Part shown: piece by piece, positions 1 through 63,216 of the stretch
Numbering within the stretch: position 1 is the first letter of the stretch
How the letters are laid out: every line of letters starts with the position of its first letter
DNA from: Bacteroidota bacterium
Lineage (GTDB): Bacteria; Bacteroidota; Ignavibacteria; SZUA-365
Reading direction: 5' to 3'
Length of the DNA stretch: 63,216 nt
Assembly (NCBI GenBank): GCA_035914695.1
Contig: JAMIQH010000153.1
Location: 1 to 63,216, forward strand
Program-made: the position numbers and the translations under genes
The notes under the pieces: generated by a model
Databases searched by the model: none
Told to the model about the DNA's origin: nothing
The model's input: the letters and a program-made list of their open reading frames with translations, nothing else

Positions 1-669
1 GTCGCGATCGATGACGATGGGTTCGCCTTTCATCTGGGGAATGACGACGGGAAGAATCTCCTCCGCCAGTCTGCCATCGGCTTGCGCGGCCGCGGCCTTT
101 TCCTGGCTGCGCAAAGCGAATGCGTCCTGATCCTCACGCGAAATACCGAGTTCGCTTGCCAGATTCTGCGCCGTCTGCATCATCGAGTCGGTGCCGTAGC
201 GCGCGTCCAACGCGGGATTGACGAAGCGCCAGCCCAGCGTGGTGTCGTACATATTCACCGCGCGTGAGAAGGCCTCGGTGGCTTTGCCCAGCACGAAAGG
301 CGCGCGGCTCATGCTCTCGACGCCTCCGGCGAGCACGACATCGGCTTCGCCGCTGCGAATGGCCTGCGCGGCGCGTCCCACCGCATCCATGCCCGACCCG
401 CAGAGGCGGTTCACGGTCATGCCGGATACGGTGTCGGGGAGCCCCGCCAGCAGCAGAGCCATACGTGCAACGTTGCGATTGTCTTCGCCGGCCTGATTGG
501 CGCAGCCGAGTATCACGTCGTCGATGCTCTCGGGAGGGAGGGAGGGGTTCCGTTCCAGCATCGCGCGCAGTACGCCGGCGGCGAGATCGTCGGGTCGCAC
601 CATGGCGAGCGCGCCGCCATGCCTGCCGATGGGGGTGCGTATGGCATCGCAGATATACACGTCGCTCAT
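1..669 (-). CDS. thiolase (acetyl-CoA C-acyl/acetyltransferase), N-terminal part; 3' end runs off the left window edge
   Basis: Absent from the ORF track because it is open at the edge. My reverse translation from ATG at 669 gives MSDVYICDAIRTPIGRHGGALAM..., then GMTVNRLCGSG (thiolase catalytic Cys motif). The upstream gene stops at 672, so it is the same operon. Confidence 0.85.
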   Translation of the reverse strand, partial: MSDVYICDAIRTPIGRHGGALAMVRPDDLAAGVLRAMLERNPSLPPESIDDVILGCANQAGEDNRNVARMALLLAGLPDTVSGMTVNRLCGSGMDAVGRAAQAIRSGEADVVLAGGVESMSRAPFVLGKATEAFSRAVNMYDTTLGWRFVNPALDARYGTDSMMQTAQNLASELGISREDQDAFALRSQEKAAAAQADGRLAEEILPVVIPQMKGEPIVIDRD

Positions 670-671
670 GG

Positions 672-2015
672 TCACATCGCTCCTTCGCGTCGCGCCACGG
701 TGTCGATACGCGGCTTGAGCGTGCGGAAGGCGTGGAGCAGGCCGTCGGCGAGGCGGTCTACCTCGGCGGCGCCGAGCGCGGTGGAGAACATGCAGGCGAA
801 GGTGTTGATCATGAGAATGTGCTCCTCGGTGTACATGTACTCCAGCAACTCATTGATCACCTGCTGCGTCTCCTTTGGTTGCCAGGCCTCGCGATAGGTG
901 GCGGGTGGAGTTTCGGACAGATGCATGCGGAACATCGACCCCGCGCCGGTGATGGAAACCGGTACATCGGCAACGCGCGCGGCTTCCTCGATGCGCGCGA
1001 TGGCCTGCGCGGTGAGCGCGTTGAGTCGTGTCACGGCATCGCGGTCGAATAGCGCCATGGCGGTGTAGCCCGCCGTCATGGTGATGGGATTGGCCGAAAA
1101 GGTCCCGGAGTGGGGGAAGGGAACGTTCGGTTGCCGGGGATCCAACACCTGCATCACTTCCGCGCGACCCGCGAGCGCGCCCACGGGGAAGCCGCCGCCG
1201 ATGATTTTGCCCAGCGCGGTGAGATCGGGCGCCACACTGTAGCGCTCCTGCGCTCCGCCATAGCCGACGCGGAAGGTCACCACCTCGTCGAAGCACAACA
1301 GCGCCCCGTTGCGCCGCGTCCAAGCATGCAGGGCTTCCACAAATTCGGCACTGCCCGGCACCAGTCCCACGCGATGGGGCACGGGATCGATGAGCACGCA
1401 GGCGAGTTCCGACGCGTGACGGTCGAGAATGGCGAGCGTGCGCTCAATGTCGTTGTAGGGAAAAATGATGACGTCCTCCAGCACGCCACGCGGGGTGCCG
1501 TGGGCGAGCGGAACGCTGTTGGGGCTGTCGATGTCGCCCCAGTTGGAGGGATTGGCCACCTGACTGACTTCCGCGAAATCATACGTGCCGTGATAGGCGC
1601 CCTCGGCCTTGGCCATTTTCGGTCGGCCGGTGAAGGCGCGCGCGGCCTTGATCATGGCCATCACGGCCTCGGTGCCGGAATTCACGAAGCGCAGCATCTC
1701 GAAACCGGGGACGCGGTCGCGCAGCAATTCCGCAAACACGACTTCTATTTCCGATGCCATGGTAAATGCGCTGCCGCGGCGGAGTTGTTCGGTGACGGCT
1801 TCGACGATGGAGGGATGCGCGTGTCCGTGGATGAGCGCGGCCATGTTGTTCGCGAAATCGATGCGCGTCACGCCTTCGATATCGGTGATCAGGCAACCCG
1901 CCGCCTTTTCCACATAATGCGGATGGGGACGGCGGAAGACGGTGTTGCGGCTCACACCGCCGGGGAGCACGGTGCAGGCCTTGGTGTAAATCGCTTCGCT
2001 TTTGTCGCTTGTCAT
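672..2015 (-). CDS. class-III PLP aminotransferase (glutamate-1-semialdehyde aminomutase-like / beta-transaminase-like)
   Basis: ORF 672..2045. The N-terminus MTSDKSEAIYTKACTVLPGGVSRNT and FDEVVTFR are typical of the GSAM-like fold-type I class III family. ATG at 2015 preferred over GTG at 2045. Confidence 0.85.
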   Translation of the reverse strand: MTSDKSEAIYTKACTVLPGGVSRNTVFRRPHPHYVEKAAGCLITDIEGVTRIDFANNMAALIHGHAHPSIVEAVTEQLRRGSAFTMASEIEVVFAELLRDRVPGFEMLRFVNSGTEAVMAMIKAARAFTGRPKMAKAEGAYHGTYDFAEVSQVANPSNWGDIDSPNSVPLAHGTPRGVLEDVIIFPYNDIERTLAILDRHASELACVLIDPVPHRVGLVPGSAEFVEALHAWTRRNGALLCFDEVVTFRVGYGGAQERYSVAPDLTALGKIIGGGFPVGALAGRAEVMQVLDPRQPNVPFPHSGTFSANPITMTAGYTAMALFDRDAVTRLNALTAQAIARIEEAARVADVPVSITGAGSMFRMHLSETPPATYREAWQPKETQQVINELLEYMYTEEHILMINTFACMFSTALGAAEVDRLADGLLHAFRTLKPRIDTVARREGAM

Positions 2016-2041
2016 GATGATAGTCCGTGTATTTGCCGAGG

Positions 2042-2704
2042 TCACAGGGTGCTGTCGATGTGCAGGTCCGCCGCGGTGACGCTGCGGAGGAAGTCCATAT
2101 CCACGCCGGGCGCGAGTTCGCGCACGTATAGCATTTTATCGCGCACATCCAGTGTGGCGTAGTTGGTGTAAATGCGTGTCACCACATTTTTCCCGGTGAG
2201 CGGATAGGTGCAGGAGCGCACGATTTTGGATTCGCCGGACTTGGTGCAATGCTGCGTGATGACGAAGATGTTGCGCACGCCCGCCACGAGATCCATCGCG
2301 CCACCCACTGCGGGCACGGCGCCGGGTTCACCCGTGGACCAGTTGGCGAGATCGCCTTCCTGCGAAACCTGATACGCGCCGAGCACGCAGTAATCGATAT
2401 GTCCGCCGCGAATCATCATGAAGCTGTCCGCGTGATGGAAGTAGCAGGCGCCGGGCAGGGCGGTCACGCATTTCTTGCCCGCATTGATGAGTTCGGGATC
2501 CTCCTTGCCGGCTTCCGGTACGGGGCCCATACCGAGCAGACCGTTCTCGGTGTGGTAAAGCAATTCGCGTCCCTCGGGTACGAAACCGGCGACGAGTTCG
2601 GGAATGCCAATGCCGAGATTCACATACGAGCCATCGGGAATATCGTTGGCCACGTTGCGCGCGACCTCGCGAATATCCCAACCGCGATTGTCCGTGCCGC
2701 TCAT
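2042..2704 (-). CDS. 3-oxoacid CoA-transferase subunit B
   Basis: ORF 220 aa. The HTENGLLGMGP motif (catalytic Glu of family I CoA-transferases) is present. Its ATG overlaps the subunit A stop (ATGA). Confidence 0.9.
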   Translation of the reverse strand: MSGTDNRGWDIREVARNVANDIPDGSYVNLGIGIPELVAGFVPEGRELLYHTENGLLGMGPVPEAGKEDPELINAGKKCVTALPGACYFHHADSFMMIRGGHIDYCVLGAYQVSQEGDLANWSTGEPGAVPAVGGAMDLVAGVRNIFVITQHCTKSGESKIVRSCTYPLTGKNVVTRIYTNYATLDVRDKMLYVRELAPGVDMDFLRSVTAADLHIDSTL

Positions 2705-3411
2705 GGGTACCTCCTGCCTTCGGCGACGAGAGTGGATTCATCCTGCGGAAGCGCGACATGCACGACGCGCTGCACGAAGATGCCGGGGGTGACCACGCAT
2801 TCCGGATCGATACCTCCGACATCAAGCAGCTCGCGCGACTGCGCGATGGTGACGCGCGCGGCGGTGCACATCACCGGTCCGAAATTCCGCGCCGTTTTAT
2901 TGTACACGAGATTGCCGTAACGATCGGCGCGATGGCATTTCACCAGGGCGAAATCGGCGCGGATGGCATGCTCGAGCACATGCGTGACACCGTTGAAGTC
3001 GCGCGTTTCCTTCCCCTCGGCCAGAGGCGTGTTCACCGATGTGGGTGTGTAAAAGGCGGGAATGCCCGCGCCGCCGCAGCGGATGCGCTCGGCCATGGTG
3101 CCTTGCGGTACCAGCTCGAGTTCGATTTCTCCACGCTCGTACAGCTCGGGGAAGACCACCGAGTTGGCGGTTTTCGGAAAGGAGCAGATCATTTTCCGCA
3201 CGCGGCCCTGCTCGATGAGCGAGGCCAGGCCCACGTGCCCGCTGCCGGTATTGTTGCTGACGATGGTGAGTTCGCGCGCGCCTTGATCCACCAGCGCGTG
3301 TATCAGTTCGATGGGGCTGCCCGCCTCGCCGAAGCCGCTGATGAGCACCGTGGCGCCGTCGAACACGTCGGCCACGGCCTCCGCGGCCGAAGGAACGATT
3401 TTATTGATCAT
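2701..3411 (-). CDS. 3-oxoacid CoA-transferase subunit A
   Basis: ORF 2701..3471. Start taken at MINKIVPSAAEAVADVFDGATVLISGFG (ATG 3411), a typical subunit A N-terminus. Confidence 0.9.
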   Translation of the reverse strand: MINKIVPSAAEAVADVFDGATVLISGFGEAGSPIELIHALVDQGARELTIVSNNTGSGHVGLASLIEQGRVRKMICSFPKTANSVVFPELYERGEIELELVPQGTMAERIRCGGAGIPAFYTPTSVNTPLAEGKETRDFNGVTHVLEHAIRADFALVKCHRADRYGNLVYNKTARNFGPVMCTAARVTIAQSRELLDVGGIDPECVVTPGIFVQRVVHVALPQDESTLVAEGRRYP

Positions 3412-4978
3412 GGCTTTCCGCCTTGTCCAATTCGCGCTGCAGCGCCGCGGCGAGCCGCTGCTCGATGGCAATGCATTCGTCCTCGTAGAAATGCTTCTCG
3501 CCCTGATACGGCAGCAGCTTCTCGATGGTGTTCTCCGTTTCGTCGTAGCGCGCGAGATACACGCGGTCCATCCAGTCCATGTTGCGGCCTTCGTTGAATT
3601 TCAGCGCGAACACGGTTTCGCCATTCACCTCGGCGGTGCCGAGCAGGGAAATCTTGCCCGCGGACGAGGTCATGGTGATGTAGCGCGAAGGACGATTGAC
3701 CGAGGAGAGCGACTTGTACACCTTGCTGAAAATCTTTTGGATGTCGGCCAGCGGCGCGGTGAAGTAATGATGCTCGCCGGTGGGACGCGCGCAATACATG
3801 GAGTGGAAACCCACGCCGAGCATGCCGAGCAGATTGCCGAGATCGATCCAGTTTTGCGCCGAGCGCTCGATGTCCACCGCACCATCGGGATGGGTGAACA
3901 AGCTGATGTGCTTCATGATCGGACTCTGGCTTTTAATCGCCACGCCGTGCGCCTTCAAACGACGAATGGCGGCGATGGTGCCGGGATTGAGGATGTCGCG
4001 CGGCGTCGAGAGATGCGCCACCCAGATCACCTGCACGCCACTGTCCACGCACTGGCGCAACAGGGCGAGAATGTTCTCGAATTCATCGGTGAGTAACAGC
4101 TCCGGGTGGAAGGTCAACGCGCGCGAGCCGAAGCGCAGCGTGCGCACATGCGCCAGCGTCGGATCGGACAGCAGCGGCAGCACGTACTCGGCGAGGCGGT
4201 CGTAATGAATGAAGCCGCCGTCGCCGCCCGTGATCAAGATGTCGGTGATCTCTTTGTGGCGGCGCAGGTAGTGGTGCAACTGCGCAACGTCGTCCTGCAC
4301 GAACATATCCTCGTCGCCACGCACCTGCGCATGACGGAAGCAGTACGTGCAGAAAGCGAAGCAATTCTGCGTGAAGCGGTCGAAGATCAGGGCGATGGGT
4401 GGATACTTGTGCTGGCAGCCCTGGAGAATTTCCAGATGGCCGTCGTCGTTGAGAAACCACGGCTTGTTCAGCATCTGCTTGCCGTCGTGCGGATTGGTCT
4501 TGCGCGTGTATTCCTCGACCACGAGGCGGCGATCGTCGTCCGTCGCGGCGTCGAGGTAGCGCTGCACGTCATCGTGCGGAATCATGCCCGGCTGCGGGAA
4601 TACGAGCTGATACATGGTATCCTGCTCGTAGTTGGTCCAGTCGATGGAATTCAGCACGTGCTTGGTGGCGAGGAAGCGATAGACCTCGATGAAGAATTCG
4701 CGCTCCTTGATGTCACCGAGTTCGATGCCGTTGCTTGCGAGCACGGCCACAATTTCCCGAAAACCTGCAAGACCGTTGTAGTAGGTTTTCCCGGAAAAAT
4801 AGTAGTCATCGGTGCGGAAAAAGCGCGAGTGTTGCGGGAAATTCAGATGCAGGCGATGCATCAGCGCAGGAGGGAGCAGATGCTCGTCCTGAATAATGCG
4901 GCGGGTTTCATCGCTGAAGTGGTAGCGCGTGAGCATGGCGTCGACATCGCGGGCGTGAATGGCTGGGCTTTCAATCAT
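3401..4978 (-). CDS. KamA-family radical SAM amino-acid 2,3-aminomutase-like protein (about 525 aa)
   Basis: ORF 3401..5071. Contains the CFAFCTYCFR CxxxCxxC cluster and ITGGDGG. Start taken at MIESPAIHARD (ATG 4978). Its 3' end overlaps the ctfA-like start by 11 nt. Confidence 0.8.
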   Translation of the reverse strand: MIESPAIHARDVDAMLTRYHFSDETRRIIQDEHLLPPALMHRLHLNFPQHSRFFRTDDYYFSGKTYYNGLAGFREIVAVLASNGIELGDIKEREFFIEVYRFLATKHVLNSIDWTNYEQDTMYQLVFPQPGMIPHDDVQRYLDAATDDDRRLVVEEYTRKTNPHDGKQMLNKPWFLNDDGHLEILQGCQHKYPPIALIFDRFTQNCFAFCTYCFRHAQVRGDEDMFVQDDVAQLHHYLRRHKEITDILITGGDGGFIHYDRLAEYVLPLLSDPTLAHVRTLRFGSRALTFHPELLLTDEFENILALLRQCVDSGVQVIWVAHLSTPRDILNPGTIAAIRRLKAHGVAIKSQSPIMKHISLFTHPDGAVDIERSAQNWIDLGNLLGMLGVGFHSMYCARPTGEHHYFTAPLADIQKIFSKVYKSLSSVNRPSRYITMTSSAGKISLLGTAEVNGETVFALKFNEGRNMDWMDRVYLARYDETENTIEKLLPYQGEKHFYEDECIAIEQRLAAALQRELDKAESHDQ

Positions 4979-5616
4979 GGTGTCGCAATTATTGTTGTGA
5001 GAAAACGTAGTAGTCGTGTTGAGTCGGCGCCGCACCGCGCAGGCGGCCTGGACGCAGCTTGTGTTGCACACGGCCGGAGGCGCTGTGCGCTTCCGGAGGA
5101 GGGGTCAATGCCGCGTTCATCGTTCAGTGCTTTCCGCGCCGCGGCTGAAAGCTGGTGGAGGAGTTCATGCCCGGGGGAATGGGAGTCGGGCACAGGAAAA
5201 CGCGTGCGATTCGCTGGGTGTCGGTAACGTTGTCGTCGTTGAAGCGCATGATCCTTTCATCGGGTCGGTGGTGCTCCTGGCGGTCGGTTGCCGCGGATCG
5301 CGTGGCATGGGGAATGCCGCTCGCGTTTCCATGATATAAATATACGAAAGTCGCTTGAAAAACAGACCGCGAAGGATGTAACCGCGCAAGACGCGAAAGA
5401 ATTGTGTGATGGCGGTGTCTGCGTTGTTGTTGCTGTGCGACACGGGGACAGCGGGTCGATGACGAGGGTGGGGCAGGGGGCAGGTCAGCGGATGCAGGGG
5501 CGCGCCGGAGCTATCGCACCTTCGAGCGTGATACCGGCGCATGAATGCAAGGCAGCGCCGAGCCGGTGTGGTGGCGGTGATTCACGGTCCGGAACTGGCG
5601 ACGGTGTGTTGTGCTA

Positions 5617-6693
5617 CTAGCGCAGTTCGGTGGAGAGCACGAAACGCAGGATGCGGTTGTTGCCGGTGTCGGCCACGTAGAGGATGCGGTCGAACCAGGC
5701 GATGCCCTCGGGGCGTGAGAATACCGTGGGTCCTCCGAAGGCCTGCGTGATGAAGCCCGATGGATTGAAGGTGAAGACACTGTCGCGTCCGGCATCCACC
5801 ACGAAGACGGTGCCCGTGGCGTTCACGCTCACATCTTCGGGTTGATGGAACAAGCTCACGCGGAGAAAGTCCACCGCGCCGTCGCGCGCCGGGGTGAACC
5901 ACGATTCCCACTGCGTGATGTCTCCGAGAGTGCGTTGCGTGAGCCACTGCATGCGGAACAGCGATTTCTCGCCGCGCTGCGTGAACAGCACGTCATTGCT
6001 GCGCCGTGGCAGCGTGGCGAGCGAGCTGGGCTGCGTGAGCGTCGCCAATCCCGTGCCGTCCACACTGACAGTGGGCCACTCCACGCGAGGGCGCGGCTGA
6101 TCGTCGCTGCCGAAGAGCATGATGGCGTCGTCGGGATCGACGATGCTGCTGTTGTTCGGTCCCGTGCGCGCCACGTAGTACGAATTGTCCGCCAGCACCG
6201 CAATGCCGGTGTAGCGGCGGTTGGTGTTCAACGGGTCGAAATACACGCGGCGCACACCGGCCGTGGCAATGTTGTGTCCGGCGGCAACCATGTCGATGCG
6301 GTACACCGCGCCGTAGGTGACAGTGCTCCCGCCTATCGTGGTATCGAATTCTCCACACACCAACAGCTGCAAGCGGTAATCCTGCGCTATCGCGGTGGGG
6401 CGCGGAATGCGTGCGGATGATCCCACAATGCTCCCCGCCAGATCGAGCATGGTCACGCGATCGGCACCGCGTTCGCTCACATAGAGGAACGGTTCAAAAC
6501 CGACATGCACATCCGATGGCTCGCTGAAGCCCGTCCAGATCGGCTGCTGCAACACGTAACTCGTATCGCCGAAACTGTCCGGTGGAGCGGTGGCTCCGAG
6601 ATTGGCGGTGTCGAAGGTGTCGCCGCAGCGCGCGAAAAGTATGACGGCACCGAAAGCAAGGGCTGCGCGGGTGAGCGTGCTGATGATGTTCAT
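5617..6693 (-). CDS. NHL/beta-propeller-like lipoprotein, function unknown
   Basis: ORF 358 aa. Signal peptide with lipobox-like AVILFARCGD. C-terminal ILYVADTGNNRILRF is an NHL-repeat-like motif. Starts 2 nt after the PorV-like stop. Confidence 0.6.
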   Translation of the reverse strand: MNIISTLTRAALAFGAVILFARCGDTFDTANLGATAPPDSFGDTSYVLQQPIWTGFSEPSDVHVGFEPFLYVSERGADRVTMLDLAGSIVGSSARIPRPTAIAQDYRLQLLVCGEFDTTIGGSTVTYGAVYRIDMVAAGHNIATAGVRRVYFDPLNTNRRYTGIAVLADNSYYVARTGPNNSSIVDPDDAIMLFGSDDQPRPRVEWPTVSVDGTGLATLTQPSSLATLPRRSNDVLFTQRGEKSLFRMQWLTQRTLGDITQWESWFTPARDGAVDFLRVSLFHQPEDVSVNATGTVFVVDAGRDSVFTFNPSGFITQAFGGPTVFSRPEGIAWFDRILYVADTGNNRILRFVLSTELR

Positions 6694-6694
6694 G

Positions 6695-7696
6695 TTACAG
6701 TCCCAATCTCACTGTGATGCGATGCACGCCACCGAGGCGTCCGAAATCCGCGAAGGCGTAATCCACGCCCGCACGCGCCGTGGCAATGGGCGCCCAGATG
6801 CCCGCACCGGCGGTGAGGCCTTCCTCGTCCACATTCAGTTTGTATCCGGTGCGCAGAAAGAAGGTCTCGTTCCACGCGTACTCGGCGCCGAGGACGAGAT
6901 TCTCGCTGTTGTCGTTTGGATGGTTGAGCTGAATGGATGTGGTGATGCGATTCGTTTCATCCTGCAGCGGCTCGAAGGCGAAGCCGATGCGGAACATGGT
7001 GGGCGGAGAAAATTCCTGGAAATCCTTCACTACCCCGATGCGCGGCAGCGTCACTTCGCCTTCAGGCGATACGTTGTTGCCGAAGTTGGACACGGCCACG
7101 GAGAAGCGCGTGCTGCCCAGGCCGGTGCGGTAATGCGTGCCGAGGTCGATCATGACGGCCCGCGTTTTCAGCACGTCGATGGTCTCCTCCACATAGCGCA
7201 CGGTGGCGCCGAAGGAAAATTGCTCGGTGAGCTTGCGTGCGTAACTCAGCCCCAGCGCCACATCGCCATAGGAAAAGTAGCGTCCCGTGCCGAAGGGCTG
7301 CGTTTCGGTGGTCACTTCCATATCGTCGGTGTGCAGGGAGACGAAGGACACACCGATCGCGTCGCCGGGCGAAAGCCGATACACCACGCCCACGAATTCA
7401 TGCTGCAATTCCACCAGCCAGCTCGTGTGTGAGAACATCGCCTGATGGCCCTCGAATTGCACAAGGCCTGCGGGATTGTATTGCAGGGCCGAGGCATCAT
7501 CCGCCACGGCCACGAAGGCCTCGCCCATGCCCACGGCGCGCGCGCCCGCACCGATTTTGAGGAATTGCAGCGAACTGATGCCCGCGCGTTGTCCGCCCAG
7601 CAAGGGCATGAGCTGCGCCTGCGCCGCTACGGGCAGGGCGGCGAGCACGAGGAGAAGCGGCAACAGCCGCGAACGGAAGAGCGTCATGCGTGTCAT
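6695..7696 (-). CDS. PorV/PorQ-family outer-membrane beta-barrel protein
   Basis: ORF 6695..7807. Start taken at MTRMTLFRSRLLPLLLVLAALPVAAQA (ATG 7696). GAGARAVGMGEAFVAVADDASALQYNPAGL is the hallmark N-terminal motif of PorV/PorQ-like barrels. Its ATG overlaps the upstream TBDR stop (ATGA). Confidence 0.75.
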   Translation of the reverse strand: MTRMTLFRSRLLPLLLVLAALPVAAQAQLMPLLGGQRAGISSLQFLKIGAGARAVGMGEAFVAVADDASALQYNPAGLVQFEGHQAMFSHTSWLVELQHEFVGVVYRLSPGDAIGVSFVSLHTDDMEVTTETQPFGTGRYFSYGDVALGLSYARKLTEQFSFGATVRYVEETIDVLKTRAVMIDLGTHYRTGLGSTRFSVAVSNFGNNVSPEGEVTLPRIGVVKDFQEFSPPTMFRIGFAFEPLQDETNRITTSIQLNHPNDNSENLVLGAEYAWNETFFLRTGYKLNVDEEGLTAGAGIWAPIATARAGVDYAFADFGRLGGVHRITVRLGL

Positions 7697-10539
7697 AGCG
7701 ATACCGATACTCCTGCGCGAATCGTGCGCGGCGAGAGGTAGCGCGCGGGATTGTAAGGATAGGGATTGAGCGGCGCCTGCAAGTCGGGATACAGTGGATC
7801 GTTCCATCCGGTGGGCGTGGGATCGCCGTATTCATAGGCCTTGCCGGTGACGGGGTTGATGATGGTGGGATTGAGATTGTCGAAGAGATTCATCACCTCG
7901 AGCGAAATTCCCATATCCACACCACCGAGCTGAAAACGCCGCTCGATGTTCAGGTCGGCGGTGAACCACGACTCGCCCAGCGCGCCGTAAATGTTGTCGC
8001 GGTCGCGGTCGTAAATCGGACGTCCGCTCACCGGATCGTAGCCCAGCAACAACTGCGGGGTGTAGCGCTTGCCGGATTGCCAGAACAGGCGCAGGTACAC
8101 GCTCAGATCTTCAAAGACGCCGATGCCCAGGGGATCCTTGCCGCGGGGAATGTACACGCTGCCCGACAGCGAGGCCTGCAGCGGCCGGTCCCACACGAGA
8201 TAGGTTTCGGCGATGCTTTCCTCGAGATCGCCGCGTTGCACCAGAGCGCCGTCGTCGGCCGAGCTGCTTTTTCCCGTGGCAATGGAATAGGCGATGCTGG
8301 CCGTGCCGCGGAACCACTGCCCGATGCGCTTCTTGTATTCCACCTCCACGCCGCGGGTGCGGGCATAGTCCTGATTGACGTAGGTGATGTACGAACCACC
8401 GGAAAAACGCGCACTGCTGATCTTGGCCGATCGCGTGCTCACGTAATCGAAAATGTCCTTGTAATACGCGGTGAGCGTCAGCACATCGTCTTCGGTGAAC
8501 TGGTTGCGCAGGCCGAGTTCGTAGGCGACAGTGGTCTCGGGATCCAGATCGGGATTGCCGAATTTCTGGAAGGTGGATTTCGCGCTCACGGGATTGAGCT
8601 TCGCGTACACGAACTGCGGCCGCGGGCGCTTGCTGAAATGCCCGTAGGAGAAAAACAGCGTTTGATTGTCCGAAATCGGGTGTGAAATGCCGAGGCGCGG
8701 ACTGATGCGCGCCTTGAAGCGGCGGCCAAAGAGCCCGAAGGTGTTGTCCATGTAGGACTGCCGCAACTCGTCGGGGATGGTCACGACGTCGGGATTGTTC
8801 ACCGCGTCGTCCACGAATTTTCCCGGCATCCACCAATCGAGGCGGAGACCCACATTCAGAATCATGCCGCTGAAATTGATGTTGTTCTGCGCGTACATGG
8901 CGCCGTAGGCGGGATGCACGGTGTAAATGTCGTTGTTCAATCCCAGATCGCCGAGCCAGGGTTTGTAAATGTCGATCACCTGCATTTCACCGAAGGTGCC
9001 CTCCAGGCCCGCCTTGAATTTACTGCGCTCGCTGAGACTGCTGGTGTAATCGGCCTTGATGGTGGTGTTCACCACGTGATGATCATGCCAGGTGAAGCCG
9101 TTGCCCGTGTCCCAGAAACCGTCGCCCGGAATCACCCCGATGCTGTCGCGCTCGAGGTTGTAGTACTCCACGGGAAAGGTGATCAAATCCTTCGGCTCCT
9201 TGTACTCGCGCCAGTCCTTGCCATTCGCATCGGCGCGGAGGTTGGTGTAGAAACGGCTGAGCTTGATTTCGTAAAACGAACTGTTGCTCACCGTATGCGT
9301 CCAACTCAGCGTGTGGAATATCGTGTTGTGCGTGTAGGTGTTGGCCTGATCGAGAATGTTTTGAAATTCGTACTGATAGCCGGGACTCGGTTCCACATAC
9401 TCCAGATTTGTCTGCAACGACTGCGAATTCTGATTGATGCTCACGGACTGATTGTAGGAGTAACGCAGCTTCATCGTGGGTGAAAATGCCCAGGTGACTT
9501 TGCCCAGCCAGAACCAGTTGTTGTCCTGCCGCGGCGCGAAGCGCGTGCCGCCGAAGGTGCTGCTGTACAATTGACGCGCTGTGACCTCGCGGTACTCGCC
9601 CGTGGGCTGTCCGTTGCGGATCACCGGCGCGAGCCGTGTGAATGCATCGGAAAGGCCGGCGTAGAAATTACCGAACACGGAGATTTTTCCCGGGATGCCA
9701 ATGCCGAACGCTGGCAGCAGATACGTGCTTATCGGTTCGGGACCGCCGAGGGATCCCTCGGTGATGTCGGTGTTCCAATTGGAACGCTCGTCCCTGTTGT
9801 AGCCCAGATTGTCGCGCTTGTAGCCGAAGGTGATGGCGTAGCGGTCGCTGGCCTCGCGCGTGGTGACGTTCACGATACCGGAGGTGGCCTGTCCGTATTC
9901 GGCGTTGAAGCCGCCGGTGATCACTTCCAGTTCCTGAATGGATGCGGCGCTGAGTTGCAGGCCGAAGCCCGTGCCCGCAAGCGGATCCTGCACGGAGATG
10001 CCGTCGAGCAAGTAGGCGTTTTCATGCGTGCGCCCGCCGCGGATATGAATGCCCTCGTCGGACTTCACCACGCCGGTTTGCTGCGACACCACGTCTTTCA
10101 CGTTCTCAATGACCGCAACCTTGATGTCCTCGGCGGTGACGGTGCGCGAGCTGGAGGTTTGCTCGATGTCCAGCAGCGGCTTCTGCCCGATAATGACCAC
10201 TTCCTCGTCGAGGGCGAGAATGGTTTCCTCGAGTTTGAAATTCAGTTCCACCCGCTGTCCGGCGCGTACCGCCACACCTGTTTGTTGCACCTTTTTGTAG
10301 CCGATGAGGGAAATGACCAGCGTGTATTCGCCGGGATTCATATCGCGAATGGTGAATTTCCCGTTGATGTCGGTGGCGGCGCCGTAGTAGGTTCCTTTTA
10401 CCATCACGTTCACACCCACCAGTGTTTCGCCGCTGCGCGCATCGGTGATGACGCCGGTGATGGTGGCCTTTTGCTGCGCCGTCGCGGTGCCGAGGAAGAG
10501 GAGCAGCAGCAGGGGGAGAAGTACGCGTTGCCTGTTCAT
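7693..10539 (-). CDS. TonB-dependent receptor with N-terminal carboxypeptidase-regulatory-like domain
   Basis: ORF 7693..10740. Start taken at MNRQRVLLPLLLLLFLGTATAQQ (ATG 10539). ITGVITDARSGETLVGVNVMVKG...GKFTIRDMNPGEYTLVISLIGYK is a CarboxypepD_reg-like domain, followed by plug and barrel-like sequence. Confidence 0.85.
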   Translation of the reverse strand: MNRQRVLLPLLLLLFLGTATAQQKATITGVITDARSGETLVGVNVMVKGTYYGAATDINGKFTIRDMNPGEYTLVISLIGYKKVQQTGVAVRAGQRVELNFKLEETILALDEEVVIIGQKPLLDIEQTSSSRTVTAEDIKVAVIENVKDVVSQQTGVVKSDEGIHIRGGRTHENAYLLDGISVQDPLAGTGFGLQLSAASIQELEVITGGFNAEYGQATSGIVNVTTREASDRYAITFGYKRDNLGYNRDERSNWNTDITEGSLGGPEPISTYLLPAFGIGIPGKISVFGNFYAGLSDAFTRLAPVIRNGQPTGEYREVTARQLYSSTFGGTRFAPRQDNNWFWLGKVTWAFSPTMKLRYSYNQSVSINQNSQSLQTNLEYVEPSPGYQYEFQNILDQANTYTHNTIFHTLSWTHTVSNSSFYEIKLSRFYTNLRADANGKDWREYKEPKDLITFPVEYYNLERDSIGVIPGDGFWDTGNGFTWHDHHVVNTTIKADYTSSLSERSKFKAGLEGTFGEMQVIDIYKPWLGDLGLNNDIYTVHPAYGAMYAQNNINFSGMILNVGLRLDWWMPGKFVDDAVNNPDVVTIPDELRQSYMDNTFGLFGRRFKARISPRLGISHPISDNQTLFFSYGHFSKRPRPQFVYAKLNPVSAKSTFQKFGNPDLDPETTVAYELGLRNQFTEDDVLTLTAYYKDIFDYVSTRSAKISSARFSGGSYITYVNQDYARTRGVEVEYKKRIGQWFRGTASIAYSIATGKSSSADDGALVQRGDLEESIAETYLVWDRPLQASLSGSVYIPRGKDPLGIGVFEDLSVYLRLFWQSGKRYTPQLLLGYDPVSGRPIYDRDRDNIYGALGESWFTADLNIERRFQLGGVDMGISLEVMNLFDNLNPTIINPVTGKAYEYGDPTPTGWNDPLYPDLQAPLNPYPYNPARYLSPRTIRAGVSVSL

Positions 10540-10540
10540 G

Positions 10541-12010
10541 TCAGCGCACTCCGAACTCGTTGTGGAACACGGTGCGCAACACGGGGCCGGCACCTTCGAA
10601 GCGGTGCAGGGGAATGCCGAACAGCACGAAGCGGCTGTCGCCACTGCGCACGGCCACCACGGGCTGGCCTTCCCAGCGCGACGAGGCCTCGAAGCGGTAC
10701 AGGTTGCGTGCGTTGATTTTCCGGAAGAGGTTGCGCACAAACGCCACGGGCGTGCCCTGCGTGTCGCGCGTCAGCAGCGGATAGCCCGGCGACTCCGGAT
10801 CGGCTTCGGCCTTGGTGCCCGCGGGCACGAAGGTGATGGGCGCGGGACTCAGACTGTCGATGGGCGCGTAATCGGTGATGCCGCCGCGCGGATCGATGGC
10901 ACTTTCGGGGAAGGAGGCGGTGTAGAGAATGAAGCCGCCCCAGCGCTGGAATTCCGGCAGAGATAATTGCGCCACATCCACCGTGGGACGATTGTCGCAA
11001 TACCAGATGACGTAGCGGAACAGCTTCAGCGTTTCGATGAAGGTCGGATTGATGTAGGGCGGCAACAACTTGCCCCGCGTGGTGGAGGATGCGCCGCTCC
11101 GAATATCATACACGTCGGCGTTGCGGAAACGGCCGCCGAACATGCTATCGGTCACCGCCGCGTAAAATGCCGAAGAGGCGTCGGCGGGGCCGTAATCGTC
11201 CACGATGAGCAGTTCGCCCTTGGGCTTGCGTACATGCCAGCTGCGGCTGCTGTCGGGCATGCGCACGATGCGGCTCTCGGCGCCGGCGATGTCCACGGCT
11301 TTGAGGAAGAAGACATTGTTGCCTTCGCGCAAACCATCGGCTTCTTTCAAGGTCAGGAAGGTGGTCGAACGCGACAGACGCTTCCATGCGCCGGGATTGG
11401 TGGTGTCGTTGAGCGCGTAGAGATATTCGCTGATGGTTTCATCGCCATCGAGATCGCTGCCCTGCCAGGCGAAGGTGGCCACGGTGAAGGTGCTGTCGGG
11501 CACGTCCGAGCCCTGCACGAAACGCACAACGGGAGGAGAGTTGCGAATCGGATAGCGAATGTCCGCCGGTGTGGGATCCACCGCGCCGAGATCCGTGAAT
11601 GCTTCGCCCTCGTCGTAGCGTCGGTTGCCGTTGACATCAACATAGGGCTCGGCACCGAAGGCGCCGTCCGCATCCCACATGCCATTGCCCTGATCGTCCA
11701 CGGCGCGGACCCAGAACGCATACGTCGTGTCGCTGCCCGAGAGCGTGAGAGCGAAGACGCTGTCGTTGCGCGTGGTGAAGGTCCAGTTCCGATTGTCGAA
11801 ACTGATGTAGTAGCCGGCGACAAAACCGTCCGGATCGTCGCCCCACCAATGCACGTGCTGGCGGCTCGTGGTGGTGCGCAATTCTCCGTCGGGATGCAGC
11901 GACAACCAGGTCTCGGGTGCTTGATTCGGATGCGGTGTATCCGTGATCGACTCCGAGCAGGCGGCGGCGAACAGAAGGAGCAACAGGGAGAGTCGTGGCA
12001 ATGCGTTCAT
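10541..12010 (-). CDS. lipoprotein, function unknown
   Basis: ORF 489 aa. MNALPRLSLLLLLFAAACSE is a signal peptide plus lipobox. Its stop abuts the TBDR start. Confidence 0.6.
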   Translation of the reverse strand: MNALPRLSLLLLLFAAACSESITDTPHPNQAPETWLSLHPDGELRTTTSRQHVHWWGDDPDGFVAGYYISFDNRNWTFTTRNDSVFALTLSGSDTTYAFWVRAVDDQGNGMWDADGAFGAEPYVDVNGNRRYDEGEAFTDLGAVDPTPADIRYPIRNSPPVVRFVQGSDVPDSTFTVATFAWQGSDLDGDETISEYLYALNDTTNPGAWKRLSRSTTFLTLKEADGLREGNNVFFLKAVDIAGAESRIVRMPDSSRSWHVRKPKGELLIVDDYGPADASSAFYAAVTDSMFGGRFRNADVYDIRSGASSTTRGKLLPPYINPTFIETLKLFRYVIWYCDNRPTVDVAQLSLPEFQRWGGFILYTASFPESAIDPRGGITDYAPIDSLSPAPITFVPAGTKAEADPESPGYPLLTRDTQGTPVAFVRNLFRKINARNLYRFEASSRWEGQPVVAVRSGDSRFVLFGIPLHRFEGAGPVLRTVFHNEFGVR

Positions 12011-12058
12011 GGACAGCGACGATTGTGCGATGATGCGTGATAGCGCGAAAAAAACGAA

Positions 12059-12520
12059 TTACTCGTAGCTGCGCAGTTCCTTTACCGTGCCGAGAATCAC
12101 GTCGCGCAACGGACGAAGTTCAGGAGGTACGGGTGTGGAATCTTCGATAATGCCCGGCCAGGAAAAACGGTACACGACCTCGTCTTCCACGATTTCCAGC
12201 ATGGTGGTCATGTTGCCCGTTTCCGTGGCCATGATGGTGGAGAGCGGCGTCGCGTACACGTGCCGCAGCACGGCCCGCAGCTGCGCAGTTCCCACGGTAC
12301 CGAGAGTGTCGGTGCGCTCGCGCATGCCGGCCTTGCCCACCCAGTAGGTTACCAATCCATCGGGATGCAGCGTGTACCCGGTCTGCATTCCGGATACGCC
12401 TCCTCCGTTGGACAGCGTGATGCGCGTGGGCGGCCAGTGCTCTTCGGCCGTGCGGCCGCAGGTGCAGCAGGACGAAAGGAAGAGCGCCAGAGGCAGAAGC
12501 AGGAGTGCGACGCGTGTCAT
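12059..12520 (-). CDS. small lipoprotein, function unknown
   Basis: ORF 12059..12580. Start taken at MTRVALLLLPLALFLSSCC (ATG 12520), with a GAGG upstream. Confidence 0.5.
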   Translation of the reverse strand: MTRVALLLLPLALFLSSCCTCGRTAEEHWPPTRITLSNGGGVSGMQTGYTLHPDGLVTYWVGKAGMRERTDTLGTVGTAQLRAVLRHVYATPLSTIMATETGNMTTMLEIVEDEVVYRFSWPGIIEDSTPVPPELRPLRDVILGTVKELRSYE

Positions 12521-12532
12521 AGTGCCTCGATA

Positions 12533-12569
12533 GAAAAAGGGGGACGGCGGCTCGGCGCCGCCGTCCCCC
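12533..12569 (-). terminator. rho-independent terminator-like hairpin after the 706-aa cargo gene
   Basis: On the minus strand: GGGGGACGGCGG-cgccgag-CCGCCGTCCCCC followed by TTTTT. It lies 8 nt after the stop at 12577 and just upstream of the next start. Confidence 0.75.
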
Positions 12570-12576
12570 GGTGAAA

Positions 12577-14697
12577 TCAACGGGTGATGAGCATACGTCC
12601 CACCATGGGCGTGCCGTCCACGGTGAGCGTGTAGGTGTAGATGCCCGAGGGCAGTGTGGGGGCGGTGAAACGCACCGTCACCGTGCCCGCGTCCATCGTG
12701 CCGTCGGCAAGCGTGGCAACGACGCGACCGAGCATGTCGTGCACGCGCAGCGTCACCGCCGACTGACGCGGCAGATCGAAGCGGATGCTGGTGCCCTGCG
12801 CGGCGGTGAAGGGATTGGGATAATTCTGCTCAAGGGTGAGCGCGGCCGGCATGCCGGGCACATGCTCGATGGCGGTCACCACATCGGTGAAATCATCCTC
12901 GTCGCGCGGCAACAGCTTCCAGTTGCTGAAGGAGAAATACACTATGCCGCGCAGCGCGCTGATGGTGGCGCTCGGACGCAGGTAAATCAGATTGGTGTCG
13001 GTGGAATCCAATGTGTACACATTGTCCCAGGTGCCGGCATCGTCGGCGCGCATGTCGCCCGAGCCGTCGGTGAAAAGGAATTCGCCGAAATTGCCCGTGG
13101 GCGCGTCGGCATTGGTGCTGGTCACGGTGAGATTGCGGAATATCGCCAGCATGCCTTCCCATTGCTCGGCGTTCGGATCGCCGTCTTTCACCACGCCGGT
13201 CTTGAACGTGCCGGTGGTCGACTCGATGGGGGTGGGCAGATCGGCGGTGCCGTGCACGGTCGTTGCTGTGGCAGTACCCACGGTGGTCACGTTGAAGCGC
13301 TCTTCCACAACGCCGGTCACCGTCACATCCTGTCCGATGACGAGATTGCGGATGCTTTCATCGCCACGCAGCATGATGCCGCTCCAAGGATCGTTGCTGT
13401 CCTGCATGTACACCATGCCCAGATCGGCGTTGCCTGCGGTCACCACGCCGCGCAGTGTCACCTGCCCGCCGACGGCGCCGGAGTTGCCATTGCGGAACGG
13501 CGTGTACTGCACGTCGCGGATGCGCAACACGCCGTCGCGCACGATGAAGAAGGGCTTGCCGGTGGTCATGTCGCCCGGGAAAATCGCCATCTCGTTGTCG
13601 TTGTCCGTGGCTTCGATGTAGTACCAGACGATGCTGCCGTCGGCCTGCGCGGGGATGCTGCCCGAGGCCAGCTTGCTGTCGGGATTGTAGTTCATCGGGA
13701 GGCGGCCGAGTTCTGTCTCGCCAGTGCCGTAAATGAGTTCGACGCCGCTGATGGTGCCGCCGGGATTGCTGTCCTGCACGTCACAACTGACAATCACTTC
13801 CTGCGAGGAGGTGGGGATGGCCACGTTGCGTCCGAGATTGGCGATGATCGGCGGGAAGGAGCCCAGCTGAATGTCGCCCGGATAGAGCGGAGCGATTACG
13901 ATGCCCTGTCCCGACGAGGTGATCACGCCGCGGATGGAGGTGATGGTCGTGCCCGGCGTGGGCGGCGCCCAGTTGGGATCGAAGCCCTGCGAACCGCCAC
14001 GGAAGTAAATGCTCTGATCGTACACGCCGATGGAATTGCCGAGATTGTCCACCACCGTCCAGGTGTAGCGGCCGGTGGAGCTGTTCTTGCTAACGGTGCC
14101 AACCTTGAGGTCCTTGATCAGCACATACGCGCCTTCCCACTGCTGCGCCGAGGGAATGCCGTTCTGCGGTCCGCCCTGCACGAGATCGGGCAGGGTGATT
14201 TCCGTCGGATCGGGACGCTTGCCGAGATCGTCGAGAATTTCCACCATCACATCCGCATTCCATTTACCCGACACCACACCCACGTCGAACTGTGTGGTGC
14301 TGAAATACTGTGTCACCACCCCGGTGACACGCACCACATAGCCCGTGTCGATGGCGGTGACCAGCGTGGCTTCGCTGGCGGTGGAATCGGAGGCGCGCAT
14401 GTTGATGCCGCTCCAGGCGCCACCGGCGGGATCGGTGATATAGAAAGTGAAGGCGTTGCTGAGGGCGAACAGCGTGGGTCCGCCCGGTGTGATGCGCGGC
14501 GCGGCGTACACCACACCCGTGACGGTGATGGTGTCGCCCAGGCGCGGGGAGGCCTGATTTCCGGCCGCGAGCGTGTCGGGATGGACGAATTGGATTTCCT
14601 GAATGGTCAGCGTGTCGCTGCGAATTTGCGCCTCGGCGGAAATTCCCAGCAACACGGTGAGCAGGAAGAGGGCGGTGAATCGGGACAACATTTTCAT
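12577..14697 (-). CDS. secreted repeat protein with T9SS C-terminal sorting domain
   Basis: ORF 12577..14751. Start taken at MKMLSRFTALFLLTVLLGISAEAQ. There are about five internal modules with the V.VTGVV pattern. The C-terminus LEQNYPNPF...YTYTLTVDGTPMVGRMLITR is a T9SS CTD. Confidence 0.75.
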   Translation of the reverse strand: MKMLSRFTALFLLTVLLGISAEAQIRSDTLTIQEIQFVHPDTLAAGNQASPRLGDTITVTGVVYAAPRITPGGPTLFALSNAFTFYITDPAGGAWSGINMRASDSTASEATLVTAIDTGYVVRVTGVVTQYFSTTQFDVGVVSGKWNADVMVEILDDLGKRPDPTEITLPDLVQGGPQNGIPSAQQWEGAYVLIKDLKVGTVSKNSSTGRYTWTVVDNLGNSIGVYDQSIYFRGGSQGFDPNWAPPTPGTTITSIRGVITSSGQGIVIAPLYPGDIQLGSFPPIIANLGRNVAIPTSSQEVIVSCDVQDSNPGGTISGVELIYGTGETELGRLPMNYNPDSKLASGSIPAQADGSIVWYYIEATDNDNEMAIFPGDMTTGKPFFIVRDGVLRIRDVQYTPFRNGNSGAVGGQVTLRGVVTAGNADLGMVYMQDSNDPWSGIMLRGDESIRNLVIGQDVTVTGVVEERFNVTTVGTATATTVHGTADLPTPIESTTGTFKTGVVKDGDPNAEQWEGMLAIFRNLTVTSTNADAPTGNFGEFLFTDGSGDMRADDAGTWDNVYTLDSTDTNLIYLRPSATISALRGIVYFSFSNWKLLPRDEDDFTDVVTAIEHVPGMPAALTLEQNYPNPFTAAQGTSIRFDLPRQSAVTLRVHDMLGRVVATLADGTMDAGTVTVRFTAPTLPSGIYTYTLTVDGTPMVGRMLITR

Positions 14698-14713
14698 GAA
14701 ACGAACTCCTCGT

Positions 14714-16795
14714 TTATTTGACGATGAGGAATTTTCCTCGTTTGATATCACCCGTGTCGAGATTTTCCACGGTGAACAGATACAATCCTGTGGCGATGGC
14801 CTGATCGCTGTCGCTGATCAAATCCCAGGCATGCTCGCCGCCCGACATCACCTGCGTGCCGTCGGCGTAGCGTGAAAACCATTGAATATCGGAGCCGTTG
14901 CTCGTGGCCGCATCGTGTTGCATGCTGCGCACAAGGTCGCCCGCCATGGTGTACACGCGGATTTCGGCGCGCTCGGGCAGATTGCAGAAGTACAGCTTGC
15001 GCTCGCGTTCGCCCGTGCCATCCCACTGCGCCTGCGTGTAATAGGGATTGGGATACACGCAGGGCTCGCTGCTCGCCGCCGCATCCGGGGTGCTGCCGGG
15101 AAGCACGCGCCGCGCATTCTGCAGGCGGCTGCTTTCCAGACTTTCCACATTGTTCTCCGGATCACCGCCGTCGAACGCGGTGACGGTATACACGTATTGC
15201 CAGCCGTTGAGCTGATTCGGCACGCGCAGGTGGTAGCGGTACTCGGTGGCATCGCCTTCGAAGCGCATGGGCGTGGCCAGACGCACAGCGCCGAAGCCCG
15301 TGTTGTAAAACAGGGCATTATCGGGGCGATCGTATTCTCCCACCAGCACGAAGCTGCCCGACAGCGCCGTGCCCTGACGCAGATCGGCACCGGCATTGCT
15401 GCGGTACACGCGATATCCTTCGAAATCCTGCCGCCCGGAAATGGGATCGATGGAAGTCTCGGCGCGATTGTCCCAGTACACATCCACCAGCTGATTGCCG
15501 GGAATGATGCGCACCCGCGGCGCGGTGGGAGGCGCGGGCAGCACATAGCGCGTCAGCGCTCCATCGCCGTTGAGATCCTCGCCGGGATCGAGCGTGTTGT
15601 TGCGATTCTTGTCCTCGCCGTCGTAGGCCTGTTGGGCGAAGCGCAGTCCGCGGTAGAGATTCGCGCGCGAGGCCTCGGTGTCGTCGGCTGTGGGATCGTT
15701 GCCGTATTTCTTTGCCGCCACAAGCGCGAAGACCACATTCACCGAAGCACCCGGTTGCAGGGCGCGAAACGGACCGGTGCTGAGCAGCGTCGAACGATTG
15801 GACGGCGATTTCAGCGTGGGATACTCGGTGGCGGGCAGGCCGGAGGACATTTTCTCATAGCGCTCGCGGTCATTCTCGGGAGAAAAATACACGGGATCGG
15901 TGGTGTTGCGGAATTGCCACGGATTGTACACCACGCGTGCGCCCAGCGAATCGCCGCCCGCGGGCTTGGGTCCGAAATACTGCAACGGCGTACTGCCCAG
16001 CACGGCCAGTCCGATGTAACTGTCGGTGAAGCCCGGATCGCCGTCCACATCGAATTCGTAGGCCATGCGCAGCGAATCCACGAAGCCATTGCCGCCGCGC
16101 GCGTAAAAGGCCGAACCGCGCGGCGGACTGATATTCGTGTTGCGCACCACCATGTCGAGCCACACGCCCACGTACACGCTGTCGAGCACATCGGGGCTGC
16201 TGTTGGTGATGGTGTAATTGAGAATGACGAAATTCTCGGCGAAGGAGAAATTCCACGCGTAGCTTTCGAGACGCACGCTCACGCCGAGCGGGAAGGTATG
16301 CTCGGGAATGGTGACGCTGCTGCCGGGCACGACTTTGTTGGAATCGGTGAAATCCGCCACAAAATCCTGATGACTCACCGCGTCGGGACTGAAGAAGCGC
16401 GAATCCGCCAGCGTGGAGCGCTCGCCCGTGCGTGTTCCCTGCGCGTTGGTGAATTCGAAGCCCGCCGCCACATCGCGCACGGAACTGACGTCCACGGCGC
16501 CCGTGGTGACGTTCGGACCCTGTCCGCCGCGGAACGCGCCGATCCACAACCCACCCTCGAAAATATGCTCGATGCCCGATCCCGCGGGATACTCGCAGTT
16601 CGGCTGAGCGGGCCATTTATTGAAGCCGTGCCCGAGCGTACCGAAATTCGATACCGTCAGCCGCAGACTTCCGACATTGGTGAATTTGCTCTCATCATCA
16701 TCCAGCGCTTTGCGGAAGCGACCGGGGCCGCCATCCTGCTGCTGGCTGTGGGCGACGCTGCCCAGCAGGAGCAGCACCATCAACATACGTTTCAC
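14714..16795 (-). CDS. secreted protein with T9SS C-terminal sorting domain, function unknown
   Basis: ORF 693 aa. Signal peptide MKRMLMVLLLLGSVAHSQ. C-terminus VYPNPY...GLYLFTVENLDTGDIKRGKFLIVK. GTG at 16795 or ATG at 16786. Confidence 0.75.
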   Translation of the reverse strand: MKRMLMVLLLLGSVAHSQQQDGGPGRFRKALDDDESKFTNVGSLRLTVSNFGTLGHGFNKWPAQPNCEYPAGSGIEHIFEGGLWIGAFRGGQGPNVTTGAVDVSSVRDVAAGFEFTNAQGTRTGERSTLADSRFFSPDAVSHQDFVADFTDSNKVVPGSSVTIPEHTFPLGVSVRLESYAWNFSFAENFVILNYTITNSSPDVLDSVYVGVWLDMVVRNTNISPPRGSAFYARGGNGFVDSLRMAYEFDVDGDPGFTDSYIGLAVLGSTPLQYFGPKPAGGDSLGARVVYNPWQFRNTTDPVYFSPENDRERYEKMSSGLPATEYPTLKSPSNRSTLLSTGPFRALQPGASVNVVFALVAAKKYGNDPTADDTEASRANLYRGLRFAQQAYDGEDKNRNNTLDPGEDLNGDGALTRYVLPAPPTAPRVRIIPGNQLVDVYWDNRAETSIDPISGRQDFEGYRVYRSNAGADLRQGTALSGSFVLVGEYDRPDNALFYNTGFGAVRLATPMRFEGDATEYRYHLRVPNQLNGWQYVYTVTAFDGGDPENNVESLESSRLQNARRVLPGSTPDAAASSEPCVYPNPYYTQAQWDGTGERERKLYFCNLPERAEIRVYTMAGDLVRSMQHDAATSNGSDIQWFSRYADGTQVMSGGEHAWDLISDSDQAIATGLYLFTVENLDTGDIKRGKFLIVK

Positions 16796-16942
16796 GTGTT
16801 ACCACACGGCTGTTACGAGGGAAAGAGGAGTGTGCCTCACACCACTGCTTGTCTCATAAGGTAGAAACGCCCCCAGTGAAATGCAACGCCGTATCGGGCG
16901 TGATCGTTATATTACCAGCATGAGCCAAGGAGAATCGAACCC

Positions 16943-17611
16943 ATGACCACTGTGAACCTGCTGCCCGAGGGACAGGCCGTGCCTGTCAGCACCATTTATT
17001 GTATTGGCCGGAATTACATCAAGCACATTCAGGAACTTGAGAACGAGGTCAATGCCGAGCCGGTGCTGTTTCTCAAGCCCGCGGCGTCACTGATTCGCGA
17101 AGGGCGGGACATCGAGCTGCCGTCGTTCAGTGTCGATGTGCATCATGAAACAGAACTCGTGTTGCTGGTGGGTTCGTGCGGCAGACATATCGCCGAGAGC
17201 GATGCGCTGGCACATCTGGCCGGAGCGGGAGTGGGGCTGGATCTCACCGCGCGCGACACGCAGCAGGCCTTGCGGGATAAAGGACTGCCGTGGACGATTT
17301 CCAAGGGTTTCGCCACCGCCGCTTGCGTCTCGGATTTCCATCCGCTGCACAGCTTCCCCCCACTCGATGCGTTGCACTTCACACTTACGGTGAATGGTGA
17401 GCGTCGTCAGGTGGGCGACACTTCGCTGATGATCTTTTCCGTGCCCCGCATCGTGGCGTTTATCAGCGCATTGGTGGAATTGCATCCGGGTGATATTATT
17501 TTCACGGGCACACCACACGGCGTGGCGGCGATTCACGAAGGGGATGTGCTCGACCTGTCCATGCATCACGTGCATGCGCGTTTTGTCGTGGGTGGGAGGG
17601 AGCAGCGGTGA
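16943..17611 (+). CDS. fumarylacetoacetate hydrolase (FAH) family protein
   Basis: ORF 222 aa. IYCIGRNYIKHIQEL...PVLFLKP and the later GDIIFTGTPHGV are typical of the FAH/YcgM family. AAGGAG sits upstream of the ATG. Confidence 0.85.
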   Translation: MTTVNLLPEGQAVPVSTIYCIGRNYIKHIQELENEVNAEPVLFLKPAASLIREGRDIELPSFSVDVHHETELVLLVGSCGRHIAESDALAHLAGAGVGLDLTARDTQQALRDKGLPWTISKGFATAACVSDFHPLHSFPPLDALHFTLTVNGERRQVGDTSLMIFSVPRIVAFISALVELHPGDIIFTGTPHGVAAIHEGDVLDLSMHHVHARFVVGGREQR

Positions 17612-19875
17612 TGGCGTTGACGCTCTCTCCCGTGGCGCTGCGTTCGGGGTTGGTGGCGCTGCTGGCTGTGCTGGGGCTCGGACTGCTGCTGTTGCTCCGG
17701 CCGGGTACCTCCGCCGAGGCCGACACCCCGCGCGAGGTCGCTGTGGTGTACGATTCATCCGAAACGGATTGGAACGATTACATGTGGCCCACGGACGCGG
17801 GCAGCATTCGCACGTCGGATTTCGCCGAATTCCGCAAAACGCATTTTCACGCCGGACTCGATGTGAGCACGGGTGGGAGAATCGGCTTCAAGGTATTCGC
17901 CATGCGCGACGGCTGGGTGCACAGCATGTACTTCGAGCCCGGCGGCTACGGCTGGTTTCTGGCGTTGCGGCATCGCGACGGCTATTACACCACCTACGCG
18001 CATCTCGATCGTCCGAACGACAGCATTCTCCTCGCCTGGCAGCAGGCATTGGTGGCGCGCGGCGCTTCCTTCGGCAATGTGGAGTGGAAGGAAGGCGAAC
18101 TGCCGGTGAAAAAAGGCGACATTATCGCTTATACCGGAGATACTGGAGCGGGACCGGCGCATCTGCATTTCGAAATCCGCGACCGCAACTTCAATCCGGT
18201 GAATCCCGGTCTCGCACGCGCGCTGCGTCCGGTGGACTCGCTCGCGCCGGAACTGCGCGGCATACTGCTGCAGCCGCTCGACGCCGCCAGCAGCATCGAC
18301 GGCGCATTGGCCGCCAAGCCGTTGACGCCCGTGGGCGCGCCCGGCGGCATGATGAGCGTCAAGGCCGTTCCGCGCTTGCGCGGACGCATCGGGCTGCTGC
18401 TGCGCGCGCATGATCGCGCGAACGGCGCCACCGACTATCCCACGCCGTACCGGCTGCGCATGCAGGTGGACGGCAAGGACGTGTTCGAATCCACCGCCAT
18501 GCGCTTCGCCGACACGCTCGGTTTTCACATCCGCATCGACCGGGACCATGCGCTGATGCAGGCCATGAAAGGGGAGTTTCGCAAGCTGTACCGCGACGAA
18601 GGCAATCTCCTGGAATTCTACCTGCCGCAATCGCGCGATGCCGGCGTGCTCTCGGCCGAGCGGCTCGGCGTGGGACTCAAGACCGTCACTGTCATTGCGG
18701 AAGATCTCGCCGGCAACCGCAGCAGCGCGCGCATGGTGGTGGAGTTGGCGCGTGATCTTCGTGTACGGCAGACCATGCGCGACGGTGTGTTGGAAGCGCA
18801 ACTGCTCACGGCCGAGGGCTGCGAAGCATTGCGCCTCGAAGTTGCGGATGATGCGCGTGCGGCCGCTGTCGGCAGCTGGACCGCCGCCGAAGCGCGCGCC
18901 GGCGTCAGTGTGGATATCAAACGGTACCGCGACAAACAACTGCGTCTCGTCACCGTGGACGATGCGGGGTATGAGCAGCAGCACGCGCTGTTCGTGCCGG
19001 GTGGCGCTTCGCGCGCAACGGGACGTCTGTACGCCCATCGCGAGATTCATTTCGATGAAATCGTGTACGATTTGCGTCTGGCCACGACCTTCGCCTCCGC
19101 GCCCGAGGTGCGCATCACGCAGGGCGCGCGCAGCGAAGCGGGACGCGTGCATGCCATCGACGCGTCGCGCTACCGCGCCGTGCTGCCCACCTGGGAGGGA
19201 CTCTCGGGTATGGCCACGGTGGAGGTGCGCTACACCGTGGGTGCGAAGGAGATTCTTTGGACCGACAGTGTGCGCGGTACGCATATCAGCGCGTCCGCTG
19301 GCGGTCAGTTGCGATCGGAAGACGGGCGCTTCGTGCTGAGTTTTGCGCCCGGTGATGTGTATCGCTCGCTGTTCTGCACGCTGGAAAATATTGGCGGCGA
19401 TTCCTTGCTCGCCTGGCGTGTCGGTCCCGCCGATGTGCCGCTCGCGGGGCGTCCCGTGTTGAGCATACTCGCGAAAGACGTGGGCGAAGGGGCCTATCTG
19501 TCGATGGACGCGGGCATGCGCAAATACGGCGAAGCGCGGCAACCCCTAACCGGCGTACTCACGGCGCGTGTCGCGCGTTTTCTCGGAGCGTACGCAGTGC
19601 GCCGCGACCAGGCGGGTCCGGTCATTGCCGTGGACATCGCTCCCCGCAGCAGCGAGGCGCTGCGCATCACGGTGCGGGATTCGCTGTCGGGTGTGGACAT
19701 GCGATCAGTGGTGGCCCGCATCGACGACACGGTTGTGCCGCTGTTGTATCACGAGGGCCGCGGCCAGTTGTATGTGCCGCACGCGGTGTACAAGGCCGCG
19801 AACGGCAAGGAAGTGGTGGTCAGCGCCCGCGATTTCGCGGGGAATACGTCGGTGGTGAAAAAAGCGCTGCGGTGA
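17608..19875 (+). CDS. M23-family metallopeptidase domain protein
   Basis: ORF 755 aa. HFHAGLDVS (HxxxD) and GAGPAHLHFEIR (HxH) are the M23 motifs. There is an N-terminal TM/signal segment. The start overlaps the FAH stop. Confidence 0.8.
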   Translation: MMALTLSPVALRSGLVALLAVLGLGLLLLLRPGTSAEADTPREVAVVYDSSETDWNDYMWPTDAGSIRTSDFAEFRKTHFHAGLDVSTGGRIGFKVFAMRDGWVHSMYFEPGGYGWFLALRHRDGYYTTYAHLDRPNDSILLAWQQALVARGASFGNVEWKEGELPVKKGDIIAYTGDTGAGPAHLHFEIRDRNFNPVNPGLARALRPVDSLAPELRGILLQPLDAASSIDGALAAKPLTPVGAPGGMMSVKAVPRLRGRIGLLLRAHDRANGATDYPTPYRLRMQVDGKDVFESTAMRFADTLGFHIRIDRDHALMQAMKGEFRKLYRDEGNLLEFYLPQSRDAGVLSAERLGVGLKTVTVIAEDLAGNRSSARMVVELARDLRVRQTMRDGVLEAQLLTAEGCEALRLEVADDARAAAVGSWTAAEARAGVSVDIKRYRDKQLRLVTVDDAGYEQQHALFVPGGASRATGRLYAHREIHFDEIVYDLRLATTFASAPEVRITQGARSEAGRVHAIDASRYRAVLPTWEGLSGMATVEVRYTVGAKEILWTDSVRGTHISASAGGQLRSEDGRFVLSFAPGDVYRSLFCTLENIGGDSLLAWRVGPADVPLAGRPVLSILAKDVGEGAYLSMDAGMRKYGEARQPLTGVLTARVARFLGAYAVRRDQAGPVIAVDIAPRSSEALRITVRDSLSGVDMRSVVARIDDTVVPLLYHEGRGQLYVPHAVYKAANGKEVVVSARDFAGNTSVVKKALR

Positions 19876-19886
19876 TCGGGGCGAGT

Positions 19887-20137
19887 TGGCTGAGTACGTG
19901 ATACATTTGAAGAGATGAAAGAGAGCGGAGAGAGCGGGGAGGAAGTGTTGAGGTTGCTTCCCGCTCGAATCCTGCTAGCTGGCCGAGTACGTGATACATT
20001 TGAAGAGATGAAAGAGAGCGGAGAGAGCGGAGAGGAAGTGTTGAGGTTGCTTCCCGCTCGAATCCTGCTGGCCTGCTGAGTGCGTGATACATTCGAAGAG
20101 CGCGGAGGATGGGTTGAGGGTGCCTTCCGCTCGAATC
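19887..20137. repeat. tandem 93-bp repeat, two near-identical copies plus one degenerate copy
   Basis: Copies at 19887-19979 and 19980-20072 differ at only a few positions (tgg[ct]cgagtacgtgatacatttgaagagatgaaagagagcggagagagcgg.gaggaagtgttgaggttgcttcccgctcgaatcctgct). The third copy, 20074-20137, has an internal deletion. Confidence 0.9.
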
Positions 20138-20339
20138 GTGCGCGCCGCCGCAATCGAGTCAACGCAAGGGCGCAGAGACGCAAAGCCGCGATAGCTCCGG
20201 GCCCTCTGTGTTCCCCAATCCCTCCTTACCCTTTCTTCACTGTATTACACGAATCATCTCCACGAATATTATCCGGATGATATTGCTTTTTGAATATTAT
20301 CCGGGTATATTTGGACATCATTCACAAGGAGCATGGCTC

Positions 20340-20960
20340 ATGTATACACAGATTGCTGAACGTTGTATTGCCTTCGATGGGATGCGTTGCATTGCCGAAG
20401 GCGATCTGTTGTCCGTTGCGCGCAAGGTCAAGGAATGGGTGGACGCGCATGACGAGGCCTCGGTGCTGGTGTTCGACGCGGAGTCGTCGTATATCGTGGA
20501 ACTGGATTTGCGGGGCTCGATGCGCGAGGTGCTGCATGTGGTGGAGAAGCGCATGCGCGAGGGCGATATGCCTCTGCCGGTGGAGCGCGGGGTGCGCAAA
20601 GGTCCCGGTCGTCCGAAAATGGGTGTGGTGCCGCGCGAGGTGACGCTGCTTCCCCGTCACTGGGAGTGGCTGGAACGGCAGCCGGGCGGGGCCTCGGTGA
20701 CGCTGCGCAAATTGGTGGAAGAAGCCCGCAAGGATGTGCACGGTACGGAACGTCGGCGCGCGGCGCAGGAGGCATGCTACCGCTTCATGAATGCGGTGGC
20801 GGGCGATCTGCCGGGATTTCAGGAGGCCTTGCGCGCACTGTACGCCAACGACCGCGCGCGCTTCGAGCAGTTCACCGAGTCCTGGCCCGCGGATGTGCGG
20901 CGGCATGTGCACGGCTACGCCGAGCGCAGTTGGAGCGAGGCCGCTGTAGCGAGGAAATAA
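20340..20960 (+). CDS. conserved hypothetical protein (resembles DUF2239 family from memory)
   Basis: ORF 20208..20960. Start taken at MYTQIAERC (ATG 20340, AAGGAG 9 nt upstream). The GRPKMGVVPREVTLLPRHWEWLERQPGGASVTLRKLVEEAR motif is what I recall for DUF2239. Confidence 0.55.
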   Translation: MYTQIAERCIAFDGMRCIAEGDLLSVARKVKEWVDAHDEASVLVFDAESSYIVELDLRGSMREVLHVVEKRMREGDMPLPVERGVRKGPGRPKMGVVPREVTLLPRHWEWLERQPGGASVTLRKLVEEARKDVHGTERRRAAQEACYRFMNAVAGDLPGFQEALRALYANDRARFEQFTESWPADVRRHVHGYAERSWSEAAVARK

Positions 20961-21059
20961 CACGCATGCCTTCGCGCCCGTCCTCGGATGGGCGCGACGG
21001 CATTGACGGAGGGCGTGGAGGGGCTGTATATTGCGCGGCACCATCAATCGAGGAGAACT

Positions 21060-21395
21060 ATGCGATTCCCCATATATTCCGCGCGACAGCGCGCCTTCCT
21101 GCTCGCATTGGCCGTGTTCGGTGCGGTCGTGCCCAATGGACTGTTTCTCTACTACGCCGCGCTGCATCGGCAACTGCTGTTCGATGCCCTGAGCAATCCC
21201 GTGGCGCTGGTCTTCATTTGCGAAGCCTTCGCGCTGATGCTGCTTTTCGCCTGGCTGCTGCACCGATCAGGCGCGCGCAATCCCTCGTCGTGGCGCTTCA
21301 TTCTGTTCTCCCTGCTGGGCAGCATGCTCTTCTCCGTACCCTATGCTCTGTACCGCCTCGGCGGCGAGGAGCAGGCGGAGCCAGGGCATGAGTGA
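21060..21395 (+). CDS. small integral membrane protein (DUF2834-like, tentative)
   Basis: ORF 20988..21395. Start taken at MRFPIYSARQRAFLLALAVFGAVVPNG (ATG 21060, AGGAGA upstream). Three hydrophobic segments. Confidence 0.45.
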   Translation: MRFPIYSARQRAFLLALAVFGAVVPNGLFLYYAALHRQLLFDALSNPVALVFICEAFALMLLFAWLLHRSGARNPSSWRFILFSLLGSMLFSVPYALYRLGGEEQAEPGHE

Positions 21396-21597
21396 TCCAC
21401 GATGGCGCCTTCGGGTATCGTCAGGCTGAGCGCAGCGCCGAGCAGGTATGTTCGGAATGGTACAATAATAATACGGCGCGGAGTGGAAGGGTCGCGCACG
21501 TTTCCGATCCCATCGACACAGATCGTACAATGAGGTTTCGACTCCGCACCGACCTGAGATCGCGTCTTACCTAACCATCATCTCGCGGTGCGTCGCT

Positions 21598-21696
21598 CAA
21601 CTCGAAGACCCGCCGCGGCGGGGTGACGAAAGCTGGGCATTGTGCAGGAAACCATGTCATGTGCAACTCGGAGACCCGCCGCGGCGGAGTGACGAA
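21598..21696. repeat. two 33-bp direct repeats with a palindromic GC core, spaced 66 bp
   Basis: caactcgaagacccgccgcggcggggtgacgaa at 21598-21630 and caactcggagacccgccgcggcggagtgacgaa at 21664-21696. The core cccgccgcggcggg is self-complementary. Confidence 0.85.
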
Positions 21697-21759
21697 TGTA
21701 CGGAGGCCGTCCGGCGGCAGGTTTCGATTTCAGCGAAAATTTCCTTTTTTTACCATGCT

Positions 21760-23112
21760 ATGAAACGCGTCGCTTTCCATACCCTGGGCTGCAAGCTCAA
21801 TTTTGCCGAGACCGCCACCTTTCAGCGACAGTTCGCCGAGCGGGGCTTCGCCACGGTGGATTTCACCGAACACGCCGACGTGGTGCTGATCAACACCTGT
21901 TCGGTGACGGAGAATGCCGACCGCGACGCGCGCAAGGCCGTGCGGCAGGCCCTGCGCCGCTCGCCCGACGCCTACGTGATCGTGTTGGGCTGCTACGCGC
22001 AGTTGCGTCCCGACGAACTCGCGGCCATCGACGGCGTGGATCTGGTGCTGGGCGCGGAAGAGAAATTCCACATCATGGAACATGCCGATCCCGCCTGGCG
22101 CAAGGATCAGGTGCGCGTGGTGGTGGGCGACGTGCACGATGCGGCGAGCTTCGGCGTGGCGTATTCGGCCGAAGGCGCGGCGCGGACACGCGCCTTTCTC
22201 AAAGTGCAGGACGGCTGCGACTACAACTGCTCGTATTGCACCATTCCCATGGCGCGCGGCGCCAGCCGCAGCGAGAGCATGGAGCGCTCGGTGCGACACG
22301 CGCGGGATATTCTCGCCGCGGGTTTTCGAGAGATTGTGCTCAGCGGCGTGAACGTGGGGGATTACGGTGCCGGGGGCGAGGTCGGCCTGTACGATTTGCT
22401 GCGCGCGCTGCTCGCCATTGACGGGGATTTCCGCCTGCGCATCAGCTCCATCGAACCGAATTTGCTGAACGACGACATTATCGCGCTGGCGGCGGCGGAG
22501 CCGCGTCTCGTGCCGCATTTTCACATTCCCCTGCAGAGCGGCAGCGATGCGGTGCTGCGCCTGATGCGACGGCGGTACAACACGCGCATGTTCCGCGATC
22601 GCGTGCAGGCCGTACTTGCGGCGTTGCCCGAGGCCGGTATCGGTGTGGATGTGATTGTGGGCATGCCCGGCGAAACCGAGGAACTGTTTCGCGAGGCGTA
22701 TGAGTTTCTCGTCGACCTGCCTTTTACCTACCTGCATGTGTTCAACTACAGCGAACGTCCCGGCACCGAAGCGGTGGGCTTCGCTGGCAAGGTGCCGCCG
22801 GCGGAACGCGCGCGCCGCAGTTCCATGCTGCGCACGTTGAGCATGCGCAAGCGCCGCCTGCATCAGGAGCGGCAAATCGGACGCACGCTTTCGGTATTGT
22901 TCGAGCACGGCGACGGCAGTCACGCCGAGGGATATGCGGAGAATTACGTCCGCGTCCAGGTGCCCTGGCAGCCGGGTCTCGAACACCGCATCGCCAATGT
23001 GCGCATCGACGCCATCGAGGGAGAGCTGGTGACGGGCACGGTGCTGGATGCCGCTGCGCAGAACCGCTGGATTCCCTTGCCCGTGCTGGCGGACGGCGCA
23101 ACACGGATCTGA
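21760..23112 (+). CDS. mtaB: tRNA (t6A37) methylthiotransferase MtaB
   Basis: ORF 21640..23112. Start taken at MKRVAFHTLGCKLNFAETATF (ATG 21760). Radical SAM cluster CDYNCSYCTIP. MTTase N-domain plus a TRAM-like C-terminus. Confidence 0.85.
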   Translation: MKRVAFHTLGCKLNFAETATFQRQFAERGFATVDFTEHADVVLINTCSVTENADRDARKAVRQALRRSPDAYVIVLGCYAQLRPDELAAIDGVDLVLGAEEKFHIMEHADPAWRKDQVRVVVGDVHDAASFGVAYSAEGAARTRAFLKVQDGCDYNCSYCTIPMARGASRSESMERSVRHARDILAAGFREIVLSGVNVGDYGAGGEVGLYDLLRALLAIDGDFRLRISSIEPNLLNDDIIALAAAEPRLVPHFHIPLQSGSDAVLRLMRRRYNTRMFRDRVQAVLAALPEAGIGVDVIVGMPGETEELFREAYEFLVDLPFTYLHVFNYSERPGTEAVGFAGKVPPAERARRSSMLRTLSMRKRRLHQERQIGRTLSVLFEHGDGSHAEGYAENYVRVQVPWQPGLEHRIANVRIDAIEGELVTGTVLDAAAQNRWIPLPVLADGATRI

Positions 23113-23296
23113 TCATCCTTTTTACCACACGTTCCCCGCTCTTCTCCTTCGCGCGGCATCGCGCATTCCCAACCCCTTCCTTTCCTTGCGAGACGCGCCT
23201 GCGTTCGGAACTTCGCTTCCCGCCTTGCGTGTTGCACAGCAACATGGCGCGCGCCAGACAGTGGCGCCAACGACCAGGCACAGCACATGAAGCACA

Positions 23297-24226
23297 ATGG
23301 AGGATACGATGAAGGAAGCAGGGAAGTGGACGACACAGGACATCCCCGATCAACAGGGTAAGATCATCATGGTTACCGGAGCGAGTTCGGGCATCGGCTT
23401 TGTGGCGGCGCGCGAACTCGCGGGGCGCGGGGCCCACGTCATACTCGCTGTGCGCGACGAGCGCAAGGGGGAAGCGGCCATGCGGCGCATTCGCGAAGCG
23501 CATGCGGACGCCTCGCTGGAATTGCAACTTCTGGATCTGGCCGACCTGCGCTCGGTGCGCGATGCGGCAGCGAATGTGCGCGCGCGGCATCCGCGTCTGG
23601 ACGTGCTGCTGAACAATGCCGGTGTGATGATCCCGCCGCTGACGCGCACCGCGCAGGGCTTTGAATTGCAGATGGGCGTGAATCACTTCGGACATTTCGC
23701 CTTGACACAGGCATTGCTCGATACGCTTGAAGCGGCGCACGCTGCGCGCGTGGTGACGGTGAGCAGCGGCATGCATAAAATGGGCCGCGTCAATCTCGAG
23801 GACATCCACTGGACGCGCCGCCGCTACAGTCCCTGGCGGGCCTACGGCGACAGCAAGCAGGCGAATCTTCTGTTCACGCTGGAACTGCAACGCCGCCTCG
23901 CCGCGAGCGCCTCGCGCTGCATCGCCGTGGCGGCGCATCCGGGGGTGAGCATGACCGAGCTGCAGCGGCATTCCTCCACGCTCGTGTGGATGAGCAAACT
24001 CATCGCGCACGATGTGGAAATCGCCGCGCTGCCCTCGTTGCGCGCGGCCACCGATCCCGGCGTACGCGGCGGTGATTATTATGGTCCGGGTAAAATGTTC
24101 GAGTTGCGGGGCACACCGGAGCGTGTGCGTCCCATGGCGCATGCGCGCGACGAGGCGCTAGCCGCGCGTCTTTGGCAGTTGTCGGAAGAGGCCACGGAGC
24201 GTATGGAAGCGCTGGCCGCGCACTGA
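23297..24226 (+). CDS. short-chain dehydrogenase/reductase (SDR) family oxidoreductase
   Basis: ORF 309 aa. VTGASSGIG nucleotide-binding motif and YGDSK (YxxxK) catalytic motif. Confidence 0.85.
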   Translation: MEDTMKEAGKWTTQDIPDQQGKIIMVTGASSGIGFVAARELAGRGAHVILAVRDERKGEAAMRRIREAHADASLELQLLDLADLRSVRDAAANVRARHPRLDVLLNNAGVMIPPLTRTAQGFELQMGVNHFGHFALTQALLDTLEAAHAARVVTVSSGMHKMGRVNLEDIHWTRRRYSPWRAYGDSKQANLLFTLELQRRLAASASRCIAVAAHPGVSMTELQRHSSTLVWMSKLIAHDVEIAALPSLRAATDPGVRGGDYYGPGKMFELRGTPERVRPMAHARDEALAARLWQLSEEATERMEALAAH

Positions 24227-24339
24227 TATCGGATACGGCGGTTGGCAATCTCGCCGCCCCGTTGTACCTTACCCTGATGAACACCGGGAGAGTAAATTCC
24301 CCGCGGTATACAGGGTTGTACAGTGGAGCATCAGGCTGC

Positions 24340-25653
24340 ATGTTGCATTGCATCGGAATTCGCAAAGAAACCAAAGACCACACCGAACGCCGCGTCCCGC
24401 TCGTGCCCGAGCAGGTGGCGCGCCTGCATCGGGATCACGGATTGCGCATACTCGTCGAGCCGATGGCGCATCGCATTTTCAGCGACGAGGAATTTCGCGC
24501 GGCGGGAGCCGAATTGACGGAGGATCTCTCCGACGCCAACATCATTATCGGCGTCAAGGAGATTCATCCCCGTTACATGCTGGACGACAAGGCCTATCTG
24601 TTTTTTTCCCACACCATCAAAGCGCAGCCCTACAACATGGGCATGTTGCGCTCCATGCTTGAGCACCGGCAGACACTGCTCGATTACGAACTCATCCGCG
24701 ACGAACGGAATCGCCGTCTGGTCTTTTTCGGCAACTTCGCCGGTCTGGCCGGCATGATCGACACGCTGTGGGCCCTGGGCAAGCGTCTCGACGCGCAGGG
24801 CATCGCTTCGCCGTTCTCGCGCATTCGCTACGCATCGGAGTATGGTTTGCTGGAGCACGCGGAGCAGGGTATACGCGAGGTGGGCGAAGTGATACGCCGC
24901 GATGGACTGCCTTCCGCGCTGGTGCCTTTCGTCACCGGCTTCACCGGCTATGGCAATGTGTCGAAAGGCGCGCAGTCGCTGTACGAGTTGCTGCCCGTCG
25001 AGCATATCGCCGCCGGCGATCTCGAGGCGTTCATGCGGGGCGGACGTTTTTCCGATCGCGTGGTGTACAGTGTGGAGTTCCGCGAGGAGGATTTGGTCGC
25101 ACGCATCGACGACTCAGCCGCGTTCGATCTGCAGGAGTACTACACGCATCCCGAGCGCTATCGCGGGGTGTTCGACGCCTATCTTCCGCATCTCAGCGTA
25201 CTCATCAACGGCATTTACTGGGACGAGCACTTTCCGCGCTTGCTTTCGCTGGACACGGCGCGCGCGCTGTGGGCGCAGGGCACGCCGCGGCTGCGCGCCA
25301 TCGGCGACATCAGTTGCGATATCGACGGCTCGGTGCAGCTCACCGTGAAGGGCACCACCTCCGACAATCCGGTGTACGTGCACGATCCGCTGACGGGCGT
25401 GGTGACGGACGGTTGGGAAGGGGAGCGTGGTCCGGTGATACTCGCCGTGGACAAATTGCCCACCGAACTGCCGCGCGAGGCGTCCATCGCCTTTGGCATG
25501 TCGCTCGAGCCCTTCATCCCCGCCCTTGCGCGCGCGGACTTCAGCCACACACTTGACGATATCGTATTGCCACCCGAGCTGCGCCGCGCATTGATCGCGC
25601 ACAGGGGAGTACTGACGCCGGATCATGCGCATTTGCAGGGGCATTTGCCTTGA
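24340..25653 (+). CDS. lysine-ketoglutarate reductase / saccharopine dehydrogenase-like (alanine dehydrogenase/PNT-fold) protein
   Basis: ORF 24172..25653. Start taken at MLHCIGIRKETKDHTERRVPLVPEQV (ATG 24340). The N-terminal pattern is typical of LKR/SDH-like enzymes. Confidence 0.65.
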   Translation: MLHCIGIRKETKDHTERRVPLVPEQVARLHRDHGLRILVEPMAHRIFSDEEFRAAGAELTEDLSDANIIIGVKEIHPRYMLDDKAYLFFSHTIKAQPYNMGMLRSMLEHRQTLLDYELIRDERNRRLVFFGNFAGLAGMIDTLWALGKRLDAQGIASPFSRIRYASEYGLLEHAEQGIREVGEVIRRDGLPSALVPFVTGFTGYGNVSKGAQSLYELLPVEHIAAGDLEAFMRGGRFSDRVVYSVEFREEDLVARIDDSAAFDLQEYYTHPERYRGVFDAYLPHLSVLINGIYWDEHFPRLLSLDTARALWAQGTPRLRAIGDISCDIDGSVQLTVKGTTSDNPVYVHDPLTGVVTDGWEGERGPVILAVDKLPTELPREASIAFGMSLEPFIPALARADFSHTLDDIVLPPELRRALIAHRGVLTPDHAHLQGHLP

Positions 25654-25680
25654 TCACTGTGTGAGTCCATCCGTGTGAAT

Positions 25681-25855
25681 ATCACAGTGCGAACGGCAGG
25701 GTTTTAAAACCACAGATTGCACAGATTTCACACAGATTAGCACGGATGGATCGTGGAAGGCTGCGGGGATCGGAGCGATACATAACAGCCGGGGAGAAAT
25801 CGCACGCTCGTTGTCGACAATCCAGCGTCTTATGCACCCTTGCGTCTTCGCGTTG
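25681..25855. repeat. dispersed intergenic repeat, family CACAGAT (copy R1)
   Basis: gttttaaaaccacagattgcacagatttcacacagattagcacggatggatcgtggaagg...gcgtcttatgcacccttgcgtc. Colinear with copies at 27385-27530 and 36205-36403. Confidence 0.85.
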
Positions 25856-25866
25856 TTCCCGCGCGA

Positions 25867-26568
25867 TCAACCGCGCAACACTTTCTTGTATTTCAGGAAA
25901 TAGCGCTTGAGGATATTCACAAGCGGCCGGGCCAGGCCAAGGGGTTGCAACACCACCATGCTCGCATGAAAGATGATGCCTGAGAGTGTTCTCAGCGTGG
26001 ACTCCGCGGGTTTGGGTGCGGTATCAATGTGCACATACATAATGGTCCAGTAGCTACCCTTTATGATGTGTTTCTCGCCCCAGTTGTATCGATCGAAAAA
26101 GTTGCTCGTGATATAGGTTTGATGAATTTCCAGCGGATTGCCGTAGGTTTCCTCCTGGAAAATATCATGAAGTGGACAAATGATAATGATGTGTTTGAAG
26201 GTGCGATGACACTGCTGTATTACCGCGTGGATATCGGAGGGCTTCAAATGTTCCAGAACGTCGCCGAAGATTGCCACATCATACATCTGCGCGTTCTTGC
26301 GCACCCAGTCCTGAAGCAGCGCATGGTGCACTTCATCATACGGGCCTTCATTGCGGAGCATGTTGGCTGTGTTTTCCGAGCCCTCCACGGCCACGAGACG
26401 GACGTCGCTTTGAAGCAGCTCCCGTGCTATTCTCCCGTTTTTCCCGCCTCCGGCGCCAAAATCGACGATGCGAGCAGGCCGCAATGCCTCAAGTTGCTGA
26501 GCGAGAATGTAGTCGCAATACGACACACTGCTTCCGAATTGCTGTTCCACGGTATCCTGGTCTGACAT
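25867..26568 (-). CDS. class I SAM-dependent methyltransferase
   Basis: ORF 233 aa. IVDFGAGGGKNG (motif I) and VAIFGDVLEHLKP. Visibly lower GC than the surrounding core genes. Confidence 0.75.
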   Translation of the reverse strand: MSDQDTVEQQFGSSVSYCDYILAQQLEALRPARIVDFGAGGGKNGRIARELLQSDVRLVAVEGSENTANMLRNEGPYDEVHHALLQDWVRKNAQMYDVAIFGDVLEHLKPSDIHAVIQQCHRTFKHIIIICPLHDIFQEETYGNPLEIHQTYITSNFFDRYNWGEKHIIKGSYWTIMYVHIDTAPKPAESTLRTLSGIIFHASMVVLQPLGLARPLVNILKRYFLKYKKVLRG

Positions 26569-26704
26569 CGGCTGCTTTCTCCATGATGGGGGGACGTTTG
26601 AACCTGGCGGTCCCGATCGCCTTGGGCGGCTGTTGGATGGCGTGTTGCTTTCCCGCTGTCATCACCCTGGCCCGATTGCGATGCGGTGCATTGGTCCACG
26701 GGTA

Positions 26705-26847
26705 CTTGTCCGCATACTATTGGCGAATCGGGTAATATTGTGCGCAATATATCGCTTCCTTTGCAGGGGAGCAAACAGAGCATCAAGACATAGTTTCAAA
26801 ACCACAGATAGCACAGATATCACACAGATTAGCACAGATGGATCGTG
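26705..26847. repeat. 143-bp direct repeat, left copy (contains a CACAGAT module; copy R2)
   Basis: cttgtccgcatactattggcgaatcgggtaatattgtgcgcaatatatcgcttc...gtttcaaaaccacagatagcacagatatcacacagattagcacagatggatcgtg. Near-identical to 36120-36262. Confidence 0.9.
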
Positions 26848-26892
26848 GAAATCCACGATGATCCGATGAAGAAGCCACGAAGTGTCCTTGTG

Positions 26893-27324
26893 TTACGCCA
26901 CCGAGGTCGAGCCATAGCGCCGCAGCGCCTCTGTGGCCGCCAGAGAGATGAGCGCTTCGAGGACATGGACGTCGATGTCTGCGAGGCGCTTGAAGTAGAG
27001 GCAGGACTTGCTCATCTTGTGCTTTCCGAGCGTGGACAGGAGTTCCGCTTGTCCGGGATCGTCCACGCCGAGGTAGACCACGAGTTCCCTGCCGCGGATG
27101 GCGAAAGCCGCGAGTGGCGCCTCGCCCGAGTGTCCGCTCGCATATCTGTAGGTGTAGGAGCCGAAGCCCACGATGCTCGGTCCCCACATGTGCGGCTGTT
27201 GTCCCGTCACACGCTCGCATATCGTCATGATGGTTCTGCAATCCTCGATTTGCCCGGCGGTGCCTCTTGCCGCGAGGTACTCCTCGACACTCGCGCCGGT
27301 GGGTTGGGTTTTTGGAGTTGGCAT
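26893..27324 (-). CDS. DUF1801 (YdhG-like) domain protein
   Basis: ORF 143 aa. GASVEEYLAA...MWGPSIVGFGSYTYRYASGHSGEAPLAAFAIRGRELVVYL is the typical DUF1801 pattern. Confidence 0.75.
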   Translation of the reverse strand: MPTPKTQPTGASVEEYLAARGTAGQIEDCRTIMTICERVTGQQPHMWGPSIVGFGSYTYRYASGHSGEAPLAAFAIRGRELVVYLGVDDPGQAELLSTLGKHKMSKSCLYFKRLADIDVHVLEALISLAATEALRRYGSTSVA

Positions 27325-27384
27325 GGGGGCCTCTCTGAATTGGAATGCTGTGCTACAGAGCGCAGTATGCGTGTGAACGACAAC

Positions 27385-27530
27385 GTTTCAAAACCAGGGT
27401 GCGAACAATGTAGTTTCAAAACCACAGTGCGAACAATGTAGTTTCAAAACCACAGATAGCACAGATATCACACAGATTAGCACAGATGGATCGTGGAAGG
27501 GTGCGGGGAGCGGAGCGAATACCTGTCTCT
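27385..27530. repeat. dispersed intergenic repeat, family CACAGAT (copy R3), with internal 28-bp duplication
   Basis: gtttcaaaacc starts at 27385, 27413 and 27441. The last is followed by cacagatagcacagatatcacacagattagcacagatggatcgtggaagggtgcgggg, as in R1. Confidence 0.85.
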
Positions 27531-27561
27531 CTGTTGGGTTCGTTTTTGGGCGAATGATGCT

Positions 27562-30500
27562 TTACACCGCTCCGCCCACACCTTTGAATTTCTCCACGAA
27601 TGCGGTGATTTTCTGGAAGACGGTCTGCTTCGTGATCAAGTATTGCGGGTTCAGCGGGCTCATGCGGGGCAGGATGGCGTTGAGTTCGGTGCCGCTGTCG
27701 CTCGCGAATTCGCGTTTTAATGAGGCGGTGATATAGCGCCTGGCAGCTTCCGCATTCAGGTTCTCGGCGGTGATCAACTCTTGCGCTTCCCGCTGCTGTT
27801 CGGCCCGGGCAAAGGTGAAAAAGGCATCAATCACACTGGCCTTGTCGCCAATGTTATCGAGATCGGTCTGGTTGATGAAATCGACGAGCAGGCTTTCCTT
27901 GGCTCGGTTGCCAAGACTGGCGCGAATGACGCGTCGTACTTCGTCAACCAGCCCCGACTTGGTCCTGATGTTCTTGTTGTGCTCGAAGATCAGTTCCAAT
28001 ATGTAGTCGAGATTGATTTCCTGAGACTTCAGGAGGTCGACCTCGAATACCACGTCATCCCAGTCGATGCTGGATGTATCCTTGTCATCGGAGGATTTCT
28101 GGCGGCGCAGCCATTCGCGCACGTCGTTGTAGGTGGAGCGGTAATCCTGGATGATTCGTTCCGACGGTATCGTTATCGCCTGCAGTTCGGCAAGGTCTTC
28201 ATCGCTCAGATAATGCTGCGTCTTGAATGCCTCCACCGCCGCAGGGTCGTTCATGTCAACGCTTTGAAGTGCTTTCAGACTGGCAAATTCATCGAAATGC
28301 TGTAGCACATTCTCGATGCGTAAATATTCTCCGAAGAGCTTCACAAACGCCTTCTTGTCCGCTTCCTTCTCGATGGCGGTGGGATCGGGAAAGCGCTGCT
28401 CCAACTCCCGCACCACATCCATATAACCGCGCCGCGCTTCACCGGTCAGTACATCGGTAAAGCCGTCCATGTATTCCTTGTAGCTCTTCTCCAGCACCAC
28501 GTTCTTTGTGTTCCTGTCGCCAAACAATGTGATGGCGTCGATGGTGGCTTGCTCGAGGTCACGGAAGGTGACGATGTTGCCAAAGGTTTTCGTGGCGTCA
28601 AAAATGCGGTTGGTGCGCGAATATGCCTGCAGAAGGCCGTGGTAACGCAGGTTTTTGTCGACGAACAAGGTGTTCAGCGCCGGCGCATCAAAGCCGGTCA
28701 GGAACATGCCCACCACGATCAGCAGGTCGATTTCCTTGGCCTTCACCTGCTTGGCGAGATCACGGTAGTAATTCTGGAAGCCGTTGCTGTCCACGCTGAA
28801 ATTGGTTTTGAACAGCGTGTTGTAATCCGCTATGGCCGCGCTCAAGAACTCCTTGGCGCTGCTGTCCATGGCGGAGACTTCGAAACTTTCGTCCTGTATG
28901 TCGCCGACAGCATCCTGTTCCTCGTTCGCGGCAAACGAGAAGATGGTGGCTACCTTCAACGGCTTGTCGCTGCCCTTCTGCAATTCCCGGAAGGACTCGT
29001 AGTACAGCTTGGCGGCGTCGACGCTGCTGACCGCGAACATGGCATTGAACCCTTGATTACCAGCCTGGAGGCGGCGTGTTTTCTGTCGATAGTGTTTCAG
29101 GATGTACTGTGTGATTTCGCGTATGCGGTCGGGGTGCAACAGCGCCTGCTTGTTTTCCGCCGCGCTGAGCGTTTTCTCGTTGGACTCGCTCTCAATCGCC
29201 TTGAACTGTGGACGTACATCGTTGTAGTCCACCTTGAACTTCAGCACCTTCTCATCGCGTATGGCGTCGGTGATCACGTAGGAATGAAGTTCGTTGCCAA
29301 ACACGCTGGCTGTGGTTTCGGCGCCCAACGCGTTCTGCGGGAAAATGGGTGTACCGGTGAAGCCGAACTGATAGAACTTCTTGAACTTCTTTTTGAGGTT
29401 TCTCTGCGCTTCGCCAAACTGGCTGCGGTGACATTCATCAAAAATGAACACCACCTGCTTGCCGTAAATGGGCAGATCGCCTTCGCTCTTCATCAGGTTG
29501 TTGAGCTTCTGGATGGTGGTGACGATGATCTTGTTGTCGTCCTTGTCCAGATTGCGCTTGAGACCGGCGGTGCTGTCCGAACCATTGACGCTGTCCGGTG
29601 AGAATCGCTGGTATTCCTTCATGGTTTGGTAATCAAGATCCTTGCGGTCGACCACGAAAAACACTTTGTCGATGAAGTCCAGCTCGGTGGCCACACGCGC
29701 CGCCTTGAAGCTGGTCAGGGTTTTGCCCGAACCGGTGGTGTGCCAGATATAACCGCCGCTTTCCGTTTTGCTCCAGTTTTTCGTCTGCCATGCGCTGTTG
29801 ATTTTCCACAGAATGCGCTCGGTGGCGGCAATCTGATAGGGACGCATGACCAACAGGGTGTTGCTGACATCGAATACCGAATAGTGCAGCAGTACGCTGA
29901 GCAGCGTCCTTTTCTGGAAAAAGGTGGCGGTGAAGTCCTTCAGGTCCTTGATCAGCGAGTTATCCGATTTCGCCCAATTCATGGTGAAGTCGAAGCTGTT
30001 CTTGCCGCGCTGCGTGGTGTTGGCGAAATACCGACTGTCGGTGCCGTTGGAGATCACGAACAGTTGCAGATACTTGAACAGGGAATGCTCGCTGTTGAAG
30101 CTCTCCTTGCTGTAGCGATGCACCTGATTGAAGGCCTCACGAATCGCCACGCCGCGTTTTTTCAGTTCCACCTGCACAAGAGGCAGACCGTTGACAAGAA
30201 TCGTCACGTCGTAGCGATTGGCGTGGCTGCCCGTCTGCTCGAACTGCTTGATCACCTGCAGCCGGTTTCGGGCAATGTTCTTCTTGTCCAGCAGATAGAT
30301 GTTCTGTATATGGCCATCGTCAAAGACAAAGTCGTGAATGTAATCGTCGTGAATCTTGCGGGTTTTTTCCACGATGCCATCACTGGGCTTGTCCAGCCAG
30401 GTTTCCACAAAGCGCAGCCACTCGCCGTCGGAGAATTGCATCTTGTTCAGCGTCTGCAACGCGTTGCGCACATTGGCCAGCAACTTTTCCGGCGTGTTGA

Positions 30501-30660
30501 GGTCGGGCGCGTATTCGTAGCCCTGATTCTTCAAGTCCTGAATGAACTCCCGCTCCAGATCCGATTCGCTCTGGTAACGCTCGTTGGCTTTCCATTCCCT
30601 GACGTATTTGTCCAGGACAATGAAGTGTTTCGATTCGGCAATGGCCTTGTAGTCGCTCAT
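27562..30660 (-). CDS. hsdR: type I restriction endonuclease subunit R
   Basis: ORF 1032 aa. HTTGSGKT Walker A and [13 protein letters not shown] box. N-terminal nuclease-region and C-terminal sequences are typical of HsdR. Confidence 0.95.
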
Positions 30661-30760
30661 TCTTCGGGGTCCTTGCTTTGCAGCTCGTTTTTAGAGTCCG
30701 GTCCAAATCGGCTTCGATGCGTTGCTGCCTGTTGAACGTTTCACCTCAGTCAGCGGCGTT

Positions 30761-31111
30761 TCATGCAGTCGGCATTCGGCGGATTGAGCCGTAATCCAAC
30801 GGGATCACCGCGTCCAGGTTGTAGTACTTGACCTGCTGGGTCTGGGTGAGGCCTACCACGGCGCCGTGCTCAGTGCTTGTTTCCAAAATGGAAACAACCA
30901 CTTCTTCCACCAATTCGCCACTGTCGAAGATGTTCTTCAGATGCCTGGAAATGGCCGGGACGCCCACACCAAACAACTCCGCCATGCGCTTTTGGGTCAG
31001 CCAGATGCTCTCATTGCTGAGCAGGACTTCGACTTTGACTGCGCCGTTGGGCGCGGTGTGGAGCAGGAATTCGGTGCTTTGATCGCGTAATGTGATATTT
31101 GGTCGGGGCAT
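30761..31111 (-). pseudogene. rhuM-family (virulence protein RhuM-like) gene remnant, frameshifted and truncated
   Basis: MPRPNITLRDQSTEFLLHTAPNGAVKVEVLLSNESIWLTQKRMAELFGVGVPAISRHLKNIF...KYYNLDAVI matches the N-terminal third of RhuM-type proteins, which are usually about 330 aa. Near 30803 the expected ISVGYRLN continues in another frame (..VGLRLNP..) and stops. Only about 100 bp remain before hsdR. Confidence 0.65.
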
Positions 31112-31305
31112 AGTTCGATCCCTCAATTTTGAGTATCCAGGGATTGTTTCCCCATAGGTGTGGTACTGGTAGTTGCTAGATTCAACTGATTGGTGACATG
31201 AACTATTTCACTCTCGTCTTGCTTCAGATTGTCTCAAATATCCATGTTTCTGGGTAGGAATGATCGTCAATGCACATTGACTCAAATTGCGGGAGTATGG
31301 CGTAA

Positions 31306-32538
31306 TCATCCAGTTATTACTTCCGGTTGCCTGAAATGATAGGTCTTGATCAAATGGTCTACCAATTCGCTTAGTCTAGCTTTGTCATTGTCCTCGATTT
31401 CAGCCATTTCTTCGCCTGCATGGGCTGAGTGACTGGATAGGTTTAGGAGTCTGTTTCCAAATGGGTCAGGGTTCCCATTGCTGGTTTGTGGAAGAAGAGC
31501 CGACCAGTTGTTGTAGCCTAGGAACGTAGCCATCTTCTCCAAAATGTTTCGTGTGAAATTAAAATGGTACTTCCTGATTTGCCCATTATTAAGTGCAACT
31601 TGGAGTTCGGATAAGAGAAACAGGTGGTACGAGAATGGCGAGTCGGTTGGCTGTGTTGCCAGATTAAACAGACCGTCTTCATTTTTTTCTAATCGATATT
31701 TCTGAAAAGCTTTTTTTGGGCTATATGTCTTCGTCCGTGTGCCATCCTTCTGTGTTTTGTAGGCCGGGTTGCTAAACTCGTTGCAGAGGATATTGTAAAA
31801 AAGCGGGCTGTGTGTTGTGATTACAAAATTAAGCTTGGAATTGCTCGACTTAACCAGCGTCGCCAGGTCGATGGCTAGGTCAATTAAATGATTGTCGTCG
31901 AGCGAACTAACGGGGTCGTCAATAAACACGTATTCTAGAAGATCAAAGTCGTTGCTTCCGTGTTCATTCTTGTCGGATTCCTCAAGAACAGACACCACCT
32001 CTTGAATAAGTGTAAAAAAAATGCTCCATATAAAACTCCTCTCCTCGCTTTTAGATACTTTTAAATTGCCTGTTCGTTCAGTGCCAGTGTCAAGAGAGAA
32101 AATTACTTCCGGGTAGGTTTTTTCACCTGTCCTCTTCGTACCTACAACTACATCTTTCTCTTGAAATCGTGCAGATAGTTTGTCGTTTGTATAACGCTGA
32201 AATGTGTTAACGATATCTATTTCGCCGCGTACACGCAAAATCCAGTCAGTGAATGAATTCGGTTGGATTTTTAATTTTGGCTCGATGTCTTGCTCCAAGT
32301 CGTTATCCCAGTAGAACAAGTCTTCGGTAAATGCGTTGTAATAGAGGATGATGTTGCGTGACGACTGGGGAAGATCGGCTGCTTCATCGCCTTCTCCACT
32401 ATCGGCTTTGGAGGCTATCAGTCGCTTGAACTCTCGTGAGAGACGAGTTTTTCCCACGCCATTGAAGGCGTAGATTATCTGCACTTTCTTGTTGGCATCT
32501 TTTAGCTGTTGTGCGATTTCCGGTAGCGTCTTGCCCAT
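31306..32538 (-). CDS. AAA_13-type ABC-like ATPase, PrrC-like anticodon nuclease candidate
   Basis: ORF 410 aa. Walker A AFNGVGKT, signature-like VSKSEER, Walker B/D-loop YVFIDDPVSSLD and H-loop ITTHS. The C-terminal region has RNILE (RxxxE) and SSHS about 36 residues later. The gene sits between hsdS and hsdR as prrC does in E. coli and starts 1 nt after the hsdS stop. It is the most AT-rich gene in the window. Confidence 0.65.
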   Translation of the reverse strand: MGKTLPEIAQQLKDANKKVQIIYAFNGVGKTRLSREFKRLIASKADSGEGDEAADLPQSSRNIILYYNAFTEDLFYWDNDLEQDIEPKLKIQPNSFTDWILRVRGEIDIVNTFQRYTNDKLSARFQEKDVVVGTKRTGEKTYPEVIFSLDTGTERTGNLKVSKSEERSFIWSIFFTLIQEVVSVLEESDKNEHGSNDFDLLEYVFIDDPVSSLDDNHLIDLAIDLATLVKSSNSKLNFVITTHSPLFYNILCNEFSNPAYKTQKDGTRTKTYSPKKAFQKYRLEKNEDGLFNLATQPTDSPFSYHLFLLSELQVALNNGQIRKYHFNFTRNILEKMATFLGYNNWSALLPQTSNGNPDPFGNRLLNLSSHSAHAGEEMAEIEDNDKARLSELVDHLIKTYHFRQPEVITG

Positions 32539-32539
32539 G

Positions 32540-33787
32540 TTATGTCGTCTCCTCTTCAGGTTTTGGGAAGTTGAACAGCATATCGCGGTAATACTCGTAT
32601 TGCTTTTTGCGCAGTGCGATTTCGCGGGGCAAGCCCTCGGTGAGGGAGTTGGTCAGAGCGTCGAACGTGTCGAGTATGGCGACGATGCGGGCTTGTTCGG
32701 CGAGGGATTTCTGAGGGTCATAGGCATATGGAATCGGGAGCTTGAAGCTCTTTATGATGCTTGAGTTGAGGTCGCCTCTGGGACCCTGTCCTAGTGACTT
32801 AATGTTTTCATAATTAAAACTCACCCAATGAAAAACATAGCGAGATAACGCCTTGGCGCTGTCTACTTCCAGGCAGCCACAGTGCTGATTGGTTGTTAAA
32901 GGAATTTTATTGATCGCTGACCTGCCTGCCGTGGCGCCAGAGATCGCAATTATTACGCAATTCGCAGGAATCCACTTTGCTGCCGACTGCTCCAGGGCTG
33001 CCTGAGTTATTTTTACTTCAGTTCTCTCGATATCGGAAAACTTGACCTCTTGTGTTCTTAGCCATGGAATATCGCCTCCTTCATAGTACTTCGGCTCTCC
33101 GGCTGTAGGGGTTCCGCCTGAATGCCATTTTTTTGTAACATCCCCCAGCGTTTTCCAGGCTACATCTCCTAATTCAAAACTCAACAACCGGTCGCGATAG
33201 TAATTGTATTGTTTTTTACGAGCGGTCAGCTCGGCGGTCAGCTCGGCGGTCAGCTCGGCGGTCAGCTCGGTAAAGGCGTCAAGAATGCGGACGATTTCGG
33301 CCTGGATTTCGAGGGATTTTTTGGGGTTCTCGGGGCAGGGGATGGGGATTCCAAACTTTTCGGTATCAGGGATTGCAATTTGCGGCATTTGCATCTTGCC
33401 GCCAATACTCTGGAAATGGGGTTCGTACAGTTTTAGAAAATGGTAAACATACTTGATATGGATAGCCTCGTTGCTTGAATGGTACGACCACATTTCATTC
33501 TTGTGTGAGAACGGTATGTCGCAATATTCAAATTCAATTACGCCACGAGATTTAACAATAATCGAAGCTTCGCAATTTATATCCTTGGCTGGTATGTCGT
33601 CGAAATCAACAAAGGCGACGGTTTTACCCCCCGCGAAGATTTTTACCGGAGCGCCATCTTTATGAAGCTCTTTCATCTGACCTGCGGTGATTTTTGTGCC
33701 TTTGGTTCGAACAAGCATCTCACCGAGTGGCTTCCATTGAACCTCGACCCCGTCCAACAGCTTCGCCAGAAAAGGAAGTTGACTCAC
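32540..33787 (-). CDS. hsdS: type I restriction-modification specificity subunit S (type IC-like)
   Basis: ORF 415 aa. Two TRDs separated by the central conserved region LDAFTELTAELTAELTAELTARKKQYNYYRDRLLSF. The C-terminal conserved region is LDTFDALTNSLTEGLPREIALRKKQYEYYRDMLFNF. GTG start lies 2 nt after the fic stop. Confidence 0.9.
   Translation of the reverse strand: MSQLPFLAKLLDGVEVQWKPLGEMLVRTKGTKITAGQMKELHKDGAPVKIFAGGKTVAFVDFDDIPAKDINCEASIIVKSRGVIEFEYCDIPFSHKNEMWSYHSSNEAIHIKYVYHFLKLYEPHFQSIGGKMQMPQIAIPDTEKFGIPIPCPENPKKSLEIQAEIVRILDAFTELTAELTAELTAELTARKKQYNYYRDRLLSFELGDVAWKTLGDVTKKWHSGGTPTAGEPKYYEGGDIPWLRTQEVKFSDIERTEVKITQAALEQSAAKWIPANCVIIAISGATAGRSAINKIPLTTNQHCGCLEVDSAKALSRYVFHWVSFNYENIKSLGQGPRGDLNSSIIKSFKLPIPYAYDPQKSLAEQARIVAILDTFDALTNSLTEGLPREIALRKKQYEYYRDMLFNFPKPEEETT
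33222..33269. repeat. 4 perfect tandem copies of the 12-bp unit gcggtcagctcg inside hsdS (encodes the TAEL/ELTA repeat)
   Basis: Directly visible at 33222-33233, 33234-33245, 33246-33257 and 33258-33269. Translated on the minus strand this gives ELTAELTAELTAELTA. Confidence 0.95.
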
Positions 33788-33789
33788 GG

Positions 33790-34395
33790 TTACAACTCCT
33801 CGGTCTTGAATTCGCTGTAGCCTTCGTAGAAATAACTCACGTCGATGCCTTTCATGAACAGGGCGCGGTCGTGGATGCGGTCGGTGAGGGCTTGCTTGAG
33901 CAGGAATTTGATTTCCAGGTCTTTCACCGGACTGCGCCGCATGGCGGAAAGATATTCCTCTTTATCGACGTGATTCCAGTCCACCACCTGCCTGAGTTCC
34001 TTTTTCAGCATGCAATCCAGCCAGATGCGGGTGGCCCGTCCGTTGCCTTCGCGGAAAGGATGGGCGACATTCATTTCCACATATTTTTCCACGATTTGCT
34101 CGAAGTTGCCTTGCGGCATGGCGTCGATATGTTTGAGCGAAGCGTGCAGATACATGACCGGGGCGAAGCGGAAATCACCTTTGGAGATATTCACGTCGCG
34201 GACAATTCCGGCGAAGTGGTAAATCTCGCCAAAAAGATAGGCATGGATGAACGCCAGCCCGGAAAATGTACCCACGTCCACCTTGTGGATGTCGCCCGAG
34301 TCGAAAAGCTGTCTGGCTTTTTGCTTGCTGATTCTTTCCTCGGCCTTGGCCAGCGCGATCTGCTCCGTGATGTTGAGCTTGTTTTCCGGAATCAT
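33790..34395 (-). CDS. fic: Fic-domain protein (AMP-transferase type), class III-like with C-terminal inhibitory motif
   Basis: ORF 201 aa. [12 protein letters not shown] is the canonical Fic motif HxFx(D/E)GNGRxxR. The C-terminal SYFYEG fits the inhibitory (S/T)xxxE(G/N) motif. Its ATG overlaps the hsdM stop (ATGA). Confidence 0.9.
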
Positions 34396-35942
34396 GTGGA
34401 CGCTCCTTCAATCTCGGCTACGATGGCGTCGATTTCCGCGCGCAGCTTGTCGATGTTGGCGACGGTGGTTTTCAGTTCGGCATTCAGTTGGGCAATGTCC
34501 ACGGTCTCACGGGTATCCCGGGCCTCCACATAGCTGCTCACCGACAGATTGTAGTCGTTGGCGGCGATGGCCTCGAAAGGAATGGATTGAGCAAAGTGAT
34601 CCACGTTCGCCTTGCTGTCGAACACGGCGAGGATGCGTTCGATGTGCTCGTCCAGCAGCACATTATTGTTGGTTTCCTTCTTGAACAGACCGCTGGCGTC
34701 GATGAACTGCGTGGTGGTGTCGCTTTTATGTTTGGACAGCACAAGGATATTCACTGCGATGGTGGTGCCATAAAACAGATTGGACGCCAGGGAAATCACC
34801 GTTTCGATGTAGTTGTTGTCGATCAGATATTGGCGGATTTTCTGCTCGGCGCCTCCACGGTAGAAAATGCCGGGGAAGCAGACGATGGCCGCGCGGCCTT
34901 TGCCGGAAAGATAGTGGAGCGCATGCAGCACGAAGGCGAAATCGGCTTTGGATTTGGGCGCGAGCACACCCGCCGGGGCGAAGCGTTCGTCGTTGATCAG
35001 CGTCGGGTCGTCGCTGCCTATCCACTTCACCGAGTAGGGCGGATTGGACACGATGGCGTCGAAGGGTTTGTCCTCGGCGAAATGCGGCTCCGTCAGCGTG
35101 TTGCCCAACTGGATGTTGAATTTGTCGTAGTTGATGTTGTGCAAGAACATGTTCATCCGCGCCAGGTTGTAGGTGGTGTGGTTGATTTCTTGCCCGAAGA
35201 AGCCGTCATCAATCAGATGGTCGTCAAAATGCTTTTTGGCCTGCAGCAGCAAGGAGCCCGAGCCGCAGGCGGGGTCGTAAATCTTGTTGACACCGCTTTG
35301 CGTGTGCATGGCGAGTCGTGCGATCAGCTTGGACACATGCTGCGGCGTGAAGAATTCGCCGCCCGATTTGCCCGCGTTGGCGGCATAGTTGGAGATGAGG
35401 AACTCGTAGGCGTCGCCGAACAGATCGATGTGGCTCGACCCGAAGTCGCCGAAGTCCAGTTCGGCCACGCCTTTGAGCACGGCGGCCAGGCGGGTGTTCT
35501 TGTCCTTGACGGTATTGCCCAGGCGGTTGCTGGTGGTATCGAAGTCGGCGAACAGGCCTTTGATGTCCTGCTCCGACGGGTAGCCGTTGGCGGAAGCTTC
35601 GATGGCGGCGAAAATCGTTGCCAGGTCGGTGTTCAAGCGTTCGTTGCTGTTGGCGTTGGCAGCCACTCTGGCAAAGTGCTGGCTGGGATAGATGAAATAG
35701 CCCTTGGTCTTGATGGCATCATCTTTGATCTCCGGCGTGATGACATTGTCGGCCATCTGAGCATAGCGGATGTTTTCGTCACCGCATTCGAAATACTCCG
35801 CGAAGTTTTCGCTGATGAAGCGATAGAACAGCGCACCGAGCACGTATTGCTTGAAATCCCAGCCATCCACCGCACCGCGGACATCGTTGGCGATTTGCCA
35901 GATCCGGCGTTGCAATTCGGCTCGTTGTTGGCTGCTGGTCAC
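34392..35942 (-). CDS. hsdM: type I restriction-modification DNA methyltransferase subunit M
   Basis: ORF 34392..35972. [10 protein letters not shown] (motif I) and SNPPYS (motif IV) are present. Likely start is GTG at 35942 ([23 protein letters not shown]), with GAGGAGAA upstream; the TTG at 35972 is less likely. Confidence 0.95.
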
Positions 35943-36119
35943 GTGGTTTTCTCCTCGGGACGTGGGTACCAAAGGTACCCGGTTTTTCTATGAAATCAGA
36001 ACTCCCTCATCTCGCACGGGATTGATCCATCAACGGACGCTGGGTGTACGCCTACGCGCAGCAGGTTGCCGGGGTGAAGAGTTCCCACTGTCGCAGCTCC
36101 GCGCCTTGTCTCACTTCCG

Positions 36120-36262
36120 CTTGTCCGCATACTATTGGCGAATCGGGTAATATTGTGCGCAATATATCGCTTCGGCTGCAGGGGTGCAAGCAGAGTATCA
36201 AGATATAGTTTCAAAACCACAGATAGCACAGATATCACACAGATTAGCACAGATGGATCGTG
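36120..36262. repeat. 143-bp direct repeat, right copy (copy R4)
   Basis: Near-identical to 26705-26847, with a handful of substitutions, mostly in the segment cttc[ct]ttt/ggctgcagggg[at]gcaa[ag]cagag[ct]atcaaga[ct]at. Confidence 0.9.
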
Positions 36263-36403
36263 CAAGGCGGCGAGGTTCGGAGTGAATGGATAACGCTCGG
36301 GGGAGAGATCGCACGCACGCTGTCGACGATGTAGCGTCTTATGCATCCTTGCGCCTCTGCGTTATGCGCCCTTGCGTTATGCGCCCTTGCGTTATGCGAC
36401 CTA
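36263..36403. repeat. tail of repeat R4, including a 15-bp tandem repeat (gcgttatgcgccctt, about 3 copies)
   Basis: gatcgcacgcacgctgtcgacgatgtagcgtcttatgcatccttgcgcc parallels R1 (25795-25850). It is followed by gcgttatgcgcccttgcgttatgcgcccttgcgttatgcga at 36359-36400. A related pair, cccttgcgttacgcgcccttgcgttacg, is at 53460-53487. Confidence 0.85.
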
Positions 36404-36474
36404 GCGCTCTGCCTCCAAGGTCGAGTCGGAGCGCCGCATTGTATTCGTACAGGCAGGTTTCCGGCATGCCGCTG

Positions 36475-37233
36475 CTACCGCTGCCGACGGTCGAGCTGGT
36501 AGCGGCCGGCGGGGTCGATGCGGAGGGTGGGGATGCGGTGGGTGCGTTCGAAGCTGTCGTAGCCGGCTTTGAGCTGTGTCCAGAAATCGGCGAGGGTGGG
36601 CTGATCGAGGACGGTGTTGAGCAGACCGGCGAAACGGGCTTCGGTCATGCGTAGGGGAAAAATGTGCACGGGTATGCGTCGCTGGCCGGCGGCGCGGGCG
36701 CGCGCGGCGAGCAGGTAGATTTCGCGGATGGCGTCGTCCTCCACGGAGATGCAGCCGATGCTGACGCAGCGTCCGTGCATGTAAATGTCACCGCCGGGAT
36801 TGCCGCCGCGCGTGTGTATGCGGTCGGCGGCATTGGGATAATCGAGTCCGAGCGAAAGCAGGTAACTGCTCGTGGGATTGAAACGCGTGATGTTGTAGAA
36901 GCCCTCCGGCACTTGCATGTCGCCCTGCGCGCGCTTCGGTCCGAGGGTGCCGGAGTAACCGCAGAAGTCGTAGTCGCGGAACAAGGCCATGGTGTCGGCC
37001 GATCGTACCCAGAGTTCCACGCTGCGCTCGTCCTTGAACACGCGCAGATAGATGGCGCGGGGCGGAAAAACGAGTCCGCGCTCGCGAAAAGCGCGGCGCA
37101 GGGAGGTGTCCTTGTGATCGTGCGCGTATTTTACCCGGGTGAATCCGAGTTGCTGCCGGTAGAAGTCCTGTGCATGGCTTGCGGTGGTGGAGAGGAGGAG
37201 TATGCCCAGGAGGGCGGTGATGATCGGGCGCAT
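36475..37233 (-). CDS. L,D-transpeptidase catalytic-domain family protein
   Basis: ORF 252 aa. Signal peptide MRPIITALLGILLLSTTASHAQ. IYMHGRCVSIGCISVED resembles the YkuD-type HG...GC active site. Confidence 0.7.
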   Translation of the reverse strand: MRPIITALLGILLLSTTASHAQDFYRQQLGFTRVKYAHDHKDTSLRRAFRERGLVFPPRAIYLRVFKDERSVELWVRSADTMALFRDYDFCGYSGTLGPKRAQGDMQVPEGFYNITRFNPTSSYLLSLGLDYPNAADRIHTRGGNPGGDIYMHGRCVSIGCISVEDDAIREIYLLAARARAAGQRRIPVHIFPLRMTEARFAGLLNTVLDQPTLADFWTQLKAGYDSFERTHRIPTLRIDPAGRYQLDRRQR

Positions 37234-37286
37234 GGGGGCTCGATGTTCAATGTTGGAACTGGATTGGTTGTTCTGTGCTGAGGGGG

Positions 37287-37335
37287 AAAACCACGGATTT
37301 CACAGATTATTCACGGATTATCACAGATGAAATGC
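37287..37335. repeat. short CACAGAT-family module (copy R5)
   Basis: aaaaccacggatttcacagattattcacggattatcacagatgaaatgc. Confidence 0.75.
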
Positions 37336-37352
37336 AGTAATTCGCGCATCAT

Positions 37353-40300
37353 TCATCCGGTAACGGTATCGGTTTGTTCGGTCACATCCACGACGGTGTT
37401 GTCGGTGAGGAACCAGAGCAGGGTGCGCGCGGGCTGTCCGCTGAGGTCGCGCCAGGCACGCGCGTAGAGGCGCACCTGCGGGGCGTAATGCGCGGCGTAG
37501 GCGTCGAGGGCCTCGCCGGCGGCATCGGTTTTGTAGTCCACGATGGTCCAGCCGCGCTCGTCGCGGAAGACGAGGTCGATGTCGCCGCGCAGCACGCCGG
37601 GTAACGCCTCGTCCGGCCACGGCTGCGCGAAGGGGATTTCGCAGTGCCGCTGCTCCGCCGCCATGATGCGCTGCCACAGCGGATGCGCGCGCGCGACGCG
37701 CACAAGCTCCAGCAACGCGGGTGCTTCCTCTTCTCCAATGCCCTCGCCGGCGAGCAGCGCCACGGCGATGCTCGCGGGTTCGAGCGCGGGATCGGTGGCC
37801 AGCAACTGCATCATGCGATGCACGGCGGTGCCCCAGCGGGCGCCCCTGCCGCGCGTGGCGCTGCGCGGCGCATCCGGTCCTTTTGCCATAACACTTGCGC
37901 GCAAGCGCTGCCAGGAGGGACGCAGCGCATCCTCGCGATGCCGCTCCAACATGCGGAGCATGTCGTCGGGCGTGTCGGGCAGCGCCGCGCCGCTCGCAGG
38001 GGTGATCGCGCCATCCGCGGTGGTATTGGTTGTGGCGGCTTCAACGGCGCGGGGCAGCGGACGGGCGGCGAAGAGCGCGACTTCGTCGTGTGTGAAATTG
38101 CTCGCGCCCTTGTCATGCCCGAGCAGCAGCAGCGAATTCCCGGCGCGCGTGGCCGCGACATAACGCAGGCGCTCACGTTCGGCTTTGAGATACCGCGACT
38201 CGCTGTCCACGAGTGCTTGCCACTCGCCGGGTATCGCGATGATGCTGCCCGCGTAGGGATTGCCTGTGCTTTTCACAATGGCGCAGTAGCCCGTCCCGAC
38301 ATCGCCGCGGCGGACAATGATGGCTGGCTCGCGCGCTTTCGGGGGAGCCATGTCGCAGAGGACGACGAGCGGCGCCTCGAGGCCTTTGGCGCCGTGCATG
38401 GTCATGAGCCGCACGGCCTGTGTTTCCTCCCGCAGTTGCACCGAGAGTTTCGACGTCTGCCGCATGCGCTCGAGGGTGCGCATGATGTCGTACAGGGCCA
38501 TGCCGCGTGCCGAGGCCCGGCGCAAAAAACCGAGCAGCGTAGCGAAGCCGCCCGCGCGCGCGTCGCCGCGATCCCGCGCCAGCAACCAGGGCGGCATGGC
38601 CCAGCTATCCACCATGGTCGAGGCCACGGTGCCGGGAGGCATGGAGCGCACGAGTCGCATGGAGCTTTTGATGAAATCCAGGGCCTGACGCAGGCGCGGG
38701 TCCATGCCTGGTTTGAACGCCGCGGTGAGCTTGAAGCGCCCGCCCGATTGCCGCCAACGCAGCAGCGCGGCATCGTCCACGCCGCACCAGGCGCTGCGGA
38801 GGAAGGCCACCATCGCCACCTCGTCCTCGGGATCGCCGAGCACGCGCAGGAGCAGCAGGAGAAGGTCGACTTCCTCGCTGTCCAGCATGGGGAGTCCGCC
38901 CGCTGTGCTGTAGGGGATGTCGGCGGCGTCGAGTGCGCGTGCCACGTCCTGCAATTGCTTGATCGTGCGTCCGAGTATGAGTACGTCGCCGTAGCGCAGG
39001 GGGCGTTCGATGGGCGCGCCGGCCGCTGCGGTTTCGGCGATGCGCATGCCCGCATTCACGGCTTCGCGCAGCCAGGCGGCGAGAGCGGCATTGGCATCGG
39101 GTGCGGAGGCCTCGGCGGGAAGCACGTACACGCCCGCGAGCGCGCCCGCTTCCTCGCGCTCGGGCAGCAGCGCTTCGTAGGCGGGTTGCATGTCGCTGCC
39201 GGGCGCGGGGAAGAGCGGAGCGAAGACGCGGTTCACCGCATCGCAGATGGACGGCAGCGAACGGAAGTTGCGCGTGAGCCGCAGCACCTCGCCTCCCGAG
39301 CGCAGCATGATGGCGCGCAGCTCGTTGTACACGCTGATATCGGCGCGGCGGAAGCGATAAATGGCCTGCTTGGGATCGCCCACGACGAAAAGCGCTCCGG
39401 GGCGGAGGCGCGCTTCCCGCCACGAGGCGCCGTCGTCCACATCGCCACAGAGATAGAGCAGAATTTCCGCTTGCAACGGGTCGGTGTCCTGGAACTCATC
39501 CACCAGCACATGGCGCCAACGGCTTGCGAGCGCGTCGCGTACGTCGCGGTGGTCGCGCAGCAGATTGCGCGCGCGCAGGAGCAGATCGGCATTGTCCAGC
39601 GCATTGCGCCGCTGCTTCTCCTCGGCGTAGCGCTTTCGTGCTTCGATGATCAGAGGCAGAAGCCGCGCGTAGTCGTATTGACGCAAGGCCTCGATAGCGG
39701 GCTGCACGTGCGTCTCGTTCACTTCGCTGAGCAGATGATCGCGGAACTCTAACGCCACGTTGGCATCCGTCCAGCGCTTGAGCGTCACGTTTCGGGAGGT
39801 CTTGGTGCGGAACAGCGCCACAATGCGCCGATCCCTCGCCGGCGAGGGCTCCGCTTCCAGCAAGCTCGCGGCTCGCGCCAGATTTTTTTGCGCATCGTCG
39901 CGCTGTTTCGGATCGGGATGGAGATACGCGGCGGAGGAATCGACCAATGTGCGGATTGCGTCGATAGCCGCGGTGAGATCCGGCGCGGTTGCGCTGCCCG
40001 GCGGGAAATCCACCTCCGGGTAGTCGAAGAGCGTCATGCAATTCGCGCGGAGATCCTCGACGGGCAGTTCCAGCTCCTCCAAGGTGGCGAGCAGTTCAGG
40101 ATGTTCAATATCCAGTGTGGCGGTGAATCGCGTCCAGGCCTCGGCGCGCAGGGCGTCGGCATCGGCATCCTCCAACAGGAGGAAGTCCGGTGCGACACCC
40201 GTCTGCACGGGGTATTCGCGCAGCATGGCGGAGCAGAAGGCATGAATGGTTTCAATGAACAGCGCATCGATATTGTCCACCGCCAGCCGCAGGCGTGCGC

Positions 40301-40565
40301 GCGTCGCTTCGTTGTCGGCGCTGCGCGCTGCGCGTTCGAGGCGGTTTTGCATGCGCAGACGCAATTCCAATGTTGCCTTGCGCGTGAAGGTGACGGCGGC
40401 GATGCCATGCACGTCCGTGATGCCATCGCTCAGCAGCGAGAGCATGCGTTCGGTGAGCGCGGTGGTTTTGCCGCTGCCCGCTGCGGCCTCGACGAAGAGG
40501 GTGGCGCGGACATCGGTGCGTATGCGCTCGCGCGCGATGGCGTCGAGATCCCTGTTATTCTCCAT
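37353..40565 (-). CDS. UvrD/Rep-type helicase with C-terminal PD-(D/E)XK nuclease (AddA/RecB-like)
   Basis: ORF 37353..40772. Start taken at MENNRDLDAIARE (ATG 40565). AAAGSGKTTAL Walker A and VDEFQDT are present. The C-terminal GDIDLVFRDERGWTIVDYKTD is a nuclease motif. Confidence 0.8.
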   Translation of the reverse strand: MENNRDLDAIARERIRTDVRATLFVEAAAGSGKTTALTERMLSLLSDGITDVHGIAAVTFTRKATLELRLRMQNRLERAARSADNEATRARLRLAVDNIDALFIETIHAFCSAMLREYPVQTGVAPDFLLLEDADADALRAEAWTRFTATLDIEHPELLATLEELELPVEDLRANCMTLFDYPEVDFPPGSATAPDLTAAIDAIRTLVDSSAAYLHPDPKQRDDAQKNLARAASLLEAEPSPARDRRIVALFRTKTSRNVTLKRWTDANVALEFRDHLLSEVNETHVQPAIEALRQYDYARLLPLIIEARKRYAEEKQRRNALDNADLLLRARNLLRDHRDVRDALASRWRHVLVDEFQDTDPLQAEILLYLCGDVDDGASWREARLRPGALFVVGDPKQAIYRFRRADISVYNELRAIMLRSGGEVLRLTRNFRSLPSICDAVNRVFAPLFPAPGSDMQPAYEALLPEREEAGALAGVYVLPAEASAPDANAALAAWLREAVNAGMRIAETAAAGAPIERPLRYGDVLILGRTIKQLQDVARALDAADIPYSTAGGLPMLDSEEVDLLLLLLRVLGDPEDEVAMVAFLRSAWCGVDDAALLRWRQSGGRFKLTAAFKPGMDPRLRQALDFIKSSMRLVRSMPPGTVASTMVDSWAMPPWLLARDRGDARAGGFATLLGFLRRASARGMALYDIMRTLERMRQTSKLSVQLREETQAVRLMTMHGAKGLEAPLVVLCDMAPPKAREPAIIVRRGDVGTGYCAIVKSTGNPYAGSIIAIPGEWQALVDSESRYLKAERERLRYVAATRAGNSLLLLGHDKGASNFTHDEVALFAARPLPRAVEAATTNTTADGAITPASGAALPDTPDDMLRMLERHREDALRPSWQRLRASVMAKGPDAPRSATRGRGARWGTAVHRMMQLLATDPALEPASIAVALLAGEGIGEEEAPALLELVRVARAHPLWQRIMAAEQRHCEIPFAQPWPDEALPGVLRGDIDLVFRDERGWTIVDYKTDAAGEALDAYAAHYAPQVRLYARAWRDLSGQPARTLLWFLTDNTVVDVTEQTDTVTG

Positions 40566-43482
40566 GCTGCAATTCCCTCCATGCGTCAAGCATGTTGTTG
40601 TCCGCATTGTCCAATTTTTCCAAACTCTCCTCGCAGACGCGCCGCGGCGGACCGCAGAGTTCTCGGAATTCGCAATAGCCGCAAGCGCCGGCGTCGATGG
40701 CATGGGGGAACACGCCGTCGCGCCAGGCGCGCAGCAGGTGGCCGACGGTTTCGGCGAGGCCCGGATCGTCAACGCTGTGCGGCACTTCGACGCCTTGCTC
40801 CTTGTCGGAGATGTGGAGGTAGCTGAAGCGCAGATCGTGCGCCTCGCTGCCGGGCAGCATGGCGCGCAGGGCGGCGGCGTAGAGGCCGGGTTGCAGCGGC
40901 AGTCCGTCTTTCAGCACGCGCGCCTTGTTGGATTTCATGGAGCCGGTTTTGTAATCGACAATGCGAATGTTTCCCTCCGCATTCATGTCCACGCGATCCA
41001 CACGGCCGCGGAGCAGCAGTGTGCCCTCGGGAGTGGGGAAGCGCGGCTGCTGCTGCGGACGCCGCAGCGGTGGCTGTGGCAGCTCGTCGCCATCGATGCG
41101 CAATTCCACGCCGAGGATGCGCAGCTTGGGCTGTTGCCGTTCGTGGCGCAGGAAAATGGAGGCGATACTCCGTAATTTGCCGCGCGCGACTCGCAGCGCG
41201 CTTTCATTCGGCGCTGGATGCTCGTCGATGTAATCGTGCAGCACATCCTCGATGACCGCGTGGGCTTCGGACTCCCACTGCTCCACCGGCCAATGCGTGG
41301 CGGAGCGACGCAGGATGAAGTGCTGAAACACCGCGTGCGCGCAACTGCCGAGGTCGGCGGGATTCATCCATTGCGTGGCGTCGAATTCGGAGGAGGGAGG
41401 CGGCTGCACGCGGAGGAGCTTTTGCAGAAACGCTTTGTACGGGCAGCGCGAGAAGCTCTCCAGCGTGGAAGGCGACAGCGCGAAGCTGCGATCGTCTTCG
41501 CCCATGTGCGGCCCCACGAACCCATCGAAGGCGGTGAAGTTCCGCGACGCGCGCGCCGCGATGGCCTCCTGTCCCGCGTGTTGCAGCGGGAAGTGGGCGA
41601 GCAACGCGGCCATGGCCTCCGCGCGCGGCAGCGGGGCGCCGCGCAGGAGAAAATATTCGGACAAGGACAGCGGCCATTCCGCAGGCACATCGCCTTCGGC
41701 GCGGGGCAGCGCGCGTTCGAGGTCGGAGTAGTCGGCGTCGGGTTGCTCGCGCACGCCGCGGAACAGGGCGAGCACTTCGCGCGACGGAGCGAGGGGATGA
41801 AGTTTGTCGGCTTCCATGCGCGCCCAGGAGACGGTGAGTGTGCCGCGCACGCGCCGCAGCAAGGCGCGGAAATCCTCGCTGCGCCGCCGCACGCGCGCAT
41901 GCGCATCCGGCAGCGCGACAGCGAGCCGACGTGCGAGTTCCGCGCGGTCCTCGTCGAGCAGCACGGGATTGATCTCGGCCTTGCCCGGCATGCTGTCAAC
42001 ATCCATGCCCAGCACGTACACCTGTTCGCGTCCCGACCAGCCCGCGTGCCGGAGGTCGCACACGTACAGATGTCCGGGCAGGGGAGAGCTGCTTTGCTCG
42101 GCCACGCCCCCGACTTCCTTGAGCACCACCGGCATGGACGCGGCGCCAATGCTGTCGGTGAGCATGGCGAGAATGGCGGCGGGTTCGCCGAGCAGCTCGG
42201 GTCCGCGCGCGAGGTTGTGGAGCAAGTCCTGCAACTGCGCCACTGCCTGCGGCTCGCCGGGGAAGGCGGGGCGGCAGAGATCGCGCAGTAGCGTTGCGGT
42301 GTTTTCCACGAGCGTGTGCAACGAGAGGAAGCCATCGTCGCGGCGCTCGGGGAGCAGGGCGGCGAGCGCGGCGATGAATTCGCGGCAGGCGGGCCAGGCG
42401 GGATTGCCTGCGCCTTCGCCACGCGCGAGATAGCGGTCGACACGTTCGACAGTGCGCGACGGATCGGGACCGATTGTCGCCCGGCGGAGCAGGTCGGCGG
42501 CGGGCAGGCGGTTGGCCGACACGCCATTGACGGAGAAGGGTTCGAAGTCGGGAATGCCTTCGTACAGCAGGCGGACGAGGTAATGCGCGTCGCCCCGTTC
42601 GATCCATTGCAGGAAGCGCAGCACGGTGCGAGCGGCTTTGCTGTAATGTAGAGGAATGCCTTCGGCAAAGGTGACGGGAAGGTCGAATTCCTGACACAGT
42701 TCCCAGATCAACGCGCGTTGATAGCTGTCGCAGTACACGATTTCCGCCTGGTCGAGCGGGACACGGCGATGCAGGATATCGCGCAGCGCCGCGCGGGCCT
42801 CGTGTTCGGGGGTCAATGCGGGACGGAATTCCACGCGTGTCGGCGCCGTGGCCCCGTTATCGATGACGGTGAGCGCGTCCGGAGCCAGGGCGTCGAGAAA
42901 GGCGCGTTCGAGTGGCGGGAGCGCATCGAATTCCTCCCGAGCGATCAGCAGTCGCGGTCGGGCGGTGTCGGGCAAGTCCCGGGCTTGCTCGATGGCGCGT
43001 CGCAGCAGCAGGGCGGGAGGCAGCATGCCGCGCTTCCGGGACTCGGCATGCACCTGTTCCCACACCGCGTGCACATCGCGCAGGCGCGGATGCTCCGATT
43101 CGGGCTCGGGCAGGAGTTGCCCGGGCAGCACACCCGCCTGTTCGAGATCGCGGATCGCGCGTTCGAAACAGCGTTGCATGCCCGGTTGGGTGGCCAACGC
43201 GGCGAAGGCGCCGGGTGGACGCAGGCGGTCGATACATGCGGCCGCGACGAAGGATGGCGCGAAGGACTCGCTGCGTTCGCCGGATTGCAGCAGGTCGACG
43301 GCGAGCAGCTCGCGTGCCAGGGAGAGCGGCGTGCCGCGGCGCAGTCCGAGCCAGGCCGTGCCCGAGCGCGCGAGCGCGTCGCGCTGCAATTCGGCGATGA
43401 GCGCCGTGGATGCGACGAGAACGGTGTCGACCGGCGGTCGTTGCTGCTGAAGAATCTTGGAACAGGATGCGGTGAAACTCAT
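40555..43482 (-). CDS. AddB-like PD-(D/E)XK nuclease subunit with Fe-S cysteine cluster
   Basis: ORF 40555..43896. Start taken at MSFTASCSKILQQQ (ATG 43482). RGRVDRVDMNAEGNIRIVDYKTG is the nuclease motif. FSRCPYKAF plus CGYCEFRELCG supply four Cys as in AddB. It overlaps the addA-like start by 11 nt. Confidence 0.75.
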   Translation of the reverse strand: MSFTASCSKILQQQRPPVDTVLVASTALIAELQRDALARSGTAWLGLRRGTPLSLARELLAVDLLQSGERSESFAPSFVAAACIDRLRPPGAFAALATQPGMQRCFERAIRDLEQAGVLPGQLLPEPESEHPRLRDVHAVWEQVHAESRKRGMLPPALLLRRAIEQARDLPDTARPRLLIAREEFDALPPLERAFLDALAPDALTVIDNGATAPTRVEFRPALTPEHEARAALRDILHRRVPLDQAEIVYCDSYQRALIWELCQEFDLPVTFAEGIPLHYSKAARTVLRFLQWIERGDAHYLVRLLYEGIPDFEPFSVNGVSANRLPAADLLRRATIGPDPSRTVERVDRYLARGEGAGNPAWPACREFIAALAALLPERRDDGFLSLHTLVENTATLLRDLCRPAFPGEPQAVAQLQDLLHNLARGPELLGEPAAILAMLTDSIGAASMPVVLKEVGGVAEQSSSPLPGHLYVCDLRHAGWSGREQVYVLGMDVDSMPGKAEINPVLLDEDRAELARRLAVALPDAHARVRRRSEDFRALLRRVRGTLTVSWARMEADKLHPLAPSREVLALFRGVREQPDADYSDLERALPRAEGDVPAEWPLSLSEYFLLRGAPLPRAEAMAALLAHFPLQHAGQEAIAARASRNFTAFDGFVGPHMGEDDRSFALSPSTLESFSRCPYKAFLQKLLRVQPPPSSEFDATQWMNPADLGSCAHAVFQHFILRRSATHWPVEQWESEAHAVIEDVLHDYIDEHPAPNESALRVARGKLRSIASIFLRHERQQPKLRILGVELRIDGDELPQPPLRRPQQQPRFPTPEGTLLLRGRVDRVDMNAEGNIRIVDYKTGSMKSNKARVLKDGLPLQPGLYAAALRAMLPGSEAHDLRFSYLHISDKEQGVEVPHSVDDPGLAETVGHLLRAWRDGVFPHAIDAGACGYCEFRELCGPPRRVCEESLEKLDNADNNMLDAWRELQHGE

Positions 43483-43547
43483 GGCGTTTCCCTTGTGCTG
43501 GGATAGTCTCAAGGTACTATTTCGCGTGGTATTCGCCGAATGCGCTG

Positions 43548-43960
43548 CTTGAAGAGATCGAGCGGAATACATATAAAGAGAGCGCGGAGGGCGCCGAGGG
43601 CGCAGAGGATGGGTTGAGGTCGCTGACCGCTCGAATCCTGGCGACTGGCTGAGTGCGTGATACATTTGAAGAGATGAAAGAGAGCGGAGAGAGCGGAGAG
43701 GAATTGTTGAAGGCGCATCACGCTTGAAATCCGTGCGCCCCGCCGCAATCGGGTCAAAGCAAGGGCGCAGGGACGCCGGCGGCGGTAATCGGTTCAACAC
43801 AACGGCGCAGGGTCGCAGGCCTGAGATCTCCTCTGTGTACTCAGTGTTGGCGAAGCCCTCAGGGTACTCGGTGTTCGCGCAGCGCTCCGGGTTCACGCGC
43901 GTGCTTCCAATTCCTCCTTACCCTCATCTCCTCATTACTCTCTCCTCGAATGGTTTCTCC
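43548..43960. repeat. composite intergenic repeat, second locus of the 19887-20275 family
   Basis: ggctgagtgcgtgatacatttgaagagatgaaagagagcggagagagcggagaggaattgttga at 43647-43710. ggaggatgggttgaggtcgctgaccgctcgaatcctg at 43604-43640. ccgccgcaatcgggtcaaagcaagggcgcagggacgc and ttcctccttaccct also recur, all colinear with the first locus. Confidence 0.85.
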
Positions 43961-44203
43961 ACAAGACAACGACCGCAAAAAAAGGAAAATGATTTTTTTT
44001 GAGCCCATGCATTGACACTCATTGCGGGCTTGAGTATACTTGCTGTGCAACAATCAATTTCTCAGCCAGCTGTGTACCATCATTCCGGGTATGGAATGAC
44101 ATCGCGCTGTGAACGAAGCACCTTAGCCGTGCGGACTATCCGCGACGCGACGATTCGAGTCAATCAATCGCAATTTCACGTTCACCAGCACAAAGGAAAT
44201 GGT

Positions 44204-47200
44204 ATGAAACGTTGCATCCACACTGTGGTGGTGATGCTGTCGTTCCTGGACTTGCATGGCGCGGCCTTCGGGCAGGCGCAGCAGCCGGGGTACGTCCCAC
44301 CGGACGCCGCGGCGTTCGGGCTTGAGGCACACAATCAGCATCTCGCGGTAATTCGCACCTCGTGCAATACCATCGACGAGGCCGTGCAGCTTCGTGATGA
44401 ACTCGTCCGCAAGGGCGCTCTCGTGTCAATTTTCACATCACCACAGATCATGATGGCCTGGGTTCCGCCCGAGGCCAAGAGCGGCGTGCAAAGCACGCAG
44501 CTGGCGACGGCACTCGGCACCATTGGCGTCGAGTCGGTGTCGTACAACAGCGCGGAGTTCAACACGCAGGTGGCGAACCACACCATGGCGGCGCTCAGCG
44601 ATGCCGATCAGGCGCTGCTGGACTATCTGGATTTCATCAAGCGTCCGCTCACCGAGGATGAGCGCGAGCATATCCGCAAGTCCGAGGAGGAAATGGCCGC
44701 GCGCGCGCCCTTCATGCCGGCGCACGATTGCATGCGTTTCCCCACCACCGACGAACCCTCGCCGCGCGAATTGCACAAGGGTATACCCTCGGTGGAAGTG
44801 GGTGATCCTCAGATCATGCACGCCTCGAAAATTCGCGGCTATGTGGTGCATACCAGCTTCTTCGTCGAGAGCAAGAGCGGTACCGGCACATGGAACTGGG
44901 ACGGGACGATTTATGATCGTTACCGCAATTTCTATGTCGCCGCCATCAACTACTGGGCAGGCTTCACCGCCAAGTACGGCCGCACGCTCACCACGTACTG
45001 GCGTTTGTACTCGCCGTACAACACCAACGCGCAGGTGACGGGCGAGCCCACAACGACGGGTGAAAACTCCTTCATTCCCGAGATTGTCAAGAAATTTTAC
45101 ACTCCGAGCGGTTCGAACAAGCCACCCGCATGGGACTGGGCCGACGCGGGCCTGGAGTACTGCTGGTGGTACAATCAGAAAATCCGCGCCGCCTTCGGTT
45201 CCGACGATGCCGTGTGCGGCTTCATCGCCTACAAGCCCTCAGGCAGCGAGGCCATCTGGCCGCACGCAGTGGGAATCATCTGGGGTGGAACGGAACTCGA
45301 AGGCGTGTACTTCGCACTCGACACGCAGTACTGGCAATGCGAACTCGATCCCTTCTCCAAGCCGCGCCGCAATGTGATCGCCCATGAAATGGGGCATCTC
45401 TGGGGCGCGCCGGACGAGTATCGCAACGACAACTGTTCGGATTCCTATCGCGGCATCGCGAACATCAACTGCCAGACCACGCGGCCCGCATACGGTCGCC
45501 CCGGCTTCAACATGCGCGGCTGGGATGGCATCATGGTGGAGAACTACATCTACGGCAACTCGCTCGCCACGCCCGTGCACACCGGAGTGATTCCGGTGGG
45601 CGAGGCGGTGAAAACGCGATTGTTCACCAGCACGCCTTCGGGCGCGCCGTTGACCTTCCGCAACTGCGACGACATCCGCACGCAGAATCTGACCGCGCCC
45701 ATAGCGGTACCAATGGATTTCGACTACTGCTACCGGCTGGTCGTGCCGGCGTCGCGCAATGTCAGCGGCACGATGTACTACTTCGACTATTTCGAAGTGA
45801 AGCGGGCCAGCGGCGCCACCACGAATGTGGATTGGTACGCCAACGAACTGCCGAGCTACGCGGTGACGTCCACCTTCGCCAATCCGGTGACGGATGTGCG
45901 CGTGGTGTACACGAGCAGTCCGCCGGACATTTTCACTGTGAACACGACGGTCACCGCGCATCTCGCTCCGGCGGGATCGAGCGCGAGCCCCAATCCGGGC
46001 GTCGCGGTGAAATGGCGCAACAAATACAACATGAACGAGACGCAAACCTATGTCGAAGTGGAAGTGGCCGCCGGCAACTGGCAGCGCTTGCAGGCCGGCT
46101 CGCACATGCCGCTGGGTCCGTTCAATGTGCCCATCAATCAGTGGACCGGCGTCATCGTGTATTCGATTCCGGGGGTGAGCGGCACGGGCACCAACGCCAT
46201 TCAGTCGAATCGTGAATACAAGTTCCGCGTTGTCGGATACTTCAACACCAACCGCGGCACGCCGTCGCAGGTGGCCTCGGTGACCACGCGTCCGGCCACG
46301 CCGGCCGACACGGTGTATTGCCAGGATCCCAACGAGCCGAACAGCATCAGCAGTCCGAAAGTCCTGACCTCGTCGGGTCCGGGCATGGAGCCGTATCGCG
46401 TCAAGGGCGCGACGGTGATCACGGGCATCGCGGGCGAGTTCTCGTGGTTCATTCCGAAGGGCGATTATTACCGCGTGACGGCGATCAATCTCTCGGGGAC
46501 ATTTTTCGGCGAATACCTGCGTCTGGCGTTGCGCGTCAAGCCGGGGTCGAATTTCGTGCCGAAGTTCCGAGCGCAGCGCGCCGGTAGCGCCACGCATATC
46601 AACGGCTACAAGTCGGGCGACGAGTACATTCTCTCGCTCAACACCGACGGCGAGTACCTGATCAAGGTGGAGCCGGAGATCAGCCAGTCGATCAGCTACG
46701 ATCTGGTGGATCGCACGGGCGGGCATTTCGCCTTCGGCGAATATGAAATCCTGGTCGAGCGCGCGAATTCCTATCCGCCCATCGCGGTGCCGTGCTTCAA
46801 CTGTGTGAAGTATCACTTCCTCAAGCCCTTCCCGGGCGAGATCATTCTCGAACCACATCCGACAGTGGATCTTTTCCGCGGTGGCGTGGACAAAGCCAAG
46901 CCGCTGGCGTTCAAGATGCGCTATCAGGTCCCGCCGGGCTTCAGCTTCCTGGGCTTCGGTGGCGATCTCGGCACACTGCCCGGAAATCCGGTGGACATCA
47001 ACATCGGTCCGAACACCGCGCCGGGCACGTACAACATTTTCCCGATTCTCGAACCCATCGATCCGAAGAATGCGGAACTCGTGATCATCAATCCACAGGG
47101 ACCCGGTGGTCCGCACGACGAGCGCAAGAGCGGTCCGATCGGTTCGACGGTGGTGGCCACGGCCACGGCGCCGACGGGCTACATGTTCGTGGGTTGGGGT

Positions 47201-49252
47201 GGCGACACCACGACGACCACGAATCCGCTGAACGTGACGTTGTGGCGCAGCAAGCGCATCATCGCGTACTTCCGTCCGAAGCCCTGCCAACCCGAGCCCA
47301 TGACGGCGTGGCGGCATTCGCTGGACTTCATCAATGCGCGGCAGACGCAGGTGACGCTCGACTACGCCATGCAGGCGGGCGCGGGTGACGGCCTCGAAGC
47401 CGGACAGACCGATTTGCCGCCCTTCCCGCCGCCCTCGGCCTTCGATATCCGCTTCATTAATATCGCGGGTTCGCAGGGCAGCACCACCGATTGGCGCGCG
47501 GTCAAACCTTCGCACATCTATCAGGGCCGTGTGCAAACCGGACCCACGAATCCGGTGCGCATGAGTTGGCCCGCTCCGCCCGTGTCGCCCAACGCCTCGT
47601 TCACCTTGCGCATTCAGGGTGTGGCGGGCAGCATCGACATGCGGACGACATCGAGCTACACCTTCACCGACGAGGGCACGTACATTTTCACCATCGAGGT
47701 GAAAGAGCCGAGTTGCCCGAAGCCGACGAAGGAGAACGACGTGGTGGTCATCACCAAGGACGTCGACTCCAGGGATTGGCCCTGCGTTAAGTTGACACTC
47801 GACCTGCGCGAGCGTTCCACCGGCAAGCCCTTCCCGTACTACAACCCGTACTTCCTCAATTTCAACGAGAAAATGGGCGATGGTTCGGTGAAGCCGATGC
47901 GTTTGCGTGAAATGAATCAGCTCGACTCCGTGCTGATCGTGTGGCTGTGCTTCGACGACTCGCAGCCCGGCCGTGATCGCGACATCGACATTGTCAACGA
48001 CAACGAGGACGACGATCAGGACAACGACACCACCAAGGTGCGCATTCCGATACCGCTGCCCACCGGAACGGGCGATCCCGTGCGCTTCGCATGGAAGATC
48101 CCGGCCGACTGGCAGATGGTGTCGCTGCCGCTGGACATGAAGGATCCGAATCTGAGTTCGATGTTCAGCAATCCCGGCTTGGTGATGTATCAGTTCAACA
48201 CCACGGCGGGCGCGTACGAACCCATTCTCAACATGGAATTCGGCCGCGGCTACTGGGTGAAGAGTGCCGGACTCGAAGGTATTCTGATCGGTCTCAACCG
48301 TTACGACTTCGAATGGACGGGACTCAACGGCATCGGTCAGCCCTTCGGCTACGGCTGGAATATGATCGGCGCCCTGAGCAAGATTCTCCCCGTGGCAAGC
48401 ATACAGCAGACTCCGGCCGGCAGCATGAAGTCCATTTTCGGATGGAATCCCGCCTCCGGCTACGTGGTGCCCACGAACATCGAACCGGGCAAGGGGTACT
48501 GGGTGCGGGTCGATCCGGGCGCGAAGCTGCGCATGCAGACCACGCCGTTCACCGGCGGTTCCTCCACCACCGCGTACAGCAAGGTTGTGGACAAGCTCGA
48601 CATCGCCGGCATGATCACCGTGTCGGACGAGCAGGGCAGCCGTTCGCTGTACATCACGGGCACCGCGCTGGAGAGCGCCGAGCGTGACGCGCTCATGCTC
48701 CCGCAGTTGCCGCCCGACAACGTTCTCGACGCGCGTACCGGCGAGCAATCGCTGTACGTGTTCGAGGGCACAAACACAGTGCGCATCCGTGCTGCCGGAA
48801 CGGTGACCATCGCCGTGCCGGGCGACATGCCGCGCGCCTCCCTCGAGCTGTGGTCGACGGACGGCACCTTGCTGGCGACCTTCACCGGTCTGGCCGGTGA
48901 GCGTCTGACGCTGGACGTGGCGGGCGAGAAGGAGTTGCTGCTCAAGGCCACCGTGCGTCCCATCGCGGGCGAAGAGGTGCTGGGCATCAACTATCCGAAT
49001 CCCTTCCGCGTGGCGAGCGAAACGTGGATTCCGTACACGCTCGCGCGCGACACGCAAGTGCGCCTGGCGATTTACGACGTCCTGGGTCGTGAACTCCGCA
49101 CACTCGTTTCCTCGCATCAGTCCGCCGGTTCCCGACTCGTGTCGTGGAACGGACGCGACGAGCATGGCGACGCGGTGCCCGCCGGCATGTACATGTACCG
49201 TCTGGAAACCGCCGACGGTGTCGTTTCACGTACCCTCACCATCGTCAAGTAG
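44204..49252 (+). CDS. giant secreted multidomain protein (about 1682 aa) with HExxH metalloprotease-like motif and T9SS C-terminal sorting domain
   Basis: ORF 44012..49252. Start taken at MKRCIHTVVVMLSFLDLHGAAFGQ (ATG 44204, AAAGGA upstream). VIAHEMGHLWGAPDEY contains the HExxH motif. The C-terminus INYPNPF...GMYMYRLETADGVVSRTLTIVK is a T9SS CTD. Confidence 0.8.
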   Translation: MKRCIHTVVVMLSFLDLHGAAFGQAQQPGYVPPDAAAFGLEAHNQHLAVIRTSCNTIDEAVQLRDELVRKGALVSIFTSPQIMMAWVPPEAKSGVQSTQLATALGTIGVESVSYNSAEFNTQVANHTMAALSDADQALLDYLDFIKRPLTEDEREHIRKSEEEMAARAPFMPAHDCMRFPTTDEPSPRELHKGIPSVEVGDPQIMHASKIRGYVVHTSFFVESKSGTGTWNWDGTIYDRYRNFYVAAINYWAGFTAKYGRTLTTYWRLYSPYNTNAQVTGEPTTTGENSFIPEIVKKFYTPSGSNKPPAWDWADAGLEYCWWYNQKIRAAFGSDDAVCGFIAYKPSGSEAIWPHAVGIIWGGTELEGVYFALDTQYWQCELDPFSKPRRNVIAHEMGHLWGAPDEYRNDNCSDSYRGIANINCQTTRPAYGRPGFNMRGWDGIMVENYIYGNSLATPVHTGVIPVGEAVKTRLFTSTPSGAPLTFRNCDDIRTQNLTAPIAVPMDFDYCYRLVVPASRNVSGTMYYFDYFEVKRASGATTNVDWYANELPSYAVTSTFANPVTDVRVVYTSSPPDIFTVNTTVTAHLAPAGSSASPNPGVAVKWRNKYNMNETQTYVEVEVAAGNWQRLQAGSHMPLGPFNVPINQWTGVIVYSIPGVSGTGTNAIQSNREYKFRVVGYFNTNRGTPSQVASVTTRPATPADTVYCQDPNEPNSISSPKVLTSSGPGMEPYRVKGATVITGIAGEFSWFIPKGDYYRVTAINLSGTFFGEYLRLALRVKPGSNFVPKFRAQRAGSATHINGYKSGDEYILSLNTDGEYLIKVEPEISQSISYDLVDRTGGHFAFGEYEILVERANSYPPIAVPCFNCVKYHFLKPFPGEIILEPHPTVDLFRGGVDKAKPLAFKMRYQVPPGFSFLGFGGDLGTLPGNPVDINIGPNTAPGTYNIFPILEPIDPKNAELVIINPQGPGGPHDERKSGPIGSTVVATATAPTGYMFVGWGGDTTTTTNPLNVTLWRSKRIIAYFRPKPCQPEPMTAWRHSLDFINARQTQVTLDYAMQAGAGDGLEAGQTDLPPFPPPSAFDIRFINIAGSQGSTTDWRAVKPSHIYQGRVQTGPTNPVRMSWPAPPVSPNASFTLRIQGVAGSIDMRTTSSYTFTDEGTYIFTIEVKEPSCPKPTKENDVVVITKDVDSRDWPCVKLTLDLRERSTGKPFPYYNPYFLNFNEKMGDGSVKPMRLREMNQLDSVLIVWLCFDDSQPGRDRDIDIVNDNEDDDQDNDTTKVRIPIPLPTGTGDPVRFAWKIPADWQMVSLPLDMKDPNLSSMFSNPGLVMYQFNTTAGAYEPILNMEFGRGYWVKSAGLEGILIGLNRYDFEWTGLNGIGQPFGYGWNMIGALSKILPVASIQQTPAGSMKSIFGWNPASGYVVPTNIEPGKGYWVRVDPGAKLRMQTTPFTGGSSTTAYSKVVDKLDIAGMITVSDEQGSRSLYITGTALESAERDALMLPQLPPDNVLDARTGEQSLYVFEGTNTVRIRAAGTVTIAVPGDMPRASLELWSTDGTLLATFTGLAGERLTLDVAGEKELLLKATVRPIAGEEVLGINYPNPFRVASETWIPYTLARDTQVRLAIYDVLGRELRTLVSSHQSAGSRLVSWNGRDEHGDAVPAGMYMYRLETADGVVSRTLTIVK

Positions 49253-49265
49253 GAGGACGACCATC

Positions 49266-50360
49266 ATGAAATACACCGTCGCAACAATCATCGCACTCCT
49301 CGCGCTCGCCATTCCGGCGGGCGCGCAGGAGCTGCGTGGCGTGCAGTTGGAATTCCTCGTGGCGAACAGTGCGGGACGCGAGCAGACGCTCGCGCTCGGC
49401 ACCTACGAGGGTGCGACCAACGGCCTCGACATGCATCTCGGCGAAGCGGAACTCCCTCCCGCACCGCCGCAGGAAATTTTCGATGCCCGCGTGGCGAGTA
49501 CGCCCGGTGGCTCGCAGCTCGGCACCGGATCGTTCAAGGATTTCCGTGCGCCGTCAGGTTCCGGGAATACCTTTTCCATGACCTACACCATCGCGTATCA
49601 GGCGGGCCTCAACCAGAACGGCGTCACGCTGTCCTGGCCCGAGGAATTGCCCGGACGCATCACCAAGCTCACTGTGGACGGCGAGGACATGGCGGGCAAG
49701 AGCTCGGTGCAATCGCAGTTCGCCACGGGGCAGTTCACCATCGTGCTGTCCTTCGATCTCTCGCCGCTCGGCTTCCTCGTGAATCCGAATCCCATCAACT
49801 TCAACGTGAACAACCGCGACGAGCCGCCCACGCAAACCGTGCGCATCAGCACGCAGGGCGACACGCGTGCCTCGTGGTCGCTGGAGAGCACCGTGGACTG
49901 GATCACCGTGGAACCCTCCACGGGCGAGGGCTCGGGCGACGTGCAGGTGACCGTGAACACGCGTCTCCTGCCCGCCGGAACCTACAACGGCCTGCTGAAA
50001 GTGCGCAGTCCGCTGTATCCGACGCGTCTCGATGTGCCGGTGAACATGACCATGGTCGTCGGGGTGGAGCGCGCGCCGCTGCCGGGTGAAATGTGGATCG
50101 GACAGAACTATCCGAATCCCTTCAATCCGACCAGCGTTGTGGAACTCGACCTCGGCACACCGCGGGCGGGCGCCGTGCCGCGCCTGACCGTGCAGGATAT
50201 GCTCGGGCGCGATGTGCTCGATCTTTCGGCCGACGTCGCACGCGTCGAAGGCCGTCAGAGCATTCGCATCGACGCTTCCGCGCTGCCCGGCGGCAGTTAC
50301 ACCTACACGCTGCGTTACGGCGCTTCGGTGATGACGCGCAGCATGATTGTGTTGAAGTAA
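49266..50360 (+). CDS. secreted protein with T9SS C-terminal sorting domain
   Basis: ORF 49089..50360. Start taken at MKYTVATIIALLALAIPAGAQ (ATG 49266). N-terminal LPPxPP-FDxR module, a BACON/Ig-like middle region and the CTD GQNYPNPFNPTS...YTYTLRYGASVMTRSMIVLK. Confidence 0.75.
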   Translation: MKYTVATIIALLALAIPAGAQELRGVQLEFLVANSAGREQTLALGTYEGATNGLDMHLGEAELPPAPPQEIFDARVASTPGGSQLGTGSFKDFRAPSGSGNTFSMTYTIAYQAGLNQNGVTLSWPEELPGRITKLTVDGEDMAGKSSVQSQFATGQFTIVLSFDLSPLGFLVNPNPINFNVNNRDEPPTQTVRISTQGDTRASWSLESTVDWITVEPSTGEGSGDVQVTVNTRLLPAGTYNGLLKVRSPLYPTRLDVPVNMTMVVGVERAPLPGEMWIGQNYPNPFNPTSVVELDLGTPRAGAVPRLTVQDMLGRDVLDLSADVARVEGRQSIRIDASALPGGSYTYTLRYGASVMTRSMIVLK

Positions 50361-50481
50361 CGCGAGGAAACTGATTCCGATGAACACTGTCGATTCCTTC
50401 ATCTCCGTCGGCCCCGGATTCCGGGGCCGACGGGGAATTCTTCCTGTCAACACCAATCATGAACCTGCGCGGGATACAGCC

Positions 50482-53232
50482 ATGAACATACTTCGCTTCG
50501 CGGTGGTTGCTGTCGCGCTGCTGTTTCCCGTTGCCCTTTCGGCACAGTACAGCGCTTCGAACAGCTACCTCTCCCTGACCGGCTCCGGCTACGTCAGCGT
50601 GCCGAATAACACGGCATTGAATTACGATCTTATCACCAGCGGTCAGATCAGTATCGACGCCTGGGTGCGTCCCACGGCGTCGGGTTCGCAGATGACCATC
50701 GTCGGCAACGATCTGAGTTTCGGCTACTGGTTCGGACTGACGCCGCAGGGCAAGCTGCGTTTCAATCCGAATCCGAACTTGTTCTGGGAGAGCAACGCCA
50801 GCATTCCCGGAAACACCTGGACGCATGTGGCGGTGAGCTTCAACGCACAGCAGAACAGTCTGGTCTTCTATATCAACGGCGCGGTGGATCGCACCGTGAG
50901 CACGCAGCAGACCTATCTCGGCTATGCGTACTTCGATTTGCGCATCGGTGCGGATCGCACGCCGAATGGTCCGGCGTATTACTGGACCGGCGGTATCGAC
51001 GAGGTGCGCATCTGGAATTCCGTCATCAACTTCAGCACCGCGCTGGGATTGCTGTACCGCATTCCCCACGGCGTGACCGGCGGCTTGCACGGCCGCTATC
51101 TCAAAGGTGGCTGGCGTTTGAACGGCGATGCGCAATCCATCGGCGGCAATGTCAATGGTTCGACGGTGGGCGCGGTGAGCTATTTGATCGATCCCGATCC
51201 CCCGCATTATCCGCGCATTTCACTGGTACTGAGCAATGGACCGAACGACAATGACTGGCTGGCCGTGGCGCCGAACAACGCCTTCAGTTTCCCGCAGCAG
51301 TACACGGTGGAATGCTGGGTGCGGCCGGTGGCAGGAGGCAACAGTCAGTTTCAGACCTTTGTCACCATTGGCAACAATCTAAAAAACAACTGGCAGTTCT
51401 GGCTTGGACTGAATAAATCCAACGGTCGCGTGCGCTTCATGCCTGCGGGCAACTGGAGTCAGGCCACGGAGAGCAACAGCACCCTGCCGCTGAACACTTG
51501 GACGCATGTGGCCGCGCGCTACCAGCAAGGCGTGACCGGCGGCTACACCGCGGTGATTTTCCTCAATGGTGTTGAAGCCGGCAGAGGTACGTTCTCCACG
51601 CCGAGCAACAGCGTATCCGAACCGTTGTTCTTCGGCGCGGCGGACACGCGCGGCGGCTATGGATTGGCGGGCTCGCTGGATGAAGTGCGCATCTGGAACG
51701 TGGCGCGCAGCGAAGAACAGATCGCCGACCACCATCGCATGGAACTCGATGGTCCGTTGTCTGGGCTTGTCGCTTCGTATCATTTCGACGGCGATGTATT
51801 GGATGAAAGCGGCAACGGCCTCAACGGCGTGCCGCAGTTCCCCTCCGCATCCTCGGGCTACTTCGCGGACGCCAGTTCGCTGCCCTCGCTCGCTTCGCTT
51901 GCGCTTCTCAGGCCTTTGGGAGGTGAGCGTTGGGAAATCGGCACGACGCAGCGGATCCGCTGGAGTGCCGAGGGTCTGGTGAATGTGCGCATCGAACTCT
52001 CGCGCGATGGTGGCAACACCTTCAACGAAGTGTTGACTCCGGGCACGCCGGCATCGGCGGGGCAGTTCGACTGGCTGGTGTCCGGTCCGAGCACGCTCAC
52101 GGCCGTGGTGCGTGTGCGCCCGCCCTCGACCAGTCTTCTGGAGCAATCGAGTGGCAATGTGGTTATCGAGGATCCGGTTCCCTTGCTCGACGTGAACCCG
52201 CGGCAGCTCGTGTTCAACGCCACGGCCAACGGTCCCTTGCCGCCATCGCAGAAGGTGGAGATCAAGAACATCGGTGGCGCGCAGCTCAACTGGGATGCCA
52301 CGCCGATGCAGGGCATCTGGATGTCGGTGGATCCGACCTCCGGTGTTCTGAACGATGACTCGCTCACGGTGCGCATGCTGAGCACGCAGCTTCCGGTGGG
52401 GCAGTACAGCGACCGCATCACCATCGGCGGCAACGCGGTGAATGCCGGTATACAGATCAACGTGATCTACAACATTTCGCCGGCCATTTCCTACGACCTC
52501 TCCGGTTCCGTGACCTATCCAACGGGCGCGCCCATTGAAGGCGTGTTGATGAAGTTGGAAGGAACGGAGAATCGCTCGACGCACACCGACGCGAACGGCA
52601 AGTATTCCTTTATCGGACTGGGACCGGGGGATTACACCGTGATTCCCTCCGATCCGCTGTACGATTTCCAACCGATTTCGCGCATGTTTGCTCCATTGAC
52701 CTCTACGCAAACCGGCGTGAATTTCTCCGGCATCATCAAGCAAGGTGTGGTGAAAATCCGCTACAAGCAGGGCTGGAATCTGATTTCGCTGCCGCTGGTG
52801 CTGCCCGGTGCCACGGCGGCCTCGCTGTTCCCGCATGCCACGAGTCCGGCCTACGAATACTTACCCGAGGCCGGGTATGTGGAAGCCCCGTTGCTGGAAT
52901 TCGGCAAGGGGTATTGGCTCAAGTTCTCGAAAGCGGACAGCATCGTGTTGAACCGACCATTCTCGCCGATCCTGGAGGTCTCACTCCCGGGCTCCTTCGG
53001 CGGCTGGGCGCTGATCGGCGTGCCGAGCGGACCGGTGCATATCGCGGACATTCTCCAGAATCCCGCTGGTGCGCTGCTGGCCGTCTACGGCTACGATCCG
53101 GACTCGGGGTACTTCATCCCGCCGGACGGCGTGTTGCGTCCCGGACGCGCGTACTTCGTGAAGGTGAACACCGCCGCGGTGCTCAAGCTCATTTCCGCGG
53201 TGTTGATCAATCCCGTGTGGAGACCATACTGA
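50482..53232 (+). CDS. secreted protein with three LamG/concanavalin-A-like lectin domains; no T9SS CTD seen
   Basis: ORF 50380..53232. Start taken at MNILRFAVVAVALLFPVALSAQ (ATG 50482). Contains three copies of the W.HVA...NG...(I/L)DEVRIWN pattern. The C-terminus carries the GWNLISLPL...GKGYWLK module. Confidence 0.75.
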   Translation: MNILRFAVVAVALLFPVALSAQYSASNSYLSLTGSGYVSVPNNTALNYDLITSGQISIDAWVRPTASGSQMTIVGNDLSFGYWFGLTPQGKLRFNPNPNLFWESNASIPGNTWTHVAVSFNAQQNSLVFYINGAVDRTVSTQQTYLGYAYFDLRIGADRTPNGPAYYWTGGIDEVRIWNSVINFSTALGLLYRIPHGVTGGLHGRYLKGGWRLNGDAQSIGGNVNGSTVGAVSYLIDPDPPHYPRISLVLSNGPNDNDWLAVAPNNAFSFPQQYTVECWVRPVAGGNSQFQTFVTIGNNLKNNWQFWLGLNKSNGRVRFMPAGNWSQATESNSTLPLNTWTHVAARYQQGVTGGYTAVIFLNGVEAGRGTFSTPSNSVSEPLFFGAADTRGGYGLAGSLDEVRIWNVARSEEQIADHHRMELDGPLSGLVASYHFDGDVLDESGNGLNGVPQFPSASSGYFADASSLPSLASLALLRPLGGERWEIGTTQRIRWSAEGLVNVRIELSRDGGNTFNEVLTPGTPASAGQFDWLVSGPSTLTAVVRVRPPSTSLLEQSSGNVVIEDPVPLLDVNPRQLVFNATANGPLPPSQKVEIKNIGGAQLNWDATPMQGIWMSVDPTSGVLNDDSLTVRMLSTQLPVGQYSDRITIGGNAVNAGIQINVIYNISPAISYDLSGSVTYPTGAPIEGVLMKLEGTENRSTHTDANGKYSFIGLGPGDYTVIPSDPLYDFQPISRMFAPLTSTQTGVNFSGIIKQGVVKIRYKQGWNLISLPLVLPGATAASLFPHATSPAYEYLPEAGYVEAPLLEFGKGYWLKFSKADSIVLNRPFSPILEVSLPGSFGGWALIGVPSGPVHIADILQNPAGALLAVYGYDPDSGYFIPPDGVLRPGRAYFVKVNTAAVLKLISAVLINPVWRPY

Positions 53233-53268
53233 CCGATTACCAACGGATAGCATGCTCCGAATAATATC

Positions 53269-53301
53269 GCACCGCCCACGGCCCCACGTCGTGGGCGGTG
53301 C
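53269..53301 (+). terminator. GC-rich hairpin after the LamG protein gene
   Basis: gcaccgcccacg (53269-53280) pairs with cgtgggcggtgc (53290-53301), leaving a 9-nt loop. There is no clear U-tract. Confidence 0.55.
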
Positions 53302-53349
53302 GGCGTTAAGGGGAGAAGAGCGCGTGTTTGCCGGTAGGAGCGGGTTCGG

Positions 53350-53490
53350 CACAGGGGGAGAAGCACAGAGGACGCAGATTTCACACGGATTTTCACAGAG
53401 GATAACGTTTCCGACAGACGTTCCGAAACCCTGCTCACCGAACTCTTGCGTCGTATGTACCCTTGCGTTACGCGCCCTTGCGTTACGTGT
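53350..53490. repeat. degenerate CACAGAT-family repeat (copy R6)
   Basis: gcacagaggacgcagatttcacacggattttcacagaggataacg ... cccttgcgttacgcgcccttgcgttacg. Confidence 0.7.
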
Positions 53491-53523
53491 ATTTGCCGGA
53501 GGGGAGAGTGTGAAGAGAGGGGC

Positions 53524-53571
53524 GGTGTTGACGCACCGCCCCGGGCAAACGAGTGAGAACCTGGTGATCTC
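53524..53571 (+). promoter_or_regulatory. conserved box pair GGTGTTGACGCA ... AACCTGGTGATCTC (copy 1)
   Basis: Both boxes recur at 56931-56974, and in looser form at 53828-53861. All copies lie in 5' regions of plus-strand outer-membrane or secreted genes. Confidence 0.4.
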
Positions 53572-53827
53572 CGCAGGCAGTGCCTGCCGTTTGCATGGGA
53601 AATATAGACATTGCATGTCTTGGATTCAACCACACGATGAAGCGTCCGGGCGTAAGTTGTTTGAAGCATGTGCAGCGGGTCCCAGCGCCGGAAAACGGTG
53701 CTGTGAAAAACGAGCGGTCGGCGGTACGCAATTTTCACAACAGCCAAACACAGCGCTAACAGTGGCGATGCTACATTGAGATACGTCTTCGATGTGGAGG
53801 ATGCGTGCGTCCGAAGTATCGGGACGT

Positions 53828-53861
53828 GGTTTTGACGGACCACGACAACAACCTGGTGATC
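53828..53861 (+). promoter_or_regulatory. conserved box pair, degenerate copy (GGTTTTGACGGA ... AACCTGGTGATC)
   Basis: Lies 185 bp upstream of the TBDR start at 54045. Confidence 0.35.
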
Positions 53862-54044
53862 GATGTATTCAACAAGGACGGAATCATTGGCCGTTTTCAT
53901 AACGGACGCTGATCTGCGCGCACGCGCCTGTGCCTCGCATGGGCGCGTGTGTTTGTTTCCTTGCTTCGCTCCCGCCGGGTACGTGGTTCGATGACAGTAG
54001 CGCGCAAGCCGCGCGGCACTACGATCACAATATCCCGTGAAATC

Positions 54045-56762
54045 ATGAAGCGTATTTTCCTTTTCCTCTCCACACTGTTTCTGTGCTTGAACGCGCCGCT
54101 CCTCGCGCAGAAGGGCGGACTCTACGGCACCATTCGCGACGCGGACACCGGCGAGCCGCTGGTGGGCGCCAGCGTGCTGGTGGCTGGAACGTCGTTGGGC
54201 TCGTCCACCGACCTCGACGGCAAGTACAGCATTCGCGGCCTTGATGCAGGTACGGTCACGCTGCGTGTCTCCTATGTGGGCTACGCCGCCAAGGCGGTGA
54301 CCGGCGTCACCATCACTGCGCAAGAGAATCGGAAAGTGGATGTGGCATTGAAACCGGACGTGTACACCACCGAGGCGGTGGAGGTGTCGGCCGACCGCGA
54401 GCTTTCCACCGAGAGCGCGCTCTTGGCGGCGCGCAAGGCCGAGTCCACCATCGGCGACGGCTTCAGCGCCGAGCAGGTGAAGCTCTCGCCCGCGGCCACC
54501 ACCAGCGACGCGCTCAAGCGCGTGACCGGCGTCACCATTTACAATGACAAATTCGTGTACGTGCGCGGTGTGACCGACCGCTACAACGCCACACAGCTCA
54601 ACGGCGTGACGGTGACGAGCACCGATACGGATGTGGACAAGAAGAGCTTCGCTTTCGACCTCATTCCCGCCAACATGGTGGAAAACACCGTGGTCACGAA
54701 AACCGCCACGCCGGATTTGCCCGGCGATTTCACCGGCGGACTCGTGCGCATGAACACGCTGGATTTTCCAGATCAGCCGATGCTCAAACTCGGCATCTCC
54801 ACTTCGTACAATACCGACATCACCGGGAAGGACGCGTTGAAGTCGCAGGGCGGCGGCCGCGATTGGCTCGGCGTGGACGATGGCATCCGCAATATTCCCG
54901 ACATGACGCTGAATCAATACGAGATCGGGAAGACCCTGCCGAATTCCTGGAAGCAGCAGACCGGCAAAGCCCCGTGGAATGGCGCATTCGATCTGTCCTT
55001 CGGCGACCGCATGTTCGTGGGCGAAAATCAGATTGGTGCTATCGGCGCATTGACCTATCGCAACGGCTACAGCCGCGACGAGACGCAGTACTCGAACATC
55101 GAAGGCGGTACTGTGATCATCTCCGGTCCCGGTGTGCGCGACAAGTACAGCGTGCTCTGGGGCGGCTTGCTGAATCTCAGCGCGAAGTTGGGCGGGAATC
55201 ACAAGTTGAGCTGGAAGAACAGTTACAATCAGTCCGCCGAGGACAAGTTGACGAAGTTGGACGTGCGCGGCGACAATCTTCTTCCTTCGGACATTCGCAT
55301 CACCGAATGGGATCAACGCGCGGTGTTGGTCTCGCAGCTCTCGGGCGAACATCGCTTGGCATCGCTCGGCGGGGCGACGGTGGAATGGCGCGCGGCGTAT
55401 TCGCAGAGCATTGCCGACGAACCGGATCGCAAGCAGTCGATTTTCCAGGAAGTGGATCAAGACGTGTGGGCTCTGTCGGTGGCGGATCGCTCGTGGTCGA
55501 ATCTCGATGAATACTCCCGCACGCTGGGCGGCGACTTCACGCTGCCGCTGGGGCAGTCGAGCAAATTCAAAGTGGGTGGATTGTTCGAAAAGCGCGAGCG
55601 CTATTACGACATCAAATTTTTCCTTACCGAACTCGAGCGCGGCAGCCGGCGCTTCGATTTGCTGCTGCTGCCCATGGACAGCATTTTCGTGCCGTCGAAT
55701 TACGGACGCGACATGTTCGTGATGTCGGTGCTCTCCAACGCGCGCGACACGTACTGGGGCGAGCACACGAACATCGCCTACTACGCCATGGTGGATTTGC
55801 CGTTCAGCGTGCTCGATCAGCGTTTCCGTATCACCGGTGGAGCGCGTGTGGAAAATTCCGAGCAGCTCGTGTATACACTGAGTCCGTTCGCCACGAACGA
55901 GGAATATCGCGCCGAGGTGCGCAATGTGGACGTGTTGCCGTCGGCGAACTTCACCTGGCAGGCGACGGAGGATATCAACATTCGACTCGCGTACAGTCAT
56001 TCGGTGAACCGGCCGGAATTCCGTGAACTCGCTTCGTTCTATTTTTACGACTACAGCATTTACGAAGGCACCTTCGGCAATCCGCTGCTGCGCAGGGCGT
56101 TGTCGAAGAACTACGATGTGCGCGCCGAGCTGTTCCCTGGATTGGGAGAAGTGCTGGCGGTGAGTTGGTTCCGCAAGGAAATCACCGATCCCATCGAGAT
56201 GCGCATTCTGCCTTCCTCCAATCCCGAGCGCACCTGGTTCAACTCTCCCAACGGCATCAACAGTGGATGGGAGTTTGAGTTGCGCTCGTCGCTCCGTCTT
56301 CTGGGTGACTACGGGGAGAACTTCGTGCTCGGTGGGAATTACACGCGCGTATTTTCGGAAATCGAGTATCAGCAGGGGTACAAGGTGGACATGGGCGGCG
56401 GCGTGTATGTGGACGAGTTTCGCACCGAGTATCGTGAAATGCAGGGGCAGTCGCCGTACATGGTCAATCTGTATCTCACCTTCCGCGAGCCGACGCTCGG
56501 CACCTCGATCAATGTGCAGTACAACGCCTTCGGCAGTCGTCTCAACGCGGTGGGTGATGTGCGCGAATCGGATGTGTACGAGGTCGAGCGCGGCGTGACC
56601 GACATCACCGTGACACAATCGGTGACAGAGGCCTTGGAAGTCAAATTCACCGCGCACGACATCACTCCCGAGGACCAGGTGTACGAGACGCGGAGCAAGG
56701 ATCCGTATCGCGTGATTCGCAACGGATCGGTGTATTCGTTCAAGCTTTCGTACGCTTTCTAA
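54045..56762 (+). CDS. TonB-dependent receptor with carboxypeptidase-regulatory-like domain
   Basis: ORF 53949..56762. Start taken at MKRIFLFLSTLFLCLNAPLLAQ (ATG 54045). LYGTIRDADTGEPLVGASVLVAG...GKYSIRGLDAGTVTLRVSYVGYA is a CarboxypepD_reg-like domain. The C-terminal ...SFKLSYAF ends in an aromatic residue. Confidence 0.85.
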   Translation: MKRIFLFLSTLFLCLNAPLLAQKGGLYGTIRDADTGEPLVGASVLVAGTSLGSSTDLDGKYSIRGLDAGTVTLRVSYVGYAAKAVTGVTITAQENRKVDVALKPDVYTTEAVEVSADRELSTESALLAARKAESTIGDGFSAEQVKLSPAATTSDALKRVTGVTIYNDKFVYVRGVTDRYNATQLNGVTVTSTDTDVDKKSFAFDLIPANMVENTVVTKTATPDLPGDFTGGLVRMNTLDFPDQPMLKLGISTSYNTDITGKDALKSQGGGRDWLGVDDGIRNIPDMTLNQYEIGKTLPNSWKQQTGKAPWNGAFDLSFGDRMFVGENQIGAIGALTYRNGYSRDETQYSNIEGGTVIISGPGVRDKYSVLWGGLLNLSAKLGGNHKLSWKNSYNQSAEDKLTKLDVRGDNLLPSDIRITEWDQRAVLVSQLSGEHRLASLGGATVEWRAAYSQSIADEPDRKQSIFQEVDQDVWALSVADRSWSNLDEYSRTLGGDFTLPLGQSSKFKVGGLFEKRERYYDIKFFLTELERGSRRFDLLLLPMDSIFVPSNYGRDMFVMSVLSNARDTYWGEHTNIAYYAMVDLPFSVLDQRFRITGGARVENSEQLVYTLSPFATNEEYRAEVRNVDVLPSANFTWQATEDINIRLAYSHSVNRPEFRELASFYFYDYSIYEGTFGNPLLRRALSKNYDVRAELFPGLGEVLAVSWFRKEITDPIEMRILPSSNPERTWFNSPNGINSGWEFELRSSLRLLGDYGENFVLGGNYTRVFSEIEYQQGYKVDMGGGVYVDEFRTEYREMQGQSPYMVNLYLTFREPTLGTSINVQYNAFGSRLNAVGDVRESDVYEVERGVTDITVTQSVTEALEVKFTAHDITPEDQVYETRSKDPYRVIRNGSVYSFKLSYAF

Positions 56763-56930
56763 CATTGACGTCCTGTCACCATCGGGTTATAAAATGGTGT
56801 TGAAGCGGCAATCGAGAATTAACACAGCGTTGACCGCGTGCGAACACAGCGGGACTAGATTGGACGTTGTGATGAAACGCGGTACTCCCGCACGCTGAAG
56901 TCGGATGCGCCACTCCGTTATGTGGCGCCC

Positions 56931-56974
56931 GGTGTTGACGCATCGGCACAGCTTCGTGAAAACCTGGTGATCTC
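56931..56974 (+). promoter_or_regulatory. conserved box pair GGTGTTGACGCA ... AACCTGGTGATCTC (copy 2)
   Basis: Lies 165 bp upstream of the ATG at 57139. Both boxes are identical to copy 1, but the spacer differs in length (18 vs 22 nt). Confidence 0.4.
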
Positions 56975-57138
56975 TGTGGTGTGTGTTTGGCCGGATTTCT
57001 CCGGAATGATGGACTCCACAGGTCAATGCGGATGTGGCAACGGGCAAACTGCCCACCATGTGCGCGCGATGGACAAGGAGGTACATCGTCCCGCACATCG
57101 ATCCAGACTGAAACAGTTCTGTCATTCATGGAGAAATC

Positions 57139-59055
57139 ATGAAACGTCATTTGTTCACTGTCCTCGCTATCGCTCTGCTGCTCGTCGCACAGGACGCGTT
57201 TGCGCAGAAGCCGACGAAGGTGATCGGCCCGGGCGTTGGTTCGGGTCGTACCGTGTACCATCAGACCAGCAACGTGTTGCTGGATCGCGATACCGTGTAC
57301 ATTCTCACCGGTATTTATTTCGTTGACTCCACCAAAACCCTGACCATCGAGTCGGGTACCACCATTCTGGGCGACTCGGCAGCGGTGCTGACGATTTCCC
57401 GCGGTGGAACTATCATCGCCAACGGTACGGCTTCCGAGCCGATCGTCATGACCAGCGCTCGTCCCGTCGGTTCCCGCAAGCCGGGTGACTGGGGTGGCGT
57501 GGTGGTGCTCGGCAACGCCCCGACCAATCAGGTCAATCCGCTCATCGAAGGCGGCATCGTGCCGGGTTCCTATGGCGGTCCGAATCCCAACGACAACAGC
57601 GGTATCATCCGCTACGTGCGCATCGAGTATCCGGGCTATCGCTTCCAGCTCAACAACGAGACCAACGGTTTGACCATGGGCGGCGTCGGCAACGGTACCA
57701 CCATTGAATACGTGCAGGTCAGCTATTCTTTCGATGACGGCTTCGAGTGGTTCGGCGGCACGGTCAACTGCAAGTACCTCGTGACCGTGGGCGAGACCGA
57801 CGACGGTTTCGATACCGATTTCGGTTTCCAGGGCAAGGTGCAGTTCGGTTTGGGCACGAAGGATCCGGATTGGTGGGATCCGACGGACAACTCGCGTGCC
57901 ATCGAGACCGACAATGCCGGCAACGCCGCGCAGTACGCCTCGAACCCGCGCACGAATCCCATTTTCTCGAACATGACCCTCATTGGTCCGAAGCGCACCG
58001 ACGGCACGACCGTGCCCGCGGGCGAGCGTTTCGACTACGCGTTGATGTTCCGCCGCGGTACGCAGCAGAACCTGTTCAACAGCGCCGTGGTGGGCTACGA
58101 GCGCACCATGTCCTTCCGTGATCTTGAGACCTATCAGTCGATCGACCATCCCACGTACACGAACGAGCTGATCCGTGTGCGCAACACCAGCTTCGCTTCC
58201 TACGTCGGTTCCGTCGATTCCGTCGAGACTTCGGGTACGGGTGTGGTGAAAGCGGATGTCGGCACCTGGCTGAATCGCAACGGCAACAGCTGGGGCGGAA
58301 CGGCGTTCACCTCGCGTCAGCCGAGTTCGCTCGCGCTCGTGAACATGTCGTCCCTGACCAATCCCGATCCGCGTCCGGGCGTGGGTACCGAACTTGCCAC
58401 GGCGGGCACGGACTTCACGTTGCTCAACACACTTGCTCCGGGCTACTTCACCTCGACTTCGTATCGTGGTGCCTTCGATCCCTCCGTTGCGATGTCGTCG
58501 CAGTGGACTGCCGGTTGGACGAACTTCGACCCGCAGAACACGCCGTACAACATTCCGAGCAATGGTACATACAATCTGATGAACGCCGGCTGGAACATCG
58601 TGTCCGTGCCGCGCTTCGTTGCTTCCGATTCCTCCGTCAACACCGTGTTCCCGGGCACGCTCGGTTCCACCGTGTACGCGTACAACGGTTCCTCGTACAA
58701 CTCCATCAGCGGTGCGGGCGTGGTCAGCGCCGGTCCGGGTTACTGGGCCTACTTCCCCGCGAGCCGCACGACGGCCGTGGTGGGCACCAGCGTCGACAGC
58801 TACAAGATCACCGTCAACCAGAATGGCTGGGTGCTGATCGGTGGTGTGAACGGCTATGTCGAGGACAAGACCCTGCCGCTCGACGGTGACGCCGATGTTG
58901 TGACCGTTCCCGCCGGCAAGATTCTCGCTGGCGACGTGTGGGGTTACAACGGTACGTCGTACGAGACCGTGAACCGCATGGTGCCTGGTCGCGGATACTG
59001 GGTGTACGTCAGCTCCACGACCTTCCCCGTGGACATCATCGTGACCCGCAACTGA
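57139..59055 (+). CDS. secreted beta-helix-like protein, function unknown
   Basis: ORF 638 aa. Signal peptide MKRHLFTVLAIALLLVAQDAFAQ. The conserved SFDDGFEWFGGTVN / DDGFDTDFGFQG motifs are ones I recall in hypothetical proteins encoded next to TonB-dependent receptors. The C-terminal GWNIVSVP...GRGYWVY module is present. Confidence 0.65.
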   Translation: MKRHLFTVLAIALLLVAQDAFAQKPTKVIGPGVGSGRTVYHQTSNVLLDRDTVYILTGIYFVDSTKTLTIESGTTILGDSAAVLTISRGGTIIANGTASEPIVMTSARPVGSRKPGDWGGVVVLGNAPTNQVNPLIEGGIVPGSYGGPNPNDNSGIIRYVRIEYPGYRFQLNNETNGLTMGGVGNGTTIEYVQVSYSFDDGFEWFGGTVNCKYLVTVGETDDGFDTDFGFQGKVQFGLGTKDPDWWDPTDNSRAIETDNAGNAAQYASNPRTNPIFSNMTLIGPKRTDGTTVPAGERFDYALMFRRGTQQNLFNSAVVGYERTMSFRDLETYQSIDHPTYTNELIRVRNTSFASYVGSVDSVETSGTGVVKADVGTWLNRNGNSWGGTAFTSRQPSSLALVNMSSLTNPDPRPGVGTELATAGTDFTLLNTLAPGYFTSTSYRGAFDPSVAMSSQWTAGWTNFDPQNTPYNIPSNGTYNLMNAGWNIVSVPRFVASDSSVNTVFPGTLGSTVYAYNGSSYNSISGAGVVSAGPGYWAYFPASRTTAVVGTSVDSYKITVNQNGWVLIGGVNGYVEDKTLPLDGDADVVTVPAGKILAGDVWGYNGTSYETVNRMVPGRGYWVYVSSTTFPVDIIVTRN

Positions 59056-59105
59056 TTTCCCGAGCTGTAATAACAAAAATCAGATATCAACGGAGTACAG
59101 AAGCA

Positions 59106-61349
59106 ATGAAAACGAAATTTCTCACACTGATCGTCATGCTGTTGCTTGCGGCGCCGAGTGTGTTTGCGCAGAGCGTCAGCTTCAGCAAGCAGATCACCGT
59201 TACCGCGGGTCCGAATACGCAGAATCTCTTCATCGGCGTGAACGGCGACGGCGCCGGTCCGAATCTCGACAACAGCGTGGGTCTCGATACGGACGCCGGT
59301 CTCGGCGCCTATCAGGAAGCCCCCGCGCCCCCCGCGCCCCCCGCGCCTTTCGATTTCGACTGCCGTATCGTGACCGTCCCCGGCCGCACGACCGGTATCC
59401 CGAACGGTCTCGGTGGCGGTGTGTACAAGGATTACCGCGCCTCTTTCAACTCGACGCGGGTGGACTCCTTCATGGTCCGCATTCAGGGTGATTACTGCGA
59501 CGTCAACGGCGCCACGATCAGCTGGCCCGCCGGTCTCGCGACCAACGGCACCTCCTGGATCATCAAGCCGCGCAGCGGTTCTGCCTTTGCCACGACGGAC
59601 ATGACCACCGCGACCTCCGTGGTTGTGCCCGCTCCGAGCACCGGCGCTCCGTTCGATGTGATCATCATCAAGACGGGCGCCTTCGTGCCTGCCGCGGTGA
59701 ATTTCAGCGCCTCCCCGAATCCGCTCGCGTTCGGTATTGTCAACACCGGCAACACCGCCACGCAGACCCTGACCATCACCAACACCGGTACGTCGGCCGC
59801 GCTGAATATCACCGCGATCAGCACGACCTTTGCCGGCACCGATTTCTCCTTCGTCACCACTCCGACCACGCCGATCAACCTGAACGCCGGTCAGAGCACG
59901 ACCATTCAGGTGCAGTTTGCTCCGATCGCCGGTGGCGCGCAGAGCGCCGCCATCACGTTCACGCACAACGCGGCCGGTTCGCCGACCACGATCAACGTGA
60001 CGGGTACGGGCAATGCGCAGGGTGGCACGCTGTGCTTCCGTTCGGCTGGCCAGAATGTGGGCGACGCCCTCACCGGTCTGCGCGACACCGTGCAGCTCTC
60101 GAACTACGCGGGCAAGGCCCTCCGCGCCCTGCAGTTCCGCATCATCAACGGCTCGAACAGCCGCCTCAACAGCGTCGAGCGCGGCGCCCGCATTGCGGAT
60201 CCCGCAAAGTGGATCTTCCAGTATGAAATCGGTCGCGGTCCGGTGAATCCCTCGACCTTCGCGGCGATCGACACCATCCGCCTCGTCATCCTCGGCGTTT
60301 CGGATTCCATCGACGCCGGCGTCGGTCCGCACGACCTCGCCTATTTCACCTACTCGACGACCAACACTCCGCTCGACACGACCACCACCATGTCCCTCGC
60401 CGAAATCGTCGGTTCGACCTCGCTTGGCGGCAACGCCCAGGTGACGAGCTGCGCCGGTGTGCAGAACATCCGCATCACGGATCTCGGTATCGGTCAGAAG
60501 GGTGACTCCAATGCCGATGGTTTCATCGACATTCTTGATCTCCTTCAGGTCATCGATCATATCCTCGGTCGCATCACTCTGCAAGGTTCGGCCTTCACGC
60601 GCTCGGATGTGTCGCCCTGGCCCGCCGGCAACGGCACGCTGGACGCCACCGACGTTGCTCTCCTGCAGCAGATGATTCTCGACGGCGAATTCCCCGATGG
60701 CACGCCCCTTCCGTTCGCCGGCAAGGGTTCGTCCGTGACGAAGTCCGCCTCGCGCGCCACGCTGTACCTGCATGTGAACGACAACGTCATCAACGCCCGC
60801 CTCGACGCTCCTGTGTCGGTGAAGGGTGTGCAGATGGACGTTCGTGGTGCCGCGATCAGCGCCGCGCCGACGTCGAACAACGGTACCGTGCTCGCCGGCC
60901 GTTCGGGTCGCGTGCTGTTCTACAACGCCGACGGTGTGCAGTCCGGCGATCTGTTCACGCTGCCTGTGAACGGTATGGGCAATGTGGACGCCGCGAATGT
61001 GATCGTGGCCGACGAGAACAACAACGCCATGGATGTGAATGTGGTGATGGTCAAGCAGGGTGCCGCTCCGGCCGCCTTCACGCTTGAGCAGAACTACCCG
61101 AATCCCTTCAACCCCTCGACCACGATCAGCTTCAGCGTTCCCGAGACCATGCCTGTGCGCGTGAGCGTGTACAACAGTCTTGGCAACGAGGTGCGCGCGC
61201 TGTTCAACGGCGTTGCCGAAGCCGGCACGCACAGCATCAGCTGGAATGGCACCGACGCCAATGGCGCGGCCGTCACTTCCGGCATGTACTTCTACCGCCT
61301 GAGCGCCGACGGTTTCTCCGCCGTGCGTAGCATGACGCTGTCGAAGTAA
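59106..61349 (+). CDS. secreted multidomain protein: LPPxPP-FDxR module, Ig-like (choice-of-anchor-D-like) domain, cohesin-like region, dockerin-like repeats, T9SS CTD
   Basis: ORF 58938..61349. Start taken at MKTKFLTLIVMLLLAAPSVFAQ (ATG 59106). GDSNADGFIDILDLLQVIDHILG and GNGTLDATDVALLQQMIL are dockerin-like. The CTD is LEQNYPNPFNPSTTISF...GMYFYRLSADGFSAVRSMTLSK. Confidence 0.75.
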   Translation: MKTKFLTLIVMLLLAAPSVFAQSVSFSKQITVTAGPNTQNLFIGVNGDGAGPNLDNSVGLDTDAGLGAYQEAPAPPAPPAPFDFDCRIVTVPGRTTGIPNGLGGGVYKDYRASFNSTRVDSFMVRIQGDYCDVNGATISWPAGLATNGTSWIIKPRSGSAFATTDMTTATSVVVPAPSTGAPFDVIIIKTGAFVPAAVNFSASPNPLAFGIVNTGNTATQTLTITNTGTSAALNITAISTTFAGTDFSFVTTPTTPINLNAGQSTTIQVQFAPIAGGAQSAAITFTHNAAGSPTTINVTGTGNAQGGTLCFRSAGQNVGDALTGLRDTVQLSNYAGKALRALQFRIINGSNSRLNSVERGARIADPAKWIFQYEIGRGPVNPSTFAAIDTIRLVILGVSDSIDAGVGPHDLAYFTYSTTNTPLDTTTTMSLAEIVGSTSLGGNAQVTSCAGVQNIRITDLGIGQKGDSNADGFIDILDLLQVIDHILGRITLQGSAFTRSDVSPWPAGNGTLDATDVALLQQMILDGEFPDGTPLPFAGKGSSVTKSASRATLYLHVNDNVINARLDAPVSVKGVQMDVRGAAISAAPTSNNGTVLAGRSGRVLFYNADGVQSGDLFTLPVNGMGNVDAANVIVADENNNAMDVNVVMVKQGAAPAAFTLEQNYPNPFNPSTTISFSVPETMPVRVSVYNSLGNEVRALFNGVAEAGTHSISWNGTDANGAAVTSGMYFYRLSADGFSAVRSMTLSK

Positions 61350-61368
61350 GCTCCGTAACGCAACCGAG

Positions 61369-61404
61369 CGTCTGTCCCGCGCGCTGCATCGCGCGGGACA
61401 GACG
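61369..61404 (+). terminator. strong GC hairpin after the 748-aa gene
   Basis: cgtctgtcccgcgcg-ctgcat-cgcgcgggacagacg, a 15-bp perfect stem, lies 20 nt after the stop at 61349. No clear U-tract. Confidence 0.6.
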
Positions 61405-61445
61405 CACGATAACAGGAACATCAAACGCTCACATACGAGGAATTC

Positions 61446-62279
61446 ATGCGACGCACGATTACCGTTTTTCTCCTGCTGCTTCTCGCCACTGCCGCTCAGG
61501 CACAGGTCTCGTTCAAGATTCCCATTTTTGTGCGCATCGGTGAGGTCGGGGACACCTTGTACCTCGGCGTCAATCCGGGCAACACCATCGGCATCGACGG
61601 GGATGGCTCTTTCGGGGAGTTTCAGGAATCGATGATGCCGCCGCTTCCGCCGCCGCCTTTTCCCTACGACGCGCGTTTCATCACCCTGCCAGGCCGCGTG
61701 ACGGAGTTTCCCACCGGTTTGGGAACGGGAACCAACCGTGACTTCCGTCCCTACATCGATGCCGCGCAGATTGATTCCTTCCGCATCCGCGTTTCCGGTG
61801 AATTAATGGAAACGTTGCCCATCGTGCTGTCCTGGCCCGACAATCTCGCCAACTATGCCGAGGGATGGACCATCAAACCGCAGGCCGGAACGGATTGGCC
61901 GCTGACCAACATGCTGACCGATACCACCGTCACCATCCCGCCTTTGGGTGTGCCGACGATTATCATCATCAAACAAGGAGCGCGGGTCGTGAACGTGGAA
62001 TCCTTCCCGACACCCGGAGCATTGGCCCTGCATCAGAATTATCCCAACCCCTTCAATCCTTCCACCTGTATCGCCTTCACCGTACCCGAGCGCATGACCG
62101 TGTCGCTGGACGTGTACGACGTGCTGGGCAGGCATGTGCGCATGGTCGCGCAGGGAAGTTTTGAAGCGGGACGGCATGTGGCGACCTTCGACGCGTCGGG
62201 CATGGCCAGCGGGAATTACTTCTTCGTGCTGCGTTCGGGTGAGCGCGCGCTTTCACGCACCTTCACCGTGCTGCGATAA
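61446..62279 (+). CDS. secreted protein: LPPxPP-FDxR module plus T9SS CTD
   Basis: ORF 277 aa. Signal peptide MRRTITVFLLLLLATAAQAQ. The CTD is LHQNYPNPFNPSTCIAF...GNYFFVLRSGERALSRTFTVLR. Confidence 0.75.
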   Translation: MRRTITVFLLLLLATAAQAQVSFKIPIFVRIGEVGDTLYLGVNPGNTIGIDGDGSFGEFQESMMPPLPPPPFPYDARFITLPGRVTEFPTGLGTGTNRDFRPYIDAAQIDSFRIRVSGELMETLPIVLSWPDNLANYAEGWTIKPQAGTDWPLTNMLTDTTVTIPPLGVPTIIIIKQGARVVNVESFPTPGALALHQNYPNPFNPSTCIAFTVPERMTVSLDVYDVLGRHVRMVAQGSFEAGRHVATFDASGMASGNYFFVLRSGERALSRTFTVLR

Positions 62280-62282
62280 GCG

Positions 62283-62807
62283 ATGGGCAGGCGTGGAAGG
62301 ACGCTTACGGGCGTTGTGCTGTTGTTTCTTTGTATCACCGCGGCGGGACAGGGACAGGTCCCGCTGCGGGATTCGTTGCGCGTGTTCGTAACGGATGCGG
62401 CGGGCAGCGCGCATGTGATTCTGTTCGGTCATCATGATGATGCGAGTGATGATTTCGACATCGCGTTGGGCGAGTCACCGGTTCCGCCCGTGCCCTTCGA
62501 TCTCGTGTTCGACGCACGCTTCGTGGATCGTCCCGGCGTGCCGCGCGTGCCCGAAACCGGTGCCTACCGCGACATCCGAAAGCCGGGCGAAGCGCGGATC
62601 GACACCTTTCTCATTCGCGTGCAGCCGGTGAACAACGCGTGGCCGATGGAATTGCGCTGGCGGGAAGACGAAGCACAGCAATTCATGCAATTGCTGCTGC
62701 GACCGCGGGACTCCGAGGGCGCGTTCATCGATATGCAATCCCAGAGCCGTTACGTGCTTGCGCATGACACGAGGCAGCCCATTCTCATTCTTGTGCGCAG
62801 ACATTGA
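62283..62807 (+). CDS. small secreted protein consisting of one LPPxPP-FDxR-type module
   Basis: ORF 174 aa. Signal peptide-like MGRRGRTLTGVVLLFLCITAAGQG. GESPVPPVPFDLVFDARFVDRPG...IDTFLIRVQ aligns with the N-termini of the neighbouring proteins. Confidence 0.6.
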   Translation: MGRRGRTLTGVVLLFLCITAAGQGQVPLRDSLRVFVTDAAGSAHVILFGHHDDASDDFDIALGESPVPPVPFDLVFDARFVDRPGVPRVPETGAYRDIRKPGEARIDTFLIRVQPVNNAWPMELRWREDEAQQFMQLLLRPRDSEGAFIDMQSQSRYVLAHDTRQPILILVRRH

Positions 62808-62835
62808 ACAACGCGGAATAATCAAGAGGATTTCC

Positions 62836-63216
62836 ATGCGGCACGTTTTTCCATCATCACACTCGCCACATCCGACGCGTACGCTGCTCGCGCTCGTCGT
62901 GTTCATTTCCGCCTTCGCATTCCCGGAGATGAACGCGATCGCGGACTGGTTGACGCCCGCGCAGGGTGGAGTGCTGCGCTTCGCCGACGCACTGCGCACG
63001 CAACCCGACGACACCAAGGGGCTGCGGGACAGTATTGTGCTTGCCAACTACGATGGGCTCCCCCTCAAGGCACTGCAATTTCGTTTCAGGAACACCAGCA
63101 GCAGGGTGCGCATCGCCTCGGTGGAGCTTGCGCCCTCGCTGCGCAACGACCCGCGCTGGCTGTTCATGTCGGACATTCGCCGCAGCGTTGTGCAACCGGA
63201 CCTTGGCAGCAACGAC
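62836..63216 (+). CDS. secreted protein, 5' part (runs off the right edge); paralog of the cohesin-like region of the 59106-61349 protein
   Basis: Absent from the ORF track because it is open at the edge. My translation from ATG 62836 is MRHVFPSSHSPHPTRTLLALVVFISAFAFPE...GVLRFADALRTQPDDTKGLRDSIVLANYDGLPLKALQFRFRNTSSRVRIASVE.... Compare GTLCFRSAGQNVGDALTGLRDTVQLSNYAGKALRALQFRIINGSNSRLNSVE in the 748-aa protein. Confidence 0.6.
   Translation, partial: MRHVFPSSHSPHPTRTLLALVVFISAFAFPEMNAIADWLTPAQGGVLRFADALRTQPDDTKGLRDSIVLANYDGLPLKALQFRFRNTSSRVRIASVELAPSLRNDPRWLFMSDIRRSVVQPDLGSND

Follow-up and report, generated by a model that had tools for sequence, protein, structure and literature searches.

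Putative mobile promoters were described by Matus-Garcia, Nijveen and van Passel (2012) and, as they are outlined in a commentary on that work (PMC3575422), are similar non-coding segments that stand before unrelated genes, screened for between -150 and -50 from the start codon. The role proposed for them there is the fast rewiring or activation of genes, horizontally acquired ones included. The Correia elements, ERIC, and REPIN, cited in the same commentary, are dispersed repeats that carry promoters. RptR of EPEC represses the promoter of a type I restriction-modification (R-M) island from a position over the -10 (PMC12255303). In att islands and in IMEX, elements integrated at dif by the XerC/D of the host and flanked by dif-like sites, such as the Bacteroidetes microvirus proviruses (PMC3091885), direct repeats lie around accessory DNA that accretes in tandem, and IMEX have no recombinase inside the element.

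The window, which is the whole 63,216-nucleotide stretch of DNA analysed here, carries two direct repeats of 143 bp, R1 (26705..26847) and R2 (36120..36262), whose functional orientation is probably the minus strand. Like the putative mobile promoters, the copies are similar (95% over 143 nt, where that class asks for at least 80% over at least 50 nt), stand before unrelated, non-paralogous genes, and are partly associated with a small repeat. Unlike them, the copies stand close together within a single defence island, are conserved in two species, and have an invariant palindromic core. Nor is their position that of the -150 to -50 screen, as R1 is at -137 to -279 from the start codon of a methyltransferase gene and R2 at -148 to -290 from that of hsdM (-178 to -320 if the start is at 35942). 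As in the Correia, ERIC, and REPIN elements named in the commentary, a short dispersed repeat, here the CACAGAT family, is joined to a promoter-like segment, but the promoter-like part is outside the dispersed element, and of the 72 sites in the genome with the promoter pattern no more than 2 adjoin a CACAGAT array.

The RptR islands are similar to this one in their type I R-M locus, in the toxin-type genes embedded in it, and in a palindrome over the predicted -10. They differ in that the palindrome here is ATATTG-N4-CAATAT, against TAGCTA repeats there, and in that the predicted promoter and candidate operator are duplicated here before several units. There is no rptR-like gene among the ORFs of the locus, and TAGCTA, TAGATA, TATCTA, and TATATA are all absent from the 35-nt core of the repeat. 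With att islands and IMEX the locus shares direct repeats at both ends of accessory DNA, tandem accretion and, in the case of IMEX, the lack of an internal recombinase. It departs from them in that no integrase was found inside or adjacent, an empty site did not turn up in the genomes and contigs searched, the repeats lie off the compositional boundaries, and the repeat is unlike the dif of the host.

The reading preferred here, to which a probability of about 0.55 is given, is that the 143-mer is a reused promoter/operator segment together with a dispersed repeat, heading defence units, and is not an att scar. R1 and R2 would be paralogous copies of one composite intergenic 'head' segment, its left ~85 nt providing a housekeeping-type minus-strand promoter and an operator-like palindrome and its right 60 nt a local CACAGAT variant. 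Each copy would head one co-oriented, horizontally acquired transcription unit of low GC, which is the methyltransferase for R1, hsdM-fic-hsdS-prrC-hsdR(-DUF1801) for R2, and a TIR/ATPase block for a third copy in the sister genome. The segment would drive, and possibly co-regulate, successive units of the defence island. It would have spread when a stretch of at least 220 nt was duplicated or recombined locally, and selection on the 35-nt core would maintain it. If this is right, the bacterium brings horizontally acquired defence genes of low GC under the control of a host-type promoter by copying one promoter/operator segment before each new unit, and the co-expression of several defence systems becomes testable in this uncultured lineage of Bacteroidota. 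It would also be a warning that long direct repeats flanking defence genes are not necessarily att sites: the one here is made up of two parts, of which the conserved one resembles a regulatory sequence.

The repeat pair and its genes

The original prediction of near-identical repeats at these two places is borne out, with 136 of 143 positions identical (95.1%) in an ungapped alignment in direct orientation that includes two blocks, of 54 and 58 nt, with a perfect match. In a repeat search the pair stretches to 162 nt at 91%, and fainter similarity, with a 17-nt indel, continues for ~45 nt more to the left; in both cases the similarity ends before the downstream coding sequences. The repeats are not an artefact of assembly, because independent metagenome assemblies span the junctions of both. 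Contig L041 corresponds to 28061-26115 of the window with 100% identity and contig L038 to 36549-29461 with 99.8%. The initial 45 nt of another contig, L028 (coverage 1.9x), are unlike the window and have no match in the genome; these are treated as a chimeric contig end.

R1 is between the stop of a DUF1801 gene (26893..27324, minus strand), the last gene before it, and the start of a class I SAM-dependent methyltransferase gene (25867..26568, minus strand), which makes up the unit that R1 heads. This methyltransferase is found in the window genome and its sister genome only and is missing from more distant members of the genus. R2 is between the 3' end of YkuD and the start of hsdM, at the head of the type I R-M unit (27562..35972, minus strand). 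The gene order from R2 is hsdM (34392-35972, with an alternative start at 35942), fic (33790-34395), hsdS (32540-33787), prrC (31306-32538), hsdR (27562-30660), and DUF1801, with a small ORF at 30761-31126, all on the minus strand. The repeats do bracket a complete type I R-M locus, as had been claimed. The products that follow the two repeats belong to different Pfam families, Methyltransf_23 after R1 and N6_Mtase/HsdM_N after R2.

That everything between the repeats is of low GC holds for the genes from hsdR to hsdM (44-56%), but not for DUF1801, which is inside and has a core-like 62%, while the methyltransferase, at 52%, is outside. The boundaries of foreign composition do not, then, coincide with R1 and R2. 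No long ORF between the repeats encodes an integrase or transposase in Pfam searches, in agreement with what had been noted. There is also no PF00589 recombinase on the 63-kb contig, the four matches in the genome being on other contigs.

Composite make-up and the CACAGAT family

The 143-mer is composite, with a locus-specific left part of ~85 nt and a right part of ~60 nt that belongs to a dispersed repeat. Positions 84-143 have more than 60 matches in the genome, whereas positions 1-86 are present in R1 and R2 only, so that the left part has a genome copy number of two (26705..26790, ext5, in R1 and 36120..36205 in R2, both minus strand). The right ~60 nt are one module of the CACAGAT family, of which there are 42 close copies in the window genome (up to 72 BLAST matches) and 61 in the sister genome, and which is specific to this pair of species. 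On the plus strand, the module occupies 26788..26847 in R1, and in R2 it runs with the long-form tail of the family over 36203..36363.

Most gene units of the region are separated by CACAGAT copies. A third local copy is at 27436..27518 (plus strand), between hsdR and DUF1801, and has a variant that is exclusive to it and the two repeats. Indeed the copies at 26800, 27448, and 36215 have this variant in common, and it is absent from the other copies within three mismatches of the 40-mer, which speaks for local spread. A long-form element at 25673..25854 (plus strand), between AlaDH and the methyltransferase, and the long form at 36180-36363 together flank the entire low-GC accessory region.

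With a family of this size (42 copies and up to 72 BLAST matches in one genome, 61 copies in the other) whose members part most of the gene units around, two of them could flank an R-M locus by chance, in which case there would be nothing special in the 143-mer. This is scarcely credible. It is the right 60 nt that recur 42 to 72 times, while the whole unit does not recur at many loci; the left 83-86 nt are outside the family in every other copy and amount to two copies. The left part is also conserved in a pattern of its own, and the third copy in the sister genome has no CACAGAT module. For the left part, this explanation is already refuted, and the idea that the 143-mer is simply the full-length form of a dispersed repeat is ruled out with it, there being no copy of the left ~85 nt elsewhere in the genome.

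Predicted promoter and the 35-nt core

On the minus strand, the left part carries TTGCnC-N17-TATATT, which is the signature of the organism's own tRNA promoters. The predicted promoter of R1 (26746..26774) has a -35 of TTGCTC (26774-26769), a spacer of 17 nt, and a -10 of TATATT (26751-26746); transcription would start near 26739, with the methyltransferase ATG 171 nt downstream. That of R2 (36161..36189) has a -35 of TTGCAC (36189-36184), the same 17-nt spacer, and a -10 of TATATT (36166-36161), for a start near 36154. The pattern TTG-N20-TATATT is upstream of 11 of 32 tRNA genes, where the -10 mostly ends 9-17 nt before the tRNA. It has 72 matches in the genome on both strands, R1 and R2 being two of these, against 6.3 expected from composition, and 36% of the matches are in ORF-free space, compared with 3% of random positions. 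All three copies of the sister genome preserve TTGC[A/G]C and TATATT at the 17-nt distance, also where the spacer itself differs in sequence. A generic sigma-70 scan does not flag the site in R1 or R2, because the -35 matches TTGACA at 3 of 6 positions only; it was the comparison with the organism's own tRNA genes that brought it out.

Each of the five copies in the two genomes is upstream of, and aimed at, the gene that comes first in a unit on the minus strand, ~170-230 nt before these low-GC units. The 5' UTRs thereby implied, of ~170-230 nt, are long, which speaks against the promoter. This predicted signature would explain the conservation of the left part better than an att scar. An Rfam search of 25-38 kb gave no match. 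The predicted 5' leaders have no RNA structure in common, their folds being unlike one another and no improvement on those of shuffled sequences. A leader peptide was considered for an ATG ~27 nt past the presumed start and was rejected, as this ATG is not conserved in the sister genome.

A 16-bp palindrome, ATATTG-TGCG-CAATAT, overlaps the -10 and the presumed start site in R1 (26735..26750) and is found again in R2 (36150..36165). Its place over the -10 looks like that of an operator, where a regulator may bind. The idea has no regulon behind it, because the palindrome is confined to the locus and is absent from all other sites in the genome, and there is no regulator gene or domain among the ORFs of the locus in Pfam.

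The palindrome is within a 35-nt core, CGAATCGGGTAATATTGTGCGCAATATATCGCTTC (26724..26758 in R1 and 36139..36173 in R2, minus strand), which is shared by all five copies, two in the window genome and three in the sister genome, and varies nowhere except at a single T/C position in R1 of the latter. When the third copy of the sister genome is compared with the others, 34-35 of the 35 core positions agree, whereas in the flanks, which have decayed to ~50% identity or below, agreement drops to 4-7 of 20 and 14-15 of 30. This pattern of conservation would suggest that the core is retained by selection. In 21 further genomes of the family the core is lacking, plasmid and phage collections give no match to it, and scans of public data with a 21-mer returned contigs of the sister type, one contig identical to the window, one unrelated contig, and nothing else.

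A plain promoter would have no need of the 24 invariant bases that follow the -10. The core may be, beyond a promoter, a common cis-site, either an operator for a trans regulator or the target of an unlinked recombinase, in a modular array of defence operons behind identical heads. This is an unlikely reading, though one under which the operons would be co-regulated, exchanged as cassettes from strain to strain, or both, and no cis-encoded recombinase would be required.

The narrower proposal, that the core is the target of a site-specific recombinase encoded elsewhere and that the locus is a tandem series of defence cassettes resembling an integron or IMEX, is very improbable. The core contains an 11-6-11 imperfect palindrome (CGGGTAATATT-GTGCGC-AATATATCGCT) and is invariant and sharply bounded, as such a target might be. 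It occurs at one locus per genome and is multiplied there, and the modules, all in one orientation, stand in tandem without a cis recombinase. However, neither an integron integrase nor another tyrosine recombinase is on the contig, and the motif is restricted to two sister lineages. The core is not dif, since it lacks the XerD arm TTATGTnAAAT. There is one canonical dif candidate for the host, ACTTCTTATAATGAATATTATGTAAAGT, which is unlike the core and is on other contigs (C307 in the window genome and C13 in the sister genome) than the repeats (C153 and C6, respectively). Of 23 family genomes, 14 have this candidate conserved, and it matches dif sequences of Firmicutes, Chlorobi, and Bacteroidetes given in the supplement of PMC3025954. 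On these grounds, and with a GC skew too noisy to place the terminus, a dif/IMEX site was rejected. The cumulative GC skew of the window peaks near 44 kb; from contig to contig the signal is weak and noisy.

The sister genome and possible recombination between copies

RecA-dependent recombination in E. coli has an established minimum of ~25-30 bp. Both perfect blocks, at 54 and 58 nt, exceed this, so the repeats are indeed long enough for it, as proposed. R1 and R2 may on this basis be recombination handles or scars, the modules having entered by homologous recombination (Campbell-type or double-crossover) at a copy already in place, with RecA-dependent deletion, duplication, or swap of the R-M unit between copies and the promoter content secondary. 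This has some claim to attention, but is doubtful, and the evidence from the sister genome, G002, the only relative having the locus, falls on both sides of it.

In its favour, beside the direct orientation and the perfect blocks, the third copy in G002 closes an additional defence block, of 5.9 kb and 48% GC with TIR/ATPase genes, and the point where the window and G002 cease to be homologous, 36265, falls exactly on the repeat's edge. The middle copy of G002 matches R1 of the window over 220 nt, including 27 nt of the 3' end of DUF1801, so that at least 220 nt spanning a gene end have been duplicated, as a single-crossover integration would do. The three identical local CACAGAT copies hint at gene conversion.

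Against it, the gene content between R1 and R2 is the same in G002 as in the window, and the divergence of the interval (93% amino acid identity for hsdR) is about that of core genes (94% for AlaDH), from which it follows that the interval has been stable since the lineages split. To the right of R2 the sequences of the window and G002 differ on both sides, with no clean one-copy junction, and R1 and R2 do not fit the GC boundaries. Concerted evolution of R1 and R2 is poorly recorded, the informative sites being few and divided two to one between lineage-type and orthology-type. The empty site that had been proposed as a check, a single-copy junction, was not found in the genomes or contigs searched, nor was a circle junction found in any contig. 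G002 is occupied, the contigs from other samples all have the occupied form, synteny is lacking in the genus outside this pair, and exact-protein look-ups yielded nothing beyond contigs that were either short or identical to the window.

Of the earlier suggestions, that of att-like insertion scars is not upheld, there being no cis recombinase, no empty site found, and GC boundaries that lie off the repeats. That of an excisable or exchangeable module is upheld in part: the third copy of G002 ties the element to variable defence content, while the R1-R2 content is stable, and where a change in that content between relatives had been looked for, the sole one with the locus keeps the R-M genes. 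Excision or exchange through R1 and R2 is possible, and the direct repeats leave standing the possibility that the R-M unit is lost or swapped. In terms of the reused promoter segment, recombination between direct repeats would be a by-product, by which the R-M unit would not have been removed since the lineage split. The duplication in G002 of a unit that includes the 3' end of a gene suggests a recombination event rather than 'mobility' of the promoter as such.

Direct repeats around a type I R-M locus

An ungapped alignment of the repeat copies R1 (26705-26847) and R2 (36120-36262) has 136 identities over 143 nt, with perfect blocks of 54 and 58 nt. In a repeat search of the window the paired region lengthens to 162 nt, 91% identical, and on the left there is weaker similarity for about 45 nt further, with a 17-nt indel. 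The window is an entire contig of 63,216 nt (C153) from a MAG of 380 contigs (G000), and both repeat junctions are crossed by contigs from other samples, L041 matching window 28061-26115 at 100% and L038 matching 36549-29461 at 99.8%. The arrangement is therefore real, and the near-identical direct repeats of the original prediction are present in independent assemblies.

R2 lies between YkuD (36475-37233, Pfam) and hsdM (34392-35972; start at 35942 in another assembly), followed on the same minus strand by Fic (33790-34395), hsdS (32540-33787), PrrC (31306-32538; PADLOC, E = 2e-131), a small ORF (30761-31126), hsdR (27562-30660), and DUF1801 (26893-27324, Pfam); hsdM, Fic, hsdS, and hsdR are Pfam/PADLOC assignments. 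R1 separates DUF1801 from a class I SAM methyltransferase (25867-26568, minus, Pfam), and the plus-strand AlaDH-like gene (24172-25653) is convergent with this block. As predicted, no integrase or transposase lies inside: there are no recombinase genes in the repeat-bounded interval by Pfam, and PF00589 has zero matches across the 63,216-nt contig.

Two structures lie next to the repeats. A hairpin, ATCGTGGA-AA-TCCACGAT, without a T-run, directly follows the DUF1801 stop (26840-26865), and about 15 nt (TTATGCGCCCTTGCG) occur three times in tandem at 36355-36400, between the tail of the R2 repeat and the 3' end of YkuD.

Composition of the repeat and its promoter signature

The 143-mer has more than 60 BLAST matches in the genome, all of which, other than R1 and R2, are restricted to positions ~84-143; positions 1-86 match R1 and R2 only. 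The 143-mer is thus not merely the full-length form of a dispersed repeat. The right-hand portion is a single module from a dispersed family in which CACAGAT occurs four times at ~10 bp spacing; members frequently have longer tails, which are conserved in the long forms. With a 40-mer consensus and up to 3 mismatches, there are 42 close copies in G000, 61 in the sister-genome MAG G002, and none in 21 other family genomes, and by this count the family is confined to the species pair. Examples are at window 25673-25854, 27340-27540, and 36180-36363, and at G000 C150:5547-5662; some copies are full hairpins, the array being succeeded by itself in inverted orientation. Copies at 26800, 27448, and 36215 have in common the variant GATAGC...GATATC, absent from the other listed copies, a sign of local duplication or gene conversion.

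A 35-nt core, CGAATCGGG(T/C)AATATTGTGCGCAATATATCGCTTC, is unchanged across the five copies of the two genomes, including R3, a third copy present in G002 only. R3 has no CACAGAT module, and its flanks are identical to those of the other copies at only 4-7 of 20 positions on the left of the core and 14-15 of 30 on the right. The core is restricted to this locus in both genomes and is in none of the 21 other family genomes. When 185,579 species genomes and a metagenome collection were scanned with a 21-mer, the matches were confined to G002-type contigs, one unrelated contig, and one short contig that does not differ from the window; plasmid and phage collections had no match to the core.

Read on the minus strand, each of the five copies carries TTGC(T/A/G)C, 17 nt, and TATATT. 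The 120-nt regions preceding the tRNA genes served to define the promoter type of this organism: TTG-N20-TATATT precedes 11 of 32, and in most of these 9-17 nt separate the end of the -10 from the mature tRNA. This pattern occurs 72 times on both strands of the genome against 6.3 expected from composition, R1 and R2 being two of these, and 36% of matches are outside any long open frame, compared to 3% of random positions. In 40 kb of G002 there are four matches, three of which are the repeat copies. All copies face the leading gene of a unit on the minus strand; the inferred start sites are ~171 nt upstream of the methyltransferase ATG and ~182-212 nt upstream of hsdM. At 26735-26750 and 36150-36165, and nowhere else in the genome, a 16-bp palindrome, ATATTG-TGCG-CAATAT, overlaps both the -10 and the inferred start site. 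The 25-38 kb region has no match in Rfam, and the predicted leaders have no shared fold and no conserved leader peptide.

The reading favoured here, at a probability slightly above one half (about 0.55), is that the 143-mer combines a duplicated promoter/operator segment with a module of the dispersed repeat. A reused promoter, possibly including an operator, would head each acquired unit of the defence island and would be physically joined to the repeat module in two of its three positions. The concept of putative mobile promoters (PMC3575422) fits these copies, but their exact positional window does not. A type I R-M defence island is repressible by RptR through palindromes over the -10 (PMC12255303); the palindrome over the -10 is the parallel, but the RptR protein and motif are absent here.

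The G000 tRNA promoters (for example on C110, C158, C165, C246, and C300) have the form TTG(A/C)nn-N17-TATATT, frequently extended to TATATTTG or TATATTG, and TAnnTTTG is enriched before tRNAs (6 of 32 upstream regions against a 0.4% background). They look like a hybrid of sigma-70 and Bacteroides-type -7 motifs.

The unrelated contig in the scan, L031 (Ga0207906_1000042), carries RuBisCO, CbbX, and CO-dehydrogenase-type genes. Its identical 22-mer, TAATATTGTGCGCAATATATCG (4603-4624), precedes an xdhC-like gene on the minus strand by 37 nt and is oriented relative to that gene as at R1 and R2. In so large a database the identity may be coincidental; alternatively, the two could share an operator-type motif.

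Comparison with the sister genome

The locus is carried by one related lineage only, G002 (Bacteroidota MAG, DAOSDL010000006.1), the DNA of which is ~89% identical to the window, with the same order of methyltransferase, R1, DUF1801 and R-M, and R2. Protein identities of 93% for HsdR and HsdM, 90% for the methyltransferase, and 94% for AlaDH place the divergence of HsdR, HsdM, and the methyltransferase at core-gene level. PrrC is missing from the G002 operon, and HsdS is only 45% identical, against 93% for HsdM and HsdR, so that within the repeat-bounded interval both the specificity subunit and the add-on anticodon nuclease are variable.

Between R2 and YkuD, G002 has an extra 5.9-kb block closed by R3 (L014 6985-12700, which is G002 C6:106985-112700). 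It encodes a 540-aa ATPase-like protein with a weak ORC/CDC6-like match, three ORFs without a family match, and a TIR-domain protein (CAP12/Pycsar type) of 397 aa, the sole block protein recognised by PADLOC; this low-GC block is a candidate undescribed defence system. Window homology right of R2 stops at 36265, with unlike sequence beyond on both sides, which is a replacement-type difference rather than a clean one-copy junction. G002 R2 matches window R1 over 220 nt, a stretch that takes in the hairpin and 27 nt from the 3' end of DUF1801, and therefore the unit originally duplicated was at least 220 nt. Both the hairpin and these 27 nt are kept beside the middle G002 copy.

The repeats had been proposed to make the R-M locus an excisable or exchangeable module, which is partly supported. 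They are long enough, R3 bounds variable content, and the duplicated unit contains a gene end, as single-crossover integration would leave. However, what lies between R1 and R2 has stayed stable since the two lineages diverged, and neither an empty nor a circular form was found in the genomes and contigs compared. The more distant genus members have no synteny with the locus and no methyltransferase, and do not allow an empty site to be deduced. The GC boundaries are also out of step with the repeats. Lower GC between them holds for the R-M genes (44-56%), but DUF1801, inside, is 62-63% and looks native, and the methyltransferase, outside, is 52%; with the G002 block at 48%, all units behind the copies are low.

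A rejected reading: the core as a dif-like site

Because the core holds an 11-6-11 imperfect palindrome, a dif-like Xer site of IMEX-type modules was considered. The XerD arm is missing from the core, and G000 and G002 each have a single canonical dif, ACTTCTTATAATGAATATTATGTAAAGT, on another contig (G000 C307:328-355), which rejects this candidate; GC skew is uninformative for this question. This dif is similar to those predicted for Firmicutes, Chlorobi and Bacteroidetes in the literature (supplement of PMC3025954) and is kept in 14 of 23 family genomes, single-copy in most. Another family genome, G009, has two dif-like copies (C1:739-766 and C10:153859-153886), which could mark an Xer-dependent integrated element or a second replicon.

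Follow-up and report, generated by a model that had tools for sequence, protein, structure and literature searches.

Can a single restriction–modification (R-M) system keep two latent toxins in check? The question is raised by an operon in a 63,216-nucleotide stretch of Bacteroidota DNA (GCA_035914695.1, JAMIQH010000153.1:1-63216; hereafter the window), in which type I R-M genes enclose those for a class III Fic enzyme and a PrrC-like ATPase, together with the remains of a rhuM gene. An earlier note on this DNA had suggested that the R-M system guards both enzymes and that the arrangement was unprecedented. The reading that we favour, with a probability of about 0.7, is that of a horizontally acquired type IC operon of the EcoR124/EcoprrI family with accessory genes, assembled by modular shuffling, in which PrrC is latent with the Hsd proteins, Fic is autonomous and rhuM has been lost.

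Organization of the operon

The minus strand carries, in this order, hsdM, fic, hsdS, prrC, a rhuM remnant and hsdR (Table 1). At the hsdM/fic junction (ACATGA) the hsdM stop codon overlaps the fic start, fic and hsdS are separated by 2 nt (TAA-CC-GTG), and hsdS and prrC by 1 nt (TAA-C-ATG). The start assigned to hsdM is corroborated by the sequence and by the gene call in a sister contig (L001). GC content falls from 0.564 in hsdM through 0.526 (fic), 0.484 (hsdS) and 0.436 (prrC) to 0.419 in the spacer, and recovers to 0.552 in rhuM and 0.537 in hsdR; the window average is 0.603. The overlap, both short gaps, the TAEL repeat of hsdS and this GC trough were all found in the sequence as the earlier note had described them. 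The AT-rich spacer is also real, but its length had been given as 180 bp. The most likely rhuM start is ATG 31111, not TTG 31126, and the spacer therefore measures about 194 nt. It holds no convincing promoter or terminator beyond shuffle expectation.

Repeat copies lie on both sides of the operon. An integron cassette array was considered and rejected, as the repeats show no inverted repeats or significant folding and the neighbouring genes include no integrase. A dif-flanked module, with XerC/D dif-like 28-mers, was likewise discarded, there being no match to a proteobacterial dif consensus.

Table 1. Elements of the operon and its flanks (window coordinates).
Feature	Position	Strand	Description
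hsdM	34392-35942	-	type IC methyltransferase subunit, 516 aa; GTG start at 35942 preceded by GAGGAG
fic	33790-34395	-	class III Fic AMP-transferase, 201 aa; start overlapping hsdM stop (ATGA)
hsdS	32540-33787	-	specificity subunit, 415 aa; two target-recognition domains
TAEL repeat inside hsdS	33222-33270	-	12-nt tandem unit, 4.1 copies; encodes TEL-TAEL-TAEL-TAEL-TA
prrC	31306-32538	-	PrrC-family anticodon nuclease (predicted), 410 aa
AT-rich non-coding spacer, prrC to rhuM remnant	31112-31305	-	GC 0.419 (31127-31305)
rhuM pseudogene	~30671-31111	-	intact N-terminal 107 codons; core deleted in frame; tail with two stops
hsdR	27562-30660	-	type IC restriction/translocase subunit, 1032 aa
Flanking repeat copy upstream of operon	36120-36363	+	repeat families D2, D3, D6; boundary of low-GC insert
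Flanking repeat copy directly downstream of hsdR	27371-27518	+	contains 2.5 tandem 28-mers

The type IC core

Profile searches placed each Hsd protein, Fic and PrrC in the families given here and below. HsdM matched TIGR00497 (3.3e-193) and N6_Mtase (7e-118), HsdS the PADLOC Specificity_I model over its full length (3.7e-122), and HsdR both TIGR00348 (6.7e-208) and the EcoR124_C domain PF12008 (6.9e-70). Against proteins of known structure, HsdM scored 955 bits to the EcoR124II M protein (7BST_D, residues 1-514), HsdS 289 bits to the EcoR124 S chain (7BST_A, residues 1-412) with the TAEL regions aligned, and HsdR 1,777 bits to EcoR124I HsdR (2W00_A, residues 6-1031). Because these matches to EcoR124I and EcoR124II run over the full length of all three proteins, we assign the system to type IC, as had been proposed. 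By family membership, HsdM2S would methylate host DNA, and HsdR would join it to cut unmodified incoming DNA.

A central TAEL repeat in HsdS is a further likeness to EcoR124. Its 12-nt units match one another at 100% (TRF), and the copy number differs between the two sampled variants of the locus, the sister contig having one unit fewer. In contrast to the window operon, EcoR124 lacks nested accessory genes, and the HsdS target-recognition domains differ.

A PrrC anticodon nuclease in its usual place

The gene first described as AAA_13 or PrrC-like encodes, on sequence evidence, a true PrrC. Its product matched the PADLOC PrrC profile from residue 3 to 406 (2e-131), of which Pfam sees only the C-terminal AAA_13 part, and shares 59-73% identity with proteins annotated at NCBI as anticodon nuclease. 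In an alignment of 20 sequences that includes the window protein, it keeps every invariant column. Among these are the Walker motifs of the N-terminal ABC-type NTPase (A, G27-x-G29-K30-T31; B, D207-D208) and the nuclease residues R330, E334 and H370, which lie in the motifs RNxLEK and LSSHS. The counterparts in EcoPrrC are presumably the catalytic residues R320, E324 and H356 of the C-terminal nuclease domain.

The position of the gene agrees with this assignment. Our survey comprised 80 loci with prrC in other species. Every one is type IC and has prrC upstream of hsdR, and hsdS preceded prrC wherever upstream sequence was present. This is the hsdS-prrC-hsdR slot of the E. coli EcoprrI/prr locus (hsdM-hsdS-prrC-hsdR), with which the window operon shares its Hsd family and the 1-nt hsdS/prrC gap; the two PrrC proteins are 59% identical, with all conserved motifs kept. 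The E. coli loci differ in having no fic between hsdM and hsdS and in that prrC abuts hsdR, whereas in the window the spacer and the rhuM remnant intervene. By homology with E. coli, the Hsd complex most likely keeps PrrC latent until that complex comes under attack from a phage anti-restriction factor; the freed enzyme would then cut the tRNA-Lys anticodon loop and abort the infection. To our knowledge, masking of PrrC homologues by their Hsd partners has been examined in few systems outside E. coli.

An intact class III Fic enzyme

The fic product exceeded the cut-off of the NmFic equivalog model NF046029 (305.9 bits versus 230; 7.5e-92), matched PADLOC PDC-S04 (1.4e-102) and is ~72% identical to the PDB 5NV5 chain. 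Both motifs expected of the class are present, namely the catalytic HxFx(D/E)GNGRxxR (H112 to residue 123) and the inhibitory (S/T)xxxE(G/N) (S187-Y-F-Y-E191-G192), ten residues from the C-terminus. By its sequence the protein is an intact class III enzyme, and the earlier assignment holds. Like NmFic of N. meningitidis and 5NV5, it is a single domain of about 200 aa with the 12-residue catalytic motif and a C-terminal SxxxEG, and its Y188, adjoining the inhibitory motif, is equivalent to NmFic Y183. Unlike them, it is encoded within a type IC operon, and its target and defence role have candidate status only.

In class III Fic proteins, inhibition comes from a C-terminal helix of the same chain (PMC3667792, PMC12894286), and NmFic, which AMPylates GyrB, is regulated by oligomerization and auto-AMPylation (PMC12894286). 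The window enzyme would accordingly be an autonomous AMP-transferase, kept off by its own helix and, by analogy with NmFic, directed at GyrB once de-repressed. Its tie to the R-M genes would then be genetic, consisting of co-transcription, translational coupling and co-transfer.

Recurrence and shuffling of nested genes

The arrangement turned out to have precedents. The survey of co-occurrence found fic between hsdM and hsdS in 4 of the 80 PrrC loci (hsdM-fic-hsdS-prrC-hsdR), and in 17 of the 80 one or more further genes are nested, encoding RhuM, YhcG/DUF1016, RelA_SpoT, Bro-N, DUF559 or Fic. One metagenomic locus reads hsdM-fic-rhuM-hsdS-AAA_21/DUF4276-hsdR. That type I R-M systems harbour such genes has been published as 'guilt-by-embedding' (Payne et al., bioRxiv 10.1101/2024.01.29.577857). 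According to the searched text of that preprint, the PADLOC families PDC-S04 (Fic) and PDC-S05 (RhuM) go back to genes embedded in BREX, DISARM and type I R-M systems and were presented as candidates ahead of testing; the combination of fic with prrC is not described in that text. The nesting of both families in type I R-M loci is therefore already catalogued, and the window Fic is a candidate defence gene. As other bacteria show the same combinations of genes, the locus adds one more example of defence genes embedded in defence systems and does not amount to a new kind of system.

A single survey locus, from Serratia microhaemolytica ZS-11 (L042), unites fic, prrC and an intact rhuM. It shares the order hsdM, fic, hsdS, prrC, rhuM, hsdR with the window and adds a DUF559 gene (hsdM-fic-hsdS-DUF559-prrC-rhuM-hsdR). 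Identity is high for HsdM (86%), HsdR (84%), HsdS (83%) and Fic (79%), but only 53% for PrrC, and the prrC modules are therefore of different origin. While the window HsdS is closest to this locus, its PrrC is closest to another (73%). Across loci, identity to the window correlated strongly between HsdM and HsdR (rho 0.86) and only at about 0.5 between PrrC and either.

These sequence comparisons support different histories for the modules, as the earlier note had proposed in calling the locus a mosaic. The GC steps that it had offered as a mark of local assembly are not supported as such, since prrC has a lower GC content than hsdM and hsdR in 68 of 69 loci and the dip is family-wide. The combination was probably built through the shuffling of modules between type IC loci, for which hsdM and hsdR, ~80% identical across phyla, would provide recombination anchors.

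Does the R-M system mask Fic?

The overlap of fic with hsdM and its 2-nt gap to hsdS invite the reading that PrrC and Fic are both latent toxins masked by HsdMSR; co-translation with HsdM and HsdS would let Fic assemble on the complex, from which phage attack would free it. A fic gene fills this slot, at comparably short distances, in L030, L042, L046, L047 and about ten metagenomic type IC loci, and the embedded Fic clade is strongly conserved across phyla (83-96% identity). However, all junctions of this operon family are normally tight, also in loci that lack fic, and fic and prrC meet only occasionally (4 of 69 PrrC loci; one of about five evaluable Fic-bearing type IC loci). The clade (64-85% identity) is moreover found after hsdR (L089), between hsdS and hsdR (L094) and away from any type IC genes (L093, L098, L101, L111). 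Of 64 evaluable loci with a close Fic, no more than 12 show hsdM immediately upstream, a placement also seen in all four survey loci that combine fic with prrC. Copies 80-83% identical lie beside pyruvate-dehydrogenase genes (after lpdA), next to an integrase, in the interval from recC to recB-like genes and in other places, and copies 70-77% identical are present on 966 plasmids; for two plasmid contexts (Enterococcus and Megaera) the PLSDB gene tables, which are incomplete, list no hsd gene. The 12/64 count, the housekeeping contexts and the plasmid copies also show that the Fic family is not essentially limited to type I R-M loci, as PrrC is. With stand-alone homologues and an intact inhibitory glutamate helix of the kind described for this class (PMC3667792), nothing suggests that the R-M system masks Fic, and we consider guarding of two toxins unlikely.

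The stand-alone copies in housekeeping contexts and on plasmids would suit a Fic that is carried along as a passenger and plays no part in phage defence. Such a gene, selfish or regulatory in nature, would profit from linkage to an often-transferred, selected operon and act, for example, in growth control by GyrB AMPylation and de-AMPylation. The candidate status of the PDC families fits this view, as does the sole functional test of PDC-S04 that we found, which reported no defence activity in a native host (bioRxiv 10.1101/2024.12.20.629700). That test, however, covered one host and a limited phage set, and the repeated, position-specific nesting in type IC loci alongside PrrC, RhuM and ABC-ATPase/Toprim-like pairs, all proven or candidate defence genes, argues against it; we regard a passenger as possible but doubtful. 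That Fic instead AMPylates an Hsd subunit or PrrC, tuning restriction, restriction alleviation or nuclease latency, appears very improbable. The conserved neighbourhood and translational coupling are all that point to it, whereas the characterized class III target is GyrB, no target of the Hsd or PrrC kind is known for the class, and the stand-alone homologues lack the would-be targets.

As it stands, the locus reveals no new mechanism. The tight, conserved placement of fic after hsdM is nonetheless compatible with a functional tie invisible to genomics. Fic could, as a long shot, be a second R-M-coupled abortive-infection effector, made in stoichiometry with HsdM and HsdS. A phage that knocked out the methylase complex or silenced the operon would de-repress it, through monomerization or auto-AMPylation, and it would then freeze gyrase. 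Together with PrrC, this would amount to a three-layer defence from one transcript, combining DNA cleavage, tRNA cleavage and a topoisomerase block. As a compact natural example of defence genes stacked in one type IC operon, the locus is suited to testing whether an R-M-nested class III Fic of the PDC-S04 family defends against phages, and whether nesting reflects functional coupling or co-transfer only. A sister variant differing by one TAEL unit and relatives with the same modules recombined are at hand.

The rhuM remnant

The rhuM gene is decayed, as had been noted, yet it is more than an N-terminal stub, for a tail follows an internal deletion. The intact N-terminal stretch (30791-31111) is joined by an in-frame loss of residues ~108-302 (junction ...VGY|GYG...) to a degraded C-terminal tail interrupted by two stop codons. 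In tblastn searches with four full-length RhuM proteins of related loci, the N-terminus was 69-85% identical and the tail 40-49%, with stops. PDC-S05 matched residues 16-112 only (2e-28), as compared with 8e-103 and 3e-103 for intact relatives, and Pfam Virulence_RhuM did not match the remnant; the core domain spans ~residues 70-320 in full-length proteins. As the window copy, unlike the PDC-S05 proteins, has its catalytic core deleted, the RhuM layer is lost. The end of the tail still keeps the ancestral ATGA overlap with hsdR.

A type IC operon carrying PrrC, Fic and a decayed rhuM

ORF listing and HMM scans recovered the gene set and order of the earlier note, six minus-strand elements running from hsdM through fic, hsdS, prrC and a rhuM remnant to hsdR. 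The close junctions it had described were read in the sequence: ATGA is common to the hsdM stop and the fic start, fic and hsdS are joined as TAA-CC-GTG, and hsdS and prrC as TAA-C-ATG. Its TAEL repeat lies inside hsdS, where a perfect 12-nt unit recurs 4.1 times (33222-33270). All three Hsd proteins matched the subunits of EcoR124I/II, the prototype type IC system, over their full length (HsdR 1777 bits, HsdM 955 and HsdS 289 against the chains of the solved structures, with the TAEL region aligned), and on these matches the sequence places the restriction-modification (R-M) core firmly in type IC.

Elements of the locus and copies of the flanking repeat in the window
Feature	Coordinates	Strand	Evidence or position
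hsdM	34392-35942	-	TIGR00497 3e-193
fic	33790-34395	-	NCBIfam NmFic equivalog 305.9 bits (cut-off 230); PADLOC PDC-S04 1e-102
hsdS	32540-33787	-	PADLOC Specificity_I 4e-122
prrC (410 aa)	31306-32538	-	PADLOC PrrC 2e-131 over residues 3-406
rhuM-remnant ORF (121 codons)	30761-31126	-	ORF listing
hsdR	27562-30660	-	TIGR00348 7e-208; EcoR124_C 7e-70
Flanking repeat copy 1	25673-25870	+	just 3' of minus-strand 233-aa SAM methyltransferase gene
Flanking repeat copy 2	26705-26870	+	just 3' of minus-strand 143-aa DUF1801 protein gene
Flanking repeat copy 3	27371-27518	+	just 3' of minus-strand hsd operon
Flanking repeat copy 4	36120-36363	+	just 3' of minus-strand YkuD gene

A scan for promoter and terminator consensus sequences gave counts at shuffle level and carries no information on a separate hsdR promoter; Rfam and tRNA scans of the locus region gave no matches. 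A perfect palindrome, GGGTACC-ttt-GGTACCC (35963-35981), precedes the hsdM GTG start and its GAGGAG ribosome-binding site by about 20 nt and might serve as an operator or form a leader hairpin.

The gene previously described as AAA_13/PrrC-like is a real PrrC, as judged by its PADLOC profile match, its homologues and its conserved residues. Its closest database proteins are 56-73% identical, several of them named anticodon nuclease by NCBI, and an E. coli homologue is 59% identical. In a 20-sequence alignment the window protein kept every invariant column, including Walker A (G27, G29-K30-T31) and Walker B (D207-D208), and also R330, E334 and H370 in the RNxLEK and LSSHS motifs, which from the EcoPrrC literature we take to be the nuclease residues. 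Searching PDB sequences with this PrrC returned no solved relative.

A sister contig (L001; JGI metagenome 3300010429, contig Ga0116241_10019754) carries the locus at 99.8% identity over 7.1 kb. It has two substitutions, and its hsdS is shorter by exactly one 12-nt TAEL unit, giving an HsdS of 411 aa versus 415 aa in the window. EcoR124I and EcoR124II differ by the same type of TAEL-unit change, which alters the spacer length. The one-unit difference points to a switch of specificity inside a single population or to a difference in assembly.

The rhuM remnant

Four full-length RhuM proteins from related loci aligned by tblastn in two blocks. Their residues 1-107 matched 31111-30791 at 69-85% identity, and their residues ∼303-342 matched 30793-30671 at 40-49%, with two stop codons interrupting this second block. 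An in-frame deletion with the junction ...VGY|GYG... has therefore removed residues ∼108-302, which make up the entire Virulence_RhuM core, and the tail has decayed since, which bears out the decay claimed for this gene. At its end the tail retains the ATGA by which rhuM is coupled to hsdR in intact relatives.

The two parts of the remnant differ in their divergence. The 107 N-terminal codons (30791-31111, minus strand), which are HTH-like, gave dN/dS values of 0.10-0.12 against intact homologues, compared with 0.10 among the intact genes, whereas the tail is far more diverged (59% versus 78% nucleotide identity). The truncated HTH domain may thus remain under selection, and the stub may be a small DNA-binding protein that is maintained and not pure debris. 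Similar short N-terminal rhuM fragments occur in two surveyed loci (L049 and L094), and PADLOC holds several short models of its RhuM candidate family PDC-S05.

Additional toxin-type genes recur beside PrrC

To survey related operons we took one genome per species and the 80 loci most similar to the window PrrC, and placed relatives of the window proteins by tblastn. In all 80, prrC was followed by a type IC hsdR, whose product was 68-88% identical to the window HsdR where at least 80% of the protein aligned, and hsdS and hsdM preceded prrC wherever upstream sequence existed. E. coli loci, fetched separately, have the order hsdM-hsdS-prrC-hsdR with one 4-nt overlap and two 1-nt gaps, and lack fic.

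The earlier note knew of no described type I R-M system that guards two different latent toxins. The gene combination itself recurs: in four of the 80 loci fic lies between hsdM and hsdS, as in the window, with Fic 77-79% identical to the window protein. These are L030 and L047 from one Aliarcobacter metagenome-assembled genome (MAG), L046 from a Eubacteriales MAG and L042 from Serratia microhaemolytica. The last, hsdM-fic-hsdS-DUF559-prrC-rhuM-hsdR, has the window architecture but an intact rhuM. Further genes occupied operon gaps in 17 of the 80 loci, and Pfam assigned them to full-length RhuM, YhcG/DUF1016 nucleases, RelA_SpoT-like proteins, Bro-N and DUF559. Operons of this family thus repeatedly carry a second or third toxin-type gene in addition to PrrC.

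Both Aliarcobacter loci (sp. MAG STC_124) are separate hsdM-fic-hsdS-prrC-hsdR operons on two contigs of one bin, with differing HsdS and PrrC sequences. Two other PrrC-bearing type IC loci (L022 and L049) contain small RelA_SpoT-domain proteins (212 and 220 aa) that may be toxic alarmone synthetases; in one of these loci the gene lies between prrC and hsdR, in the other between hsdM and hsdS.

The preprint by Payne et al. (bioRxiv 10.1101/2024.01.29.577857) describes genes that lie inside Hma, BREX, DISARM and type I R-M systems. It highlights PrrC as a gene found nested almost only in type I R-M, and releases 145 untested candidates (PDCs) in PADLOC. The window Fic matches PDC-S04 and the RhuM fragment PDC-S05. 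A PDC-S04 tested in its native host had no defence activity in one preprint (bioRxiv 10.1101/2024.12.20.629700), and in another a PDC-S05 RhuM protein strongly protected E. coli B. Our literature search found no described type I locus with both fic and prrC, and papers on NgoAV and reviews of type I systems made no mention of Fic.

The Fic clade and the question of guarding

The window Fic (201 aa) shares ∼72% identity with the Fic family protein of PDB 5NV5 and has a clear relationship to NmFic, the class III Fic of Neisseria meningitidis. Its assignment to class III held: the catalytic motif (H112 to 123) is intact, and the inhibitory motif S187-xxx-E191-G192 is present with the adjacent Y188. 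Class III Fic proteins inhibit themselves in cis; NmFic, which modifies GyrB, is under additional control by tetramerisation and auto-AMPylation (PMC3667792, PMC12894286). The protein is highly conserved: clusters at 83-96% identity number more than 100, and Bacteroidota, Rhodocyclaceae, Acidithiobacillus, Nitrosomonas and Desulfoluna are among their sources.

We classified by neighbourhood 80 metagenomic loci whose Fic copies are 64-85% identical to that of the window. Among the 64 with at least 300 nt of upstream sequence, hsdM lay directly upstream of fic in 12. Elsewhere in type IC loci fic stood after hsdR (L089), between hsdS and hsdR (L094) or was followed by rhuM (L106-L108, L120). Stand-alone copies at 75-83% identity include one in L093 that follows pyruvate-dehydrogenase E2/E3 genes, one in L098 with a SoFic-like gene as neighbour and one in L111 adjacent to an integrase. 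A further one, 80% identical (L101:8502-9104), lies between RecC-like (Exonuc_V_gamma) and UvrD/PDDEXK RecB-like genes, and is nested in a recBCD-type operon, not in R-M. In PLSDB a Fic copy was present on 966 plasmids, 787 of them from Enterococcus; the PLSDB gene tables, which are incomplete, listed no hsd genes within 6-7 kb of fic in the two contexts inspected. These non-R-M and varied placements argue that the Fic clade does not depend on an R-M partner.

One type IC locus of this survey (L106:330-9622) reads hsdM-fic-rhuM-hsdS-AAA_21/AAA_15 ATPase-DUF4276-hsdR, four nested genes in one operon, its two-gene ABC-ATPase module filling the slot held by prrC in the window.

The best-supported reading of the window locus has four parts. 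It is a type IC R-M system in which PrrC would be the classical back-up, as strong homology and conserved context suggest; Fic would be autonomous and self-inhibited, its tie to the operon being one of co-expression and co-transfer; rhuM would be dead; and the locus would have been assembled as type IC loci of high similarity exchanged modules. The earlier note had proposed instead that the Hsd complex masks two latent toxins, PrrC and Fic. The two genes occur together only occasionally: fic accompanies prrC in the four PrrC loci, and prrC was present in only one locus of the Fic survey (L100). Guarding of both toxins is weakened by the distribution of the Fic clade and by the inhibitor built into Fic itself, and we consider it improbable.

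Module histories

The GC steps that had been reported were reproduced (hsdM 0.564, fic 0.526, hsdS 0.484, prrC 0.436, spacer 0.419, rhuM 0.552 and hsdR 0.537; window mean 0.603). As a mark of a special local mosaic, however, the staircase was rejected: prrC fell below the mean of hsdM and hsdR in 68 of the 69 loci containing all three genes, by 4.9 points on average and 13.7 at most, and the 11.5-point dip of the window, although large, lies within this family-wide pattern.

Across phyla, HsdM and HsdR average 80% identity to the window proteins and PrrC 54%. Identities of HsdM and HsdR are strongly correlated (rho 0.86), those of PrrC with either only at ∼0.5. L042 combines the best HsdS match (83%) with a PrrC at 53%, and L002 the best PrrC match (73%) with an HsdS at 35%. 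The modules do have separate histories. To speak of a mosaic is therefore right in general, as the family's mode of evolution and not as a peculiarity of this locus.

Repeats and surroundings

A low-GC insert (∼25.7-36.4 kb) carries four same-strand copies of a 60-160-nt repeat with the core GTTTCAAAACCACAGATAGCACAGATATCACACAGATTAGCACAGATGGATCGTGGAAGG, confined to that stretch of the window. Their positions may record one insertion after another into the same intergenic region. An integron/attC origin was rejected, as the copies lack inverted repeats, show no more folding than shuffled sequence (z of -1.4 to +0.9) and have no integrase nearby; an Rfam search of the four copies gave no match. 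The copy downstream of hsdR contains a tandem 28-mer, GTTTCAAAACCACAGTGCGAACAATGTA, in 2.5 copies (27385-27455). It is loosely XerC-arm-like, but a XerCD/dif module was rejected because no dif consensus matched at up to 3 mismatches. A 15-nt tandem repeat, TGCGCCCTTGCGTTA (3.8 copies, 36350-36406), adjoins the right-hand flanking repeat.

The neighbours are housekeeping genes encoding a radical-SAM enzyme, an AlaDh-like protein, YkuD and AddAB-like proteins. A 93-nt unit, three in tandem at 19808-20181, has a related copy (81-91% identical) in the same orientation at 43567-43816, and the pair brackets a 23.5-kb segment with the hsd locus and the AddAB-like genes. Despite its 60% GC, the host probably belongs to the Bacteroidota-related (FCB) group, as judged by T9SS type A sorting domains (TIGR04183) with a QNYPNPF motif at the C-termini of plus-strand ORFs ending at 49252 (7e-10), 50360 (5e-05) and 61349 (9e-10).

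Follow-up and report, generated by a model that had tools for sequence, protein, structure and literature searches.

Does the low-GC reading frame that lies between the specificity and restriction genes of a type I restriction-modification (R-M) system encode an anticodon nuclease of the PrrC family and, if so, would this nuclease act as its E. coli counterpart does? The question arises from an original prediction of a PrrC-like anticodon-nuclease candidate in an FCB-type genome. The window considered here is the whole stretch of DNA analysed, 63,216 nucleotides, and the coordinates of its relevant features are collected in Table 1. Judged by sequence comparison, the frame is an ordinary member of the PrrC family and not a new kind of system. 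Very probably, the locus holds a PrrC-family anticodon nuclease within an EcoprrI-like type IC operon (hsdM-fic-hsdS-prrC-rhuM remnant-hsdR) on a Bacteroidota/FCB chromosome.

The prrC frame is full length, with neither frameshift nor premature stop. Its product is composed of an N-terminal ABC-type NTPase domain, extending to about residue 255, followed by a C-terminal ACNase domain, putatively of the HEPN type. The same two-domain architecture is found in E. coli PrrC (EcoPrrC), encoded by the prrA/hsdM-prrB/hsdS-prrC-prrD/hsdR locus of the EcoprrI type IC system. The predicted relationship is borne out by the PADLOC PrrC profile (PDLC02360), which matches residues 3-406 with an E-value of 2e-131 and 436 bits, and by BLASTP, which aligns the protein with the 396-residue EcoPrrC colinearly over its full length (46% identity, E 2e-125); such E-values exclude a spurious alignment. 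Comparison with PF13166 (AAA_13), proposed as a check together with the prediction, gives a match above the gathering score (E 1.5e-14) that covers residues 203-391 and includes the nuclease region. The E. coli reference used throughout (L001:7902-9092) is annotated 'anticodon nuclease', and K46, K171, D222, H251, D287, Y294, R320, E324, and H356 are found in it at their published positions (PMC1484252). More than 8000 homologues of the window protein were retrieved, several of which bear the name 'anticodon nuclease'. The nearest is only 73% identical, and an identical protein is encoded by another metagenome contig from an independent assembly (L002). No NCBIfam model matches the window PrrC. 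In the public sources checked, no name is attached to it, and its close homologues are called either 'anticodon nuclease' or 'AAA family ATPase'.

Table 1. Features of the prrC locus in the window. Residue numbers are those of the window PrrC; equivalents are EcoPrrC residues.
Feature	Position	Strand	Remarks
hsdR	27562..30660	-	1032 aa, type IC restriction subunit with EcoR124_C
rhuM-like pseudogene remnant	30664..31126	-	ATG 31111, stop 30761; between prrC and hsdR
prrC	31306..32538	-	ATG start, 410 aa; ORF list, PADLOC PrrC, Pfam AAA_13, BLASTP
RLLNLSSH, Rx6H (HEPN-type) motif	31429..31452	-	R363, N366, H370 = R349, N352, H356
RNILE	31537..31551	-	R330, N331, E334 = catalytic R320, N321, E324
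QPTDSPFSYH	31624..31653	-	Counterpart of EcoPrrC LARP 284-KYGDSNKSFSY-294 plus H305 (= H295)
N237 (essential Lys245 position), then H-loop ITTHS	31807..31830	-	T242, H243 = T250, H251
Walker B / D-loop YVFIDDPVSSLDDNH	31888..31932	-	Residues D207-H217
ABC signature (C-loop) KVSKSEE	32041..32061	-	K160, K163 = K168, K171
Walker A / P-loop AFNGVGKT	32446..32469	-	K30, T31 = K46, T47
hsdS	32540..33787	-	415 aa, type IC specificity subunit
12-nt tandem repeat within hsdS	33222..33269	.	Encodes three TAEL units (type IC spacer-length determinant)
fic	33790..34395	-	201 aa, NmFic-type class III Fic adenylyltransferase; between hsdM and hsdS
hsdM	34392..35972	-	Type I methyltransferase

The surroundings of the gene are those expected for prrC, which has been described as always linked to an R-M locus (PMC3458546). 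The HsdR protein carries the EcoR124_C domain (PF12008, E 6.9e-70). Its identity to its E. coli prr-linked equivalent is 77%, the corresponding figure for HsdM is 82%, and HsdS contains three TAEL units, such repeats being a type IC feature (PMC3874165). On these sequence grounds, the system is of type IC, as had been proposed, and orthologous to EcoprrI. A single nucleotide separates the hsdS stop codon from the prrC ATG (TAA-C-ATG). The same gap occurs in the E. coli locus, and this spacing suggests translational coupling of the two genes. The order hsdS-prrC-hsdR is kept in 81 of 81 related loci. The claim that the position matches prr exactly holds for the placement of prrC between hsdS and hsdR but not for the operon as a whole, in which two additional elements, fic and the remnant of a rhuM gene, are embedded. 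prrC does not overlap hsdR, which lies 646 nucleotides downstream with the remnant in between. The Fic protein has a C-terminal SYFYEG. As for the rhuM remnant, its 366 nucleotides retain the N-terminal part, of about 110 codons, plus a C-terminal tail that is out of frame; relative to the 346-aa gene of another locus (L003), a deletion has removed about 210 codons. No terminator-like site was seen on the minus strand after prrC, and a scan for sigma-70 promoters and terminators returned nothing above shuffled expectation.

Two results support the assignment of the host to the FCB group: a T9SS type A sorting domain was recognised in a 1746-aa protein encoded nearby (TIGR04183, 35.1 bits for a cutoff of 23), and a syntenic sister contig is labelled Bacteroidota at NCBI. 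The very low GC content of prrC, from which a recent horizontal acquisition had been deduced, is also real: it is 0.436, as compared with 0.54-0.56 for hsdR and hsdM and about 0.62 for the flanking DNA. However, in 68 of 69 related loci the GC content of prrC is lower than that of hsdM and hsdR. Low GC is therefore a trait of prrC in the whole family and does not in itself prove a recent transfer. In the sister Bacteroidota genome, this chromosomal site is likewise occupied by the operon, with 87-90% nucleotide identity, and prrC is absent from it. The 180-nt spacer located 3′ of prrC has no nucleotide match in the 81 related loci, so that the difference from the sister genome may reflect either a gain or a loss of prrC. 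Together with the deletion that produced the rhuM remnant, the absence of prrC from the sister genome indicates decay and turnover at this locus. Four repeats bracketing low-GC cassettes in the window were also considered as integron attC or island att sites. This reading was rejected because the repeat forms no stable hairpin (z = +1.2) and is made of direct CACAGAT iterations, because the ORFs scanned included no integrase, and because in related genomes the repeat occurs in ordinary intergenic regions beside atp, clpB, and amt genes. A tRNA-linked island likewise finds no support, the 63,216 nucleotides containing neither tRNA genes nor Rfam families.

The evidence for a nuclease lies in the C-terminal domain. 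The RNILE and SSHS strings are found at residues 330-334 and 368-371, separated by 33 residues rather than the 35 first counted. The alignment with EcoPrrC that had been called for places the catalytic triad R320/E324/H356, whose numbers had been correctly given (PMC1484252), on R330/E334/H370. The C-terminal domain is thus alignable with a known ACNase, and the three residues are shared without exception by the 61 homologues, which were drawn from Proteobacteria, Bacteroidota, Chloroflexota, Firmicutes, Planctomycetota, and other groups. The distance from R330 to H370 is 40 residues, compared with 36 from R320 to H356 in EcoPrrC. R363, H305, and H325 are also invariant in the 61 homologues, and the EcoPrrC residues D276, H295, H315, N321, R349, and N352, all conserved in the window PrrC, are invariant or nearly so across this set. 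When the 33 residues essential for EcoPrrC toxicity (Meineke et al., 2010) are considered, 30 are identical in the window protein, with all the nuclease-domain residues stated to be intact and 21 of the 22 N-domain residues retained. The exceptions are H297, replaced by F307, K299, replaced by L309, and K245, replaced by N237. F307 and L309 correspond to the majority state of the family, and the H297 and K299 positions are also non-conserved in SmuPrrC, which is toxic (PMC3025547).

The PrrC nuclease domain has been placed in the HEPN superfamily (PMC3710099). With the HEPN RNases of R-M operons (Anantharaman et al., 2013), the window PrrC shares the Rx6H motif (R363...H370), a form of the Rx4-6H active-site motif of the superfamily, and its predicted C-terminal helices, its R-M linkage, and a multi-pronged defence logic would fit that group. 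In the AlphaFold2 (AF2) model of the C-domain (pLDDT 73.6), helices 304-318, 323-340, 360-368, and 383-400 follow a beta subdomain. Foldseek retrieved no significant match to the C-domain model in the PDB, the best E-value being 0.57 and HEPN toxins appearing only at E-values of 3-4. A PDB sequence search gave only weak similarity to the Rad50 D-loop (E 0.03), so that no PrrC or RloC structure is available in the PDB for a structure-based check of the triad.

The NTPase domain presents the expected motifs. All of the strings initially quoted are present in the 410-aa frame: NGVGKT at residues 26-31, VSKSEER at 161-167, FIDDPVSSLD at 205-214, and ITTHS at 240-244. In the alignment, K46/T47/R48, K168/K171, D215/D216, S219-H225, and T250/H251 of EcoPrrC are all identical in the window protein, so that Walker A, Walker B, D-loop, and H-loop are shared in addition to the R/E/H triad. 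The 61 homologues all have the Walker A lysine and threonine, and D207, D208, S211, S212, D214, D215, N216, and H217 correspond to EcoPrrC D215, D216, S219, S220, D222, D223, N224, and H225. Using the AF2 model of the whole protein, Foldseek matches only the heads of Rad50, SMC, ABC, and retron ATPases, as expected for the N-domain of a PrrC.

Several substitutions nevertheless distinguish this N-domain, and they bear on whether the protein would be active. In the ABC signature, next to the counterpart of K171, G164 is changed to serine, a substitution unique among 199 sequences, the other 198 all having glycine. P123A is also unique (proline in 198 of 198 other homologues), and at the near-invariant R193 no other homologue has the histidine of the window protein. 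N237 occupies the position of Lys245, which is K or R in 186 of 195 homologues and whose replacement in K245A and K245Q renders EcoPrrC non-toxic (PMC3025547). Overall, the window PrrC departs from the consensus at 9 of 151 conserved columns, for a median of 3 (rank 191 of 199), and all nine lie in the N-domain. Taken with the neighbouring rhuM pseudogene and the sister operon devoid of prrC, these deviations would fit a true PrrC homologue that has become inactive or attenuated, that is, a decaying passenger with a broken NTPase switch and no role as a second line of defence. This possibility is given a minor share of the likelihood. Against it stand the full-length frame, the conserved 1-nt gap to hsdS, and the preservation of the toxicity-essential residues described above. 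Moreover, asparagine at the Lys245 position is found in 8 of the 195 sequences scored, namely the window PrrC, its identical copy, and six independent homologues (Pseudomonas, Variovorax, Methyloversatilis, Moraxellaceae, and others), a lysine stands two residues upstream of N237 (SKLNF as compared with SDLKF), and the concentration of the deviations in the N-domain rather than the C-domain does not reach significance (Fisher p = 0.11). The coexistence of an intact nuclease site with the change in the signature, seen in none of 198 relatives, and with Asn at Lys245 may instead point to a natural regulatory variant, in which NTPase control would be altered; weaker or GTP-independent activation, or a lower basal toxicity, might then be imagined. 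To this idea we attach somewhat less probability than to decay, and the same low degree of belief goes to a separate proposal, in which prrC and the recognition domains of hsdS would be swapped as one module through homologous recombination between the very highly conserved flanking arms, hsdM and hsdR. These arms show about 89-90% amino-acid identity across phyla, and such exchange would explain why prrC is missing from the copy of this operon that occupies the equivalent site in the sister genome.

With a PrrC-family anticodon nuclease as the preferred reading, its probable substrate has to be considered. In EcoPrrC, the 284-KYGDSNKSFSY-294 segment is the Lys-anticodon-recognising peptide (LARP), and tRNA-Lys(UUU) has been implicated as the target of the enzyme in yeast (PMC3025547). 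The counterpart in the window PrrC, QPTDS--PFSY, is shorter by two residues and agrees with it at 5 of 11 positions, and this form is the majority one among the homologues sampled. Since the LARP is only partly conserved, and since it defines only the tRNA-Lys-specific subset of PrrC proteins, confidence is lowered in the target and not in the family membership; tRNA-Lys(UUU) is a probable rather than an established target. The modification of the tRNA wobble base in Bacteroidota may not be that of E. coli. An RNase aimed at another tRNA, or at a different wobble modification, is the most serious of the alternatives, while still being an unlikely one: D299 (= D287), S300, F302, S303, Y304 (= Y294), and H305 are all retained, SmuPrrC is still toxic in yeast with only 3 of the 11 LARP residues (PMC3025547), and no PrrC with such a target was found demonstrated in the PrrC literature examined. 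A more distant reading concerns RloC or some other AAA_13 ATPase, which would sense DNA damage, excise the wobble nucleotide, and act independently of R-M. Pfam indeed assigns only the broad AAA_13 family, and weak matches to PADLOC PDC-S06 AAA_13 models exist. RloC, like the window PrrC, couples an N-terminal ABC-ATPase domain to an ACNase domain at the C terminus, the latter being homologous in the two, and the Arg-Glu-His triad, R349, N352, and H295 are conserved in both RloC and PrrC (PMC3025547). However, RloC is about twice the length of PrrC, contains a Rad50-like coiled-coil/zinc-hook (CxxC) insert, is rarely R-M-linked, and excises the wobble nucleotide (PMC3458546). The 410-aa window protein has a single cysteine and no CxxC zinc hook, its AF2 model shows neither a long coiled coil nor a coiled-coil insert, its gene is embedded in an R-M operon, and the PrrC profile scores 436 bits for at most 45 bits with other AAA_13 models. 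The architecture effectively refutes this reading.

As a PrrC, the window protein differs from EcoPrrC in lacking a 16-residue segment before Walker A and in having insertions of 13 and 20 residues, common to most members of the family, besides the partly conserved LARP and the atypical G164S and N237. Its length, its insertions, and its LARP variant (QPxDSPFSY) are those of uncharacterised homologues from Proteobacteria, Planctomycetota, Bacteroidota, and other groups, among them a protein from Proteobacteria bacterium ST_bin11 (P0002, 73% identity). With respect to these relatives, the truncation of rhuM and the substitutions at G164 and P123 set the window apart. R-M operons in which PrrC is accompanied by RhuM-like and Fic/Doc genes are known from earlier work (PMC3710099), and in Serratia microhaemolytica (L071) the six genes follow one another in the very same order (hsdM-fic-hsdS-prrC-rhuM-hsdR), with an HsdS 83% identical to that of the window.

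A mode of action may be proposed from the work on E. coli PrrC (PMC1484252, PMC2610378, PMC3874165, PMC3025547). PrrC would be made together with HsdMSR and would stay latent while bound to the R-M complex, until a phage anti-restriction factor perturbs this complex. The ABC-type N-domains would then form head-to-tail dimers, with hydrolysis of GTP and binding of dTTP, and the resulting change would turn on the metal-independent RNase of the C-terminal domain. At the active site, R330 would be the transition-state stabiliser, E334 the general base, and H370 the general acid, with possible assistance from R363, N366, H305, and H325. Translation would halt and the infection would abort. PrrC enzymes are latent "suicide" tRNA cutters residing in type I restriction operons, and they would shut down translation once a phage has disabled restriction.

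With the window protein, the PrrC family, already thousands strong and with several members in Bacteroidota, gains a further well-supported representative. The practical value of the finding is one of annotation, and it opens no long-standing question. It illustrates that the prr-type arrangement, a type IC hsdS-prrC-hsdR often accompanied by Fic/RhuM toxins, spans phyla essentially unchanged, the host here being a member of the Bacteroidota/FCB instead of E. coli. Two features should be modestly useful to specialists, namely the natural pair of sister genomes whose shared R-M operon contains prrC in one and lacks it in the other, and the natural variant at the ABC signature glycine and at the Lys245 position; both could help to test how the NTPase domain gates the nuclease.

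The ORF listing of the window gives a single long reading frame at the prrC position, which opens with ATG and encodes 410 residues. All the motif strings quoted in the original prediction are found in this translation (see the table), the sole numerical error being the spacing between RNILE and SSHS, which is 33 residues and not 35. The Pfam AAA_13 profile, proposed at that stage as a check, matches with an E-value of 1.5e-14, exceeding the gathering score, and its match at residues 203-391 thus includes the nuclease region. The PADLOC PrrC profile covers residues 3-406 (E 2e-131, 436 bits), all other ABC-type defence ATPase models of PADLOC scoring at most 45 bits. None of the NCBIfam models matches the protein, and a PDB sequence search returned nothing beyond a weak match to the Rad50 D-loop. 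In a collection of 5.8 billion proteins, more than 8000 homologues were found, several of them named 'anticodon nuclease'; the top non-self homologue is 73% identical. Membership of the PrrC family can be taken as practically certain.

As numbering reference for EcoPrrC, the tRNA-Lys anticodon nuclease of the E. coli prr locus, a 396-aa 'anticodon nuclease' from plasmid NZ_CP116245, where its gene has hsdS and hsdR as neighbours on either side, was used. This protein has K46, K171, D222, H251, D287, Y294, R320, E324 and H356, in full agreement with the numbering of Blanga-Kanfi et al. (PMC1484252), and therefore stands in for EcoPrrC; the triad numbers R320, E324 and H356 of the original prediction are correct according to both sources. 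The reference locus (71160-87360 of the 93-kb plasmid) adjoins phd/doc, a terminase gene and a late promoter-activating protein gene, and the plasmid looks like a P1-like phage-plasmid carrying EcoprrI/PrrC.

The window PrrC and the reference are 46% identical in BLASTP (E 2e-125) and colinear from Met1 to the C-terminus. The C-domain is thus aligned, with R330, E334 and H370 facing EcoPrrC R320, E324 and H356. Among the 33 residues essential for EcoPrrC toxicity (Meineke et al., PMC3025547 Table 1), 30 are identical in the window protein. They comprise every Walker A, Walker B, D-loop and H-loop residue and, in the nuclease domain, D276, H295, H315, R320, N321, E324, R349, N352 and H356 (EcoPrrC numbering). 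The triad, as well as R363, H305 and H325 of the window protein, is invariant in 61/61 sequences of an alignment drawn from Proteobacteria, Bacteroidota, Chloroflexota, Firmicutes, Planctomycetota, Campylobacterota, Verrucomicrobiota and others. Neither of the two sequence-based objections named originally, a C-domain that fails to align and a poorly conserved triad, thus applies. Of the three mismatches, two (H297 to F307 and K299 to L309) correspond to the majority state in the family alignment, and neither H297 nor K299 is conserved in the toxic Streptococcus PrrC.

R363-x6-H370 forms the Rx4-6H motif on the basis of which Anantharaman et al. (PMC3710099) put PrrC and RloC into the HEPN superfamily. 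An AlphaFold2 model of the whole protein (55-sequence alignment, mean pLDDT 70.9) matches Rad50, SMC, ABC-transporter and retron ATPase heads in the PDB, which is consistent with the N-domain assignment. When residues 247-410 are modelled alone (pLDDT 73.6), a small beta subdomain is predicted, followed by helices bearing the catalytic residues. No significant PDB neighbour was found for this C-domain model (best E 0.57, HEPN toxins at E 3-4 only), so that the HEPN fold of the window PrrC stays putative; there is no experimental structure of a PrrC or RloC nuclease domain to compare it with.

Features of the operon region and motifs of the window PrrC
Feature	Position	Strand	Description
hsdM	34392-35972	minus	type I methyltransferase
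fic	33790-34395	minus	NmFic-type class III Fic adenylyltransferase, intact; NF046029 305.9 bits
hsdS	32540-33787	minus	type IC specificity subunit
prrC	31306-32538	minus	anticodon nuclease candidate
rhuM-like remnant	30664-31126 (ATG 31111, stop 30761, plus out-of-frame C-terminal tail)	minus	pseudogene
hsdR	27562-30660	minus	type IC restriction subunit
NGVGKT	residues 26-31		
VSKSEER	residues 161-167		
FIDDPVSSLD	residues 205-214		
ITTHS	residues 240-244		
RNILE	residues 330-334		
SSHS	residues 368-371		
CACAGAT repeat, copy 1	25711-25755 (extended 25673-25854)	+	dispersed repeat
CACAGAT repeat, copy 2	26803-26847 (extended 26705-26870)	+	dispersed repeat
CACAGAT repeat, copy 3	27451-27495 (extended 27371-27520)	+	dispersed repeat
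CACAGAT repeat, copy 4	36218-36262 (extended 36120-36410)	+	dispersed repeat

The type IC hsdS-prrC-hsdR setting put forward originally holds. The R-M system is of type IC, as indicated by the EcoR124_C domain of HsdR and by the TAEL repeats of HsdS, a type IC feature (PMC3874165); identity to the prr-linked subunits of E. coli is 82% for HsdM and 77% for HsdR. One nucleotide separates the hsdS stop from the prrC start (TAA-C-ATG), as in the E. coli prr locus. When all six operon proteins were mapped onto 80 related loci and two others, the order hsdS-prrC-hsdR was found in 81/81 loci, the window's own copy being left out. A full-length rhuM lies between prrC and hsdR in about ten loci, and in five other prrC loci hsdM and hsdS are separated by fic. 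A Serratia microhaemolytica locus has all six genes in the window's arrangement, and R-M operons that combine PrrC with Fic/Doc and RhuM-like genes are described in PMC3710099; thus, the three-toxin layout was already known. In the window, fic overlaps hsdM by 4 nt, and its product, which matches the PADLOC candidate PDC-S04, has the active-site motif and a C-terminal SYFYEG, that is the SxxxEG auto-inhibitory motif. Intact RhuM has 346 aa in the comparison locus L003 and the same length in related loci. Compared with L003, the window copy retains about 110 codons of the N-terminal part in frame and, out of frame, about 28 of the C-terminal part; it is an internal-deletion pseudogene.

Within hsdS, a 12-nt tandem repeat (33222-33269) corresponds to three TAEL units. 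A 7-kb metagenome contig (L002), otherwise 99.8% identical (2 mismatches and one 12-nt gap over 7089 nt), has only two. This is the classical switch of recognition-sequence spacer length described for EcoR124I/EcoR124II (PMC3874165), so that two R-M specificities seem to be present in the population.

The proposed FCB-type host is reasonable, given the T9SS type A sorting domain at the C-terminus of a 1746-aa neighbour protein and the nearest HsdR (93% identical), found on a 161-kb contig labelled Bacteroidota. The window shares synteny with two sister Bacteroidota contigs (L090 and L091), at 87-92% nucleotide identity across flanking housekeeping genes and also across hsdM, fic, hsdR, the DUF1801 gene and the methyltransferase gene. 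Over the compared stretch (window 26.9-36.3 kb), the operon occupies the same chromosomal site, with 87-90% nucleotide identity, so that it is older than the split of the two lineages. The sister order is ykuD ... hsdM-fic-hsdS-rhuM remnant-hsdR-DUF1801-methyltransferase-AlaDH. prrC is absent from this operon, the rhuM remnant, with a larger deletion than the window copy, starting 13 nt after hsdS. The sister hsdS has other recognition domains, and the interval from ykuD to hsdM holds four additional genes, one of them for a TIR-domain protein (PycTIR/PDC-S35-like). The part that differs between the lineages is thus prrC, gained or lost, together with the hsdS variable regions, and this chromosomal position acts as a defence hot spot of variable content.

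That the operon has moved between phyla is evident from the 89-90% identity that HsdR shares with proteins from Rhodocyclales, Stutzerimonas and other Proteobacteria. prrC has a low GC content (0.436, compared with about 0.62 over the 25 kb on each side and 0.54-0.56 in hsdR and hsdM), which had been read as a sign of recent acquisition. This low GC is no clock, since prrC is GC-poorer than hsdM/hsdR in 68 of 69 related loci having both genes (mean difference -0.058); over the related loci, it averages about 0.10 under the flanks. In the 69 loci, hsdS is also systematically GC-poorer than hsdM/hsdR. Across phyla, HsdM/HsdR identities are 75-90% whereas those of PrrC are 51-73%; the conserved hsdM/hsdR arms could be recombination substrates for exchanging the hsdS-prrC middle.

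A lineage-specific dispersed repeat made of CACAGAT iterations has its four window copies all in the operon region, where they bracket three low-GC cassettes: the class I methyltransferase gene, the DUF1801 gene and the R-M/prrC operon. Copies 2 and 4 share 91% identity over 162 nt. A 28-nt triple tandem repeat (27371-27454) adjoins copy 3, and a 15-nt tandem repeat (TGCGCCCTTGCGTTA, about four copies, 36350-36409), upstream of hsdM, adjoins copy 4. No stable hairpin was found in the element, and in related metagenome contigs it occupies ordinary intergenic regions beside atp, clpB and amt genes; it thus resembles the REP/MITE type and not an attC or att site.

The profiles, the EcoPrrC alignment, the conserved triad and the operon position confirm the PrrC-like character of the candidate and support its interpretation: the window PrrC is today probably a latent anticodon nuclease. 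By analogy with the E. coli system (PMC1484252, PMC3025547, PMC2610378, PMC3874165), it would be made together with HsdMSR and kept latent by it. A phage anti-restriction factor, along with head-to-tail N-domain dimers that hydrolyse GTP and bind dTTP, would unmask the nuclease. Nicking of a tRNA anticodon loop, leaving a 2',3'-cyclic phosphate, would then stop translation and lead to abortive infection. EcoPrrC 284-KYGDSNKSFSY-294, the Lys-anticodon recognition peptide, reads QPTDS--PFSY in the window protein, with D, S, F, S and Y retained and two residues deleted, a form that is the commonest among aligned homologues. Because the peptide is only partly kept, tRNA-Lys can reasonably be proposed as the target but not concluded.

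An RloC-type protein, that is a wobble-nucleotide-excising nuclease with a coiled-coil/zinc-hook insert, is excluded by the architecture: 410 aa, one Cys, neither coiled coil nor zinc hook, and a location inside an R-M operon. The main rival, an attenuated or decaying copy, is rather unlikely; it stands because of substitutions in the NTPase domain and the evident turnover of the locus. In a 199-sequence alignment, the window PrrC departs from 9 of 151 columns with at least 90% consensus (median 3, rank 191 of 199). These include R193H, G164S in the ABC signature (SKGE to SKSE) and P123A, the last two positions being Gly and Pro, respectively, in 198/198 others. All nine fall in the NTPase domain, the N/C split being not significant (Fisher p = 0.11). 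The third essential-residue mismatch is a real one: Asn237 replaces EcoPrrC Lys245, where K245A and K245Q lose toxicity and K245R keeps it (PMC3025547). Of 195 homologues, 186 have K or R at this position and 8 have Asn, namely the window PrrC, the identical L002 copy and six independent homologues (Pseudomonas, Variovorax, Methyloversatilis, Moraxellaceae and others). Since Asn recurs independently, it is a rare natural variant and not an obvious lesion.

The window PrrC, as a probable latent nuclease, is thus one more member of a family that counts thousands of proteins, several of which come from Bacteroidota. It is only mildly unusual, by its unique signature-motif substitution, by the Asn at the Lys245 position and by the natural pair of sister operons with and without prrC.

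Follow-up and report, generated by a model that had tools for sequence, protein, structure and literature searches.

We found that a perfect 12-bp tandem array inside hsdS, carried by an uncultured, high-GC bacterium, is very probably a length-variable ruler of a type IC (EcoR124-family) specificity subunit, in which the gain or loss of whole units would give one lineage two restriction-modification (R-M) specificities. The array holds four units in the window (the whole 63,216-nucleotide stretch of DNA that we analyzed) and three units in two contigs that are otherwise nearly identical to it. Below we consider the array itself, the protein that contains it, its variation in this lineage and among relatives, and several other ways in which the same observations might be read.

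On the plus strand, positions 33222-33269 read gcggtcagctcg four times with 0 mismatches, and Tandem Repeats Finder delimited the array as 33222-33270, with a period of 12, 4.1 copies, 100% matches, and a score of 98. A perfect 48-bp tandem array in 63 kb cannot be attributed to chance. Read on the coding (minus) strand, the array is GAGCTGACCGCC three times and then GAGCTGACCGCT, and its product, ...IVRILDAF-TELTAELTAELTAELTA-RKKQYNYYRD..., contains TELTAELTAELTAELTA in the form T(ELTA)x4, as residues 173-189 of the 415-aa HsdS. The first-pass annotation had reported four perfect 12-bp repeats in the central region of this gene, and our direct reading, the Tandem Repeats Finder result, and the translation all agree with its coordinates, unit, and translated product. 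We dismissed an 80-aa open reading frame on the plus strand (33204-33446) as an antisense frame of the conserved gene.

We compared ELTA units within and between arrays at 44 related loci. Units of the same array differed by a mean of 0.28 nt and were identical in 74% of comparisons, while units from different loci differed by a mean of 1.49 nt and were identical in 13%. Because units within an array are far closer to one another than units from different loci, we reject the null expectation of a conserved peptide with freely drifting synonymous sites, and we take the homogenization of units within arrays to indicate that units have been gained and lost repeatedly. All four units were perfect at 9 of the 26 loci with four units, including those of Limnobacter, Syntrophus, and Snodgrassella. 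Judged from these loci, perfect unit identity is the norm for the type IC hsdS family and is not peculiar to the locus in the window.

Several lines of evidence place the gene in the EcoR124 family (Table 1), as the first-pass annotation had proposed. HsdS matched the EcoR124 HsdS chain 7bst_A over residues 2-412 (phmmer, E=9e-85); the N-terminal, central, and C-terminal conserved regions of the two proteins are near-identical, while their two recognition domains have diverged. The layout of the subunit, with two target-recognition domains (TRD1 and TRD2) plus central and C-terminal conserved helices, is that of a type IC HsdS. The profiles matched by HsdR and HsdM (EcoR124_C, TIGR00348, and TIGR00497) are likewise of the EcoR124 type. 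HsdR, HsdM, and HsdS are all full length, and their genes share a strand with two neighbors in the order hsdM, fic, hsdS, PrrC-like gene, hsdR. The hsdS gene begins with a GTG start codon 2 nt past the fic stop. The fic gene is context and lies outside the ruler, and the PrrC-like gene is context only.

Table 1. Features of the R-M locus and of the repeat array, in window coordinates
Feature	Position	Strand	Basis or detail
hsdM, type I N6-adenine methyltransferase, 516-aa call	34392..35942	-	TIGR00497 3.3e-193; 516-aa gene call on L094
fic, 201 aa, class-III-type, between hsdM and hsdS	33790..34395	-	NF046029 Fic 7.5e-92
hsdS, type IC specificity subunit, 415 aa	32540..33787	-	Pfam Methylase_S 3.3e-35; phmmer 7bst_A
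D1 (central conserved) helix, residues 155-203, holds the repeat	33179..33325	-	DSSP on AlphaFold2 model
Four perfect 12-bp units	33222..33270	-	Encode (ELTA)x4 in the 17-residue linker T173-A189
D2 (C-terminal conserved) helix, residues 358-404, antiparallel partner of D1	32576..32716	-	DSSP on AlphaFold2 model
PrrC-like AAA_13 gene directly after hsdS	31306..32538	-	PF13166 1.5e-14
hsdR, 1032 aa, EcoR124-type C-terminal domain	27562..30660	-	PF12008 EcoR124_C 6.9e-70; TIGR00348 6.7e-208

We modeled HsdS with AlphaFold2 from 45 homologues (mean pLDDT of 86.6), and DSSP assigned two long helices to the model, at residues 155-203 and 358-404. The first of these contains residues 173-189, the ones encoded by the repeat. 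The closest fold in the PDB was again 7bst_A, from an entry titled "EcoR124I-Ocr." Given these helices and this fold match, we assign the repeat to helix D1, part of the coiled coil that spaces the recognition domains. The 12-bp units are in frame and encode a 4-residue repeat in D1, with the ILDxF motif on one side and RKKQY on the other; the TAEL repeat of EcoR124I and EcoR124II has been described at this site (PMC3874165), and the equivalence between the two repeats that had been suggested from the sequence therefore stands.

The number of units requires more care. EcoR124I, as represented by 7bst_A, carries TALTAELTAELNM, or 13 residues, between ILDKF and RKKQY, versus 17 residues in the window. 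The passages of a review that deal with these enzymes (PMC3874165) give the 12-bp unit as present twice in EcoR124I (GAA N6 RTCG) and three times in EcoR124II (GAA N7 RTCG), assign three TAEL each to EcoDXXI and EcoPrrI, and call three TAEL "the optimum number." The first-pass annotation had set two or three repeats in EcoR124 against four here, but these are unlike counts. An EcoR124II-type gene from Providencia (L027) encodes TALTAELTAELTAELNM, which also spans 17 residues, and its first and last units have diverged, leaving about three perfect DNA copies. The same holds for EcoR124-type genes more broadly (L027 and L009), in which the first (TAL) and last (NM) units are diverged, whereas in the window all four are perfect at the DNA level. 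In the window, the flanking units (TAL.., ..NM in their diverged EcoR124 form) have kept a perfect sequence, and for this reason the total helix length here equals that of EcoR124II. In its encoded linker length, then, the window allele has 4 residues more than EcoR124I and is in the three-TAEL state of EcoR124II, EcoDXXI, and EcoPrrI; its four DNA units represent the known long state with every unit still perfect, and not a step beyond known states. The D2 segment from ILDKF to RQKQY was 17 residues long in every relative in which our search pattern found it. D1 and D2 are thus equal in length in the 17-residue state, which fits the three-TAEL optimum in the review's own passages. We also noticed that 7bst chain A is named "EcoR124II specificity protein" even though its sequence includes two TAEL units and the title of the entry gives EcoR124I, a name that can mislead anyone who relates spacer length to repeat number.

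By searching for exact copies of the Fic protein, we found three other contigs (L094, L095, and L096), the last of which stops short of the array. L094 (JGI 3300010429, 7077 bp) matches positions 29461-36549 of the window at 99.80% identity, with 2 mismatches and one 12-bp gap that lies inside the array. One of the mismatches is in hsdM and the other in hsdR, and hsdS is identical apart from the lost unit, with three units left. L095 (ENA ERZ795055, 1613 bp, assembled with SPAdes at 2.3x coverage) has three units as well, and the DNA of both contigs is otherwise 99.0-99.8% identical to the window. Natural alleles of this gene therefore differ by unit number, with L094 separated from the window by one 12-bp unit and 2 SNPs over 7.1 kb, and the copy number that had been predicted to vary does so. 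The lineage is known from three sequences only, and its three- and four-unit alleles come from different assemblies. A gapped-pattern scan of JGI and ENA metagenome contigs for one to six units between the flanks of this lineage returned only the known ERZ795055 contig, and exact look-ups of the window HsdS, the L094 HsdS, and the L094 HsdM returned no record. Within hsdM, near the contig end of L095 (L095:27-33, window ~34583), the sequence departs from that of the window by a 1-bp indel and one mismatch, which most probably reflect an error in sequencing or assembly.

Three units are carried by the two near-identical contigs and by almost every close relative, so that the four-unit allele of the window is most simply a recent one-unit duplication, and the direction of change was probably from three to four. 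A recent expansion had been proposed earlier on the strength of the perfect identity of the units. The expansion is plausible in light of these contigs and relatives, but the identity of the units is no special feature of this array, being the family norm.

It could be argued that there is no switch in this lineage at all, that a 17-residue D1 is a fixed structural feature with the preferred helix length, and that the difference between three and four units is an assembly artefact. The 17 residues do equal the invariant length of the D2 segment and correspond to the number of TAEL that the review's passages call optimal, and L095 has a coverage of only 2.3x. Yet exactly three in-frame units were recovered in each of two assemblies that differ in sample and in pipeline (JGI; ENA SPAdes), and an array of 36-48 bp fits within one short read and within k-mers of at least 55. 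Moreover, relatives with the same recognition domains display one, two, three, or four units, and the homogenization of units within arrays requires ongoing gain and loss. We therefore consider a fixed length combined with an artefact to be very unlikely.

The relatives also show how the ruler is graduated. Among 120 database proteins, the linker was 13 aa long in 102, 17 aa in 12, 9 aa in five, and 5 aa in one, and at 70 genomic loci from many phyla it was 13 aa in 41, 17 aa in 26, and 5 aa in three, with none at 9 aa. Across both sets, the linker was restricted to 5, 9, 13, or 17 residues, a discrete series of one to four units. Where the window's pair of recognition domains recurs (TRD1 and TRD2, each about 73-88% identical), the linker is 13 aa long in E. 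coli, Klebsiella, and Morganella, 9 aa in another E. coli protein (P0034), and 5 aa in a Chitinophagaceae protein (P0066). Within the genus, only one relative (G002) has a type IC hsdS, which is 48% identical, has three units, and carries different recognition domains; it is too distant to inform on variation between strains.

The TRD1 and TRD2 combination, at about 79% identity, is present on Klebsiella plasmids of ~107-112 kb, in E. coli, and in Morganella (P0013, P0019, and H1-H6). The Klebsiella plasmids (about 79%) are the closest named relatives and come without a recognition sequence in the data examined. Other relatives share TRD1 alone (P0043 and P0070) or TRD2 alone (P0057, P0059, and P0084), a pattern typical of type I systems, whose specificity domains are commonly shuffled as modules.

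Arrays of five units, or linkers longer than 17 residues, were absent from the 70 loci and the 120 proteins, and IMG/VR contained 17 stretches of four units or longer, of which 0 had five. This raises the somewhat doubtful, although not implausible, idea that the family has a hard ceiling, in which D1 may be shortened in 4-residue steps (17, 13, 9, and 5) and never extended beyond the 17-residue D2, such that four DNA units would be the maximum and the lineage studied here would toggle between the top two rungs. If such a ceiling were real, each pair of recognition domains could generate at most four specificities, and a fifth unit should be inactive.

A more dynamic alternative is that the array undergoes reversible phase variation at high frequency, as a "phasevarion," with clonal mixtures of two to five units and global shifts in methylation and expression. 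The single indel in L094, set against two SNPs in 7 kb, suggests a mutation rate for the array far above that of single bases, the units are perfectly identical, and Atack et al. have brought up such a possibility for in-frame repeats that adjoin TAEL (PMC7383803). However, four units of 12 bp make a short array compared with classic contingency loci, in which units of 1-7 bp are repeated many times. The assembly from which the window comes contains a single copy of this stretch and no second allele of the array, and the five-unit state was missing from about 190 relatives as well as from IMG/VR. Given this balance, we regard high-frequency phase variation as unlikely, and we favor instead the gain or loss of whole units in a spacer ruler.

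In such a ruler, each 12-bp unit adds 4 residues, roughly a full helical turn, to D1, which pairs with D2 in the antiparallel coiled coil that keeps the two target-recognition domains apart. The four-unit allele (17 residues) would then recognize a target with an N7-type gap, by analogy with EcoR124II, EcoDXXI, and EcoPrrI, while the three-unit allele (13 residues, the EcoR124I length) is predicted to recognize the same half-sites with a gap 1 bp shorter, N6-type by the same analogy. With N7 spacing, the methylated adenines are 8 nt apart. Whole in-frame units would presumably be gained and lost via replication slippage or unequal crossing-over between units, two routes that our data do not separate. 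We infer the change of 1 bp per unit from EcoR124I and EcoR124II and from engineered EcoR124/EcoDXXI hybrids, in which, according to the relevant passages of the review, one unit more or less changes the gap by 1 bp (PMC3874165), and from NgoAV, in which the number of LEAT repeats tracks N6 and N7 motifs in PacBio data (PMC6789123). Switching within a clone we likewise infer from EcoR124 and NgoAV.

Changes in unit number might also act as an on/off or attenuation device, with off-optimum lengths weakening or inactivating the methyltransferase and no retargeting of it. One N. gonorrhoeae strain with intact hsdM and hsdS and a single LEAT repeat was found to leave the expected motif unmethylated (PMC6789123), and how the coiled coil accommodates a register shift is described as unresolved in the review's discussion of the repeat (PMC3874165). 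Even so, the two lengths present in this lineage, 13 and 17 residues, are those that the same discussion treats as proven to be active and differently specific in EcoR124I and EcoR124II and in the EcoR124/EcoDXXI hybrids, and they are by far the commonest natural states. An on/off role for the difference between our alleles consequently seems very unlikely. The best account of this difference remains a change in spacer length.

The prototype for such behavior is the type IC pair EcoR124I/EcoR124II (EcoR124/3) of plasmid R124, reportedly described by Price et al. in 1987 and 1989 and covered in the review (PMC3874165). The window resembles this system in the architecture and conserved regions of HsdS, in the 12-bp in-frame repeat at the same place in D1, and in having a natural pair of alleles one unit apart, with the window at the EcoR124II length and L094 and L095 at the EcoR124I length. 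It differs from it in its recognition domains (the fold alignment gives an overall identity of about 38% with the chain of EcoR124I), in an operon that adds fic and a prrC-like gene, and in its host, an uncultured high-GC bacterium, whereas the prototype resides on an enteric plasmid. A second point of comparison is EcoprrI, encoded at the prr locus of E. coli CT196, a type IC system with an embedded PrrC and the target CCA N7 RTGC. EcoprrI is of the same type and has three TAEL, equivalent to the 17-residue state, and the passages of the review that mention it cite no copy-number variant (PMC3874165). A prrC-type gene directly follows hsdS in both loci, although the window has an extra fic between hsdM and hsdS. 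The third comparison is with NgoAV of Neisseria gonorrhoeae, a type IC system reportedly described by Adamczyk-Poplawska in 2003. Like the window lineage, NgoAV varies in the number of a 4-residue repeat (LEAT/EATL) in the central helix of its HsdS, in this case from strain to strain (PMC6789123). NgoAV also switches through a poly-G frameshift that truncates HsdS, while no homopolymer switch is evident in the window.

The ruler mechanism is therefore already known; it has been textbook material since Price et al. 1989 and is also documented in Neisseria, and for this reason our results open no new question. They do reproduce the EcoR124I/EcoR124II relationship in an uncultured, high-GC environmental bacterium, as opposed to an enteric plasmid or Neisseria, and they add a natural three/four-unit pair from a non-enteric environmental lineage together with a linker found only at 5, 9, 13, and 17 residues, where 17 (the D2 length) is the apparent ceiling. 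They also suggest a simple rule for annotation, which is to count the residues from ILDxF to RKKQY (5, 9, 13, or 17), and not the perfect DNA copies, when assigning a gene to the EcoR124I- or EcoR124II-length state.

The surroundings of the locus bear on how this lineage came to possess it. The R-M island (window 26000-36000) has a GC content of 45-56%, compared to 60-67% in its flanks, where we found an addA/addB-like helicase-nuclease (37353-43896) and a TonB-dependent receptor (7693-10740). Because its GC content is lower than that of the flanks, the R-M locus is probably a horizontally acquired island, and the ruler would appear to be still active on this island, which also carries Fic and PrrC. 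We considered an origin in Neisseria, prompted by the match of Fic to the NmFic family, and rejected it: the DUS GCCGTCTGAA had 0 hits in the window, and both the GC content and the gene context were a misfit.

Other repeats occur in and around the island. A 15-bp tandem unit, TGCGCCCTTGCGTTA, is present in 3.8 copies (90% matches) in non-coding DNA upstream of hsdM, at 36350-36406, and does not differ in the near-identical contig L094. A further 12-bp unit, TTCAGTTCGGCA, occurs twice (91% matches) at 34471-34494, in the part of hsdM that codes for the C-terminal end, and is probably trivial. In a BLAST search with L094, we also found that the island is bracketed by a 143-bp direct repeat, whose two copies (26705-26847 and 36120-36262) are 95% identical.
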